Assembly: GCA_030390025.1 (NCBI GenBank)
Contig: CM059432.1
Span: 43,030,001-43,094,000, forward strand
Reading direction: 5' to 3'
Length of the DNA stretch: 64,000 nucleotides
Source: Squalus acanthias
Lineage: Eukaryota
Shown here: piece by piece, positions 1 to 64,000 of the stretch
Numbering within the stretch: the stretch's first letter is position 1
Layout: every line of letters begins with the position of its first letter
Translations under genes and position numbers: made by a program
Notes under the pieces: generated by a model
Seen by the model: only the letters and a program-made list of their open reading frames with translations
What the model was told of the DNA's origin: nothing
Database searches by the model: none

Positions 1-235
1 GATGCAACCTTCCCTTTAACAACTGGAAGGAGCCAGTGTGAAGGATCATTCCTGTTTGCATTGCACCATTGTAGCGGCCTAATGAGGTCATTAGCACTTG
101 ATTTAGCGCTCCAGCTCTCTCCTGGAGCGCTAGCAGCCAATTTAAGGGAACTTCAGATTCATTAGTGCCTGGCGCTAATTTTTCAAGATTTCAAAATTTA
201 GCTCCCCAAATGGGGCGATAACGAATTTCTCCGCC
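1..235. mobile_element. Terminus (Myb-side end) of a Harbinger transposon continuing upstream of the window
   Basis: Carries TTAGTGCCTGGCGCTAA (162-178) followed 57 bp later by a GAATTTCTCCGCC end; same layout as the ends at 6339, 18518 and 25133. Confidence 0.7.
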
Positions 236-2685
236 ACTTGATTCTAAGTAAAGTCATCCATCATGGAATGGCACTAACACCAACTTCTAAATGATGCATA
301 ATCAGAGTGCAAAGATACCATTTATTTCCATTGTGTTTTGAAGATTGTTTTTATCCCCAATTTATCACTTCCAGTTTAGGGACATACAAATATTGCAGCC
401 AAACATCTTTGGAGAGAGATGAAAGCCACCTCACAAAGTCATCGGAAGTATTAAAACACCTTTTACACATAATAGCTCACCTTATAATTAAGTTTAGCAA
501 TTACAAAATAGTATAGTATTCATATATTTGGTATCAAGCTTCTGCTACAAACAGAAAATTTCAAATTTAGCAGATACCTAAAGAATGCATCCCAATCTAA
601 GAGGATCTACACAACCCAAACTCAACTTTTGCTTATAAAGTCTCTAACATTCATCTGTAGGTGAAATTCTGTGCTAAATACTGAGATTTTAGATTTGGCT
701 CCTGTTGGGTAATATACGCCCATACAGCAACTTCAGGCGAGGCGAGGTTAAACACGGAAATCCAAAAGTTGCTGTCCGAGATGCGCTGCTCCGCTGTTAG
801 CTTCGCGAAAATAGCATCTCGCTGTCTGACTCACAATTGAAATGCGTTGAATGGCGTGAAGTTGCTGTACTTGCATGGTAGATAACAAACTAAACTCGCC
901 ACAGATAGTTAAGTCTTGTCCATTTCAGTACACTTTTAATGACGTCATAAGTGTTAATCACTGCCAGTCATCCTCAGGGAGGATTGATGAAGGGAATGCA
1001 ATGGATGTTGTCTACATGGATTTTCGGAAGGCGTTTGACAAAGTACCACATAGAAGGCTGGTTAACATAATTGAGGCTCATGGAATAGGTGGGTCAGTGG
1101 CAGCTTGGATAAGGAATTGGCTTAAGGATAGAAAACAGCGAGTTGTGGTAAATGGCTGTTTTTCAGACTGGAGGATGGTAGACAGTGGTGTTCCCCAAGA
1201 GTCAGTGCTGGGGCCAGTGCTTTTTGTGATATATATAAATGACCTGGATATTGGAATACAGAGTAGAATTTCTAAATTTGCCAATGACACCAAACTTAGG
1301 GGTGTGGCAAACAGTGAGGATGATACCAATCGACTGCAGCAGGACATAGAAAGTCTAGCAGAATGGGCAGACAAGTGGCAGATGGAATTTAATACAGAGA
1401 AGTGTGAGTTGATGCATTTTGGCAGAAGGAACAGGGAAATGCAATATACACTTAATGGCACAGTTTTAAAGAGTGTGCAGAGACAGAGGGACCTGGGAGT
1501 TAATGTGCACAGGTCCCTGAAGGTGGCAGAACATATTGAGAAAGTGTTTAACAAAGCAGATGGGATCTTGGGCTTCATAAATAGAGGTATTTAGTACAAA
1601 AGTAGAGAAGTTATGCTGAACCTTTATAAAGCGCTGGTTAGGCCACAACTGGAGTATTGCATCCAGTTCTGGTCACCACACTTTGGGAGAGGGTGCAGAG
1701 GAGATTGACCAAACTGGTTCCGGGGATGGGTGATCTTAGCTACAAGGACAGGTTGGAGAAGCTGGATTTGTTTTCATTAGAGCAAAGGAGGTTGAGGGGT
1801 GATTTGATAGAGGTGTACAAGATTATGACGGGTTTGGATAGGCTAGATAGGGAAAGGCTGTTCCCACCAGTTGATGGTACAAGGACTAGGGGACACAGAT
1901 TTAAGGTTTTGAGCAAAAGATACAGGGGGGACGTGAGGAATAACTTTTTTACGCAGTGAGTGGTGAGGACCTGGAACTCGCTGCCGATGGAAGTGGTGGA
2001 AGCGGAGATACTCAATGTTTTCAAGGGGAGACTGGATAGGCACTTGAGGGAAATAAACTTGCAGGGCTACGGGGATAGAGTGGGGGAATGGGACTGACTG
2101 GATTGCTCTACAGAGAGCCGGCACGGACTCGATGGGCCGAATGGCCTCCTTCTGTGCCATTATGACTCTATGGGGTAAAAATTCAGTTAGTTGCGCCTCC
2201 CGTTAGCGCCTTAAGAGGGTGCTAATGGGGCGCAAAGCCGCTAGCGCCCGGGCGCAGCGATGTTTGTGCCGCTCGGGAACTTAACTAGACATTGTGCGGC
2301 GGCACTAAACTTTACCGCCACGACCACCTGCGCGCGCAGATTGTGACGTCATTCCATGGTGCAACGCCCTTGTGGCGCCCCGGAGCGGAAATTGAGTGGC
2401 GCCCCCTGCCTTACCGCCTGGCGCATCCAACGACCGGAAGACTGGAACGCTATCAATCGCTGTGGGGCTGGGGGGGGGGGCGCTATTTAAAGGGGGCCTC
2501 TTCCTGTCTTTTTCTGTGGTTGACATTTATGCACCACTCGTTCTGAGAGAGAGAGAGAGATTCGGAGAGAGAGAAAGAGAGACTTCTGCATTGAGTCAAC
2601 ACTTTGTGAGGTAGTTTTGCCTACTGATCCTAACTTTGCTGCTACTTTGGTTGCTGTCCTTCATTACTTTGCTTGCAAAGAGACT

Positions 2686-3846
2686 ATGGGGGCTGCACTG
2701 ATTGGGGGCGTTGTCCTGCTCTAGCTGAATCGGAGGACACAGAGACGCAGAGAGAGAGTGGCAATGATGGCCAGACGGAGGAGGGCCAACAGGCGTATGT
2801 ACAGGAGAGCTTACCCTCCCAGGGTATATCGTGAACAGCTCTCCTACATTCATATGTCTGAGGAGCTGTGTTTGCGAAGGCTGCGATTCAGCAAGGAGGT
2901 GGTCACTGAGCTCTGCCACCTGCTGCAGCCAGATCTGCAGCCTCAACTGAGGTCCAGGACGTCTCTGTCGGTGGCAGTGAAGGTCACAGTGGCTCTCAAC
3001 TTCTATGCTACTGGCTCATTTCAAGCTGCTGCTGGGGACCTCACCAATATCTCCCAGTTCGCGGTGCATTGCTGCATCCGGCAGGTCACAAATGCCCTCT
3101 TTAAAAGGAGACGAGAGTTCATCTCTTTCCCCATGACCCCAGACAAGCAGCGTGACCGCGCTCTGGGCTTTGCGAGGATAGCGGGCTTCCCCATGGTGCA
3201 GGGCGCCATTGACTGCACGCATGTGGCTTTGCGTGCTCCACATGAGAATGCCGAGGAATTCCGGAACAGAAAGGAGTTCCATTCCTTGAATGTTCAGTTG
3301 GTCTGTGACCACAGACAGCTGATACTCGCTGTCAATGCCCACTATCCTGGCAGCTGCCACGATGCTTTTATCCTGCGCCAGACTACTGTGGCAGAACTTT
3401 TCGAGGCACCGCATCAGCCAGTTGGTTGGCTTCTCGGGGACAAGGGGTATCCATTGAGCACCTGGCTGATGACACCGCTCCGTACTCCCAACACCCCTGC
3501 TGAGCTGCGGTACAACGAGAGCCATCAAGCTACCAGGAACATCATTGAGCGCACAATCGGCGTGCTGAAGCAACAGTTCCGCTGTCTCGACCATTCTGGA
3601 GGAGCCCTGCAGTACTCGCCACAGCGAGTATCCAACTTCGTAGTTGTGTGCTGCATGTTGCATAACATGGCAATCGTCAGGACCCAGCCAATGCCACCAG
3701 GCCTTGGAGCACCACCAGAGGAGGAGGAGGAAGAGGAGGAAGAGGACGAGGAGGATGATCATCAGCAGCACCAAGGCGGGAGGGCGGCCCAAAATGGTGA
3801 AACTGCAAGGGCCGTCCGTCAACGGCTGATAGCAAGCCGCTTCTAG
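2686..3846 (+). CDS. Harbinger (HARBI1-like, DDE_Tnp_4-type) transposase; in-frame TAG at codon 13 (2722-2724), open from ATG 2764
   Basis: GAIDCTHV, LLGDKGYP and IERTIGVLK give an intact D-D-E triad; acidic C-terminal tail. The upstream ATG at 2686 (MGAA...) matches paralog starts MGAV at 21992 and 60653. Confidence 0.93.
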
Positions 3847-4158
3847 GGCCCCTGCTGTGGAAATGGCTTCTGCCATTGCTAACAACATCAATGAACCCAG
3901 CACGCAACCCCTAAGCCGGCCAAGGCACCAATAATTCCAAACACCAAACATGTATATTTTGAATACAAAAACTTATTTATTTTACAAACTCTGTGTGTGT
4001 CATTTCCTCATGACAAACTCATAGAAATAAACACAAAAAAACAGTCATTAACATAACTGGTTCTCACAACCTGGAGATAATGTCCAAAACACTAAACAAA
4101 AGTTGGACCACGAACCTCGGCCTTTAATAAAAAAATGACCAGCATTTTGTCACACCTC

Positions 4159-5978
4159 CTACTTTTTGCCCTTCGAGGGTGATCTCCTTCCCTTGCGCAC
4201 TTCCCCCCTTCTAACCCTACTGCTCCTCCGTAATGGGACCTCAGTGGCTGCAGCAAGGCTGGTGGAAGGCTGCTGATCGTCAGACCCTGACACTGCAGAT
4301 GCCCCTGAAGGACGGCCTCGACCAGTTCTGGGCCTGGAGGGCCCGGCTGCAGACTGCACCAACTCTGCATGGGCGGCAGCAGTCTGTCCTACAGGCGGTG
4401 GCAAGTGCAGTGGAGAAGTGACAGTGTTGGCAGCAGGAATGCTGTCATCGTGAGAGAGGACAGCAACTCCCTGCTCGCCCGACACACTGGCACTCCCACG
4501 GGGCAGCACTTCAGCATCCGGAGCAATCTGCTGGAGCACAGATTGCTGGCCTGCTGCGGCGCGGTGAGAGCCCCGGGGACATGTGAACGAACCATCGAGG
4601 TTGGCAGCAGTCAGTGCTCGCGTGGTCTCAATCTGAGTCTGCATGAGAGCAGTCAGAGATGGGATCACGGCAGTCAGTGACTGAATTGCAGCACTAAGCG
4701 TTAGTGTGGCATCCGCCTGTGCTACAGCGAAGTGCTCCACACTCCTTGCCAGTGACTCAATGCATTCGGGCACCCTTCCCACTGCACCCATGAGCTCAGT
4801 GTGCATGCCCACCGCCTAGGTGTTCATTTCTGCGATCAGCCGCTCCTCCTCTGCGTCCATTGCAGTAGGAGTCTCTGGCATACTCTCCCTCTGGGGAGAA
4901 GGCCCCCGTTCTTCCCTACCCCCATGGCGTTGCTGCAGCCCACTGGGTCCTGGAGCTTCACCCTCATCAGACCCTTCCCCCCTGCTCCCCTCCAGGGAAG
5001 GCGTGTTCCCAGTGTGGGCATGGGCTTCCTCGGGAGAGGGTGGCACTGATGCTCCGGCTTCCTCTTCCTCCTCGGCTGCATCTTCACTCCCAGTGGCAGC
5101 TTCAGGGCCCGTCTCCTCAGCTGGTGAATCACCATCTGAAAGCAGGGAGGTACAAGAGTGGCTTTAGCGTGAGGACAGGGTGGCAGTAAGGGAGGAATAA
5201 GTGCAGCGAGTTAGCAAGTTGGATTGAAAGTGTCAAAGGCTGGTGTTGTGAGGGACAAGTGGAAGGACAGAGGACAAAAAGGTGATGACCTTACCATTGC
5301 TGTCCAGAACGGGGTCGGCGTCTCCAGTGGCGATGGGACCGATCACCCGGCTTGCCACAATCCTGTGGAGGCGCTCCTCAAGATCGCTGAGGGGTTGCAG
5401 CTGAGGCCGCCCTCCACCTGTCCGTTGCTGCTGTCTCCGATTATGCGCCAGCTTGGCCTGCAAGAAAAAGGACAGCATCTGAGTAAATATACAGCCATGG
5501 TCTTGCCTGATGTGCCTCCCATAGGTGAATAGCCCTTACTGTATACAGCCATGGTCTTGCCTGATGTGCCTCCCATAGGTGAATAGCCCTTACTGTATGC
5601 AAAGTGTGGAATGTGTGTGTGTATTTCATGAAAGGGCCATAGGTGTTGGATGAGTGTTGTGCATTGGGGTTTTAAGACCCTCTGGCCATAGAGTGAGGTT
5701 GAGATGGAGGGATGGAGAGGTATTGAGAAAAAGCCACTCACCCTGACGACCCGAGTGAGGTCGTTGGACTTTTTGCGGCATTGAACATGGGTCCTGGGCA
5801 CCATGCTCCTGGAGGAGACGCTCTGAGCCACCTCCCTCCACACTCTTCTGTACTCGCGTGGCAAAGGCCTCCTGCCACTCTCAGGGAAGAGTATACATCT
5901 TCTGCGCTCCACCGCGCCAACCAGAGCATCCAAGGACCGCTCGGTGAAGCGATGAGCTTGTTCTCTCACCCTCTCCAT
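4159..5978 (-). CDS. Three-exon Myb/SANT-like (NAIF1/MSANTD-like) Harbinger ORF2; exons 5978-5742, 5457-5295, 5135-4159; 458 codons with one in-frame TAG (4818-4816)
   Basis: Exon 1 RFTERSLDALV...VWREVA...QCRKKSNDLTRVVR then GTGAGT. Exon 2 follows TTGCAG, reads AKLAHNRRQQQRTGGG... and ends at GTAAGG. Exon 3 follows TTTCAG and stays in frame through ORFs 4816..5046 and 4159..4812, ending in a basic NLS-like tail. Confidence 0.88.
5488..5598. repeat. Perfect 54-bp tandem duplication in intron 1 of the Myb-like gene
   Basis: TATACAGCCATGG...CCCTTACTG at 5488-5541 and 5542-5595, followed by TAT. Confidence 0.95.
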
Positions 5979-6516
5979 CCTTGGCAGCAAAATGGATTCA
6001 CAGGTCTCTCCAGGCCGAGATTCAAGGCTGCAATGAGCAGGGTGTGGCTGGGGAGCAAGTTGGCCCCCCCCCCACTTTAAGAACTGGCCGGCGCCAGTGT
6101 GTCTGTGTTCCCTCGCTAACTGGCAGCAGCTGCGCTGCGCTCGCGCGCTGAGTTAGCGCCTCACTGCTCGGCCTTTGCGCCTTAAGACAGGTGTGCAGCA
6201 CCTGATTTAGCGCTCCACTCACCTCCCGGGGCGGTAAAAGTGAAGTTTCCAGTCAGTGGCGATAATTAGCGCCAGGCGCTAATATTTGCGTCCAGAAGAT
6301 ATTTGCGCCCCAAACGGGGCGCGACCTAATTTTTCCCCCTATGACTCTATGATTCTCTGGCACTGAAAATTAATTATTACAAGTGTGGAGTCTCATTCCT
6401 TCAGGTTTTAGTTGTTATTGGAAATTGTAAAAATGCAAAATTTTAATTTTTTGTAACTGTTCCTTTCTGTCTCTTTTTTCTCTTTCTCTTAATCCGATCT
6501 TTCTTTCCTTCTCTTT

Positions 6517-7129
6517 GGGCTGAATTTTAATCCCCAAAAATGGGTGGGTTTGGGTCGGGTGAGATGTTAAAACTTTAAAAATCTCAATCCTGACCCTAAC
6601 CCGCCGACTTCTGGGTTTAACAGAGACGGGACAAGGGGTGGGCAGCCAACCAGCTCCCAGAAGGCGGATTGGCCTCTGATTTAACCTGCCGAGCAGGTTT
6701 AACCCTGGCCAGCCGGGTTTCCCAGGCCTCAGGAAACCTGATAGCTGAAGGAAGGCGCGGACAGGTTCAGGGAGAAGGTAAAAGCTTCCCCCTGGCCCGC
6801 CAAGCTCCCGCCTCCATCAGATCCCCTCCCCCCCCAATAATACAACTTCCACCGCCCCCAGATCGGACCCCCTCACGTTCCCACTAGCAGGAGCAGGTGA
6901 CTTATCTGCGGTTGCCCGCCCAACTGGAAACCAAGCCTGTCAATCAGGCTGACTTCTGGGCAGGGAACCTGTCAAAGCAAAACTATGCATGCTGTGCAGT
7001 CAAAAGTCCACAGCATGCAGGGAAACCAGAACTTACGGATTTTCAGACAGAAACTCCGCACCATCCCACCCCCCCCCACCCCCCACAGCCTAAACAGCCC
7101 GCCCCATCAAGATTCATAAGATTCATCCC
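6517..7129. mobile_element. Harbinger-type MITE
   Basis: Ends GGGCTGAATTTT and (rc) GGGATGAATCTT, TTT flanks. The left ~100 bp is similar to the MITE at 46567. Confidence 0.7.
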
Positions 7130-7263
7130 TTTATTTCTCTTCCTGCACCTGTTTTGCCCTTGAATTCACCCATTTTAACTTACACTTCCTTCTCTGTCCT
7201 TGCGCTGGTAATTTCTCAATCATTCAATCTCATTGGTTAAGGAGATACCCTGTCGGTGACCCT

Positions 7264-10200
7264 GAGAGAGATTGAGGAGTTGGGGTCCAAATTAAAACGC
7301 AGAACCTCAATGGTAATATTCTCTGGATTGTCACCTGAGCCACACGCCAATTGGCATAGGGATAATCAGATTAGAAGGTTAAATGCATGGCTCAAAGAGT
7401 GATGTGGGAGGCAGGGGTTTTGCTTCATGGGGCACTGGCATCAGTACTGGGGAAAGAAGGAGCTGTTCCGTTGGGACGGGCTCCACTTCAACTGGGCTGG
7501 AACCAGTGTCCTGGCGAATTGAATAACTAGGGCAGTAGACAGGGCTTTAAACTAATGAAGGGGGGGTGGAGGATTCAGGAAGGAGTAAATTTAAAAGCAG
7601 CAAGAGAAATGTCAAGACTCTAGAGCAGAGCAGAGTTTTGGGTAAAAATAAGCAGAGTGATTCAGGAAGGGACAGAGAGAGTAACAAAGGTAATAGGGCA
7701 TCAGGGACTAAGGTGACATCAGGGAAAAATAGAAAAAAGTCAAAGCTAAAGGCACATATCTGAATGCGCGAAGCATTCACAACAAAATAGATGCATTAAT
7801 AGCTCAGATAGAAATTAATAGGTTTGATCTAATAGCCATTATGGAGACGTGGTTGCAAAGTGACCAAGGTTGGGATCTAAATATTCCAGGATACTTAACT
7901 TTTAGAAGAGATAGGCAAAATGGAAAACGTGGAGGAGTAGCCCTGATAATAAAGGATGGGATAAAGACAGTAGAGAGAAAGGATCTTAGTTCCGAAAATC
8001 AAGAAGTAGAATCAGTTTGGGTGGAGCTAAGAAACAGCAAGGGGCAGAAAACATTGGTGGGAGTTGTTTATAGGCCCCCAAACAATAGTTGTAATGTAGG
8101 GCAGAGTATTAATCAGGAAAGTAGAGGCGCATATAACAAGGGTAATACAGTAATCATGGGGGACTTTAATCTACATATAGACTGGGCAAACCAAATTTGC
8201 AGTAATAGTGTGGAGGATGAATTCATGGAATGTATACAAGATAGATTTCTAGATCAGTATGTTGAGGAACTAACTAGGGAACAGGCTATTTTAGATTTAG
8301 AATTGTGCAATGAGAAAGGGTTAATTAATAACCTTGCAGTAAAGTGGCCTTTAGGGAAGAGTGAGCATAATATGACAGAATTTTATATTAAGTTCGAAAG
8401 TGATTCAGTTAAATTCGAAAACTAGGGTCTTAAATCTAAACAAAGCAAACTTTGTAGGTATGAGGGGTGAGTTGGCTAAGTTAAAGATAGTATTAGATCA
8501 AAGGAAGAGGCTTTTAAAGTTGACAAAAAGAGTAGTAAGCCTGAGGATTGGGAGAATATTAGAATTCAGCAAAGGAGGACCAAGAAATTGATAAAGAAAG
8601 GGAAAATAGAATATGAAAGTAAACTAGCGAGAGACATAAAAACAGATTTTAAAAGCTTCTATAGGTATGTAAAAAGGAAAAGATTAGCGAAAATAAAAGT
8701 GGATCCCTTACAGGCTGAAATAGGAGAAATTATAATGGGGAATAATGAAATGGCAGAGAAATTAAGCAAATAACCTGGGCTGGATTTTGCTGGTGCTCAG
8801 AGGTTGGGTTTGGAGTCGGTTTGCTGTAAAATAGCAAAGATTGACAGCGGGTAGCAAACCACTGTCAACCCGCCTCCACGTGAGTCTCCCAGGTGTTGGG
8901 TCTGTCAGCGGACAACTGACCCGATACCAAGCGGCAGGGGAGACAATTGAGCTCATTAAATGGCTTGTTAAGAGCTAATTTAATGGTATTTTGAGGCTTC
9001 CTTCCAATTTTACGTGCTCCCTCACGGGTTACCCGCTGCTCGGGGAACACGCCAGCTCAGCCTGGCATGAGTTGAGTATGCTCTGATGTATCTGATAAGC
9101 TGACAGCTGCAGAAATGGTGTAAAGGATGCCATGTTGCAGATGGTCAGTTTCAGAGCACAGAAACTGTTGGTTACTGCATTTGTAAGATATATAGAGATT
9201 TTTTTAGCTTGCAAGTGTTTAGAGTCAACTGTATGTTCAGTGCCACCTCATTGGGACAACCTCTCTCACCATTGACAGATCGCTTCTGTCATCTCACCTG
9301 CAGCTAACATCTATTGCAGCAACATCGATGCCCTAGAAACTATCTCACCTTACTCCTCTGATTCCTTCCACACTCAGCCCCAACACCAGCATCACCAGGC
9401 ACACCAGCAGCACCAACAACAATACCAACCTTCTCCCCCATCACCTGATGCTGCACAGGACAAAAGGCATCAGCCCCTGACAACATTGCTGCCCGGGAGG
9501 CCAGCGATGGCATCACCATGGCCAAATTTACTTCACTTGACGCTGTAAACCGTGGCTGCCACATGATGCGCCAGGTTGACACCATCCCACACCCGCACCA
9601 TAAAGCATCCCTTTAATGTCCAAGCCATTCCATGCACACACATCGCTATAGCGGGGGGTGGGGGCGGGGGTGGCGGCGGGGGGAGAGGGGGAAGTTATGT
9701 CTCAACATTCACTGGAACTCAGTCAGACACTTCTCAAGGTGCGCACAGATATGTCCAATAAGGGGCAGTGTTGAAAATATAGATTTCACTGTATGACATT
9801 ACCAGAAAATTCACATGGACATTGTCTAAGCCTCTCAAGTGCCTACCCTTGTGTGTTGTTAGTTGGTATGATTGCACTAGAATGAGGGTGAGTGTGAGGG
9901 GTGGCTAGAGAGATGGGGAAGTGATAATTTAGATAGAGAGGGATGGGTTGAGGTGTGAGTAAGGATGTGCAGGAGAAGGGTATGGAAGGCAGAATGATTG
10001 GGATGTGTTGAGTGGCACAGCAGGGTGAGTTTGAGTGTGGCTTTGCAGTAACGTTTTGTGATTCACTGAGATCATTGAAAGGTTGGCGCCACTGCAGCCA
10101 GGGACCCCTGACGACATCCCTGCTTTTGCCCTCCTGTGCAATGTGCAACCAGGCTGCATTGGTGTCCTGGGGAGGTCTCTTCCGCCCTTGGAAGGGAAGA

Positions 10201-12285
10201 GAACCTCCCTGCGTGCTGTGACTCTCTCCATAAGCATATGGAGGGAGTCATTGGAGAGCCTGGGTGCAACCGTCCAAATTTGTGCAGTGCTTGTCAGTGT
10301 TTGCAGCACCTCAATGCTGTCAAACACTGACAGAACAACTGTCAAACTCAATGTGGCTGTGGTCCCTTTAAGGAAACCGGCTGATGACGCGTCATCAAAT
10401 GACATCATCAGACCCGCTTCCTGTTAATTGGCCAGGAAGCCTGCAGGGCGGGCTTAACAAGGCCAATTGAAGGAAAATCCCTTTGACAGAGCGGCTGCAG
10501 CCGGGATCGGGACTGGAACCCGCAACCAGCTATCCCGTCACCATCCCGACACCGCTGAGATAATCCAGCCCTTTGTGTCTGTCTTCACGGAAGAAGACGC
10601 AAAAAATCTCCCGGAAATAGTGGAGAACCAAGGGTCTAGCAAGAATGAGGAACTGAAAGAAATTAGTATTAGTTAAAAAAAAGTACTGGAGAAATTAATG
10701 GGACTGAAAGCCAATAAATCCCCTGGACCTGATGGCCTACATCCTAGGGTTTTGAAAGAGGTGGCTATAGAGATAGTGGATGCATTGGTTGTCATTTTCC
10801 AAAGTTCCATAGATTCTAGAATGGTTCCCGCGGATTGGAAGGTAACAAATGTAACCCTACTATTTAAGAAAGGAGGGAGAGAGAAAACAGGGAACTACAG
10901 ACCAGTTAGCCTGACATCAGTAGCAGGAAAAATGCTAGAATCTATTATTAAGGACGTGGTAACAGGGCACTTCGGAAATATTAATAGGTTTGGGCAGAGT
11001 CAAATCGGATTTATGAAAGGGAAATCATGTTTGACAGAAGCTGTGAGAGTTTTTTGAGGTTATAACTAGCAGAATAGATACCAGTAGATGTGGTGTATTT
11101 GGATTTTCAGAAGGCATTCGACAAGGTGCCACACAAGAGGTCATTAAACAAAATTAGGGCTCATGGAATTGGGGGTAATATACTAGCATGGATTGAGGAT
11201 TGGTTGATGGACAGAAAACAGAGAGTGGGAATAAGTGTGTAATTTTCGGGTTGGCAGGCTGTAACTAGTGGGGTACCGCAAGGATCAGTGCTTGGGCCTC
11301 AGCTATTCACAATCTATATCAATGATTTGGATGAGGGGACCAAATGTAATATATCCAAGTTTGCTGATCATACAAAGCTAGATGGGAATGTAAATTGTGA
11401 GGAGGATGCAAAGAGGCTTCAAGGGGATATAGACAGGCTACGTGAGTGGGCAAGAACATTGCAAATGGAATATAATGTGGAGAAATGTGAAGTTATCCGC
11501 TTTGGTAGGAAAAATAGAAAAGCAGAGTATTTTTTAAATGGTGAGAGATTGGGAAATGTTGGTGTTTAGAGGGATCTGGGTGTCCTTGTACACGAATCAC
11601 TGAAAGTTAACATGCAGGTACAGCAAGCAATTAGGAAATCAAATGGTATGTTGGCATTTATTACAAGAGGATTTGAGTATAAGAGTAAAGACATCTTACT
11701 GCAATTATATAGGGCCCTGGTGAGTCCACACCTGGATTATTGTGTACAGTTTTGGTCTCCTTACCTAAGGAAGGACATACTTGCCATAGAGGGAGTGGAA
11801 CGAAGGTTCACCAGACTGGTTCCTGGGATGGGGGGATTGTCCTATGAGGAGAGATTGAGTAGACTAGGCCTATATTCTCTAGAGTTTAGAAGAATGAGAG
11901 GTGATCTCATTGAAACATACAAAATTCTTACAGGGCTTGACTAGGTAGATGCAGGCAGGATGTTCCCCCTGGCTGGGGAGTCTAGAACCAGGGGTCACAG
12001 TCTCAGAATAAGGGGTCAGCCATTTAGAACTGAGATGAGTAGAAAGTTCTTCACTCAGAGGGTGGTGAATCTTTGGAATTTTCTACCCCAGAGGGCTGTG
12101 GAGACTCAGTTGTTGAGGATATTCAAGACAGAGATCGATAGATTTTTGGATAGTAAGGGAATCAAGGGATTTGGGGATCGGGCAGGACGGTGGAGTTGAG
12201 GTCGAAGATCAGCCATGATCTCATTGAATAGCGGAGCAAGCTCGAGGGGCCGAATGGCCTACACCTGCTCCTATTTCTTATGTTC
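7264..12285 (+). mobile_element. Long degenerate CR1 LINE (ORF1 esterase C-terminus, APE, RT, 3' tail), interrupted by a Harbinger at 8777-10571
   Basis: ORF1 remnant LFRWDGLHFNWAGTSVLA; APE ETWL...GVVYRPP...MGDFN (7841..8425); RT SPGPDG, NYRPVSLTS, LGPQLFTIYIND; TTCTTATG tail; many stops and frameshifts. Confidence 0.93.
8777..10571 (+). mobile_element. Internally deleted Harbinger inserted in CR1
   Basis: TIRs GGGCTGGATT at both ends. Gln/His-rich transposase 5' remnant (~9330-9520) similar to 60540-60620. Minus-strand Myb exon 1 remnant APRLSNDSLHMLME...AWLHIAQE...PFNDL (~10030-10270). TSD unclear. Confidence 0.82.
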
Positions 12286-14847
12286 ACTCAGATCGCAGAA
12301 GCCACTCCCTGTGCCATTATCAACTCACACTTTCAACGCAAAAATTTTGAAAACCTAAACGTGCAAGGCCAGCTTTAACTAACAGCAGATGCCGCTAGAC
12401 GCCCTGGCACAGCAAATTTTGGCCCTAATATAGTATTTTTTTACATATTTAAAGCCAGGCAAAACATTAACCTGCAATTTTCAAAGCTCAGTCAAGCAAG
12501 AAGTCCAATGGCAATTTTTCCATCCAATTACCCATTAGTTGAAAATTTTCAAATTAATGAATTTAACTACCTGGAAGTGAGCCATGTGACCTTTCTAAGT
12601 GAGTCTAGTGCTGGTTGTTTCAGTTGCCAATGAGAAGTAAAAAATGACAAAGAAAAATCTGGAAATCTCTCTTTGTCGAGTCTGAAGTGGCACTGTTGAT
12701 GGATGAAGTGAGATGATTGCAGGGAGCTTAAAGCTATTTTTGGCACCAAAACAAAACAAAAATCGTCAAAATCTCATCCAGATTGTGCAGCTTGACAAGA
12801 AATTTGGCGATATATTCAATGCCGTCTCAAAAGAAAGGAAGTTAGAGAGAATGCAGAAAATGGTGAAACAAATTTGAAAGTATTTCAGACCAAATTGTCT
12901 TCAGTAAACAGTCTTGATCATAACTGCTGCAATGTGATCACACTCCACAAGAAAACTGTATCATATGTGGAAGGGGGATGACGACATTGTTTTCGCAGAG
13001 AGACCATGCAAAGGGTGGATGACCCCTTGATTGGAGTTGAAAGCTCAATGGATTCTAAGGCTCTATTAAGTCTTTTCATTTAATGATATGCCCATTAGAA
13101 AATTTAACTGTCATTAGTCTGCATTGCAAAGTACAACTTGAGACCTTTGTCGGCCCAATGTAATACTTATCTGTGCAAACTCATCTCTCACGTTAATAAT
13201 TTAAATCAACCTTCACAATATTCTGATAATGGCTCAACTTGCATTAACTATTTATAATAAATTCAGCATTCTTTGTACCCAAATGTTTTGATCATAGTTC
13301 CTTTTTTCAAGTTCATGCAGCTGGGCTGAGCCTTCTGTCGTATACTGCTGCTAACACACTCTGCAGGCGCTAATGGGGGAAGTTTAACATGGAGGAGCAT
13401 GTGGGTTAGGGTGCAGGTGGAGGGTTAAAATCCGGGGAAAATGAAAGGGCGTCGGGAAGCCAGCTCCAACCCGCCGATTCCCGCATTTCACTCCAGTGCG
13501 TTAGGCTGTGTTCACGCAATCCCCTCGGGAGAGGTGGGTTGCCTATTAACATGTTAATCGCTCAATTAGAGTGGTATTTCAACACAGTTTTTACTTTAAC
13601 ATCAGATCCACGGGTTTCCTAGGCTTCCTGAAACCCACCAGTGAAAGCAAGGTGAAAATTCAGCGGCAATTGAAGGGGCTGAATCAATCTCATGGAAATA
13701 TTACAATGGGCCTTAATTTGCAGTCGGAGGCGGATGCCTCCAAAGGGCAAAAAATCTACGAACCTGCCTTCTGCCTTGGGATCCATGGAGACTCGCGCTC
13801 CTGCCCCTCTATGCGTAGACATACGTAGAGGCCCACATATCCCAGGGACACAGGCGCTTCATTAGTGCCCCTGGGATCACGTGGGCTGGCCCAACCAATG
13901 AAAGAAGGGGGATCCCCATTCATGCTTATGGGGATTCTGTATGTACGAAATCCCCATAAGCATGAATGGGGATTACATAAAAAACACATATTAACATAAC
14001 AAATACACTAAAAAAAATTACATATTTAATATTAATTCAAATACAATGGGGGGAAATTCGGTAGGTTAGCGCCTGCAGAAGGCGGTAATGGGGCTCTGAT
14101 GCAGTAGTGCCTGGGCGAGGCGAATCTAGCACCGCACTGCAAATACACCCTGCCCGTGTTGCGCCGCCACTATGAGGTACCGCTGGGGACTTCAACGCCA
14201 GGCAGATCGTGATGTCAGTGAGCATGCAACGTGCAACGCTAACTAGGCGCCCGATCTGGAAAATTCATTGTCGCCACTTACCTTTACACCTTGACCAGAC
14301 AACGACAGGGAGAGCTGGCACACAGCTGCAGAAAGCCGGCTCCAGCGACGTTATTTAAAGGCGTCAGCATTAATCACTCGCAGCTGTCAGTTTCAGTGGT
14401 TTCTTGTCAGTTTCACCAAGTGGTTGAGTTTGTATGAGTTATTTCAAGCTTCTTTTTTATCAGCAGTCTTCTGGCAAGTGCAAAGTAGTTACATTTATTG
14501 TTCAAAGATTCAAACTACTACACTTGACAACATTAATGGGGACTGTACTGGCATGCCACCTCGCCCTCCAGGATCTACAGCAGAGGGAGCGTAGTCAGCC
14601 AGAAATATGGGAACATGTGCGAAGAGAAATGAGGAGGGACATCAGGGCTCTCACCAGGAGGCCTTACTCTCCGAGGGTATTCTGACAGCACCTCTCCTAT
14701 CTTCAATTAAGCAAGGAGCAGTGTATTAGATGGCTCCACATCACCAAGGTGGTGGTCACAGAACTCTGCCACCTCCTCCAAACAGACCTCCAGCCTCACA
14801 CCAGGATGACTTAAACCCCAGATCCCTTTTGCTCAGCACATGCCCAT

Positions 14848-17811
14848 CATAAGAACATAAGACGTAGAAGCAGGAGTAGGTCATTTGGCCCCTCGAGCCT
14901 GCTCCACCATTTAATAAGATCATGGCTGATCTGATCTTGGCCTCAACTCCACTTCTCTGCCCGCTCCCCATAACCTTTGACTCCCTTACCTTTCAAAAAT
15001 CTGTCTATCTCCACCTTAAATATATTCAATGACCCAGCCTCCACAGCTCTCTGGGGTAGAGAATTCCAAAGATTCATGACCCACTGAGAGAAGAAATTCC
15101 TCCTCATTTCCGATTTAAAAGAGTGCCCCCTTATTCTGAAATTATGCCCCCAGTTCTAGATTCCCCCACAAGGGGAAACATCTTCTCTGCATCTACCCTG
15201 TCAAGCCCCTTCAGAATCTTACATGTTTCAATACGATCACCTCTCATTCTTCTGAACTCCAATGAGTATAGGCCCAACCTGCTCAACCTTTCTTCATAAG
15301 ACAACCCCTTCATCTCCGGAATCAACCTCGTGAACCTTCTCTGAACTGCCTCCAATGCAAGTATATCCTTCCTTAAATAAGGAGACCAAAACTGTACGCA
15401 GTACTCCAGGTGTGGTGAAGAGATCGCAAAGTCTCTGTTTGAAGAATGGACTCAGTCGAGAATATTTTGTGGACTTTATGGGATTTTTCTGAGGATATTT
15501 TCCCTGTGATGGGATCGCCCTGTGCAGATACGTGAAAAACTGGTTTGTTAAAACTCCAGAGAATGCATAGCAGTTGGCTGTGACAAAAGAACTGTCAGTC
15601 ATCCAGAATGTGTGGGTTCGCCCGACAGTCCTGGAAAAAGGGAGGGAGGGGGCCATTAACGAAGGGGCTGAGGACCCTGAGGCACCCGTTGAACTTGAAC
15701 CTATTAGAAAGCCACTCTAATATGCAAAAGCTCTACTCACCTCCATCTCAGAAGAGAAGCAGAACAATGAACCCACTAGCCTAGCCAGCCGAAGAGGAGC
15801 CAGTTTTTCCCAACACAAAGACCGAAATATGTCCCAGACTTAGGGCCATTAGTCCAATCACGGAATACTCATGGGTCTGATGATGGCCCATCACTGACTA
15901 AGCACTGGAGTGCTTAGAAACAAAAGGATTTTAAAGATTGGCGGGAAAGATAGGGGTAGCAAGACTCCTATAAAGATAGATCCTTTCCCACCATTCTCTT
16001 TCTCTCTCCTCTCGCTGCACCAAGATCGACCTAACAAGAAGAAGTACCAGAGGAAGAAGCCGCTGAGCGGAGCGATCGAGACCGACTGTGTGTGGTGGTA
16101 AGCATGGTCTCGAGTGTCCCAAGCCGGATATTTTCTCAGAAGGGAAGTCTTTTTTGTGGAAGCTTCGTTTGGTTCCGCCAGGCGAAGGGGCTTATGCGAC
16201 TGGGAAATTCATTGGTAGAGGTGGAGTTAGAGTCCACCATAGCAACAAGGGAATTATTGCATGTCATAGTCCCCAGTTGTGTACTGTATGTATATTGTTT
16301 GTAACCTGGATCTTATTCTCCACAGAGACAGTGATTTTGTTTAGTCGTGCATGTTTTAGCCAGTGTATGTTAGACCAAATAAATATAAGTACGATTTTTC
16401 ACCGAAGCATTCCTGTCCGTGACTTATTCCATTTACACTCTGAATAATAATTCCCGGGTATAGAACTTTCGTAAAGCGGGGGCGATTCGAACCGTCCATC
16501 TAGCAATTGGGCTAGGATCAAAACCGCTTACAGTGATCTCACCAACGCCCTGTACAGTTTAACAGGACTTCCCTACTTTTATACTCCATTCCCTTTGCAA
16601 TAAAGGCCAACATTCCATTTGCCTTCCTAATTACTTGCTGTACCTGCATGCTAACTTTTTGTGATTCATGTACAAGGACCCCCAGATCCCTCTGTACCTC
16701 AGCATTTTGTAATCTCTCCCCATTTAAATAATAATTTGCTTTTTTATTTTTCCTACCAAAGTGGATAACCTCGCATTTTCCCACATTAAACTCCATCTGC
16801 CAGATTTTTGCCCACTCACTTAGCCTATCTATATCCCTTTGGAGATTCTTTGCGTCCTCCACACAATTTGCTTTCCCACCTAGCTTTGTATCATCAGCAA
16901 ATTTGGCTACATTACACTCAGTCCCTTCATCCAAGTCATTAATATAGATTGTAAATAGTTGAGGCCCCAGCACTGATCCCTGCGGCACCCCACTAGTTAC
17001 AGTTTGCCAACCTGAAAATGACCCATTTATCCCGACTCTCTGTTTTCTGTTAGTTAGCCAATCCTCTATCCATGCTAATATATTGCCCCCAACCCCGTGA
17101 GCTCTTATCTTGTGTAGTAACCTTTTATGTGGCAGCTTATTGAATGCCTTCTGGAAATCCAAATACATGACATCTACTGGTTCCCCTTTATCCACCCTGC
17201 TTGTTACATCCTCAAAGAATTCCAGCAAATTTGTCAAACATGATTTCCCTTTCATAAAACCATGCTGACTCTGCTTGACAATATGATGATTTTCTAAATG
17301 TCCTGCTATCACTTCCTTAATGATGGGCTCCAGGATTTTCCCAATGACAGATGTTAGGCTAACTGGTCGATAGTTGCCTGCTTTCTGTCTCCCTTCTTTC
17401 TTAAATAGGGGTGTTACATTTGCGGTTTTCCAGCCCGCTGGGACCTCTCCAGAATCCAGGGAATTTTGGTATATTACAACCAATGTATCCATTATCTCTG
17501 TAGCCACCTCTTTTAAGACTCTATGATGCACGCCATTGGGTCCAGGGGACTTGTTCACCTTTAGTCCCATCGGTTTGCCTAGTACTTCCTCTCTAGTTAT
17601 AGTGATTGTTTTAAGTTCCCCCCCCCCCACCCCCACCGTAATAGCCCCTTGATTATCCATTATTGGGATGCTTTTAGTGTCTTCTACCGTGAAGACCGAT
17701 ACAAAATATTTGTTCAAAGTCTCCACCATTTCCCTATTTCCCATTATTAATTCCCAGACTCATCCTCTAGGGGACCAACGTTTACTTTAGCTACTCTCTT
17801 CCTTTTTATAC
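14848..17811 (-). mobile_element. 5'-truncated CR1 LINE interrupted by a solo LTR
   Basis: ORF 16539..17744 is an RT with NYRPVSLTS, GVPQGSVLGP and FADD. It continues beyond the LTR (15131..15355) to a (TTCTTATG)n tail at 14848. Confidence 0.95.
15416..16532 (+). mobile_element. Solo LTR (1117 bp) of an endogenous retrovirus or LTR retrotransposon
   Basis: TGAAG...CTTACA termini; 4-bp TSD GTGG/GTGA restores CR1 GGTGTGGTCTCACC; CCAAT near 15854, TATAAAG at 15969, AATAAA at 16378. Confidence 0.75.
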
Positions 17812-20253
17812 CATCCCTGTGTCATGCCATATCACAGCGTCCTCCTGGGCACAAAGGTGAAATGAGAGAAACCACAAAATATTGCAAACTCCATTAATAA
17901 ATTTATGCATAAACATATCACACATATCACATTCATTCTAATAACTAATGACCCTTGTGACTGCCATAGTTGAATAGCTGTCATTGTGTGCAAGGCGTGA
18001 GATGTGGGTGCGAGTGTTGGTAGTAGAGATTGTTGGTGGGTGAGTGATGGGGGTCTGGTGCTTTGGGCAGTGTGTGAAGATTGTGGTACAGATGGTGGTA
18101 TGGAGCATTTGCTGAAGCATTCAATCACCCTGACCACCCGACTGAGGTGGATCTGCTATGAGCACACCTGTTTCAGTCCTCCGGCTCCTTCTCCCTGTTG
18201 TGCTTCTCCTTGCTGAGGCAGCTGCACAGCCAGCAATGCTGAGAATGAGGTGCTGCAGCATCAATGAACCTTCCCTTTAAGTACTGGGAAAATGCTGTTG
18301 GAATGATGAGTTGAGATTAGACTGCACTCGATATTGGTCCACCCTTTGAGTGTAACGTCACTGAACTAGGCCTTTAAGACTTGATTTAGCGCCCCAATCA
18401 TTTCTTTGAGCAGTGAGAATGAATTTTGCGTGCAGTCTAAAGCATTAGCGCCTGGTGCTAATTCTCAAACTTTTCTAAAGACACCGCCCATTCCTGGGCT
18501 ATAATGAAGTTCTAGACCAATAGAATTAAACATGTAAAACAAAAATAAAAATTTTTGAAAAATAAATTTAAATGTTTTAAAGGGGCTAAAAATAACCTTA
18601 CCTTATTTTACATTTGTTTTAATGCTTTTACCAGGCGTAAGAATTTCACATGCATTCGCTGGGCAGAAGTTAGGACAGCAAAGATTTTTGACAGATCGCA
18701 AGTTCCAGGTTTTCGCACATGCGCTTAGCGCACAAAATCCTGGAATTTGCGCAGCTCTTACAGGCGGTTACACACCCATAGGGGCCGCAAAATACGGGCC
18801 AATAAATACTCAGTACTCACAGCTGCTTTCCTACCTGCTAGTGGGAAAGGGTTTGTTTGAAGTACTTTTGCTGAGAGGTTACTTTCTATGCTTTCGAGGT
18901 TTGTTCCATCAGGATGGATTAATTAACCGTCATTTAGAGAGGCAAGGATTAATCAAGGACAGTCAGTACGGATTTGTTAAGTGAAGGTCGTGTCTGACTA
19001 ACTTGATTGAATTTTTTGAGGAGGTAACATGGAGGGTCGATGAGGGTAGCGTATTTGATGTAGTCTACATGGATTTTAGCAAGGCTTTTGACAAGCTCCC
19101 ACGTGGCAGACTGGTCAGAAAAGTAAAAGCGCATGAGATCCAAGGGAAAGTGGCAAGTTGGATCCAAAATTGGCTCAGTGGCAGAAAGCAAAGGGTAATG
19201 ATTGACGAGTGTTTTTGTGACTGGAAGGATGTTTCCTGTGGGGTTCCGCAGGGCTCAGTACTAGGTCCCTTGCTTTTTGTGGTATATATTAATGATTTAG
19301 ACTTCAATGTAGGGGACATGATTAAGAAGTTTGCAGATGATACAAAAATTGGCCGTATGGTTGATAGTGAGGACGAAAGCTATAGACTGCAGGAAGATAT
19401 CGATGGACTGGTCAGGTGGGCAGAAAAGTGGCAAATGGAATTCAATCTGGAGAAGTGTGAGGCAATGCATTTGGGGATGGCTAACAAGGCAAGGGAATAC
19501 ACATTAAATGGTAGGACACTGAGAAGTGTAGAGGGACAGAGGGACCTTGGAGTGCAAGTCCACAGATCCCAGAAGGTAGAAGGACAGGTAGATAAGCTGG
19601 TCAAGAAGGCATATGGAATACTTTCCTTTATTAGCCGAGGCATAGAATATAAGAGCAGGGAGGTTATGCTAGAACTGTATAAAACATTAGTTAGGCCACA
19701 GCTAGAGTACTGCATACAGTTCTGGTCACCACATTACATGAAAGATGTGATTGCACCAGAGAGGGTAGAGGAGATTTATGAGGATGTTGCCAGGACTGGA
19801 GAATTTTGGCTATGAGGAAAGATTGGATAGGCTTAGAGGGGGAAAAATTCAGTTGGTTAGTGCCTCCTGTTAGCGGCAGCAGCTGGAGCTAACGGGGCGC
19901 AGATGCAGTAGTGCCGGGGCGAGGCGAACCCAGCGACGCAAGGCAAATCCGGATTCCCCGTTGCACCGCTGGTATGAGTTACCGCCGGGGACTTCAACGC
20001 CAGGCAGATTGTGAGGTCACTGGGTGCCCAAACTGCAAAATTCATTTTTGCCACCTACCTTAGCTCCTCGCCCAGACAACGACAGGGAGAGGAGGCATCA
20101 AGCAGGTGGAAGCCGGCTCCAGGGATGTTATTTAAAGGGACCAATGAGTTGCAGCTGTCAGGTTAGTGGAGTTTCAGTGCTTTCTTGTCAGTTTGACATT
20201 GTGCAACAGTTTAATTCAGGAATTTAAAGGCTCTTTTGTATCAGGAGTGTTGT

Positions 20254-21921
20254 TTTTTTTTTATTCGTTTATGGGATGTGGGCATCGCTGGCAAGGCCAG
20301 CATTTATTGCCCATCCCTAATTGCCCTTGAGAAGGTGGTGGTGAGCCGCCTTCTTGTACCGCTGCAGTCCGTGTGGTGAAGGTACTCCTAGGGAGGGAGG
20401 GAGTTCCAGGATTTTGACCCAGCGACGATGAAGGAACGCCGATATACTTCTAAGTAAGGATGGTGCGTGACTTGGAGGGAAACTTGGAGGTGGTGATGTT
20501 CCCATGCGCCTGCTGCCCTTGTCCTTCTAGGTGGTAGAGGTCGCGGGTTTGGGAGGTGCTGCCGAAGAAGCCTTGGCGAGTTGCTGCAGTGCATCTTGTA
20601 GTCCTGTGTTGCAGCTTCCCCAGGTACGCCTGTTGCTGCTCCTGTCATGCTCTTCTACACACCTTATTGAACCAGGGTTGGTCCCCTGGCTTGATGGTAA
20701 TGGTAGAGTGAGGGATATGCCGGGCCATGAGGTCACAGGTTGTGGTGGAATACAATTCTGCTGCTGTTGCTGGCCCACAGCACCTCATGGATGCCCAGTT
20801 TTGAGCTGCTAGAGCTGTTCTGAATCTATCCCATTTTCCATGGTGGTTGTGCCATACAACACGATGGAGGGCGTCCTCAGTGTGAAGACAGGACTTTGTC
20901 TCCACAATGACTGTGCGGTGGTCACTGCTACCAATACTGCCATGGACAGATGCATCTGCGACAGGTAGATTGGTGAGGACGAGGTCAAGTAGGTTTTTCC
21001 CTCGTGTTGGTTCTCTCACCACCTGTCACAGGCCCAGACTGACAATTATGGCCTTCAGGACTCAGCCAGCTCGGTCAGTAATGGTGCTACTGAGCCACTC
21101 TTGGTGATGGACATTGAAGTCCCCCACCCAGAGTACATTCTGTGCCCTTGCTACTCTCAGTGCTTCTTCCAAGTGGTGTTCAACATGGAGGAGTACTGAT
21201 TCATCAGCAGAGGGATGGCGGTAGGTGGTAATCAGCAGGAGGTTTCCTTGCCCCTGCTTGACCTGAAGCCATGAGACTTCATGGGGTCCGGAGTCAATGT
21301 TGAGGACTCCCAGGGCCACTCCTTCCCGACTGTATACCACTGTGCCGCCACCACTGGTGGGACAGGACATACCGAGGGAGGGTGATGGAGGAGTTTGGGA
21401 CATTGGCCGAAGGATATGATTCTGTGAGTATGACTATGTCAGGCTGTTGCTTGACTAGTCTGTGGGACAGCTCTCCCAATTTTGGCACAAGTCCCCAGAT
21501 GTTGGTGAGGAGGACTTTGCAGGGTCGACTGGGCTGGGTGTGCCGTTGCCATGTCCGTAGCCGGTGCTGAGGTTGATGTCGGGTGGTCCGTCCGGTTTCA
21601 TTCTTTTTATTGCTTGCTAGGCCATTTCAGAGGGCAATTAAGAGTCAACCACATTGCTGTGGGTCTGGAGTCACATATAGGCCAGACCGGGTAAGGACGG
21701 GAGATTTCCTTCCCTAAAGGACATTAGTGAACCAGATGGGTTTCTTATGACAATCCGATAGTTTCATGGTTACCATTACTGATACTGGTAATTATTCCAG
21801 ATTTATTTAATTAACTGAATTTAAATTCCCCAGCTGCCGTGGTGGGATTTGAACTCACGTCTCTGGATCATTAGTCCAGGCCTCTGGATTACTAGCCCAG
21901 TGACATTACCACTACGCTACC
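20254..21921 (-). mobile_element. Internally deleted Jockey/CR1-group non-LTR element with a tRNA-like 5' head
   Basis: A box TAGCGTAGTGG (21919-21909) and B box GTTCAAATCCC (21854-21844). APE motifs TNIWGL...DIVILTES, YRHPS, GDFN, LDLVL, SDH. The 3' end HHLLKGN* plus AATAAA/polyA matches the element at 34194-36467. TSD GTTGT. Confidence 0.85.
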
Positions 21922-21991
21922 GTTGTGGTAACTAAAAAGTAGTAACATTTATTCTTTAAAAATATTAAAGTGCTACACTTGGCTTACATTA

Positions 21992-23036
21992 ATGGGGGCT
22001 GTACTGGCAGTCGACCTGGCTCTCCAGGATTTACAGCAGAGGGAGCGGAGGCAGCGAGAAAGACTGGAACATATGGCCAGAGGGAGGAGGAGGGCCAGCA
22101 GGGCTCTCAACAGGAGGCCTTACTCTCTGAGGGTATTCCGAGAGCACTTCTCCTACCTCCAATTAAGCGAGGAGCAGTGTATTAGGAGGCTCCGCGTCAC
22201 CAAGGAGGTGGTCACAGAACTCTACAACCTCCTGCAACCAGACATCCAGTCTCAGATCAGGGTGACCATGGCTCTCTCAGTGGCCGTCAAGGTCACCGTT
22301 GCCCTCAATTTCTTCGCCATGGATCCTTCCAGCCTGCAACAGGAGACATAGCTAACATCTCGCAGTTCGCCATCCATTGCTGCATCTGGGAGGTCACAGA
22401 GGCTCTCTACAGTAGGAGAAGGGACCACATTTCCTTCCCCATCACCAGAAAGAAGCAGGACAAGCGTGCATGTGCACGTGGCTTTGCCAGGATAGCAGGA
22501 TTCCCCATGGTGCAGGGTGCCATTGACTGCACGCACGTGGTTTTGCGGGCACCGCATAACAATCCTGATATCTTCCGTAACCTCAAAGGCTACCACTCAC
22601 TTAATGTGCAGTTGGTGTGCAACCACTGACAGCTGATCCTCAATATCAATGCCTGCTATCCTGGCAGCAGCCATGATGCCTTCATCCTGTGCCAGACCGG
22701 TGTGCCAGCACTCTTCCTGTCACCACGTCAAGCTCGCGGCTGGCTGCTCGGAGACAAGGGCTATCCGCTCTCCACCTGGCTCATGACTCCCCTCCGTAGC
22801 CCCAACACATGCTGCAACAAGGAACATCATCGAGCAGATCATCGGGGTGCTCAAGCAATGGTTCCACTGACATGACCGCTCGGGAGGTGCCCTCCAGTAC
22901 TCGGCTGAGCGGGTCTCCCATTTCGTGGTGGTCTGCTACATGCTCCAAATCTTGGCCAGCATGAGGGCCCAGCCCTTGCCACCAGGGATTGCGGGACCAC
23001 CTCAGGAGGAGGAAGAGGGAGAGGAGGAGGAGGAGG
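21992..23036 (+). pseudogene. Harbinger transposase pseudogene
   Basis: MGAVLAV...VAVKVTVALNFFA, GAIDCTHV, LLGDKGYP, IEQIIGVLK and poly-E tail, with frameshifts and deletions. Confidence 0.9.
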
Positions 23037-23591
23037 ATAAGAACATAAGAACATAAGAAACAGGAGCAGGAGTAGGCCAATCGGCCCCTCGAGCCTGCTC
23101 CGCCATTCAATAAGATCATGGCTGATCCAATCTTGTCCTCAACACCACTTTCCCGCTCTTTCCCCATACCCCTTGACTCCCTTGTAGTTCAAATGTCTGT
23201 CAATCTCCGCCTTGAATATATTCAATGACTCCGCCTCCACAACTCTCTGGGGTAGAGAATGCCAAAGATTCACGACACTCTGAGAGAAGAAATTCCTCCT
23301 CATCTCCGTTTTAAATGGGCGACCCCTTATTCTGAAACTATGCCCCCTAGTTCTAGATACCCCCACTAGGGGAAACATCCTCTCAGCATCTACCCTATCA
23401 ATCCCCCTCAGAATCTTATATGTTTCAATAAGATCACCTCTCATTCTTCTAAACTCCAATGAGTATAGACCCAACCTGCTCAACCTTTCGTCATACGCCA
23501 ACCCCTTCATCCCAGGAATCAACCTAGTGAACCTTCTCTGTACTGCCTCCAATGCAAGTATATCCTTCCTTAAATATGGAGACCAAAACTG
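23037..23591 (-). mobile_element. CR1 3' fragment
   Basis: ORF 23139..23552 (VQRRFTRLIPG...RMRGDLIETYKIL); (TTCTTATG)n tail. Confidence 0.93.
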
Positions 23592-23593
23592 GA

Positions 23594-24800
23594 AATGATG
23601 GGCACTACGGTATGCATTGAGCCTTGTGCAATGTTGGAGGTGGACTTCTCCATGCTCTTTATCATTGTTGAGAGGCTCTCGGGCACCCTTGCCATTGCAC
23701 CTATCATCTCCGTGTGCATGCCCATCATCTTTCTTCTAAACATCTCCCCATCGAGGTCCTCATCTGAGTCCTGTGCAGCAGAACTCGCGCACGAACTCGC
23801 CCTCCGGGGAGCTGGCCCCCGAGCTACCCTTTCCCCCTGGCCTTGCTGCAGCCCACTCAACCCAGTGCCTCACCCTGTGTAGATCCCGCTACTATACTAG
23901 CCTCTAAAGAACGCATAGTGTCAGTGTCTGAGCTGGTGCCTGCAGGTGAGACATGCAGTGACGCGGTGTGTTCTTCCTCGTCCTCTTCTACCGCTTCACT
24001 CTCAACAGTGCCCTCAGGGACAGGCTGTTCAGGTGCTTGCTCGTTATCTGAAAGCATAAAGGCACAAGAGTCGGGTTAAGGTGAGAGGAGGGGGGCAGGA
24101 AGGGAGAAAGGCATGTATACAGCATGATTAGCCAGAAAGTGCGAAACACTTGTGGGGTGAGGGGGAAGTGAGATGTGAGAAGAAGGAGTAGGGGGTGAAC
24201 ATAACGTTGTTGTCCCCAAGGGGGTCAACGTCGCCGGTGGCCACAGCGCCCACCACCTGGCGCCCAATAATCTGCAGCACTCTTTCCTCCAGCGCAGACA
24301 GTGGTTGGGTGTAGGCTTGTCCCCCGCCTGTGCGCTCCTGCTCCCTCCTGTTGTGAGCCACCTTGGCCTGCAACAGAAAGGAAAGTGTGTGAGTGAGTGT
24401 GGAGCAATGTGTTTGAATGCTGTGCCTGCCATAGTTGAATAGCTTTCATTGTTTGCAAGGTGTGAGATTGTTGGTGGGTGAGTGCTGGGGGTGTGGTGCT
24501 TTGGACAGTGTGTGAAGACTGTGGTTCAGATGGTGGTATGCAGCATTTGTTGAAGCATTGACTCACCCTGACCACCCGAGTGAGGTCGTTAAATTTCTTC
24601 CTGCACTGTGTGTGGATCCTGGGGACCACAGTGCTGTCCGAGACGTGCTGGGCTACCTACCCCCACATGGTGCGGAAGACTTGCAGCGAGGGCTTCCTGC
24701 CACTTGCTGGGTAGAGGCCTCCAATGCTTGATCGCAGAATCTGCGGGCTCTCTCCCTGGGGCGTGGATCTGCCATCAGTACAGCTGCTTGAGTTGTCCAG
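23594..24800 (-). pseudogene. Myb/SANT-like ORF2 pseudogene (exon 1 ends at 24567; exon 2 is 24367-24205; exon 3 starts at 24047)
   Basis: QCRKKFNDLTRVVR then GTGAGT; AKVAHNRREQERTGGG; the second donor reads TTATGT (mutated); GMHTEMIGA matches GMHTELMGA of the near-intact copy. Confidence 0.85.
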
Positions 24801-25704
24801 CTCCTTCTACTTGACCTGCTGCTGCTGCTCAGCCAGCAGCACAGCCAGCAATGCTGAGAATGAGGTTCTGTAGCATCAATGAACCTCCCCTTTAAGAAGT
24901 GGGAAAAGCCTGTGGCAATGATGACTAGCGATTAGACTGCACCTGATATTGGTCCACCCTTTGAGTGTAACGCTAATGAGCTTGGGCTTTAAGGCTTGAA
25001 TTAGCGCTCCAATCATTCCTTTGAGCAGTGGGACTTAATTTTGTGTGCAGTCTAAAGCATTAACGCCTGGTGCTAATTCTCCAGCTTTTCTAATTTTAAC
25101 GCCCCTTCCTGGGCTATAATGAATTCCAAGCCCAGATTGTTTTCTTTGGAACAGAGAAAGCTGAGGGGAGACTTATTTGAGGTGTATAAAATTATGAGGG
25201 GTCTAGATAGAGTGGGTAAGAAGGACCTATTTCCCTTGGCCGAGAGGTCAATAACCATGGGGCAGAAATTTAAAGTAATTGGTAAAAGGATTAGTGGGGA
25301 ATTGAGGAGAACTTTTCTCATCCAGAGGGTGGTGGGGGTCTGGAACTCACTGCCTGAAGGGTGATAGAGGCAGAAACCCTCATAACATTTAAAAAGTATT
25401 TGGATATGCACTTGAAGTGCCGTAACCTACAGGGCTACGGACCAAGAGCTGAAAAGCTCTTTTTTGGCCGGCACAGACATGATGGGCTGAATGGGCTCCT
25501 TCTGTGCTGTAAATTTCTATGGTTCTATGATTCTATGATTCAATTGGTGAGAAGTGAAAGCACTTTGAGTGGAGTCCTCACTTCCATGTTCCCTTTCTCC
25601 AACATCCCTCTCATGGCCCAGCCGCATTTCACTGTTACCACTCTGCTGGAGAGCACTTTGGTGCAGATCAGTGTGGCGCTGTTAGGTCAAGGCTAAGGTA
25701 TCTG

Positions 25705-27125
25705 TCATCCTAGGTAAGGTGGCAGACATTTGTCATCCAGAGTCTGCACGGCCGTGGTCAAGGTGTGCATGAATTCATTTGATTGGAGCGTTTGATGTTC
25801 CACGGCACTGGCCAGTCTATCCATGGAAGAACACATCATCGCAATGGCCTGCGACATCAACCCACTCATGCTTGAGGCGGACTCCTCTATTCTATCTGCA
25901 ATCGTGGTCAGTGTGCTTGGAAGACCTGACAGGGCACTGCACTTTGTCTGCTGCTGCTCAATGATTCTCCTTTTCATCGACGGCCCCCAGGATACAGCAT
26001 CTGTGTCCTGCTGAGGAGAGCTTGGAGAGGGCTGTGCCCTCCGAAGCGAACTCTCCACTGCTGTCCCTGTCACCACCATCTGCTCTTACTCACTTGTGAA
26101 GTGTGAGTCACCAGGTGAAAATCAAACTATCTGTCCTCCTGGTCCCACCGAAGTGCGAGTATCTGAGCTGGAGCATGGCAAGCATGAGTCCTGTGATGGT
26201 CCACCCTTAGAAGGATTCATTTTCTCTGAGGAATTGTCACCCGTGACTTCTAGCAATTCCTGCTGCACGCGTGAAGACCCTGTCAGAGATAAAAGACGTG
26301 AATTACTCATTGCAAGTTAAGAATGTTGCAAGTTATCATTATGAAGATGATCATATTTCACTCGCTGTTGAAATCAAGTCAACATGCCTGAGTGCCATAT
26401 GACGTGGGTGGCTGATACTTAATTGTGTCACCAGGTAGCTGGGAGGTCCCCATCTCCCCATCTTCTACGGCCAGACACCCCGAAACTCCAGTGATCTCCA
26501 GCGCCTGCTCCTCTGCAGCTATTAGATTGCTGGAGATCCACCTCTGGTTCTCTTCCTCTCCCTGGTGTTCTGTGCTCTCTTCTTCCACAACGAGAGAAAG
26601 ACAGACCTATGAGTGATTGTAATGGCATGTGTTCACCTGATGGATGCAGTACATTTGGTGAAGGTGAGTGTCAGTTAAAGGCATGAAATTGCATAAAGAT
26701 GAGGGTGAGTGGGAATAGTGGATGGATAGATGGGGATGTGAGAAAGTGCATAGACAGAGAAGGATGGGTGCACCTGCAAGGTAAGTGGGTGTGAGGAGTG
26801 ATGTGATGGAATAGGCTTGAGAAGGCAAAGTGAGGGGTTGGGTTGATGTGCACAGCAGGATGTAGGTGAATGTACAACTGCACTCACCTTTCCTGACCTG
26901 GTTAGGTCATTAAACCGCTTCCTGCACTGAATCCAGGAGCGAGGAACTATGCTCCTGCTGCTCACCTCCTGGGCAATCTCCAACCACGCTTTCTTCGTTT
27001 CTGCCATACGTTTTCTCCACCCATTTCTGGGGAATAGTATATTCCTCCTGCTCCTCACAGCCCCCAGCAGCACATCAAGGGAGGCATCAGTGAATCGGGT
27101 GCAGCCTTTGAATGTCTCGAATCTA
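25705..27125 (-). pseudogene. Myb/SANT-like ORF2 pseudogene of a second Harbinger family
   Basis: RFTDASLDVLLGAV...AWLEIAQEV...QCRKRFNDLTRSGK then GTGAGT (exon ends at 26888); exon 2 ends at 26432 before GTGACA; exon 3 starts at 26279. Confidence 0.82.
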
Positions 27126-27524
27126 TTGTTGAAGTGGCTCCTTTCTTCTTCTCAACTCCAACTCCTTCAAATTGCATCTTTGGATTGGCCCTTTAAATAC
27201 TGGAGTCATGTGGGTCCCCATCATGCCTGCTGCCACGCATTGGATAGGAAACCTGGAAGTAAAATTATAATGAGGTGGCTGAGTTAAAAAAAACACTGAC
27301 AGATGCACTGAACATATTTCCGGGTTTCCCACGGGATATCAGACCCCCCGCTTCCAGCGCGTCTCCCAGTTAATATCAGGGCCTAAGGATCTGGTGCAAA
27401 TATGTCAACCCACAGCAGGAGAAGGAACCATTTTTCTGTTGAACTCCATAGGGAAATGAAATGGCTGTTTCCTGCAAGATTTAGGATCAGCTCAAACTAT
27501 ATGACCTTCAGATATGCTACCCTA

Positions 27525-28430
27525 CATAGAATTGCATAGAATGTACAGCACAGAAACAGGTCTTTTGGCCCAACTGGTCTCCTCCCACTATAATTACCTC
27601 TTGTCACCTTACCCCATATCTCTCTATTCCCTTCTCCCTTATGTATATATCAAGCTTCCCCTTAACTGGATCAGTGCGATCTGCTTCTCCACTCCACATG
27701 GGAGTGAGTTCCACATTCTCGCCGCTCTCTGTATAAAGAAATTCCTACTAAATTCTTTATTTGATCTGTTAGTAACTATTTTATATTTATACCCACAAAG
27801 GAAAACAGTTTCTCCTCATCTACCATATCAAACCCCTTTATAATCTTAAAAACCTCAGTTAGGTCTTGGTCTTCTTGCTCAGTCTTTCCTGATAATTGCA
27901 TCCTCTCAATTTTAACATACTTATAAATCTTTTCTGCATGTATATATATGGTGCTTTAATATCCTTTTTGTAGTACAGAGACTAGAAATACACACAGTAT
28001 TCCAAGTTCTTTTTTATTCGTTTATGGGATGTGGGTGTTGCTAGCAAGGCCAGCATTTATTGCCCATCCCTAATTGCCCTTGGGAAGGTGGTGGTGAGCT
28101 GCCTTCTTGAACCGCTGCACTCCGTGTGGTGAAGGTACTCCCACAGTGCTGTTAGGGAGGGAGTTCCAGGATTTTGACCCAGCGACGATGAAGGAACGGC
28201 GATATATTTCTAAGTCAGGAGGGTGTGTGACCCGGAGGGGAACTTGGAGGTGGTGGTGTTCCCAAGCATCTGCTGCCCTTGTCCTTCTAGGTGGAAGAGG
28301 TCGCAGCTTTGGGAGGTGCTGCTGAAGAAGCCTTGGCGAGTTGCTGCAGTGGATCTTGTAGATCTTGTCGATGAAGTATGGCCTAACCAAGCTTCTATAT
28401 AAATTTAACATTATTTCCCTGCTTTTGCAT
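27525..28430 (-). mobile_element. Old, degraded CR1 3' fragment interrupted by a LINE 3' end
   Basis: Reverse-complement similarity to the CR1 3' ends elsewhere in the window. Confidence 0.65.
28007..28370 (-). mobile_element. 3' end of the same Jockey/CR1-group LINE family as 34194-36467
   Basis: IYKIHCSNSPRLLQQHLP...HHHLPKGN*, AATAAA and A-rich tail; probable AAGT TSD. Confidence 0.9.
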
Positions 28431-28431
28431 G

Positions 28432-28772
28432 CTACAACAACAAAAACTTGCATTTATATAGCGCCTTAAATGTAATAAAATGTCCCACGGCACTTTACAG
28501 GAGTGTTATCAAACAAAATTTGACACTGAGCCACACAAGGAGATATTAGTACAGATGACTAAAAGTTTGGTCAAAGAAGTGGGTTTTAAGGAGCGTCTTA
28601 AAGGAGGAAAGAGAGGTAGAGACGCGGAGAGGTTTAGGGAGGAAATTCCAGAGCTTACAATAACTTGCATTTATATAGCGTCTTTAATGTAGTAAAGCAT
28701 CCCAAGGCACTTTACAGGAGCGCTATCAAACAAAATTTGGCACGGAGCCACATAAGGAGATATTAGGGCAGA
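28432..28772 (-). mobile_element. Two tandem L2-like LINE 3' fragments
   Basis: Each ends in (rc) G[G/A]CGCTATATAAATGCAAGT, the first with a (TTG)n tail; the ~110-bp terminus is repeated at 28447 and 28663. Confidence 0.65.
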
Positions 28773-28777
28773 CAAAG

Positions 28778-28843
28778 TGTATTTCCAGCATTTTCTGTTT
28801 TTATTTCAGATATCCAGCATCCACAGTATTTTGCTTTTGTATT
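28778..28843. mobile_element. Penelope-like terminal repeat fragment
   Basis: TATTTCCAGCATTTTCTGTTTTTATTTCAGATATCCAGCATC matches 29846-29890. Family name from recollection. Confidence 0.5.
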
Positions 28844-29499
28844 GATAAACTGTGGTCTGATATGCAAACTGGTATAGCAGACACTTAGCCATACATTGGT
28901 TTTAACTAGATAGATAGCAGCCTGCAACAGTGGTACAAAACTGTGTCAGCTGGAATGGTACAAATGAGAGTCTCAGTGGTCAGCCTGCTTAGGAATGATA
29001 TCTGTCAGTCCTCCCACGAAATGTCAGATGGCTGTGGCAAATGTTAGGGCAGGCTTAAATTCTAAATTGCTTATGAATCTGATACAGTTTCTTGTGTAGA
29101 ATCTTAGTTTGATCACTCCACCCACAACTCCCCATCAAGCAGCACAGAACTGTTTGCACTTCTCAATATAATAATCCGGGTTTCATCAATGCAATCAAAA
29201 TTATTCTCATTGTCAATAGATGCGCTCAAGTATTCGACAGTGGACTACGCTATCATTTCATCTGAAGGGACTGACATAGATATTTTGAAAAATTGAGGGT
29301 AAACTCTCTGTATATTTTCCCAAACCACACACAGACTGGCTGAGAGGACAGGCAGAGAGCTACAAAATGGTTACTAGGAAGTATGTTGGACTGTCCCACA
29401 AACTGTTATGATGAAAGAACAAGGAGCATACTGCTGTTCAAAATAGCTCCGATATAATGTGCTTCCCGTTTGTTACGCAATCTTCATTATCCATGTGCT

Positions 29500-31845
29500 C
29501 CTACCTCCCATGAAGTCTCATGGCTTCAGGTCAAACAAGGCCAAGGAAACTTTCTACTGATCATCACCTACTGCCTCCCCCTCCCTCCCCCACCCCAACT
29601 GATAATCAGTAATCCTCCATGTTGAACACCACTTGGCGGAAGCATTCAGGAAAGCATGGGTATAGAATATACTCTGGGTAAGGGACTTCTTGTGCATCAT
29701 CAACAATGGCTCAGTAGTACCATTACTGATCGAGCTGGCCAAGTCTTGAAGTAAGTATTACCCTATATCAGATAGTGAGGAAATCAACATAAGGAAGTGA
29801 GCTAAAAACTCAGCTCTCTCCACAGATGCTGCCTGCCCTGCTGAGTATTTCCAGCATTTTCTGTTTTTATTTCAGATTTCCAGCATCCGATGTATTTCGC
29901 TTTTGTAAGGAAGTGAGCTACTTGATGTCATCCTCACTAACATATCTGTCCATGATAGCATTGGTAGGAGTGACCACTGCACATTCTTGTCTTCAAAATG
30001 AGGACACCCTTTATTGTGTAATGCCACACTACCATATGACAAAGTGGGACAATCTAAGGACACACCTAGCAGCTCAAAACAAGGCATGCATGAATTGCAT
30101 ATAATTTCAATCTGCAACCTCATGGATCAGTTATATCCCTCATTCCTCCATCACCATCAAGCCAGGATACCAACCATGATTCAATGAGGTGTATCAAAGG
30201 ACATGGCAGGAGCAGGACCAGGAATACCTTAGAACGAGGCAACAATCTAGTGAAGCTACAGCTCAGGGCTATCTGCATGCTGAACATCAAAAGCACTAAT
30301 CTATAGACAGAGCTAAGTGGTCTCACAACCAATGGATCAAAGTGAAGCACTGTAGCCTTACTGTATTCAGTGGTGGTCAATCAGGGAACTAATGAGAGGA
30401 GGAGGCTTCATGATCATTCCCACCCTCAACCATGGCCAAACATGAGTGCAACAGACTACTCAACCACGTGAGTGCAAGAGACAAGGCTGAACTGTTTGAA
30501 AGCAGCCAACCAAAAGTGCCAAGTGGACCATTCCATTCGGCCTCCTCACAAGGTCCCCACTATTATCAGTGCTATTGCCCACCCAATTTGGTTCACTCCA
30601 TGTGACATTAAGAAGCAGCTGAGTGCATTGGACATAACAAAGGCTATGATCCCTGACAACATCCCACTTGTATAGCTGAGGACCCATGCGGCAGAAATAT
30701 TTCCCCACCCACCAACCCCCGCCCCCCCCCCTCCCCCCACCCCCCACAACCACTCGGCTTCATTCCTCATTGCTATCTGGGTCCAGACATGAATACAGCT
30801 GAATGCCAGAAGAGAGGTGAGAATAGCTGCCCTTGACATTGAGGTTGTAGATAAACAAACAAGGCACCAGGAAGTCAATGTGACCAAAGGGAAAACCCAC
30901 CAGTGTTTGGAGTTCTACCTGACATGAAGAAAGATGACTGTGGATGTTGGAGGTTAATCAAGACATTGCTGTAGCATTCTCAGACCAACCATCTTCAGCT
31001 ACTTCATCAATGACATTTCCTCCATCATGATTTCAGGAGTGGAGCTGTTCATTGATGATTCCACACTGTTCAGACCTAATCACAATCTCTCAAATAATGA
31101 AAAATCCCATGCCAGCCTCACAGAAGGAACTGGATAACATAGAGGCTTGGGCTTTCAAGTGGCAGGTAAGTTGCAAGTTGCACTGCATAAGTCCCTGGCA
31201 CTGACTATCTCCAACAAGAGAAAGCCCATCTATCTCCCATGACCTTCAGTGCCACCAATATTGCAGATTCCCCACCATCAACATCTTACCAGTCACTGTT
31301 GACCAGAAGCTGAACAGGACAGGTCATGTCAACACCGTGGCTACTAGAACAGAGCAGAGGTTGAGTACGTTGTGACAAGTGGCTCACCTCCTGACCCCTC
31401 AAAGCCTCTCCACCATCTAAAAGAATTAAGTCAGGAGTGTGAAAGAATACTCAGCACTCATCTGGAGAAAGCATTTTGCTTGATTGGTGCCCCATTACTG
31501 AACTAAACATCCACTCCCTCCACCACCAATGCGCTTTGGCTACAGTTTGCAGTATGTACAGGATGCACTACAGAAATTCACCAAACTTATTTGAACAACT
31601 ACCAGCCCTGTTATATCAACACTGAGAAGGACAACAGTAGCAATGTTGTAGGAACCCCACCTCCTCCAGATTCCCCTCCAAACCGCACATCATCCTGACT
31701 TGAACGTATATTACTGTTTCGTCGTTGTCTCTGGGTCAAAACCCTGGAAGTCCCTACCTAACACCACCATGGGAACACCATCGGCAGCAATTCAAGAACC
31801 ACCTTCTCAATAATAAATACGACCTCGCTAATGTCACCCATGATA
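29500..31845 (+). mobile_element. Old, highly degraded copy of the Jockey/CR1-group LINE (APE to 3' end)
   Basis: Colinear nucleotide similarity to the reverse complement of 20254-21300 and 34194-36467 (for example CATGAAGTCTCATGGCTTCAGGTCAA); no open frame. Confidence 0.8.
29805..29905. mobile_element. 101-bp Penelope-like fragment with a 15-bp TSD
   Basis: Flanked by TAAGGAAGTGAGCTA at 29790-29804 and 29906-29920. Confidence 0.65.
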
Positions 31846-32071
31846 TTTTAACTCATTTGTAGCTCCTGACTTCAGTTCTTTCATACACTTGTTTCACCTT
31901 AAAGTGCTTTTTGTATTTCCTATCCTTTAAAGTCGGTTTATGGAATGCTTAGAAGTTCCGTTTGCAATGTTTTACTTTTTCCTTGATTCATTATTTTGTT
32001 GTCAGTGTGCTGCTGTTGCAGGTACAATTTAGTGGAAATGTACTTCTTTAATCATTTTATTTTATAATAAA

Positions 32072-35000
32072 ATGGGGAGGGTTTAAACGAATTTGGCAGG
32101 GGGATGGGCACCAGGAAGTAGCATTAGAAAGGATAAACAAAGTGCACAAAGGATGGAAGGGACAGATAGCACTAGAGTAAGAAATAGTATGGTATTAGGT
32201 GGGGTCAGATTAAGAGAGAATACAAGAAGGTCTAAGACAGGTTTACAATGCATGTGTGTAAACGCACACAGCGTGGTAAATAAGGTTGGTAAGCTGCAGG
32301 TGCAAATAGCCACATGGGAATGTGGTGTCGTGGTGATAATGGAGACCTCGCTCAAAAAAGGGTAGGATTGGGTTTTAAATATTCCTGGATCTCAGATGTT
32401 CAGGAAAGATAGGGAAGGAAAGAAAGGAGGTGGGGTGGCAGTATTGGTTAAGGAGATGTTACAGTGCTGGAGAGAGAGGATGTCCTGGAGGAGTCAAGGA
32501 CAGAATCTATTTGGTTAAAGTTAAGAAATAATAGAGGTGCCATTACACTAATAGATGTATTCTATAGGCCACCAACTAGTGGTGAAAGATATAGAGGAGC
32601 AAATTTGTGGGGAAATTACAGAGGGGTGCAAGAACTATAGAGTAGTAATAATGATCCTAATATAGTCTGGGATAGTATTAGTGTAAAGGGCAGGGTGGGG
32701 GGAAGAATTTCTGATGTGTGTTCAGGAAAACTTTCTTGATCAGTACGTTTCCGGCCCAACGAGGAAGGAAGCATTGCTGGATCTGGTTCTGGGGAATGAG
32801 ATGGGTCAAGTGGAGCAAATGTCAGCAGGAGAACATTTAGGGAACAGTGATCATAGTATCATAAGGTTTAGATTAGCTATGGAAAAGGACAAGGAGCAAT
32901 CAAGAGTAAAAATACTTAATTGGAGGAAGGCAAATTTCAGTGGGTTGAGAACGGATCTGGCCCAGGTAAATTGGAATCAAAGATTGGCAGGCAAAACTGT
33001 AATCGAACAATGGGCTGCCTTTAAAGAGGAGATGGTTTGGGTACAGTCGAGTTACATTCCCATGAGGGGAAAGGTAGGGCAACCAAAGTCAGAGCTCCCT
33101 GGATGATGAAAGAGATAGAGAGTAAGATGAAGCAGAAAAAGATGATAGATGTCAGGTTGAGCATACAAGTGAGAATCAGGCTGAATATAGAGAGTTCAGA
33201 GGGGAAGGGAAAAAGAAAATAAGAGGGACAAAGAGAGAGTAGTAGAATAGATTGGCAGCTAATATAAAAGGGAATTCAAAAGTCTTCTATAAGCATATAA
33301 ATAATAAACGGGTAGTAAGAGGAGGGGTGGGGCCGATTAGGGACCAAAAAAGAAACCTACGCATGGAGGCAGAGGGCATGGCTGAGGTACTAGAGTACTT
33401 TGCATCTGTCTTCACCAAGGAAGAAGATGCTGCCAAAGTCATAGTGAAAGAGGAGGTAGTGGAGATACTGAATGAGATAAAAATTGATATAAAGGAGGTA
33501 CTAGCAAGGCTGTCTGTACTTAAAGTTGATAAGTCACCAGGACTGGATGGGATGCATCCTAGGATGCTGAAGGAGGTTAAGGAGGAAATCACGGAGGTAC
33601 TGACATAATCTTCCAATCCTCCTTAGCTACGGGGGTGGTGCCAGAGGACTGGAGAATTGCAAATGTTACACCCTTGTTCAAAAAAGGGTGCAAGGATAAA
33701 CCCAGCAACTACAGGCCAGTCAGTTTAACCTCGGTAGTGGGGAAGCTTTTAGAAATGATAATCAGGGACAAGTGTGGATAAATTAAGGATTTGTTAAAGG
33801 CAAATCGTGTTTAACTAACTTGATTGAGTTTTTTGATGAGGTAACAGAGAGAGTTGATGAGGGCAATGCGGTTGACATGGTGTACAGGGGTATATGGATT
33901 TTCAAAAAGGCATTTGATAAAGTTCCACATAATAGACTTGCCAGCAAAGTTGAAGCCCATGGAATAAAAGAGATAGTGGCAGCATGGATATGAAATTGGC
34001 TAAGTGACAGGAAACAGAGAGTAGTGGTGAACGGTTGTTTTTCGGACTGGAGGAAGATATACAGTGGTGTTCCTCAGGGGTCGGTACTAGGACCAATGCT
34101 TTTCTTGACATATATTAATGACTTGGACTTGAGAGTACAGGGCACAATTGCAAAATTTGCAGATGGCACAAAACTTGGAAGTAAAGTGAACAGTTTTTTT
34201 TAAATTTGTTTATGGGATCAGGGCGTCGCTGGCAATGCCAGCATTTATTGCCCATCCCTAGTTGCCCTTGAGAAGGTGGTGGCGAGCCGCCTTCTTGAAC
34301 CGCTGCAGTCCGTGTGGTGATGGTACTTCCACAGTCCTGTTAGGTAGGGAGTTCCAGGATTTTGACCTAGCGACGATGAAGGAACAGTGATATAGTTCCA
34401 AGTCAGGATGGTGTGTGACTTGGAGGGGAACTTGGAGGTGGTGGTGTTCCCATGTGTCTGCTGCCCTTGTCCTTCTGGGTGGAAGAGGTTGCGGGTTTGG
34501 GAGGTGCTGCCAAAGAAGCTTTGGCGAGTTGCTGCAGTGCATCTTGTAGATGGTACACACTACAGCCACGGTACGCCGGTGGTGGAGGGAGTGAATGTTT
34601 AAGGTGGTGGATGGGATGCCAATCAAGCGGGCTGCTTTGTCCTGGATGGTGTTGAGCTTCTTGAGTGTTGTTGGAGCTGCACTCATCCAGGCAAGTGGAG
34701 AGTATTCCATCACACTCCTTACTTGTGCCTTGTAGATGGCGGAAAGGCTTTGGGGAGTCAGGAGGTGAGACACTCGCCGCAGAATACCTAACCTCTGACC
34801 TGCTCTTGTTGTCACAGTATTTATGTGGCTGGTCCAGTTAAGTTTCTGGTTAATGGTGACCCCCAGGATGTTGATAGTGGGGGATTCGGTGATGGTAATG
34901 CCATTGAATGTCAAGGGGAGGTGGTTAGACTCTTGCTTATTGGAGATAGTCATTGCCTGGCACTTCTGTGGCGCGAATGTTACCTGCCACTTAACAGCCC

Positions 35001-37354
35001 AAGCCTGAACGTCGTCCAGGTCTTGTTGCATGCGGGCATTATCTGAGGAGTTGTGAATGGCGCTGAACACTGTGCAGTCATCAGCGAACAACCTCATTTC
35101 TGACCTTATGTTGGAGGGAAGGTCGCTTATGAAGCAGCTGAAGATGGTTGGACCTTGGACACTGCCCTGAGGAACTCCTGCAGCGATGTCCTGGGGCTGT
35201 AATGATTCACCTTCAACCACCACAACCATCTTCCTTTGTGCTAGGTATGACTCCAGCCAGTGGAGTGTTTTCCCCCTGATTCCCATTGACTTCAGTTTTA
35301 CTAGGGCTCCTTGATGCCAGACTCGGTCAAATGCTGCCTTGATGTCAAGGGCAGTCACTCTCACCTCACCTCTGGAATTCAGCTCCTTTGTCCATGTTCG
35401 GACCAAGGCTGTAATGAGGTCGGGAGCAGAGTAGTCTTGGCGGAACCTAAACTGGGCATCAGCGAGCAGGTTATTGGTGAGTAAGTGCCGCTTGATAGCA
35501 CTGTCGATGACACCTTCCATCACTTTGCTGATGATTGAGAGTAGACTGATGGGGCGGTAATTGGCCGGGTTGGATTTGTCCTACTTTTTGTGAACAGGAC
35601 ATACCTGGGCAGTTTTCCACATTGTCGGATAGATGCCAGTGTTGTAGCTGTACTGGAACAGCTTGGCTAGAGGCGCGGCTAGTTCTGCAGCACAAGTCTT
35701 CAGCTCGATAGCCAGGATGTTGTCGGGGCCCATAGCCTTTGCTGTATCCAGTGCGCTCAGCCATTTCTTGATATCATGTGGAGTGAATCGAATTGGCTGA
35801 AGACTGGCTTCTGTGATGGTGGGGACCTCGGGAGTAGGCCGATATGGATCATCCACTCGGCACTTCTGGCTGAAGTTGGTTGCAAATTCTTCAGCCTTGT
35901 CTTTTGCACTCACGTGCTGGGCTGCACCATCATTGAGGATGGGGATATTCTTGGAGCCTCCTCCTCCCGTTAGTTGTTTAATGGTCCACCAACATTCACG
36001 ACTGGATATGGCAGGACTGCAAAGCTTTGATCTGATCCGTTGATTGTGGGATCGCTTAGCCCTGTCTATAGCATGCTGCTTCCACTTTTTAGCATGCATG
36101 TAGTCCTGTGTTGCAGCTTCCCCAGGTTGGCACCTAATTTTTATGTACGCCTGGTGCTGCTCCTGGCATGCTCTTCTACACTCGTTGTTGAACCAGGGTT
36201 GGTCCCCTGGCTTGGTGGTAATTGTAGAGTGAGGGATATGCCGGGCCATGAGGTTACAGATTGTTGTGGAATACAATTCTGCTGCTGCTGATGGCCCACA
36301 ACACCTCATGGATGCCCAGTTTTGAGCTGCTAGATCTGTTCTGAATCTATCCCATTTAGCACGGTGGTAGTGTCACACAACACGATTGATGGTGTTCTCA
36401 GTGTGAAGACGGGACTTCGTCTCCACAATGACTGTGCGATGGTCACTGCTGCCAATGCTGTCATGGAGGAGGATAGTGCTAGAATTCAAGAAGATAGAGA
36501 CAGGCTGGTGAAATGGGTGGACACGTGGCAGATGAAATTTAACGCACAAAAGTGCAAAGTGATACATTTTGGCAGGAAGAACGAGGAGAGGCAATATTAA
36601 CTAAAGTGTACAATCCTAAAGGGGGTGCATGAACAGAGAGACCTGGGGGTATATGTGCACAAGTCGTTGAAGGTGGCAGGACAGGTTGAGAAAGCGGTTA
36701 AAAAAGCATACGGGATCCTGGGCTTCATAAATAGAGGCATAGAGTACAACAGCAAGGAAACTATGATGAACCTTTATTAAACACTGGTTCGGCCTCAACT
36801 GGAGTATTGTGTCCAATTCTGGGCACCGCACTTTAGGAAGGATGTGAAGGCCTTGGAGAGGGTGCAGAAAAGATTTACGAGAATGATTCCAGTGATGAGG
36901 GACTTCAGTTATGTGGATAGACTGGAGAAGCTGTGGTTGTTATCCTTAGAGCAGAGAAGGTTGAGGAGACTTGATAGAGGTGTTCAAAATCATGAGGGGT
37001 CTAGACAGAGTAGATAGAGAGAAACTGTTCCCGTTGGTGGAAGGGTAAAGAACCAGAGGACACAGATTTAAGGTGATTGACAGAAGAACCAAAGGCGACA
37101 TGAGGAAAAACTTTTTTACGCAGTGAGTGGTTAGGATCTGTAATGCACTGCCTGAAGGGGTGGTGGAGGCAGACTCAATCGTGGTGTTCAAAAGGGAATT
37201 GGATAAGTACATGAAGGAAAAAAAATTGCAGGGCTATGGGGAAAGGGCAGGGGAGTGGGACTAGCAGAAGTGTTCTTGCAGAGAGCCGGCACGGGCTCGA
37301 CGGGCCAACTGGCCTCCTTCTGTGCTGTAACCATTCTATGATTCTATGATTCTA
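32072..37354 (+). mobile_element. Degenerate CR1 LINE covering nearly all of ORF2, interrupted at 34194-36467
   Basis: APE CVNAHSVVNK, LDLVLGN, SDH; RT KSPGLDGMHP and QGSV; TATGATTC tail. Confidence 0.93.
34194..36467 (-). mobile_element. Young 5'-truncated Jockey/CR1-group LINE (clade unresolved, not CR1 proper)
   Basis: One reading frame 36467-34258 broken only by two stops (36375-36373, 35583-35581); ALDIKAAFDRVWH, GVPQGSV, LFADD; polyA tail. Confidence 0.92.
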
Positions 37355-38511
37355 CAGTGCCTTGACATTATTTCAGACCAAATGTTGACTGGAATCAACA
37401 TTGGAATTTTCAATGAAACATCTCTGTTGTTCCAACTCCACATTCTGAACTCATTTGTTTTTGATATAAAACATTAATGATTATTGGCAATTGGAGACTT
37501 GGAATGTGAGTACTTGATAGCACCAAAAAGGAAAAATCTACTGCTGTGCATTTTATTTCTATGCACTCATAAATGTAGAATCATTACCCATTTTTAATAT
37601 AAACATTATTAAAAGATTCATTTTCTGATATTAATTTTCCATCACCATCTCAAGCACTGCTGGTAAATCACATAAAGAAACTGCCGAATTCTGCCTTTGT
37701 ATTGATTGACCAGAAACGAGTTTTAGTTGTCTGACATTTTAATCACAAAACTGTTTCATAACTGTTCTCTCATGATTGTGAAACTTCATATAATGCATTT
37801 TTGCTGCAAAAAATTGTATCTGAGCAAACTTTATTAATTTCATATATCAAGTTCAGAGTAGCCATCTGTTCACTCTGTGCTAGCTTCTGCCTCCATCTGT
37901 CCTGCTTCTTTTGCTTCTCTGATGGCAAGGGCTCAGATGATGGGGAAGTTTAGCTCTGACTTTTTATTTGTCACTCATCATAAGCCAGCTGCACGTATTT
38001 AATAAACAGCCTGCTGCAACTGGTGTTGTTGAATTTCAATCTCTACGGCTCTTTATCCTGTAAATAGACTAGGATTCCAGATTGCATGTTGCATACACTG
38101 AGCTCTACTTTACGAGCTCTAATTTGACTGCCACTGCAATCTCATAAATATGGATTAGTCAGTACATGTCCTAGATATTATTAGAAACTGAACTGTACAG
38201 ACGGACCTTGAATTCCAGGTGGGAATCATAATACAAATTGGGAATGCTAGGCGCAATATGCTCATCTTTGCATGAGACGTAGAGAAGTGAAAAATGTAAA
38301 TAAAAATAATTTGTGAAATATAAATATGAAGAATATGGCCAGAAGTGATATTCTAATTAAAATCTTCATACCTCTTCTGGCTTCTTTGTAGTCAACATCG
38401 TAAGTCGAGACCTTTTATCTTATCTTCTCTCACCGCGAACCATAACCTGTTCTATTTATGTTGCATATTTAGAATGTATATTTAAACACAAATTTGTAGC
38501 TGATGTCAGCC

Positions 38512-38755
38512 AGGCTGGCTGTAGGATGCTACAATTAACTGGGTTAAGGAGGGGGGAAATCAGCCTGTTAGCCCATTCCTGATCCCTATCCAGTGATTGG
38601 GTTTGGCCATGATGCTCCCTTGGTTAAATATTCTGTCTACGCTCACTGTCTGGGTTCACATGTGAAGATGCCATTTGGGTAAAGTATGGAGAGCAGCCAG
38701 TACCTGTGAAGTCATACACCAGATTGAGTCACTGCCATGAAGAGAGGAAGGGAGT
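38512..38755 (+). mobile_element. Degraded LF-SINE-like element
   Basis: CTCACTGTCTGGGTTCACATGTGAAGATGCCATTTGGGTAAAGTA resembles the LF-SINE body as recalled; not verified. Confidence 0.5.
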
Positions 38756-39949
38756 TGGAAAAAAAAAGTAATTGCATTCAAGCCATATTTGTTTTTATCA
38801 CCTTACAAAAGTAGAGCTACAAAAATACTGACCATTTCTTAGCCTACACATGTTTTATATATTACAAGAAAAAATAATTTATCTTTAGCTATGTATGTAG
38901 GAAAAAGAACAGCATTATCGATTGGGAATGGTAGGTGCATCTATCCCAGACCACATTGTCATTGGCAACATTTGAGAATGTAACTTTCTGATCGAAAAAA
39001 AAGCCAATTTAAAAAAAAGAAATGAACAGAGACTCTCACATAAATCATTACAGCCTCCATTTGTGCAAACTAGCTATTAGATAGAAATTTAGGGATCAAA
39101 CATTTGTGGCCATAACTGGCAGGAGTGTAGCAGAAGTTCTGCAAATTAGTCCAGGACCATGGCTTTCCCTGCAGTTTCTGCTGGACCCTGTTCGAGATGG
39201 AACCTCCAACCACTTCAAACAAGGTCAGTGGCATAGGAGGGGGTATAGCTCGGAACGGGTTCTCCCAGGCTGGGGTTTCCACGGTGGTGGTCTGGTAAAG
39301 CCGATACGCCTAGCGAAAGTTGGCATATCAGCCACCGGAATGGTACATGTAAGGCCCATTTAAGGGTCCAGGCCTTGATTGTCACCTGGAAACCTGTATA
39401 GGGCAGGTAGAATTTTAAGATTAAGGGGTCCAAATGGTATCTTTGTAAGGGGAGGAGGCACTGCCCTGGACTTGGTACACTTGGCCTAGGACATGGATGC
39501 CATCCCCATACCCCACAAACCTTGGCAGGGTTAGCACCAAATGTGACAGTTGGCACATCTACCACATACACCAGGAAGCTGGGGTGCAGATTTTAAGCCT
39601 CATCGTGTCTAATTCTGATTGTTTCAGGTGTGATGGTGAATTATGATTACTCCATATTTGTTAAGCTTCAGTTCAATGGATATTGGAACTGTGTACTTTG
39701 CTGTAGACAGTTTAAAATGTGACCAACCTTTAAAGAATTATTTATTTTGCTCAGTCGTATTCATTTTTGTCTGAGCCAAATTCAGCTTTTCTGGATTCTT
39801 CTAATTTATTCTCAAAATCAGCACTGTTTTGTTCTCTATCAGTGACAGATTATATTCAGCAAGTGATTCCTTAAAATCATATATTTGGAGCTTTGAGAAA
39901 GATTTCTTCTCTAGTGCTAACATCAGCATGAGGACCTTGGTAAAAAGAA

Positions 39950-40048
39950 AGACTTGCATTTATATAGCGCCTTTCACGACCACTGGACGTTTCAAAGCGC
40001 TTTACAGCCAATGAAGTACTTTTGGAGTGTAGTCACTGTTGTAATGTG
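39950..40048 (-). mobile_element. DeuSINE-type 3' tail fragment
   Basis: rc reads CATTGGCTGTAAAGCGCTTTG...GTCGTGAAAGGCGCTATATAAATGCAAGT. Confidence 0.7.
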
Positions 40049-40455
40049 GTACATTTATTTACTGGTGGAAAGTGAAATAACCACCATCAAATGGGTCTGC
40101 AGAAACATTTGGCACGCTTCTATGATGCTAGCATTCTATTTTGGTTGGAACATGGGAGGAAGAAAGAGGTAAAAATGAAGCAGGAAGCTAAAATAATGAA
40201 TCAACCCTATACCTGCAATGGGCTAAATTAAAAATATTTAAATATTCCAAAGTGCTCAAAGACGTGCCAGAATGTATGGTCTGCAATTTAGTTTTTCTAA
40301 CATGAGATTGGTGGATTGGCACCACCAATCTCATTATATGTTGGGAAAAACCAACTGCCCCATGAGAAATATTAACAGTGTAATACTTAGCATATAATTA
40401 TAGTACAACTTTATATTTTCAGTGATGTGGAAGTTCCAATATAGGTCCCAACCTA

Positions 40456-43215
40456 ACTCAATATTCAGGAAGGACAGGCAAAAAGGGAAAGGAGGTGGGG
40501 TAGCATTGCTGGTTAAAGTGGAGATTAACACAATAGTAAGGAACGATATTAGCTCTGATGATGTGGAATCTGTATGGGTAGAGCTGAGAAATACCAAGAG
40601 GCAGAAAACGTTAGTGGGAGTTGTATACAGACCCCCAAACAGTAATGCTGAGGTTGGGGATGGAATTAAATGGGAAATTAGAGACGCGTGCAATAAGGGC
40701 ACAGCAGTTATCATGGGTGACATTAATCTACATATAGATTGGGCTAACCAAATTAGTAACAATACTGTGAAGGAGGAATTCCTAGAGTTTATACGGGATG
40801 GTTTCCTGGACCAATATGTCGAGGAACCAACTAGAGATCAGGTCATCTTAGACTGGGTGTTATGTAATGAGAAAGGATTAATTAGCAATCTTGTTGTGCA
40901 AGGCCCCTTGGGAGAGAGCGATCATAACATGATAGAATTCTTCATTAAGATGGAGAGTGAAGTAGTTGACTCAGAGACTAGGGTCCTGAATTTAAATAAA
41001 GGAAACTACGATGGTACGAGGCGCGAGTTGGCTAGGATGGATTGGGATGCATTACTTAAAAGGTTGACGGTGGATAGGCAATGGCAAACATTTAAAGATC
41101 GCATGGATGAACTACAGAATTTGTTCATCCCTGTTTGGCATAAAAATAAAACAAAACAGGTGACTCAACCGTGGCTAACAAGGGAAATTAGGGATAGCAT
41201 AAGATCCAAGGAGAGGACATATAAATTGGCCAGAAAAAGCAGCAAACCTGAGGATTGGGAGCAGTTTAGGATTCAGCAAAGGAGGACAAAGGGATTAATT
41301 AAGAGGGGGAAAATAGAATATGAGAGTAAGTTTGCAGGGAACATAAAAACTGACTTAAAAGCTTCTATAGATATGTGAAGAGAAAAAGATTGGTGAAGTC
41401 AAGCGTAGGTCCCTTGCAGTCAGAATCAGGGGAAATTTATAATGGGGAACAAAGAAATGGCAGACCAATTAAATACATACTTTGGTTCTGTCTTCACAAA
41501 GGAGGACACAAATAACCTCCCAGAGATGTCGGGGAACAGAGGTCTAATGAGAGGGAGGAACTGAAAGAAATCAGTATTTGTAGGGAAATGGGGTTCGGGA
41601 AATTGACGGGATTGAAGGCCAATAAATCCCCAGGGCCTGATAATCTACATCCTAGGGTACTTAAGGAAGTGGCCCTTGAAATAGTAGATGCATTGCTGGT
41701 CATCCTCCAAAATTCTATAGACTCTGGAACAGTTCCCATGGATTGGAGGGTAGCTAATGTAACCCCACTATTTAAAAAAGGTGATAGAGAGAAAACGGGG
41801 AATTATAGACCGGTAAGCCTGACATCGGTAGTGGGCAAAATGCTAGAGTCCATTATAAAAGATGTAATAGCAGAGCACTTGGAAAACAGTGACAGGATCG
41901 GACAAAGTCAACATGGATTTACAAAAGGTAAATCATGCTTGACTAATCTACTGGAATTTTTTGAGGATGTAACTGATAGAATAGATAAGGGAGAACCAGT
42001 GGATGTGGTGTATTTGGACTTTCAGAAGACTTTCGATAAGGTCCCGCATAAGAGATTAGCATGCAAAGTTAAAGCACATGGGATTGGGGGTAAGGTACTG
42101 ACTTGGATAGAGAACTGGTTGGCAGACAGGAAGCAAAGAGTTGGAATAAATGGGTCTTTTTCCGAGTGGCAGGCAGTGGCACTGTGGGGTACCGCAGGGA
42201 TCGGTCCTAGGACCCCAGCTATTCACTATATATATTAATGATCTAGACGAGGGAACTAGATGTAATATCTCCAAGTTTGCAGATGACACAAATCTGGGTG
42301 GGCGTGTGTGCTGTGAGGAGGATGCAGAGAAACTCCAGTATGATTTGGACAGGTTGGGTGATTGGGCAGATGCATGGCAGATGCAGTATAATATGGATAA
42401 ATGCAAGGTTATCCACTTTGGTGCAAAAACAGGAAGACAGATTATTATCTGAATGGCAATAGATTGGGAAAAGGGGAAGTGCAACGAGACCTGGGTGTCC
42501 TTGTGCACCAGTCGCTGAAGGTAAGCATGCAGGTGCAGCAGGTGGTTAAGAAGGCAAATGGTATGTTGGCCTTCATAGCGAGAGAATTCAAGTACAGGAG
42601 CAAGGATGCCGTGCTGCAGTTGTACAGGGCATTGGTGAGACCACACCTTGAGTATTGTGTACAGTTTTGGTCGCCTTATCTGAGGAAGGATGTTCTTGCC
42701 ATGGAGGGAGTGCAGCGAAGATTCACCAGACTGATACCTGGGATGGCAGGAATGACGTATGAAGAGAGATTGGGTCGATTAGGCTTATATTCGCTAGAGT
42801 TTAGAAGAATGAGAGGGGATCTCATTGAAACTTATAAAATTCTACAGACAGACAGACTAGATGCAGGAAGGATGTTCCCGATGGCAGGGGAGTCCAGAAC
42901 CAGGGGTCACAGTCTAACGATAAGGGTTAAGCCATTTAGGACTGAGATGAGGAGGAATTTCTTCACCCAGAGAGTGGTGAACCTGTGGAATTCTCTACCA
43001 CAGAAGGCAGTTGAGGCCAATTCATTAAATATATTCAAGAAGGAGTTAGATATATTTCTTAAGGCTAAAGGGATCAAGGAATATGGGGAGAAAGCAGGGA
43101 CAGGGTACTGAATTTGGATGATCAGCCATGATCTCATTGAAGGGCGGAACAGGCTCGAGGGGCCGAATGGCCTACTCCTGCTCCTATCTTCTCTGATTCT
43201 ATGTTTCTATGTTTC
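40456..43215 (+). mobile_element. CR1 LINE, 5'-truncated within APE; ORF2 broken by a few frameshifts
   Basis: ORFs 40422..41378 (APE), 41588..42238, 42150..42452 (FADD) and 42401..43111; (TTTCTATG)n tail. Confidence 0.95.
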
Positions 43216-44854
43216 AAGGTGTGAGATTGCCTGGAGCTGGGCAGTCTTACCTTACTTGCATTTTGACATCCGATGGAGTCTAACTGAATTGTGATGTCAA
43301 ACTGGGTTTACAAAGTCTATTCGACCTCCTGGATACTTAATACATTTACCTAGACCTTACTTAAATGTATGGAGAGTGTGCTCACTCTTGGCTGCGATCT
43401 TGACATTTAAAATTTAACATCCTGGAATGAAGCTCTGCAAGCTTGCATTTGAAGAGCTGTCTCCTGAATCTGACTGTCTGGATTACAGCCAGGAAGTAGC
43501 AGAAAGCAAGTTACTGCCTGATGCGATTGGACACTGTAGCTCCCTTCTTGATATTGTTAGCTACAGTAAAACTGTGCCAGAAAAACATTGTGGTAACTGT
43601 GTTCATATTTTGTTTTTGTAACAAAGGAATGCATAATATTTGCACCATAAATACGTGGATGTTTCAGCATAACTTCAATGGGAGTCTGCCAGAATGGACT
43701 GAAACTAGGCTGGATCCAGACCTTTGATTGAAATTTCCTCAATGGCCTGTGGGGAGTGGAGCCTTCACACACTCTAAACTTGGCCATCGGCGTAGGAGGG
43801 GGCCGGGGGGGCAGGTCCAGGGACTCCTTGCTTCAAGAGATTTCACATCCAAGGCCCTCAGAGGTACATCTGGTCAAGTATACTGACCAACCATACACAT
43901 AAGTAGGAATCACCTGGGGGCACAGGCCAGGATCATGATCTGGACCTCTTAAGAATAATAGTTTTTCTGTAGAAAAATTATTCTACAGCGGCTCCCCTGA
44001 ACAGGCACTTTTTGCTCGGACTTTTTGACCTCTTTAGCAGATGCCCTAGATGCGTCATTAGAGGCATGGGTGCCTGCCATTAGCAGCCAAATTAGGGAAT
44101 CTCCCATCGATTCCAGGAGGTCCACCAGGGTCAGCAGCAGAGGTTCTTGGTGGGCGCAGCTCGCCTTGACCGGATGCACCTCACTTTACTTTTAGCAGTT
44201 TTTCATATATTATAACTTTGTTTTTCATCAGCGAGCAACGCCAGATAATTCTTCTTTATTTTCCTTACATAATTGTTTTTATAAATTTACAAAGCATTAT
44301 ATTATGAGTGATGCTGATGCTTCTGTACCAAACTTTAAAATTGTATCTTCGCTGTTGAAACATTTTCAAAATTTCATGTCAACTTGAAATGATGCATCTG
44401 GGGTGCAAGAGCACGGGTCATAGGATCTACAGTGATTGGTCTCTGAAGAGCAGTGGGAGGAAATTTGGAATGGGCACATCTGGTATCCATCCACCAAGGA
44501 CAGTCAACTTAAATGAATCTATTTCTTCTATCTTTACCTTATTTGGTTTTAAGCCATATTTGCTTGCATGTATCTTTTCTCTACTCAAACAACTGCGGTA
44601 AGCAGGGGTCTTCGTACCATATATTTTAGAGCACTATGAAGATCAAACCTTTTGGCAAAGGAGGTTGGCAAGTATCCAGGAAACCACAGGGGAGAAGTTC
44701 CTTCTGTTGGGGCTGCCTCTACGGGAGGTTGTAACCAACAAATCCTGAAAGCTGATTCAACTAATGTTGATGATGGCACGCAGGTGCATTCCTGGCAGAT
44801 GGAGGAATGAGAATTTCCACCCCCAACGATAAACATTTGTCTCTGTGCACTTAC

Positions 44855-44968
44855 GGAGATTGCCACAATAGAGAACATCACACATTCTTTGCCCTTGAGA
44901 CAGAATATGCTTTTTTTTAGAAAATTGTCTGCTTTTCAGGTCACGGTGAAAGTACAAATCATAGTCAA
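44855..44968 (-). CDS. Candidate internal host exon (114 nt, phase 1-1): xDYDLYFHRDLKSRQFSKKKHILSQGQRMCDVLYCGNL
   Basis: Acceptor CTTCCTTTATCTGTAG, donor GTAAGT, length a multiple of 3, only one open frame, in non-repetitive sequence. Confidence 0.4.
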
Positions 44969-46566
44969 CTACAGATAAAGGAAGCTGTTTGACTTATGAA
45001 TTTTCATTGTTTTAGAGAAAGATTGTAATGGTGGCACATTGGAGTTGGCGTTCCTTATGAAATTGAACCAGCAGTGGGAAGAAGGTTGATAACTTAATAA
45101 CGATGAAACTAAAGGTTGGAGGGAGTCATAAGGGCTGGTTTCAACTGCCGGTGGAGAGCGGTCGGGAGGCCGGCAGTGTGCTCTCGTCGCCCGAACGTTC
45201 TTTGCCAGATGGCACAAGCCATTTCGAGGTTAAGGCCTCATTACAATTCAATTGGGTGCCAAGCGGGAGGGAGGGCGGGAAATCGACTGGCTCTCATGCT
45301 TAACAGACCAACAGTCAAAGCCTGGGGAGGGGGTGAGGGGGTAATCCTGGCAGTGGACCTCGGACGGATCAAAAAGGAGGAGTTTCCTTGCTCCACAGAT
45401 TTTTTTTTAGCTATTTCCTTGGCTTTGTAAGGTAAGGCCGCTCACCACCAGGTACAAATGGACGAAGCGTGCCCAGCGCATGCTCCGCCGATTTGTACCT
45501 CAAAATTGCAATTGGACCCCAATTTGCCTAATTTAATGAGGGTCCCGCTTGATTCAGGTGGGTGTCAGGGCCACCCTTGTAAAGGCCCTAGCCAAAATGG
45601 CGGCAGTCAGGATCGGAGCAGGAACAGGGTAGTAAGTGTAGCACTCCAATTTTAGGGCCACTACTGTCCCGTTACCACCTGGCAGACCAAGTTAAAATCA
45701 GTTCTGTGGTTCTTTGAACTTTAGAGCTCCCACTCACTTTGAAGCTTTAGGGGCTAGCTCTAGAGCCAAAAATAATGAGGAGAAGAGGGTCATGTCTCTT
45801 AAACTTATGGCTGTGAATTTAAAACTGGCACCTTTATCCGGATCAGGGGTATCTGGACAGTTGAAGGGAGTAGATGATATGGATACGCCACAGTGATAGG
45901 AGACGTTGAGGTGTCCACATCCATCTCTTCGGGGTGTAAATTATTTTCTTTCTTTCAGTCTATACTTAGAATCATAGAATCGTACAGCACAGAAGGGGGC
46001 CAGTCAGCCTGTCGTGCCTGTTCCAGCTCTTTGAAAGAACAATTCAATTTAGTCCCACACCCCAGCTTTTTCCCCATAACCCTTCAAATTAGTTCTCTTC
46101 AAATACATGTCTAATTGTCTTTTGAAAGTTCCTATGGAATCTGATTCCACCACCCTTTCAGGTACTGCGTTCCTGATCATAACAACCCTCTGTGTGAAAT
46201 AATTTCTTCTCATTTCCTCTTATCGAATTTTTTTAAATCTATGACCTCTGCTTACCGACCCACTTGCCAGAGGAAACAGTTCCTCCCTACTTGCTCTATC
46301 AAAACCCCTCGTGATTTTGAACACCTCTATCACCTCTCCTCTTAAACTTCTCGGCTCTAAGGAGAACAAACCCAGCTGCTTCAGTCTCTCCACATAACAG
46401 TAGTCCTTCATCCATGGTATCATCCTAGTGAATCTCTTCTGCACCCTCTGTAAGGCCTTGATATCCTTCCTAAAGTGTGGTGCCCAAATTGAACACAAAA
46501 CTCCAGCTGACGCCTAACCAGTGTTTTCTAAAGGTTTAACATAACTTCCTCATTTTTGTACTCTAT

Positions 46567-47583
46567 GGGGGGGAGTTTTAACCCCAAAAATCGGGTGGGT
46601 TTGGGTGGGGTGGGAAGTTAAAGTGGTAGAAATCTGAATCCGGCCCCCAACTTGTCTCCAACTCGCCCACGTTTGGTTTTAACGGAGGTGGAACGGAGGG
46701 CGGGTGGCCAACCCACTCCCAGGAGGCGGCTTGGCACTTTAAATATTATAATGAGGCTGCATGCCTCATTTGGAAGCACCATTTTAAATTTAACTCTGTG
46801 TGGCCAGGTTTCCCAGGCTTTGGGAACCTGACAGCCAAAGGAAGGCGAGGACTGCTGGATCCAGGAAGTAAGTGCCTTTCCACTTACCTACTGGATCCAG
46901 CGTCCCTGCCTCACCAACTCCCCACGATCGAACACCCCCCACGACCCTCCCCACCCGAGGCCTCCAATCTCCCCTATGAGGCCTCCGATCCCCACCCCCA
47001 CAACGTGGCCTCCAACCCCTCCACCCCCCACAAGGCCTCCCATCTCCGATCCCCCTCTGGCCATCCGATTCCTGGACCCGACTCCCCCTTCCGCCCTTTG
47101 ATTCCCTGGCCCCTGATCCTCCTCTGGCCTCTGAATCCTGACCTCTGATTCCCCTTCTGGCCCACCAATCCTGGCCTTCTGACCCTACCCACCCCGCCAC
47201 CCAATCCGAGCCTTCCGACACCCCAACAGCCTTCCGACCACCCCCCGATCTCCAACTCACCCGATGATCCCGGTCTTCCAACCTCTCGCCCTGGCCTTCC
47301 GAGCCCCTCCGATCCTGGCCTTCCAACCCCACCCCTGATCTCGACCTATCCCTCCCTCCTTCTTCTCTGCTCCCCAGCTGCGGCCTGGTGCCGCAGGCCT
47401 ACATGGCTGACAGCCAGCCAGGCTCTCAATCTGGCTGGCTGCAGAGGTGAAACAGAGATAAAAAATGTTCATCAGGCCCAACCATTAAATTCGGCAGGGT
47501 CTGAGGGAGACTCATTCTCCCAGGTTTCCCGACCATAATCCAGTCCCCGCCCCCCCCCCCACCTCCAAGTTAAAATCCTCCCC
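46567..47583. mobile_element. Harbinger-type MITE with a C-rich low-complexity interior
   Basis: Ends GGGGGGGAGTTTTAAC and (rc) GGGGAGGATTTTAAC; TSD TAT restores CR1 TACTCTATGCCTC. Confidence 0.82.
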
Positions 47584-48328
47584 TATGCCTCTATTACTAA
47601 AGACAAGGATCCCATATGCTTTATTAATCGCCTTCTCGACTTGTCCTGCCACCTTCGAAGATTTGTGTACATACACCCCCAAGTCTCTCTGTTCCTGCAC
47701 CCCTTTTCAAATTGTATAATTTAGTTAACATTGCCTCTCCTCGTTCTTCCTACCAAGATGTATCACTTCACCCTTCGCTGCGTTAAATTTCATCTGCCAT
47801 GTGTCTGCCCATTTCACCAGTCTGTCTATGTCCTCCTAAGTTTGTTACTATCCTCCTCATTGTTAACTACATTTCTGAGTTTCATGTCATCTGCAAACTT
47901 TGAAATTATGCCCTGTATACCCAAGTCCAGGTCATTAATATATATCAAAAAGAGCAGTGGCCCAATACCAACCTCTGGAGAACACCACTGCATACTTCCC
48001 TCTGGTGAGAAAAACAACCGTTCATCACTACTCTCTGCTTTCTGTCCCTTAGCCAATTTCACATCCACTTTGCCACTGTCCCTTTAATCCTATGGGCTTT
48101 TATTTTGCAAACAAGTTTATTATGTAGTACTTTATCAAACGCCTTTTGAAAGTCCATATACAGAACATCAACCGCACTATCCTCATCAACCCTCTCCATT
48201 GCTTCATCAAAGAACTTAATCAAGTTAGTCAAACACGATTTGCCTTTAAAAAATCCATGCTGACTTTCATTTATTAGCCCATACTTTTCCAAATGCCAGT
48301 TAATTTTGTCCTGGGTTATTGTCTCTAA

Positions 48329-49144
48329 GGGGGTGATTTTGCTAATGGAGGCGGGACTGCTGCTTGTCGGGTTTTAGTCCCGCCTCCATCGACTTGTGGC
48401 CAACCCACACTATTTTCCCTTGAGTGACCTTGTTAAGCCCGCCCAGCGGGCTTAGCAGGCCAATTAAGGGGAAGCTCTTTACAGAGAACGTCAGCGTATG
48501 ACGTTTCATCTGTCAAAAATTTTTGACAGATAAATTGTCATCGTTAAACAGCTTTGAGAAGCTGTCAAACACTGTTTGTTTGGTGAGTCCTTGTACGCAA
48601 GGCTCACCAAACCTATTTTGTGAGCAGAAAGCAGATGGCTGTTGCATCGGAGAATGCAGCAGCCATTCTGTCATCTCTGCCATTGAGATGCCGGAGCCAT
48701 CGCATCCCCAACGATTGAAGCCTGCAGGAAGAAACAAAGGTAAGGAAACTTTTTGTATCACTTTTCACTCATCTCACATACTTACCTCTCCACACTTGCA
48801 CCCATCACTCACCTCCACAGCGCACTTTTGGACCCCTCCGACCCCCGCAGACCCACTGCTTGCCTCACTGACCCTGGCGGGGTTTCCTGACGTCGGGAAG
48901 CCCGCACCTCTGATGGAAAAATGGGGATAATCCTCTTAACTACCTGTTAACAGGCAGTTAAGTGGCTATAATCCCCTTCCCGCCCCCAGGAGACGGGAAC
49001 CTGGCGCGGGTCAGGTACCCACCTCCTGGGAAGATGGCACGGAGGCGGGTTGTGGGTGGGATGGGTACCCACCCCCAGATTCTGCCATTTTCCCGGCAGT
49101 CCCGCTTCCAAACCCGCCTCCCCAGGGCTGACAAAATCGCCTCC
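48329..49144. mobile_element. Harbinger-type MITE
   Basis: Ends GGGGGTGATTTTG and (rc) GGAGGCGATTTTG; TSD TAA. Confidence 0.82.
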
Positions 49145-49421
49145 TAAATGTTTCCCCACCACCGACGTTAAGCTGACTGGCCTGTAATTGCCAGCTTTAT
49201 TCCTCTCCCCTTTTTTGAATAGGGATGTAACATTTGCTATCCCCCAGTCCTCTGGCACCACCCTCATATCAATGAAGGATTGGAAGATTGTGGCCAAAGC
49301 CTCCGCAATTTCAACCCTTACTTCCCTCAGTAATCTAGGATGCATCCCAGCTGGACTGGAAGACTTTTCAACTTTGTGGACTTCCTCTTTATCTTTTTAT
49401 TCTGTGCAACATTGCTACTAC

Positions 49422-49634
49422 CTTTGAATTCTCTTCCCCAAAGAGCTGTGGATGCTCAGTTGTTGAGTATATTCAAGGCTGAGATAGATTTTTGGACTCT
49501 AGAGGAATCAAAGGATATGGGGATAGGGCAGGAAAGTGGAGTTGAGGTCAAAGATCAGCCATGATCTTACTGAGACTCGAGGGGCCATATGGCCTACTCC
49601 TGCTCCTAATTCTTATCTTCTTATATTCTTATGT
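49422..49634 (+). mobile_element. Short CR1 3' end inserted antisense into another CR1
   Basis: NSLPQRAVDAQ...GAGGTCAAAGATCAGCCATGATC and TTCTTAT tail; possible TACCT TSD. Confidence 0.8.
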
Positions 49635-49939
49635 ACCTCCTCCTTTGCTGCTACATTGGCAGCATCCTCTTCTCTGGTGAAGACAGATGCAAAGTACTCA
49701 TTTAATACCTCAGCCATGACTTCTGCCTTCTCAAGAATATTTCCATTTTGGTCCCAAATTGACCCTACCCTTCCTTTGACTACCCTTTTACTATTTATAT
49801 GTTTATAAAAGACTTTTGGGTTCCCTTTTATGTTAGCCGCTAATCTATTCTCATATTCTCTCTTTGCCCCTCTTATTTCCTTTTTTATATCTCCTCTGTA
49901 CTTTCTATATTCAGCTTGGTGAATGTACCTGGTCATTCT

Positions 49940-50095
49940 CTCATTGTTGTTTATGGGACCTTACCATGCTCAAATTGGCTGCCATATTTCCCTACATTAC
50001 CACAGTGACTACACTTCAAAAGTGCTTCATTGGCTGTGAAGCACTTTGCGACATCTTGAAGTCATGAAAGGCGCTATATAAATGCAAATTCTTTC
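49940..50095 (+). mobile_element. DeuSINE-type 3' fragment
   Basis: AAATTGGCTGCC...CAGTGACTACACTTCAAAAG...GAAAGGCGCTATATAAATGCAA. Confidence 0.7.
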
Positions 50096-52514
50096 CTCTT
50101 GTTTTACGTCTAGAACTCCATGTTCAGTTTCACTTGTGCTGTATTGTCAGTTTTTAATTGTATTCCAACATCCACTCTAATGATAGAACAGCATCCAGAC
50201 AATGTGTGGACCCCTTATGTTGCTATGGAAACTGCTAACAATCACCAATGTAAAAGCACAGAATTAAGAAAAAAAATTGTTATAATGCACCTTCATGGCC
50301 AAAAACCCTTAAAACTGAATGTTTACTTCACAAACAAATGCTTCAGCGGTCGTTGCAAGGTTACTTAGCATCACCTCAGCTACATTTGATGCAGCATTTA
50401 ATCCATGATTCCAAAAGGTATCATATCTATATTATTATAGTAGTGTCATGGCATATTTCTCAACCCTCCGTTGGTATTGAATTTCTGAAGCATAATGTGG
50501 AGACTTTCCATGAAACAATTTGCAATTTAAAAAACATATGCAACTTGAAGTACAAATAGCAGTCAAGATGAACAATGGGAAAATGCTGATTTATATTTCT
50601 CTCTTGAGGATTATCCAATTGGCGTGTGATTCCAATGTTCTAAGTTATAGCATCATCCTTAATAGTGAATGCTAAATCTGTATTTTGCTAGTCATCTATC
50701 CTCAATCATTTCAGAGAACCCTTTTGTTTCCAGAACTAAAAAGTGACTGATTAACTTACGTGCAGTAATTTGCAAATAAATTGTGGTTCAATTTCTGATT
50801 AGGAATAAAAAATCTTGTCATACAGACCTCCCATAAAGTATTTTGTTTATAATCATTATTCACTTTCAAAAAGCAAAACATTATTAAGTTTTATTAGGTT
50901 GGAAAACCTTGAGTACACAATATTTTTTTAATCTCTACAAATAACTGATGACTTTTTTCACGTGGAACATGCAAATGTTGGCACAGAATATTGGAATACC
51001 AATGGGCTACACCACTGTGATGCCAATTTGTACCCCACACTGCTGAATTCACAATTTCAGCTCTGTAGCAGTCGGAGATGCCAAATGGAAGCTACAAAAT
51101 GCTCTGCAGGGAGAATAATCCCCAGGCCACTCTTGAACACCTTCCAGATCCTGGACTTAGAATGGCACTTGCGGAAACCTCAGAGCCAATCACCTGCCTG
51201 CCCACTTACCCTCAACTGTCAATAGTGTATTTTGTAGGAAAAGCAGTGAAAATAACTTTAAAAAGACAGGCTTACCCTCACTGGAAAATAATGCCACTCA
51301 TATTGTATTTACATCATTTATTCGTGGAGCTGGAATGGAGTGGCTAAATTGAGATTCCAATATTCTTGCAATTGTTTCAGTATTTTAGTCATCAGCTACT
51401 ATATCGCCCTCTTCACAGATATTCTGAAAACACCTGATGTGAAAATGTTATGTATCTTTGTCTGTGAAACTTTTGAAACATTGAAGTGTGTTGTCTGTTT
51501 CAATTTTAATGGTATTTAAGCCTGTTAGCCTTTCTGGTTATCAGCTGGAACAAAACTCTACAATGATAGTGGATTAGCGTCCCTTGAGGCCTAATCTGGG
51601 CTGTCTGCTTTCTTTGTGTTGGACTTTCCTCCTTTGTAAAGCTTGATTATTTGCTTGTGTTTTGTTGCCTGAAGGCCCTTTGCTGCAGGATAGAGATTAC
51701 GTACAGACGGGTAATTTTTTTTTCTCCCTCTACATTTTGGATAGCAGATGGTTGTAGTCCAACAGGTGCACTCAGATCATTCCACCAAGTTTTACATCTG
51801 CTGGGCACACAAACAACATGCTCGCTGCTCCACTAGACCAGCTGCAACTTTTACTGTTACCAGTTCTGCAATGGATCAGGTGGTGAGAGTGAAGGCTGAT
51901 GACCTTTGACTAAGTACTGATGCATGAAAAGGCTAGACTTTCAAAGTATGCTTTGATCATTACTTTTTGTGGTGAAAATGGAGACAGAGCAAAAGGTGAC
52001 CATCTCTCACAGGAAGTGATGGACAGTTTTGTTTATAAAACTAGAGTTTAAGCTGGTGACAGATGAGATTCTGATCAGATGCAGTGTAAATTGTGTTGAT
52101 GTATGAAGATGAGGCAATAAAACCTGAAGAAATAATAAAAATATATTAAATGTTGCCTTTCATTAGTCAATGTAATAGTTAAGTCAATTTGTATTTTTAA
52201 ACTTTCAATACAATGTATGGTAAAACTTGTAAATTGAAGAAACTGATTGCTCAGCAATGTTTTTGCATGATCAGTACTATCAGATTTTTACAGGCCAAGG
52301 TGGTTGAAGATCTAAATATGCTGTGGGTAAAGTGACAACAAAATGATTAATTTACTTCAACTTCAAGTACAGTCAAGTACAGTCAAGTCTCAATGCCTTA
52401 TAACTTACTGTGGAAATGTTATATTGCTCTTTTAAAATTGCATTTTCTGTTATGCTTTAATGTATAATTCTCACAGTATTATCTTTTTGATTATGTCTGT
52501 GGTAAAGATGAATA

Positions 52515-53061
52515 TGACTAAATTCCATAGTGCCTGATAATCGGTGCAAAAAGGTTGGCTCGCTGAACTCGCGTGCCAGAAGAGAAAGGCCCGAGGACGG
52601 TCCTAAATTTATCCTCGGGCCTCATTGGAATAAAACCGGTGAGCTACGGACATCTATCGAATGCCCCAACCCAACTCGGCAGAGCCAGCCCGTAGGTAAG
52701 TCCAGGCAGAGGGGAGGCAACAGGAGGGGGCGTGCATGGGTCGGCTGCGACTGGCAGTATCGATGTGGAGGCTGGAAGAGCACCCCTGCCACCCCTGGCA
52801 CTACATGAAGGTAAGTTTAAAAAAAACATAACTGCCAGTTTCTTCGGCAGCCTCCCGTGGTTCCTTTAAGGATCACTGGCGAGACTGTTTCAGAGGCTGA
52901 AAAACTAGACTAGTCTCAACGAATTTCCTGAAAATGGGCGCAGGACACTCATTTCAATGTTGCACGCTCAAATCGGGCGCGGGCCTTTGCTGTGCTAAAT
53001 TCGGCATCATTGCACCCATTCTACGGCCGTAAAACTTGCGCAACAATTTTGAATTTAGGCC
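52515..53061. mobile_element. Degenerate MITE-like element
   Basis: GC/CpG-rich island in AT-rich DNA, with ends GACTAAATTC and (rc) GGCCTAAATTC. Confidence 0.5.
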
Positions 53062-54556
53062 TGATAACTTTGCAATAGCTTAATATGTTTGTCCCACAAT
53101 CTTACTGATTTGCCTGCAGACTTAGTTAATCTGGTCTGTGCGATCTAATGCAGCCTGTTGAGAGGTTGTGCCCTCAGCTTAGAGAGAACAATATGAATAA
53201 TAGTGCAAAGCCAGTAGAGCTAGCAGCTTGAAGAATGATTTAAAATCTGACACTGGATTAGGGAGATGCACCCTGTATTGTGTTAATTTATGGAGATGAG
53301 AATCTAGTAATGTTATTTCGTCATTTAGATCTGAATATCTAATCCAATAACAGAAGTTTAAAATCCAGTGTTCTGGTTGAATATTTAAAAAACCTCCTGC
53401 TGATTCCCCTATTGTCAGGCTCACATGTTAAAAACTATTCAACATGTAATTTTATCTTGACTGATTTGAGTTAGTTAGGTATTAAATGTGTTGTGCAATA
53501 ATATAAATGTTTCAATAATCTGGGGGGTGGGCGGGATTTGGGCCATGCACTTGTAATAATGCGCAGGGAGCTGTTCTCATTTAACAAAGCAATCAAGAAA
53601 AGTAAGAGATTATTGACTTGAAATTTTTCTTCAGGGGAGAATAAATAATTGCTTATTTAGTAATTTGTATTGATTTCACATTCTGGGAAACCTATCTTTG
53701 TTTTCTAAAGGTACATTCATTTTGAAAATACAGATATAACAATAACTACAATTTTATGGTCTGACTTTATTGCAGTTCTTAAAATATGATATTGCCCCCT
53801 AAGTGTTGAATTTCCTGATTTAATTTTGCTAATCTAAATATATTGATCTCAACAAATGAGCCTTGTGACAATAGAGGATGAACTTTGATCAGAATGTTGT
53901 GGAATTCCCAAACAAAAAAAAACAAATGTTGGGCTCAGCTGCATGCTGATCTAGCTGTTGGAACACCAATGGATTTTATCTGGAAAGCCTTCGGCTACTG
54001 GTTACAAACATGTTACAGAAAACATTATTCTACTTTCTTAATGTTTAAGCAATTGAAGGCATGCTCCAGGCTGGCCATTCAAATTTAATTAAAAATAGTA
54101 ACAGTTCTGTTGCATTCCATTTATGCATAGTTTCCAGTTTGCTCCTAAAAAAACGTATCCCAATATTTTGCCATGTGTTAGTTTTATCAATTCCATAAAT
54201 GCATTTGTAAAGGCTTTTATAGATTTGTTAAAACCAAAACACAGAGAAATACCAGGGATTTAAAACAACAATTTTAGGTGCCAGGTATTTCTATTAAGTC
54301 CAGCTCACCCAAAATACCTTATTTTAAATGGGCAGTTGATACTGTATGCCAGTGCGTTATTGTTGCTTTCCTTCTAACCAAAGGACTGAAAAAGAATTGC
54401 AAAGAGCTCACGTATTGAATCTGATATTTACATAAATTACAGAATACTTCTTTTATGAGAAAATGGAACTATTAAATTGAGGATTTGGCACTTGTTCCTT
54501 TTAATGTTATGTCCTGTTTACCTATATTGTAATATCCAGTCTAGATTTAAAAAATC

Positions 54557-54998
54557 ACTTGCATTTATATCGCACATTTCATGTCCTCTGGATGTCCCTA
54601 AGCATTTCATAACCAATGATAAACTTTAAATGCAGTCACTGTTGTTTTATAACAATATGCTGCAGCCAATTTGCATGCAGCAAAGTCCCACAATGAGCAA
54701 ATGAGATAAATGATCAGTTAATCTAGTGGTTGAGCGATAGATGTCACCTTAGACACTGTGAACATTCCCCTGCTCTTCTTCAAATGGTACCATGGGACCT
54801 TTTACATCCACCTGAACAAAAGCACCAGGCCTCAGCAGAACAATTCATCCAAAAGACAGCACCTCAGTCAATGTAGCACTCCTACAGTATTACATGGAAA
54901 TATCAACCTAGATTATATACTCAAGATTCGGACTGGAACTTGAACCCACAGCCATCTCACTCAGAGGCAAAAGTGCTACCAATGATCCAAGCTGCCAC
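54557..54998 (-). mobile_element. Near full-length, diverged tRNA-headed DeuSINE (SacSINE1/AmnSINE1-like)
   Basis: rc head with A-box-like TGGATCATTGG and B-box-like GGTTCAAGTTCC, a central domain, and a ...ATATAAATGCAAGT tail. Confidence 0.7.
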
Positions 54999-57264
54999 TT
55001 GTTAATTGAAGTTTCTGCTTACAGCACAGAAGAAAATCAAAATCTCCTCTTAGCATTCTGCTACTTTAAGAAAATCTACTTCTTGAGGTGCTTATTCATT
55101 GTGGTTTGCCGCACTCTGGGCCCAAAGCGAACACTACAAAATGACCCATGCCTACACCTCACCCCCACCCACACACCTGGCACACCAGATCTCCTGCAAG
55201 CCAAGAGGGTCTGTGGAGCACATAGTTCTGATTCAGATCCAGAGACCCATGGAAAAGGGGTCTCCACTGCTGCCGGAACAAGATAGGTTGAGTTGCTTAT
55301 GCTGGGGAGTGCCACTAACTGTACAAGGCACATTGGAAGTCAGTGGCACCACAGTAATTGAAAAGCATACTTTATGATGTAGTTATAGTGTACGATCATC
55401 TGAGAAAATTGATGTACAGCGTGATTTACAACTAGCAGTGCCCACGTTACATTGTGGTTTGTGAATTGCCCTGTAACAACCAGGACAGCACACGCTTACA
55501 TGCATCTGCAGAACTCTGCTCCCTGGATGGTCATTTTTTTTAATGCTTTGAGAATGGGGTGGGGACATCCATTGTTCTCAAATTATAATAGAAGACTCTT
55601 CTTTTTACAATGTCCAGGCCAAAGCAGTGCGAGACTGTGTCCCAAATGGTGTCTCACACCACTGTGTCCCAGAGTCAGATTGAGACCTGACTCCAAAGTT
55701 ATACAATCACTTTTGAGTTACTTCTAAGTGGAAACCACTTGACTGAAATGCAAATGCAGTAGTATGATGGCAGCCTTAAACTCCACTTGGTAGTTGACTT
55801 GCTAAACTTCACTCTTTAATTGAAAGTCGACAAGAAAGTGATTGTGACAAGCTAGCTTCTTGGAGATTTCATTGTAATTGAAGCACCAGGTGCAGGTGTA
55901 TATAAAACATCCTCTAGGAAGAGCACAACTTGGCTGTTTTCATTGACAAGTCAACAAAGTCACACATGTGACACTTTACGGTACAACCGTAAATAGTTTA
56001 ATTTCTTAATTTCCCAGTTTGCCCTTTTTGTATATTTTCTGATTCTTGTCTGTTTAAAATGTCATTGTAGTCTGAATAAAATACAGAAAAGGTAGAAATA
56101 GGCTACACGTTATTGTAAAGTTTTAATTTTATACAGAGCAAGAGGAAAATTGAAGGTAAGGTACTGGTTTTCAGCACATTGCTGTGTGTTAATCATCCAA
56201 ACTCACTACACAGCTTCCAGCTATCACTACACAGCTTCCAGCTCTTACTACATTAATTCCAAAACCTAACTATCTTTTTTTCCTTAGGGCCTCCTCAGTA
56301 CTGAATACCTGACCTAGCTATGTCACTTACCTGACCTATCTGATCATGAATGTGCAGTTGTGCGTGAAAAGCTAGTTTAGCTCGTCAGAGGATCAATGTA
56401 TATGGTGGAAAAGATTGAACTGCTCTAAAGTCACTTTCCTATCACACATATCAAGTATCAAGACCAAGAAAAAATGGTCAAATATGATGGTGCACAGAAC
56501 AGCTTTAATTTTATTTAAAATGTGTCTCAGGTTGAAAAAAGTAACCTTTTGGGCACTGAATTTTCATTGGAGCTGCCAAAATACAGCTACAGAAATTGTT
56601 TTCTATATACCTTCAAAGCTCGGTAGCCTATTATAAAAGAAGATAATTGACCTGTTAAAAAGAAAATTCACAGATCTCTAAATAATGTGAAAAATGGTGA
56701 CCTTGTTTTTATTTTGGAACTCCTGTTGTACTCTTTAAAAGTTTAATGAATATATGATAAATTTAAATGTTATAGAGAATGGCACAATTATATGATTCTT
56801 ACATTTTCAAAGTGCATTGAATTTGTACTATTAATGAGATGAAAAATGTCAGTAATTTGATACAGATATAATATATGTTATATACTAATTGGTAGACAGC
56901 TAGGTTCAGCAGGCACAGCAGGTCACTTGGCGAACCAGTAGAATGTGTTTTGAATAAATTATGGAGTTTGTTTATGGCCGGAATTTTATTTACCTGGGCA
57001 GGTCCGGTGCGGGTGGTCGCCATGGCGGGTCGTGAGCCCATTGCTGGCTCCATCCCGCTCCACAGAATGACTTTATGTTAATGGGGTCTATTAAGCTCGC
57101 CCTGTGCGTTACCCAGCCCAATTAAAAGGTGCGGGTCTGGTGACATCATCGATGATTTCAGCTGGGATATTTAAAGGAGCCATGGCCATATTGCATTTGA
57201 AGCTTCATCTAGGAGAGTGCAGGCAGTGCACTTCACAATTCCAATGCTGCACACACCACCAGAG

Positions 57265-59116
57265 ATGACTGCACAGAGGCAGAGGGCTGCACCCAGGTTC
57301 TCCGATGACTCCCTCCATATGCTTGTGGAGGCAGTTACAGCACACAGGGAGATCCTCTTCCCTGCTGATGGGAGGAAGAGACCACCCCAGCAGAGCAAAC
57401 GAGTCTGGCTCCAAATAGCAGAGGAGGTGAATAGCAGGGATGTCATCAGGAGGACCTGGGTACAGTGCCACAAACGCTTCAACAATCTTGTAAGATCAGG
57501 AAAGGTGAGCCCAAAGCCACACTCACCTTTATCCTGCTGTGTCTCTCATCACATCCCCATCACTTTGCCTTCCCAACCTTACTCCTGCACATCCTTACTC
57601 ACACCAACAAATCTTGCATGTCCCCCCATCCCTCTCTCTCTATCTACATTACCACATCCCCATCTCACTAGCCACCCCTCACACTCACCCTCATCCTAGT
57701 GCAATCATACCAACTAACAACACACAAGTAGGCCACTTGGAATTGCCACCCCATTCCATTATAGTCTCCCTCTAAAGATGTAACCCATCCATTCCTTACA
57801 CTCATTCCATCACTCTCACTCAACCTTCTCTTCTTTCCCTCCTTGCAGGAAAAGAGAGCCCACAATAAGAGGGAGAGGGAGAGAACTGGTGGTGGAACGG
57901 CATCAATGACCATCATGACCACAGCAGAGGAGGCTGCCTTAGAGCTGGCGGGAGTTGCCGAGCACCTGGAGGTGGGACATGGAGAGAGGAGGACACATCA
58001 GCAACCTGGTGACAGAATTGCATATCATACAGCTACATGGCATACATCAGTCACTCATATGGGACTGATGTCAGCAGCCATTGAATGGTCATTATGTGCA
58101 TAATGGTATCTGTACCCATTGTCCAGGAGGAAGAGGAAGACGACTCCTCAGAGGAGCCTCCAGCCTCTGAGGGCGCAGCATCACCAGACAGAAGCGCACC
58201 CAGCACCAGCGCAGAAACGCACACCTCAGTGGTTCCCTTGTGAGATAGAATAGTGTTGTCACCTGGTGTCGCACAAATCACAGCCGAGCAAGAGCAGATA
58301 GTGGAGACAGGTACAGCAATGGAGACTCCTCGCTGGAGGGCGCAGGATGCAGGACTCTTCCAGCTCTGCTCAGCTGCATGCAGATGCTGAGCCTTGGGGC
58401 CATCCAGAAAGAGGGCAATCCTGGAGGTGCAGGAACAAGTGCAGGAGGCTCTGACAGGTTTTGTGAGCGCGATGACTGTCAGTGTTCAGAGAATGGAGGA
58501 GTCCATCATCAACATGAGCACCACCGTGTCGCAGGCGATGGCAACTGTAAGCTCTTCCATGGATAGGATGGCCACCTGAATGGAGCAGCTAATGCGCCAC
58601 TCAGAGGAGCACATGGTCTCTATGCAGAATAGATGGCTATCTATGGAGGATAGATGGCTATCTTTGGAGAATGGATGGCAGAGGCTCATAGACGTCCTTT
58701 CTAGGAGGGATGTCAGTGCAGACGTGGGTCCTCATGGCCCCACTGATGTGCAGCAAGGTGCTCTCCAGCTCCTTGCTAGCAGGGAAGTACGGCTGGCCCA
58801 TGAGAGGGCTGATGGTAAGAGGGGACAAGGAAGTGGGGGCTCCTCTCAAAGCGCTCACACTTCTCCCCCATTGCCACCCCCTCAGTCAGAGTCCCAGATG
58901 GCTCCTCGGATCGCGATGGCCGAATCTGGCCCTGCACAGTCACAGGAAGAGCAGACTATGGCGGGGCCATCACAGGCTCCAAAACCCAGAGGATGTCCGG
59001 CAAAAGTGTCTAAGCAGTTGCAGCAGGGAAGTAAGGAGGCTGCCTCTACCTCTGCTGAAGCCACAGGGGTAACACCACGTAGAAGCACGCGTAAGAGAAA
59101 GATGCCACACAAGTAG
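57265..59116 (+). pseudogene. Myb/SANT-like ORF2 (exon 1 57265-57504, exon 2 57849-58008, exon 3 from ~58100 to 59116, damaged)
   Basis: RAAPRFSDDSLHMLVEAV...VWLQIAEEV...QCHKRFNNLVRSGK then GTGAGC; EKRAHNKRERERTGGG; RRSTRKRK tail. Exon 3 has stops and appears to have lost its acceptor. Confidence 0.88.
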
Positions 59117-59409
59117 ACTCACAAAGGTAGCCACTTGAATGTTTTATTCAATGTTAATGTGAAGTTTCAGTTAATTTGGTGTGAACTATAAATTTCTTTC
59201 TTTTTAAAACTTTCCAGTCTTGGGCAAATTTGTGTTAACCATTGGAAGTGGATTAGTTAGTTGGAGTGAAGGATCAGACCTAACTTTACCTCCAGCAAAG
59301 GTGGTGACTGTGAAAGGAATGGATTGGTCATTGTAAGGATGCTTTATGGTGTGGCTGTGGGGCGTTGCCAACCTGGCAAAGCATTTGGCAGCCATATGGG
59401 TGTACTGCG

Positions 59410-60653
59410 TAAAGTTAAGTAAATCTGGCCATGATGAGACCATCCCTGACCTCCCAGGCAACAATCTGCTCGAGTGTTGGTGCCATCTGCACCACAGGTT
59501 CCTCCCGCTCCTGCTCCTCCTCATGTTCCAGCTGATGCTCCTCCTCCTGCTCTTCCTCCTCCTCCTCTGAAGAGGCTGTGCACTCTGCGCCTTGTTCCTC
59601 AAGCAGCGCTAATCCTCACTGCTGCACTTTGTTGTGCAGGGCGCAGCAGACCACGATGATTCTGGAGACCCTGACTGGTGAATACTGAAGGGCTCCTCCA
59701 GATCTGTCAAGGCACCTGAATCATATTTTCAGCATGCCTATTGTCTGCTCTATGACACAGCTGGTGGAGATGTGGCTTTCATTATATCTCTTCTTGGCCT
59801 CAGTACTTGGCCTCCTCAAGCGTGTCATGAGCCACATCTTCAGTGGATAGCCCTTGTCTCCAAACAGCCAGCCAGAAAGTCTGTTTGGAAGAGCGAAGAG
59901 CTGAGGGAGGGTGGACTGGTGCAGGACGAAAGAGTCATGACAGCTACCAACGAATTTGGCACACACATGCATGATAATCTTCCTATGGTTGCAGACCAGC
60001 CGCACACTGAGGGAGTGGAAGCCCTTGTGGTTGACAAAGACTCCTGGGTGATGATGGGGTGCCCTGATGGCCACATGTGTGCAGTGTGCATGGGAAGCCA
60101 GCCAAAGTGGCAAAGCCGAGCGCTCGCTCAGTAACACTGACTTCATCAGTGGCAAAGTTGATATAATTGGCTGACTTGTCAAAGAGGGCATCGGTGACCT
60201 GTGTGATGCATCTGTGGGCGGCCGACTGTGAGATGCCGCAAATGTCTGCTGCAGATCCCTGGAAGGAGTCTGGGACGAAGAAGTTGAGGCCGCTGGTGAA
60301 TTTGACAGCCACTGGTAAGGCGTGTCCACCCGCTCCTCTGAGCTGCAGGTCTTTCTCCAGTAATGTGCAAATGTCTGCGATGACCTGGCGCGATAGCCTG
60401 AGCCTCCTTTGGCACTGCTGCTCAGTCATGTTGAGGAAGCTCATCCTCTGCCTGTATACCCTGTGTTGGGGGTATCGCCTCCGGCATGGTGCAGCCCTGC
60501 GCTGATGCCCTCTGTCCTGTGGAGCATCAGGGCGTTGAGGAGAAAGTTGGTGGTGTTGTTGTTGATGCTGCTGGTGTGCCTGGTGCTGCTGGTGTTGGGG
60601 CTCATCGTGGTCAGATTCTGAGACGAAGGTGAGGCAGTATAAACGGCACCCAT
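59410..60653 (-). pseudogene. Harbinger transposase pseudogene
   Basis: [42 protein letters not shown]; the GAID motif holding the first catalytic Asp is deleted; frameshifts. Confidence 0.9.
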
Positions 60654-62481
60654 GCTGATGGAAGAGATGGCAGGTCACGTAGAGTTGACAGAAGCAACCT
60701 GTTAATGATGAGAGAGGTGCTTCCAATGAGATGACTCTGGATGGAAACTTTGCTGGAAAGACTTGCAGCCTGCAGAAAGCTCAATCTGTGCTGGGAATGC
60801 AGTCAGCAACAGCTTCTGCCTGAAGAAAGTGATCAGCTGTCAGGTGGGAGCTTTTAAACTACATTTGATGCTGTCAAGTAATCAGCTGGAGCAATGGCCA
60901 CTTAACTCCCGCCTCAGGTTGACAGACATGGTTCCTGAGCTGCGTGAATCCCATGGCCATGCAGGGAAATTTGAAATGCAGGGGGATAAAGGTTCTTAAC
61001 TGGCTGAAAACAAGCTATAATGATTTAAATTAGGTCGCCCACCTCTGCCGGTCGGGCCACTGCCGCACTGGCAATCGCGCCTGAGGGAAAGGCGCATGGG
61101 GGGGCGGGATGAAGGCGGGTTCCTGACCCGCTCCCACTTTTTTCAAATTTCCCACCCAATACGCCTCCATTCCCACCTGCACGGACCCCAGAAAATTCCG
61201 GCCTATGTGTTTTTTTCTGGCTCTAGCTCCTCACCTGATAAGTGCATCCACACATCCTGACATTATTCTGTCAATAACAACTGAACACTGTATCAGAAGA
61301 ATAGTTCTATTTTCATCTCATTATGATGGTGTGTAGGTTGGATCTCAGTGTTTTGTTTTGTACATATATCAATCATAACAGATTGCAATTTTGTCAGGAA
61401 CTGCCAGAAGTTGACCTGAGAAAAAGATGCAGGAAGTGACAAATTTTATGTGTACAAACAAATGTTGTATATTGAATATTTGGATTAGTTCTCCATATAC
61501 AATAAAGTATGAGTTATGGAAACATTTCAATAATAATTAAAAGCTAAACTGATATTTTTTTAAATGAGTCAACATATATTGTCAAAATGGAAAATCTTGC
61601 ACTAGGTTTTTGTACTTAAAAGTTGATTGTAATTTCACACACATGTGCGTGTATGTATATATTTTAATGTGGTTTCTATTTTGCAGGAAAGGTATTTAGA
61701 TAACATTAGGTTGTTCCATATTTATTAACATTTGTAGTACCAGACTATTTTGGCAAGAAAAAACAAGGAAGGATTAATTGAACAATTAAGATATAGATCT
61801 GTTAAACTTTTCAGAGAAAATGGCAACATAGACTTTCAACTGGTGATAACTAGATTCATTTGCCAGGGAGGATGTCATGTGTTAACTCCCTGTACACTTC
61901 TGGTTGAAACCAGATTATATTAGTCTCCTGGGAGAATGTCACATATGTTTCCATGTGTGCTTTTAATTAGGAATAATTAAGCAGGACAAGCAAAGGTCAA
62001 TTCTCTGATTGTGGTTAAAAAGTAATTATACCGTGTAACAACTTCGCCTGGTCGTAGGTGTGGGAAGATCTGATCATCTGATTAGTTTCAATCTGCATAG
62101 TCAGTTAAATAGATGCAAAATTCCAGAACTATAGTTGCCTACCTGGATACTTTGAATCTAAGAGAGGTCTTCCACCAGAAAATCATGCTGATGAAAGGAA
62201 TAGGAAGGGCTATATATTGGTTATAGTGCCACTGTTGGACTCAGATTCATGGAGCCCCAAGTTTAGATCTTTGCCTCAACCACGGTGTTAGATATTGACA
62301 ACTTAACTAATTCTAAAGGGTGAAAATACAAGATGTAATTCTTGTGATATCTGGAGAATGCCCCTTCCCTAGAAATTATTAATTTTTGAAACTTTTGGGG
62401 TAACTTTCAGATATGTGCTGGCAGTGGGTGAGGTTCCTCATCATCAGTGCCTACATGGAAAATTTAGGCTTTTATTTGGCG

Positions 62482-62627
62482 TCAGAATAAGGGGTTGGCC
62501 ATTTAAGACTGAGATGAGGAGGAATTTTTTCACTCAAAGGGTTGTGAATCTTTAGAATTCTCTACCCCAAAGAGCTGTGGATGCTGAATTGTTGAGTATA
62601 TTCAAGACTGAGATAGATAGACTTTTG
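62482..62627 (+). mobile_element. CR1 3' fragment interrupted by a Harbinger
   Basis: TCAGAATAAGGGG...GACTGAGATGAGGAGGAATTT matches CR1 3' ends at 12000 and 42920. Confidence 0.8.
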
Positions 62628-64000
62628 GGGCTGGATTTTGATACTGGGGCGGGCTAGGGTCGTGTAATCTGCATTTCGTGTTCGCCATCCGTTTCTAAAT
62701 CGATGTGGGAGAATGATGCCATTTTAACCTAATTGGCCAATTGAGTTCCAACGTGTGGGAACCCATGGCCAGTGAGTTTTTCCAGTCTGAAAGTCGCCTC
62801 CGATGACGTCATCATTGCTGCTGCATTTAAGGTCTGCAACAAGCCTTGCTTCTTCTGCAGACTGCCAAGCTTTTGCCCTTGCATGTTAGAGGCACCTGCA
62901 GGAAGAATGGCCAGCCAGAGACCTAGGTCTGCACCCCGCTTTGATGATGTTGCCCTGCAGGCTTTAGTAGAGGGAGCAAGAGCAAACAGAGAGGTGCTCT
63001 TCCCTTCTTCAGGTAGGAAGAAGCCTCCCCAGCAAACCAAGGCTGTGTGGATCCAGGTGGCAGAGGAGGTCAACTCTTTGTCAATAACCTGCAGAACCTG
63101 GCTTCAGTGGAGGAAGAGGCTTCATGACCTTCTGCGCACTGGAAAAGTGAATATGAATTTCCCATCACCCTCAATCTGATCCCATTGCCTCTCCTCACCA
63201 GCACTCAGCTTTAGCAATCTCTTCCTCCACATCCCACTTGACACTGACATCAATGCACCCTTTCCCATTCCCTCTCTCTCTATGGTCACATTCACCTAAC
63301 TATTCGACTATGCAGCCCTCACACTCCCTATCACTGTGATGCAATTACAACTTACAACACACAGGGAGGGCCCTTGGTCTTGCCACCTCACTCCATCTTT
63401 GTCTCCTTCTAAGCATCTATGCTATGGATTCTCTACACTCACTCCTTCATTCTCACTCAAACTCCACTTGTCTCCCTCATTGCAGGAAAAGACAGCTCAC
63501 AATAAGAGGGAAAGAGCGAGGACAGGAGGAGGGCCACCCTCAGTAGCCCAGCTCACCACCTGGGAGGAGGCAGTCCTGGAGATGGTGGGAGTGGAGGAAG
63601 ATTCCCAAGTGGGGGACGGACAGACAGGCACATCACAGCAAGCTGGTGACAGAATAGTTTTCCATCTCTCTCAATGACATTGCATGAGTCGCTGATAATG
63701 ATGCTGAAGCTCTAACAGATGGACTTATGATCATCTGCAATATGCAATGTGCATGTAACCTTGGCCTCACATCTCTGACTCTTTCCTTTACTCCCCCCCA
63801 GGACAATCGCAAGCACTCATCCCCACTATCCAGGAGGAAGAGCATGAGCCTCAAGACTCCTCAGAGGAAGCTGCAACCTCTGAGGGCGCAGCATCAGCAG
63901 GAATCAGCGCACCCAGCACCAGCGCAGAGACTCACACCTCGGAGGGAACATCGCGAGATAGAGTAGTGTTGTCACCTGGTGTATCACAGCTCACAAGTGA
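62628..64000 (-). mobile_element. Harbinger (fourth family), truncated by the window end
   Basis: Terminus GGGCTGGATTTTG, identical to 8777, followed by a Myb-like gene. Confidence 0.88.
62907..64000 (+). CDS. Myb/SANT-like ORF2, open as far as visible (exons 62907-63146, 63486-63645, 63802 to >64000)
   Basis: MASQRPRSAPRFDDVALQALV...VWIQVAEEV...LRTGK then GTGAAT; TTGCAG then EKTAHNKRERARTGGG; CCCCAG then an open exon 3. Confidence 0.82.

What the first reader, a model, noticed from the sequence alone, without database searches (positions are those of the whole stretch)
20254..21921. LINE with a tRNA-derived Pol III head: SINE-like 5' end joined directly to the endonuclease frame inside one TSD pair
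Seen on the minus strand: a consensus A box (TAGCGTAGTGG), a B box (GTTCAAATCCC) and ~300 bp of SINE-like body. Within ~100 bp the APE frame starts (KVLLTNIWGLVPKLGELS...DIVILTES), with no ORF1 and no obvious in-frame AUG. The LINE 3' end and polyA follow. GTTGT is duplicated at 20249-20253 and 21922-21926, so head and body appear to have inserted as one unit. Established: LINEs normally use internal Pol II promoters and SINEs usually share only the 3' tail. Inference: either an autonomous LINE family with a captured tRNA-type promoter, whose deletion derivatives would be SINEs and of which this copy is an intermediate, or a one-off template-switch chimera. I recall a short shark SINE made of this head plus this tail, but have not verified it.
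Basis: partly seen in the sequence, partly recalled or inferred. Interest (0 to 1): 0.72.

Follow-up and report, generated by a model that had tools for sequence, protein, structure and literature searches.

The report
Shark LINE family with tRNA head
This is a broken, shortened copy of a shark jumping-gene family whose protein-coding members begin with the tRNA-like promoter piece normally found only on short non-coding SINEs, which blurs the line between the two classes and hints, without proving, that RNA polymerase III copies a coding element.

Summary
A 1,668-bp minus-strand insertion has an A/B-box tRNA-like head, ~230 bp of body, a broken endonuclease frame, a LINE tail and poly(A), inside a 5-bp duplication that an empty paralogous site confirms. 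This copy has no reverse transcriptase: 1,554 bp are deleted against a sister copy. The head-endonuclease join is not a one-off. Two whale-shark gene models carry head-body peptide ahead of the endonuclease (0/200 shuffles each), three further models read one common segment that this copy lost, and contigs of two organisms cover head and endonuclease at similar depth and show the short head-plus-tail SINE. No DNA record bridging the junction was displayed. Restoring the deleted lengths gives ~3.3 kb, a single-ORF LINE distinct from the window's canonical CR1. The sense strand has no TTTT in 3,241 nt (4.5 expected, P 0.01), but codon-preserving nulls weaken this (P 0.10). Pol III transcription is inferred only. 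The scan already noted this family at least eight times elsewhere in this genome. Nine literature searches listed no description of it; Repbase and Dfam were not checked.

The parts
21922..21926 (.). target-site duplication, 5' side (GTTGT on +)
   Evidence: one copy only at the empty paralogous site 14400-14540
21841..21921 (-). degenerate tRNA-derived head; first six tRNA model positions absent
   Evidence: Rfam RF00005 22.3 bits, E 0.046, model 7-64 of 71; no ARAGORN call
21909..21919 (-). A box
   Evidence: matches TRGCNNARYGG
21859..21900 (-). 21-nt near-duplication of the anticodon arm, lengthening the A-B spacing to 65 nt
   Evidence: 17 of 21 letters match; 22-nt insert in the Rfam alignment
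21844..21854 (-). B box
   Evidence: matches GTTCRANNC
21612..21840 (-). non-coding body shared by the LINE 5' end and the short SINE; holds candidate AUGs at 21654 and 21625
   Evidence: SINE joints end at 21612-21622; translated in P0123 and P0126 ahead of the endonuclease
21519..21611 (-). linker / basic N-terminal extension of the ORF; about 30 nt lost at its upstream edge in this copy
   Evidence: multicopy (113-121 contigs counted at 21574-21579); lost segment inferred from peptides
20602..21518 (-). decayed APE endonuclease and following linker region of the single ORF
   Evidence: PF14529 E 2.8e-06, PF03372 E 1.8e-04; frameshift near 21345, stops 21064, 21028, 20647
20597..20601 (-). 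CTACA microhomology at the 1,554-bp deletion that removed the RT
   Evidence: alignment to sister copy; loose ends at 20601 match the sister's sequence
20317..20596 (-). C-terminal end of the ORF with its stop codon
   Evidence: 89-90% identity to two other copies in the window
20254..20316 (-). short 3' UTR and poly(A); with ~15-40 nt upstream it is also the SINE tail
   Evidence: joints from 20327-20356 to 21612-21622
20249..20253 (.). target-site duplication, 3' side
34193..36467 (-). 5'-truncated sister copy that keeps the RT; reference for the deletion
   Evidence: 87-89% identity; RVT_1 E 7.7e-38
28007..28372 (-). tail-only copy of the same family, inserted in a CR1
   Evidence: 90% identity; ends read

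Best explanation
[quoted passage not shown] Shown or well supported: one insertion by target-primed reverse transcription with a 5-bp duplication; loss of the RT at a microhomology; the body-to-endonuclease join in other copies and another species; a short SINE made of the same 5' module and the same 3' end. Inferred: the internal A/B boxes are the family's promoter, so RNA polymerase III makes the full-length RNA, which the T-run-free sense strand lets it finish; the single ORF is translated from that uncapped RNA inefficiently or by a cap-independent route, starting in the body or linker; because promoter and RT-recognition tail lie at the two ends, any internal deletion yields a mobile non-coding derivative, the shortest being the SINE. 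I put the family structure at about 0.85 and Pol III transcription, given the structure, at about 0.55-0.6.
For: Empty site and duplication. Body peptide ahead of the endonuclease in whale-shark models P0126 (z 24) and P0123 (z 9.5), 0/200 shuffles each, and weakly but anchored at residue 1 in P0133/P0143 (6 and 9 of 200). P0122, P0126 and P0147 read one common DNA segment, absent here, in three frames with 0 mismatches; 0 of 500 random peptide sets did (segments picked by eye). One contig of run X7 joins body (21711) to endonuclease (21352). Head and endonuclease bins have depths of the same order, ratio 1.3 and 2.9 in X7 and X13, while tails are 7-12 times deeper. Length budget 3,295 nt. In 84 of the 91 database relatives where the first endonuclease motif was found (120 examined) it lies within 40 residues of the ORF start. 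No T4+ run in 3,241 non-overlapping sense nt against 4.5 expected, P 0.0096; 36 runs in 8,763 nt of six CR1 control pieces; Phe codons TTT 3 of 20 against 47 of 73.
Against: None of the 16 contig pieces displayed (of about 384,000) bridges 21612, and only 15 of about 3,100 joints were shown. Gene models can splice together separate elements. 17 of the 23 peptides examined give no sign of the body: most begin in the linker or endonuclease or are host-exon fusions, and P0134 and P0136 have upstream sequence I could not assign. T-run absence is not significant against dinucleotide shuffles (P 0.42, 0.16) or synonymous-codon permutation (P 0.10), and the family is generally C-rich at third positions. 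No RNA, chromatin or promoter data. The head scores below Rfam's tRNA threshold and has no unusual fold (z -1.0). No intact ORF of the family was found in the protein databases (best full-length hit 47% identical). Established knowledge: Pol III transcripts are uncapped and seldom translated.
Confidence: 0.5

Rival explanations
1. The tRNA-headed LINE family is real, but the coding RNA is made by RNA polymerase II (from the body, from TFIIIC-opened chromatin at the head, or by host read-through). The head was captured once from a SINE or tRNA and kept as a 5' UTR, perhaps for RNA structure or RT recognition; only the short SINE is a Pol III transcript.
For: All structural evidence fits equally. 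T-run depletion fades under composition- and codon-preserving nulls. A capped RNA removes the translation problem. LINE lineages are known to swap 5' UTRs and to use borrowed promoters (PMC13174262, passages).
Against: Both boxes match consensus even in an old, decayed copy. T is the only base without a run of four on the sense strand of the sister copy (A 9, C 9, G 4, T 0), and TT is under-represented (0.60, 0.85 of expectation against 1.05-1.22 in CR1 controls).
Confidence: 0.3
2. One-off or occasionally recurring template-switch chimera: the RT began on a LINE RNA and jumped to the partner SINE RNA; the true autonomous LINE has another 5' end.
For: RNA/LINE chimeras inside one duplication are documented (21 tRNA/LINE-1 loci in human, mostly antisense tRNA halves; PMC13174262 passages). 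No DNA record bridging the junction was displayed. The window holds no second head copy.
Against: The same join, at the same place and with the same intervening segment, appears in several whale-shark gene models; random switches would join at scattered points. The 93-nt linker upstream of the endonuclease is itself multicopy and no alternative 5' sequence stands among the 16 listed loose-end rows (about 5,000 rows not shown).
Confidence: 0.1
3. The 1.67-kb form is itself an amplified non-autonomous family (a long tRNA-headed internally deleted element), a true intermediate between LINE and SINE.
For: It keeps both ends needed for transcription and mobilisation and has its own duplication. Internally deleted families of a single-ORF CR1-type LINE are known (Persaeus/Zenon, PMC6740152 passages). 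A second copy in the window ends within about 10 nt of the same breakpoint.
Against: Contigs break off at 20601 into RT-side sequence (316 and 586 loose ends; 4 raw reads in X22) and depth falls about seven-fold in the bin holding the deletion. Four other small deletions show this copy simply decayed.
Confidence: 0.07
4. Two separate insertions (a SINE and a 5'-truncated LINE) side by side, fused by later deletion.
For: The window is packed with nested elements; a 5-bp repeat can arise by chance.
Against: The paralogous empty site shows a single 5-mer and contiguous flanks; head and LINE are co-oriented with no SINE tail, poly(A) or second duplication between them; the join recurs in another species.
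Confidence: 0.03

Closest known systems
SINEs built from a tRNA head plus the 5' and 3' parts of a LINE (Bov-tA from Bov-A/Bov-B; SINE2-1_ACar from Vingi-2_ACar; hagfish SINE2-9/10) - PMC5786205, PMC4494074, PMC7245038, passages seen
   Same: A short element shares both its 5' part and its 3' tail with a single-ORF LINE.
   Different: There the head is added after the LINE has lost its coding middle; here the head stands on the coding element itself. PMC5786205 (passage) reports only RTE plus one Vingi case among its newly identified donors; this family's RT was not tested against RTE or Vingi references.
Zenon (single-ORF CR1-group LINE) and its internally deleted derivative Persaeus - PMC6740152, passages; 'CR1-Zenon-like' LINEs are reported in whale shark (10.1101/443036, passage)
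   Same: Single endonuclease-RT ORF, poly(A) tail, non-autonomous derivatives by internal deletion; the focal copy has that anatomy.
   Different: Persaeus is stated to lack tRNA homology and a Pol III promoter. That this family is Zenon-like is my recall of RepeatMasker labels; no named Zenon sequence was in my tree.
Shark tRNA-headed SINEs SacSINE1 (Deu domain, L2-2_CM-type tail) and HE1 (V-SINE, HER1 tail) - PMC5499810 parts 2-3 of 6; PMC3747384 table passage
   Same: tRNA head with A/B boxes, body of a few hundred bases, LINE-type tail, present in sharks including whale shark.
   Different: Described as sharing only the tail with a LINE. Whether the SINE seen here is SacSINE1 could not be tested: the supplementary alignments were not available.
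One-off tRNA/LINE-1 chimeras in mammals - PMC13174262, passages
   Same: tRNA-derived sequence and LINE inside one target-site duplication.
   Different: Those are rare (21 loci), mostly antisense tRNA halves and not amplified; here the head is sense, carries both boxes and a body, and recurs.
Canonical vertebrate CR1 LINEs in the same window
   Same: APE-type non-LTR retrotransposons, mostly 5'-truncated.
   Different: Only 28-30% RT identity and a separate, fully supported branch; T-runs common on their sense strand.

Membership tests
APE-type non-LTR retrotransposon (LINE) | APE endonuclease domain | tested here: met
   PF14529 E 2.8e-06 at 21065-21433; decayed
APE-type non-LTR retrotransposon (LINE) | RT domain in the same ORF | tested here: not met
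   Deleted in this copy; met in the sister copy 34193-36467 (RVT_1 E 7.7e-38). This copy is non-autonomous.
APE-type non-LTR retrotransposon (LINE) | 3' poly(A)/A-rich tail and target-site duplication | tested here: met
   9 A plus 5-bp duplication with empty-site confirmation
tRNA-derived SINE (SINE2) | tRNA-related head with A and B boxes at the 5' end | tested here: met
   below Rfam gathering score
tRNA-derived SINE (SINE2) | short and non-coding | tested here: not met
   1,668 bp with ~1.2 kb of ORF remains; the short form exists separately (joints)
tRNA-derived SINE (SINE2) | transcribed by RNA polymerase III | not testable with these tools
   Only indirect: no T4+ on the sense strand, P 0.01 to 0.4 by null model
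SacSINE1 / Deu-SINE | Deu domain in the body and L2-2_CM-type tail | not testable with these tools
   No reference sequence on hand; supplement of PMC5499810 unavailable
Canonical vertebrate CR1 | RT groups with CR1 copies; ORF1 upstream of ORF2 | tested here: not met
   28-30% identity, separate branch 100/99; no ORF1 in the 403 nt between 5' end and endonuclease
Zenon (CR1-Zenon) | single ORF | tested here: met
   No room for ORF1; relatives are 770-1,080-aa APE+RT proteins
Zenon (CR1-Zenon) | RT falls in the Zenon clade | tested here: inconclusive
   Tree of 46 rows had no named reference; the family groups with unnamed database proteins
Amplified short internally deleted element (SIDE) | many copies share the same internal deletion | tested here: inconclusive
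   Contigs mostly continue into RT sequence at 20601; no sharing seen, but most rows were not displayed
LINE with 5' HDV-like ribozyme (recalled for several LINE clades) | self-cleaving ribozyme at the 5' end | tested here: inconclusive
   No ribozyme family among the 8 Rfam matches up to E 10 over 21400-22100; Rfam models can miss divergent ones

The most novel reading that the evidence does not exclude
An abundant, long-lived shark LINE family is an autonomous, protein-coding retrotransposon transcribed end to end (3.3 kb) by RNA polymerase III from a captured tRNA promoter, its coding strand purged of terminators, translated from an uncapped RNA, and giving rise to its partner SINE by a single internal deletion.
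Probability: 0.4. Interest if true: 0.85.

Novelty: new variant of a known kind. Interest (0 to 1): 0.6.

Why it matters
The working definitions separate SINEs (Pol III, non-coding, RNA-derived head) from LINEs (Pol II, coding); PMC4494074 states that SINEs are generally taken as the Pol III-transcribed retroposons. A coding LINE family with a standing tRNA head breaks that split. It offers a one-step route to a SINE (deletion of the middle) in place of the published two-step model (deletion, then head capture; PMC5786205), and it makes testable whether Pol III can produce a 3.3-kb translated RNA in a vertebrate. This particular copy is dead; its value is as a deletion derivative with a proven insertion site, and it led to cross-species support for the junction.

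Tried and rejected
No genome is held for this window, so the genome-wide junction count could not be run. Exact head or body patterns found nothing in metagenome, viral or prokaryote contigs; endonuclease and RT queries found no related loci in metagenome or viral contigs. Raw-read run X23 laid 0 reads and X22 only 78, 76 of them partial: too few for start sites or copy ratios; I draw nothing from them beyond 4 loose ends at 20601. The head shows no unusual fold. Rfam at gathering threshold finds nothing in the window. Look-ups of earlier findings by sequence and by relatives returned nothing. An in-frame start codon could not be fixed: database peptides enter the endonuclease from AUGs equivalent to 21724, 21654, 21625 and 21601 in different frames, and all are decayed copies chosen by gene callers. 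Weak head-region scores for P0138 (3/200) and P0150 (7/200) lie after the endonuclease in the peptide and were taken as chance. Nine distant hits (P0128, P0131, P0132, P0135, P0137, P0139-P0142; 26-41% identity) were left out of the count as not of the family. The pooled binomial test of T-runs (P 1.6e-6) is not relied on, because base composition differs and the two family copies overlap. Clade naming failed for lack of named references. Considered and rejected: a real tRNA gene (no ARAGORN call, no acceptor stem 5' strand); a chance duplication (empty site); canonical CR1 membership.

Full report
1. The observation. On the minus strand, 21921-20254 reads as a tRNA-like head, a non-coding body to 21612, a 93-nt linker, an endonuclease frame from 21518, a LINE C-terminus with stop at 20317-20319, a short 3' UTR and nine A. 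The A box (21919) and B box (21854) match consensus and are the only such pair in the window; block shuffles give 0.025 pairs per window. Rfam aligns 21841-21920 to the tRNA model at 22.3 bits, E 0.046, under the gathering score; ARAGORN calls nothing. The 22-nt insert in that alignment is a near-duplication of the anticodon arm (17 of 21). GTTGT stands at 20249-20253 and 21922-21926. The host is a Harbinger-like transposon (DDE_Tnp_4, E 4.4e-04) with a paralogue at 14065-14810; that paralogue aligns to both flanks without a gap and has a single 5-mer at the site. So the duplication is real and the 1,668 bp are one insertion.

2. This copy is dead and has no RT. Against the sister copy at 34193-36467 (87-89% identity; RVT_1 E 7.7e-38), the focal copy jumps 1,554 bp at a CTACA microhomology (20597-20601) and has further gaps of 19 and 7 nt. 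The endonuclease has a frameshift near 21345 and stops at 21064, 21028 and 20647. Contigs of runs X7 and X13 break off at 20601 (316 and 586 loose ends) into letters that match the sister copy, so the family normally carries the RT there. Adding the missing lengths (the 17- and 30-nt values are my estimates from peptide comparison) gives 3,295 nt.

3. Is the head a regular part of the family? No genome was available and the window has no second head, so I used two outside sources. Public runs: 20 of 24 listed runs hold the stretch or part of it, 14 with half its words or more, under several organism codes. I laid 4 of the 24. X7 and X13 (contigs; organisms C and E) cover all 30 bins. Head bins and endonuclease bins have depths of the same order (ratio 1.3 and 2.9) while tail bins are 12 and 7 times deeper, the pattern of a 5'-truncating LINE with a modest number of extra heads; the tool warns that contig depth is not copy number. 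Ten of the 15 listed joints run from 20327-20356 to 21612-21622 in both runs: the short SINE made of this head, this body and this tail. One X7 contig joins 21711 (body) to 21352 (endonuclease). One listed X7 piece spans 21650-21873, tying B box to body. None of the 16 displayed pieces bridges 21612; about 384,000 pieces, 3,100 joints and 5,000 loose-end rows were not displayed. X22 gave 78 reads and X23 none. Proteins: searches with the endonuclease N-terminus gave 23 family peptides that I scored against the head/body translations. P0126 (body 21714-21622, z 24) and P0123 (21727-21686, z 9.5) carry body peptide ahead of the endonuclease, 0 of 200 shuffles each; P0133 and its cluster mate P0143 match 21654-21613 weakly (6 and 9 of 200) but from residue 1; P0122 and P0147 begin with five residues like the frame at 21625, seen by eye only. 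P0122, P0123 and P0126 are separate whale-shark gene models by their accessions; P0133 is from a Logan contig; P0147 is an EukProt model whose species I did not look up. Just after the body end, P0122, P0126 and P0147 fit one DNA segment read in three frames with no mismatch, which 0 of 500 random peptide sets did (segments chosen by eye). That segment is missing in the focal copy, which explains why contigs laid on it would not bridge 21612 cleanly. The other 17 peptides show no body: most start in the linker or endonuclease or are host-exon fusions; two (P0134, P0136) have unassigned upstream sequence. Gene models may splice, so P0123 and P0126 prove order and orientation at a locus rather than contiguity. 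Together this makes a standing family junction likely (about 0.85) and shows it in a second, named shark.

4. What kind of LINE. The RT is 28-30% identical to the window's canonical CR1 copies and lies on a separate branch (46 rows: the family, 3 CR1 controls, 42 of 120 database relatives). Its best full-length relatives are unnamed 770-1,080-aa endonuclease+RT proteins at up to 47% identity; in 84 of the 91 with a recognisable first motif it lies within 40 residues of the start. There is no room for an ORF1 in the 403 nt upstream of the endonuclease. A Zenon-like placement is my recall; whale shark is reported to hold 'CR1-Zenon-like' LINEs (10.1101/443036, passage), but no named reference was in the tree.

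5. Pol III or not. Sense-strand T4+ runs: 0 in the focal copy (1,660 nt), 0 in the sister (2,266 nt), 36 in 8,763 nt of six CR1 pieces. On non-overlapping family DNA (3,241 nt) 4.5 are expected from base composition, P 0.0096; with amino acids fixed, P is 0.02 under third-base frequencies and 0.10 under permutation of the family's own codons; per-copy dinucleotide shuffles give P 0.42 and 0.16. Phe is TTT in 3 of 20 codons against 37% T-ending in other NNY pairs; in CR1 controls 47 of 73 against 69%. The signal points toward terminator avoidance but is modest on two copies and partly explained by a C-rich coding strand. Nothing here measures transcription. No start codon could be assigned for the family.

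6. Mechanism, most likely reading. A single-ORF LINE acquired a tRNA-derived 5' module, which spread with the family. The internal boxes travel with each full-length copy and, on my inference, drive transcription by Pol III; the 3' end is recognised by the RT; most insertions are 5'-truncated (three of four family copies in this window). Deletions between the ends give mobile non-coding forms, the SINE being the shortest. The focal copy lost its RT either during reverse transcription or later by microhomology repair; I cannot tell which. The main rival is the same structure with Pol II transcription (0.3); a chance chimera (0.1), an amplified 1.67-kb intermediate (0.07) and adjacent insertions (0.03) are weaker. 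Whether SINE came from LINE or gave its head to the LINE is open.

7. Comparison with print. Nine searches listed no paper describing a coding LINE with a standing tRNA head; the library lacks most subscription papers, and Repbase, Dfam and SINEBase entries could not be checked. PMC5786205, PMC4494074 and PMC7245038 (passages) describe heads added to already deleted RTE or Vingi LINEs. PMC6740152 (passages) describes Persaeus, a deleted derivative of single-ORF Zenon without tRNA homology. PMC13174262 (passages) describes rare, mostly antisense tRNA/LINE-1 chimeras. PMC5499810 (parts 2 and 3 of 6) describes SacSINE1 as sharing only a tail with L2-2_CM; its supplementary alignments, which could show whether this SINE is SacSINE1, were not available. 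PMC3747384 and PMC11481361 were seen as passages.

8. Earlier notes of this scan. At least eight notes on other pieces of the same genome describe a ~3.3-kb LINE with this kind of head and few T-runs. They are unchecked AI notes; my 3,295-nt budget and T-run counts agree with them, but I could not see their DNA. What this window adds is an empty-site proof of single insertion, an RT-less derivative, the SINE junction in two contig runs and whale-shark peptide support.

9. Verdict. Real feature; a new variant of a known kind; interest 0.6. The Pol III-driven autonomous reading has probability about 0.4 and would deserve 0.85.

Noticed in passing
window 28007-28372 (-): Tail-only copy of the family, inserted in a CR1 with an apparent 4-bp duplication; its 5' truncation lies within about 10 nt of the point where the focal copy's RT deletion ends. 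Chance or an RT pause site.
   Followed up: partly
window 21859-21900 (-): The head holds a 21-nt near-duplication of the anticodon arm; run X13 shows further 'goes back' joints in the same region.
   Followed up: partly
window 29507-31800 (+): Old, 5'-truncated relative of the same LINE, 65-79% identical, interrupted by a short repeat at 29845-29907 that holds three of its four T-runs.
   Followed up: partly
window 2725-6152, 14065-14810, 19869-26937, 57171-60780, 62729-64000: Several Harbinger-like transposon copies with a DDE_Tnp_4-type ORF and partner ORFs that look Myb/SANT-like (label recalled); they serve as landing sites for LINEs.
   Followed up: no
window 860-2157, 7733-8765, 10571-12285, 16539-17759, 18985-19815, 40404-43190, 47583-49400: Many decayed canonical CR1 copies, used here only as controls.
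   Followed up: partly
proteins P0001, P0129, P0138, P0151: EukProt gene models in which this LINE's endonuclease start is fused to host exons; likely annotation artefacts or exonised repeats.
   Followed up: no
   Followed up: partly
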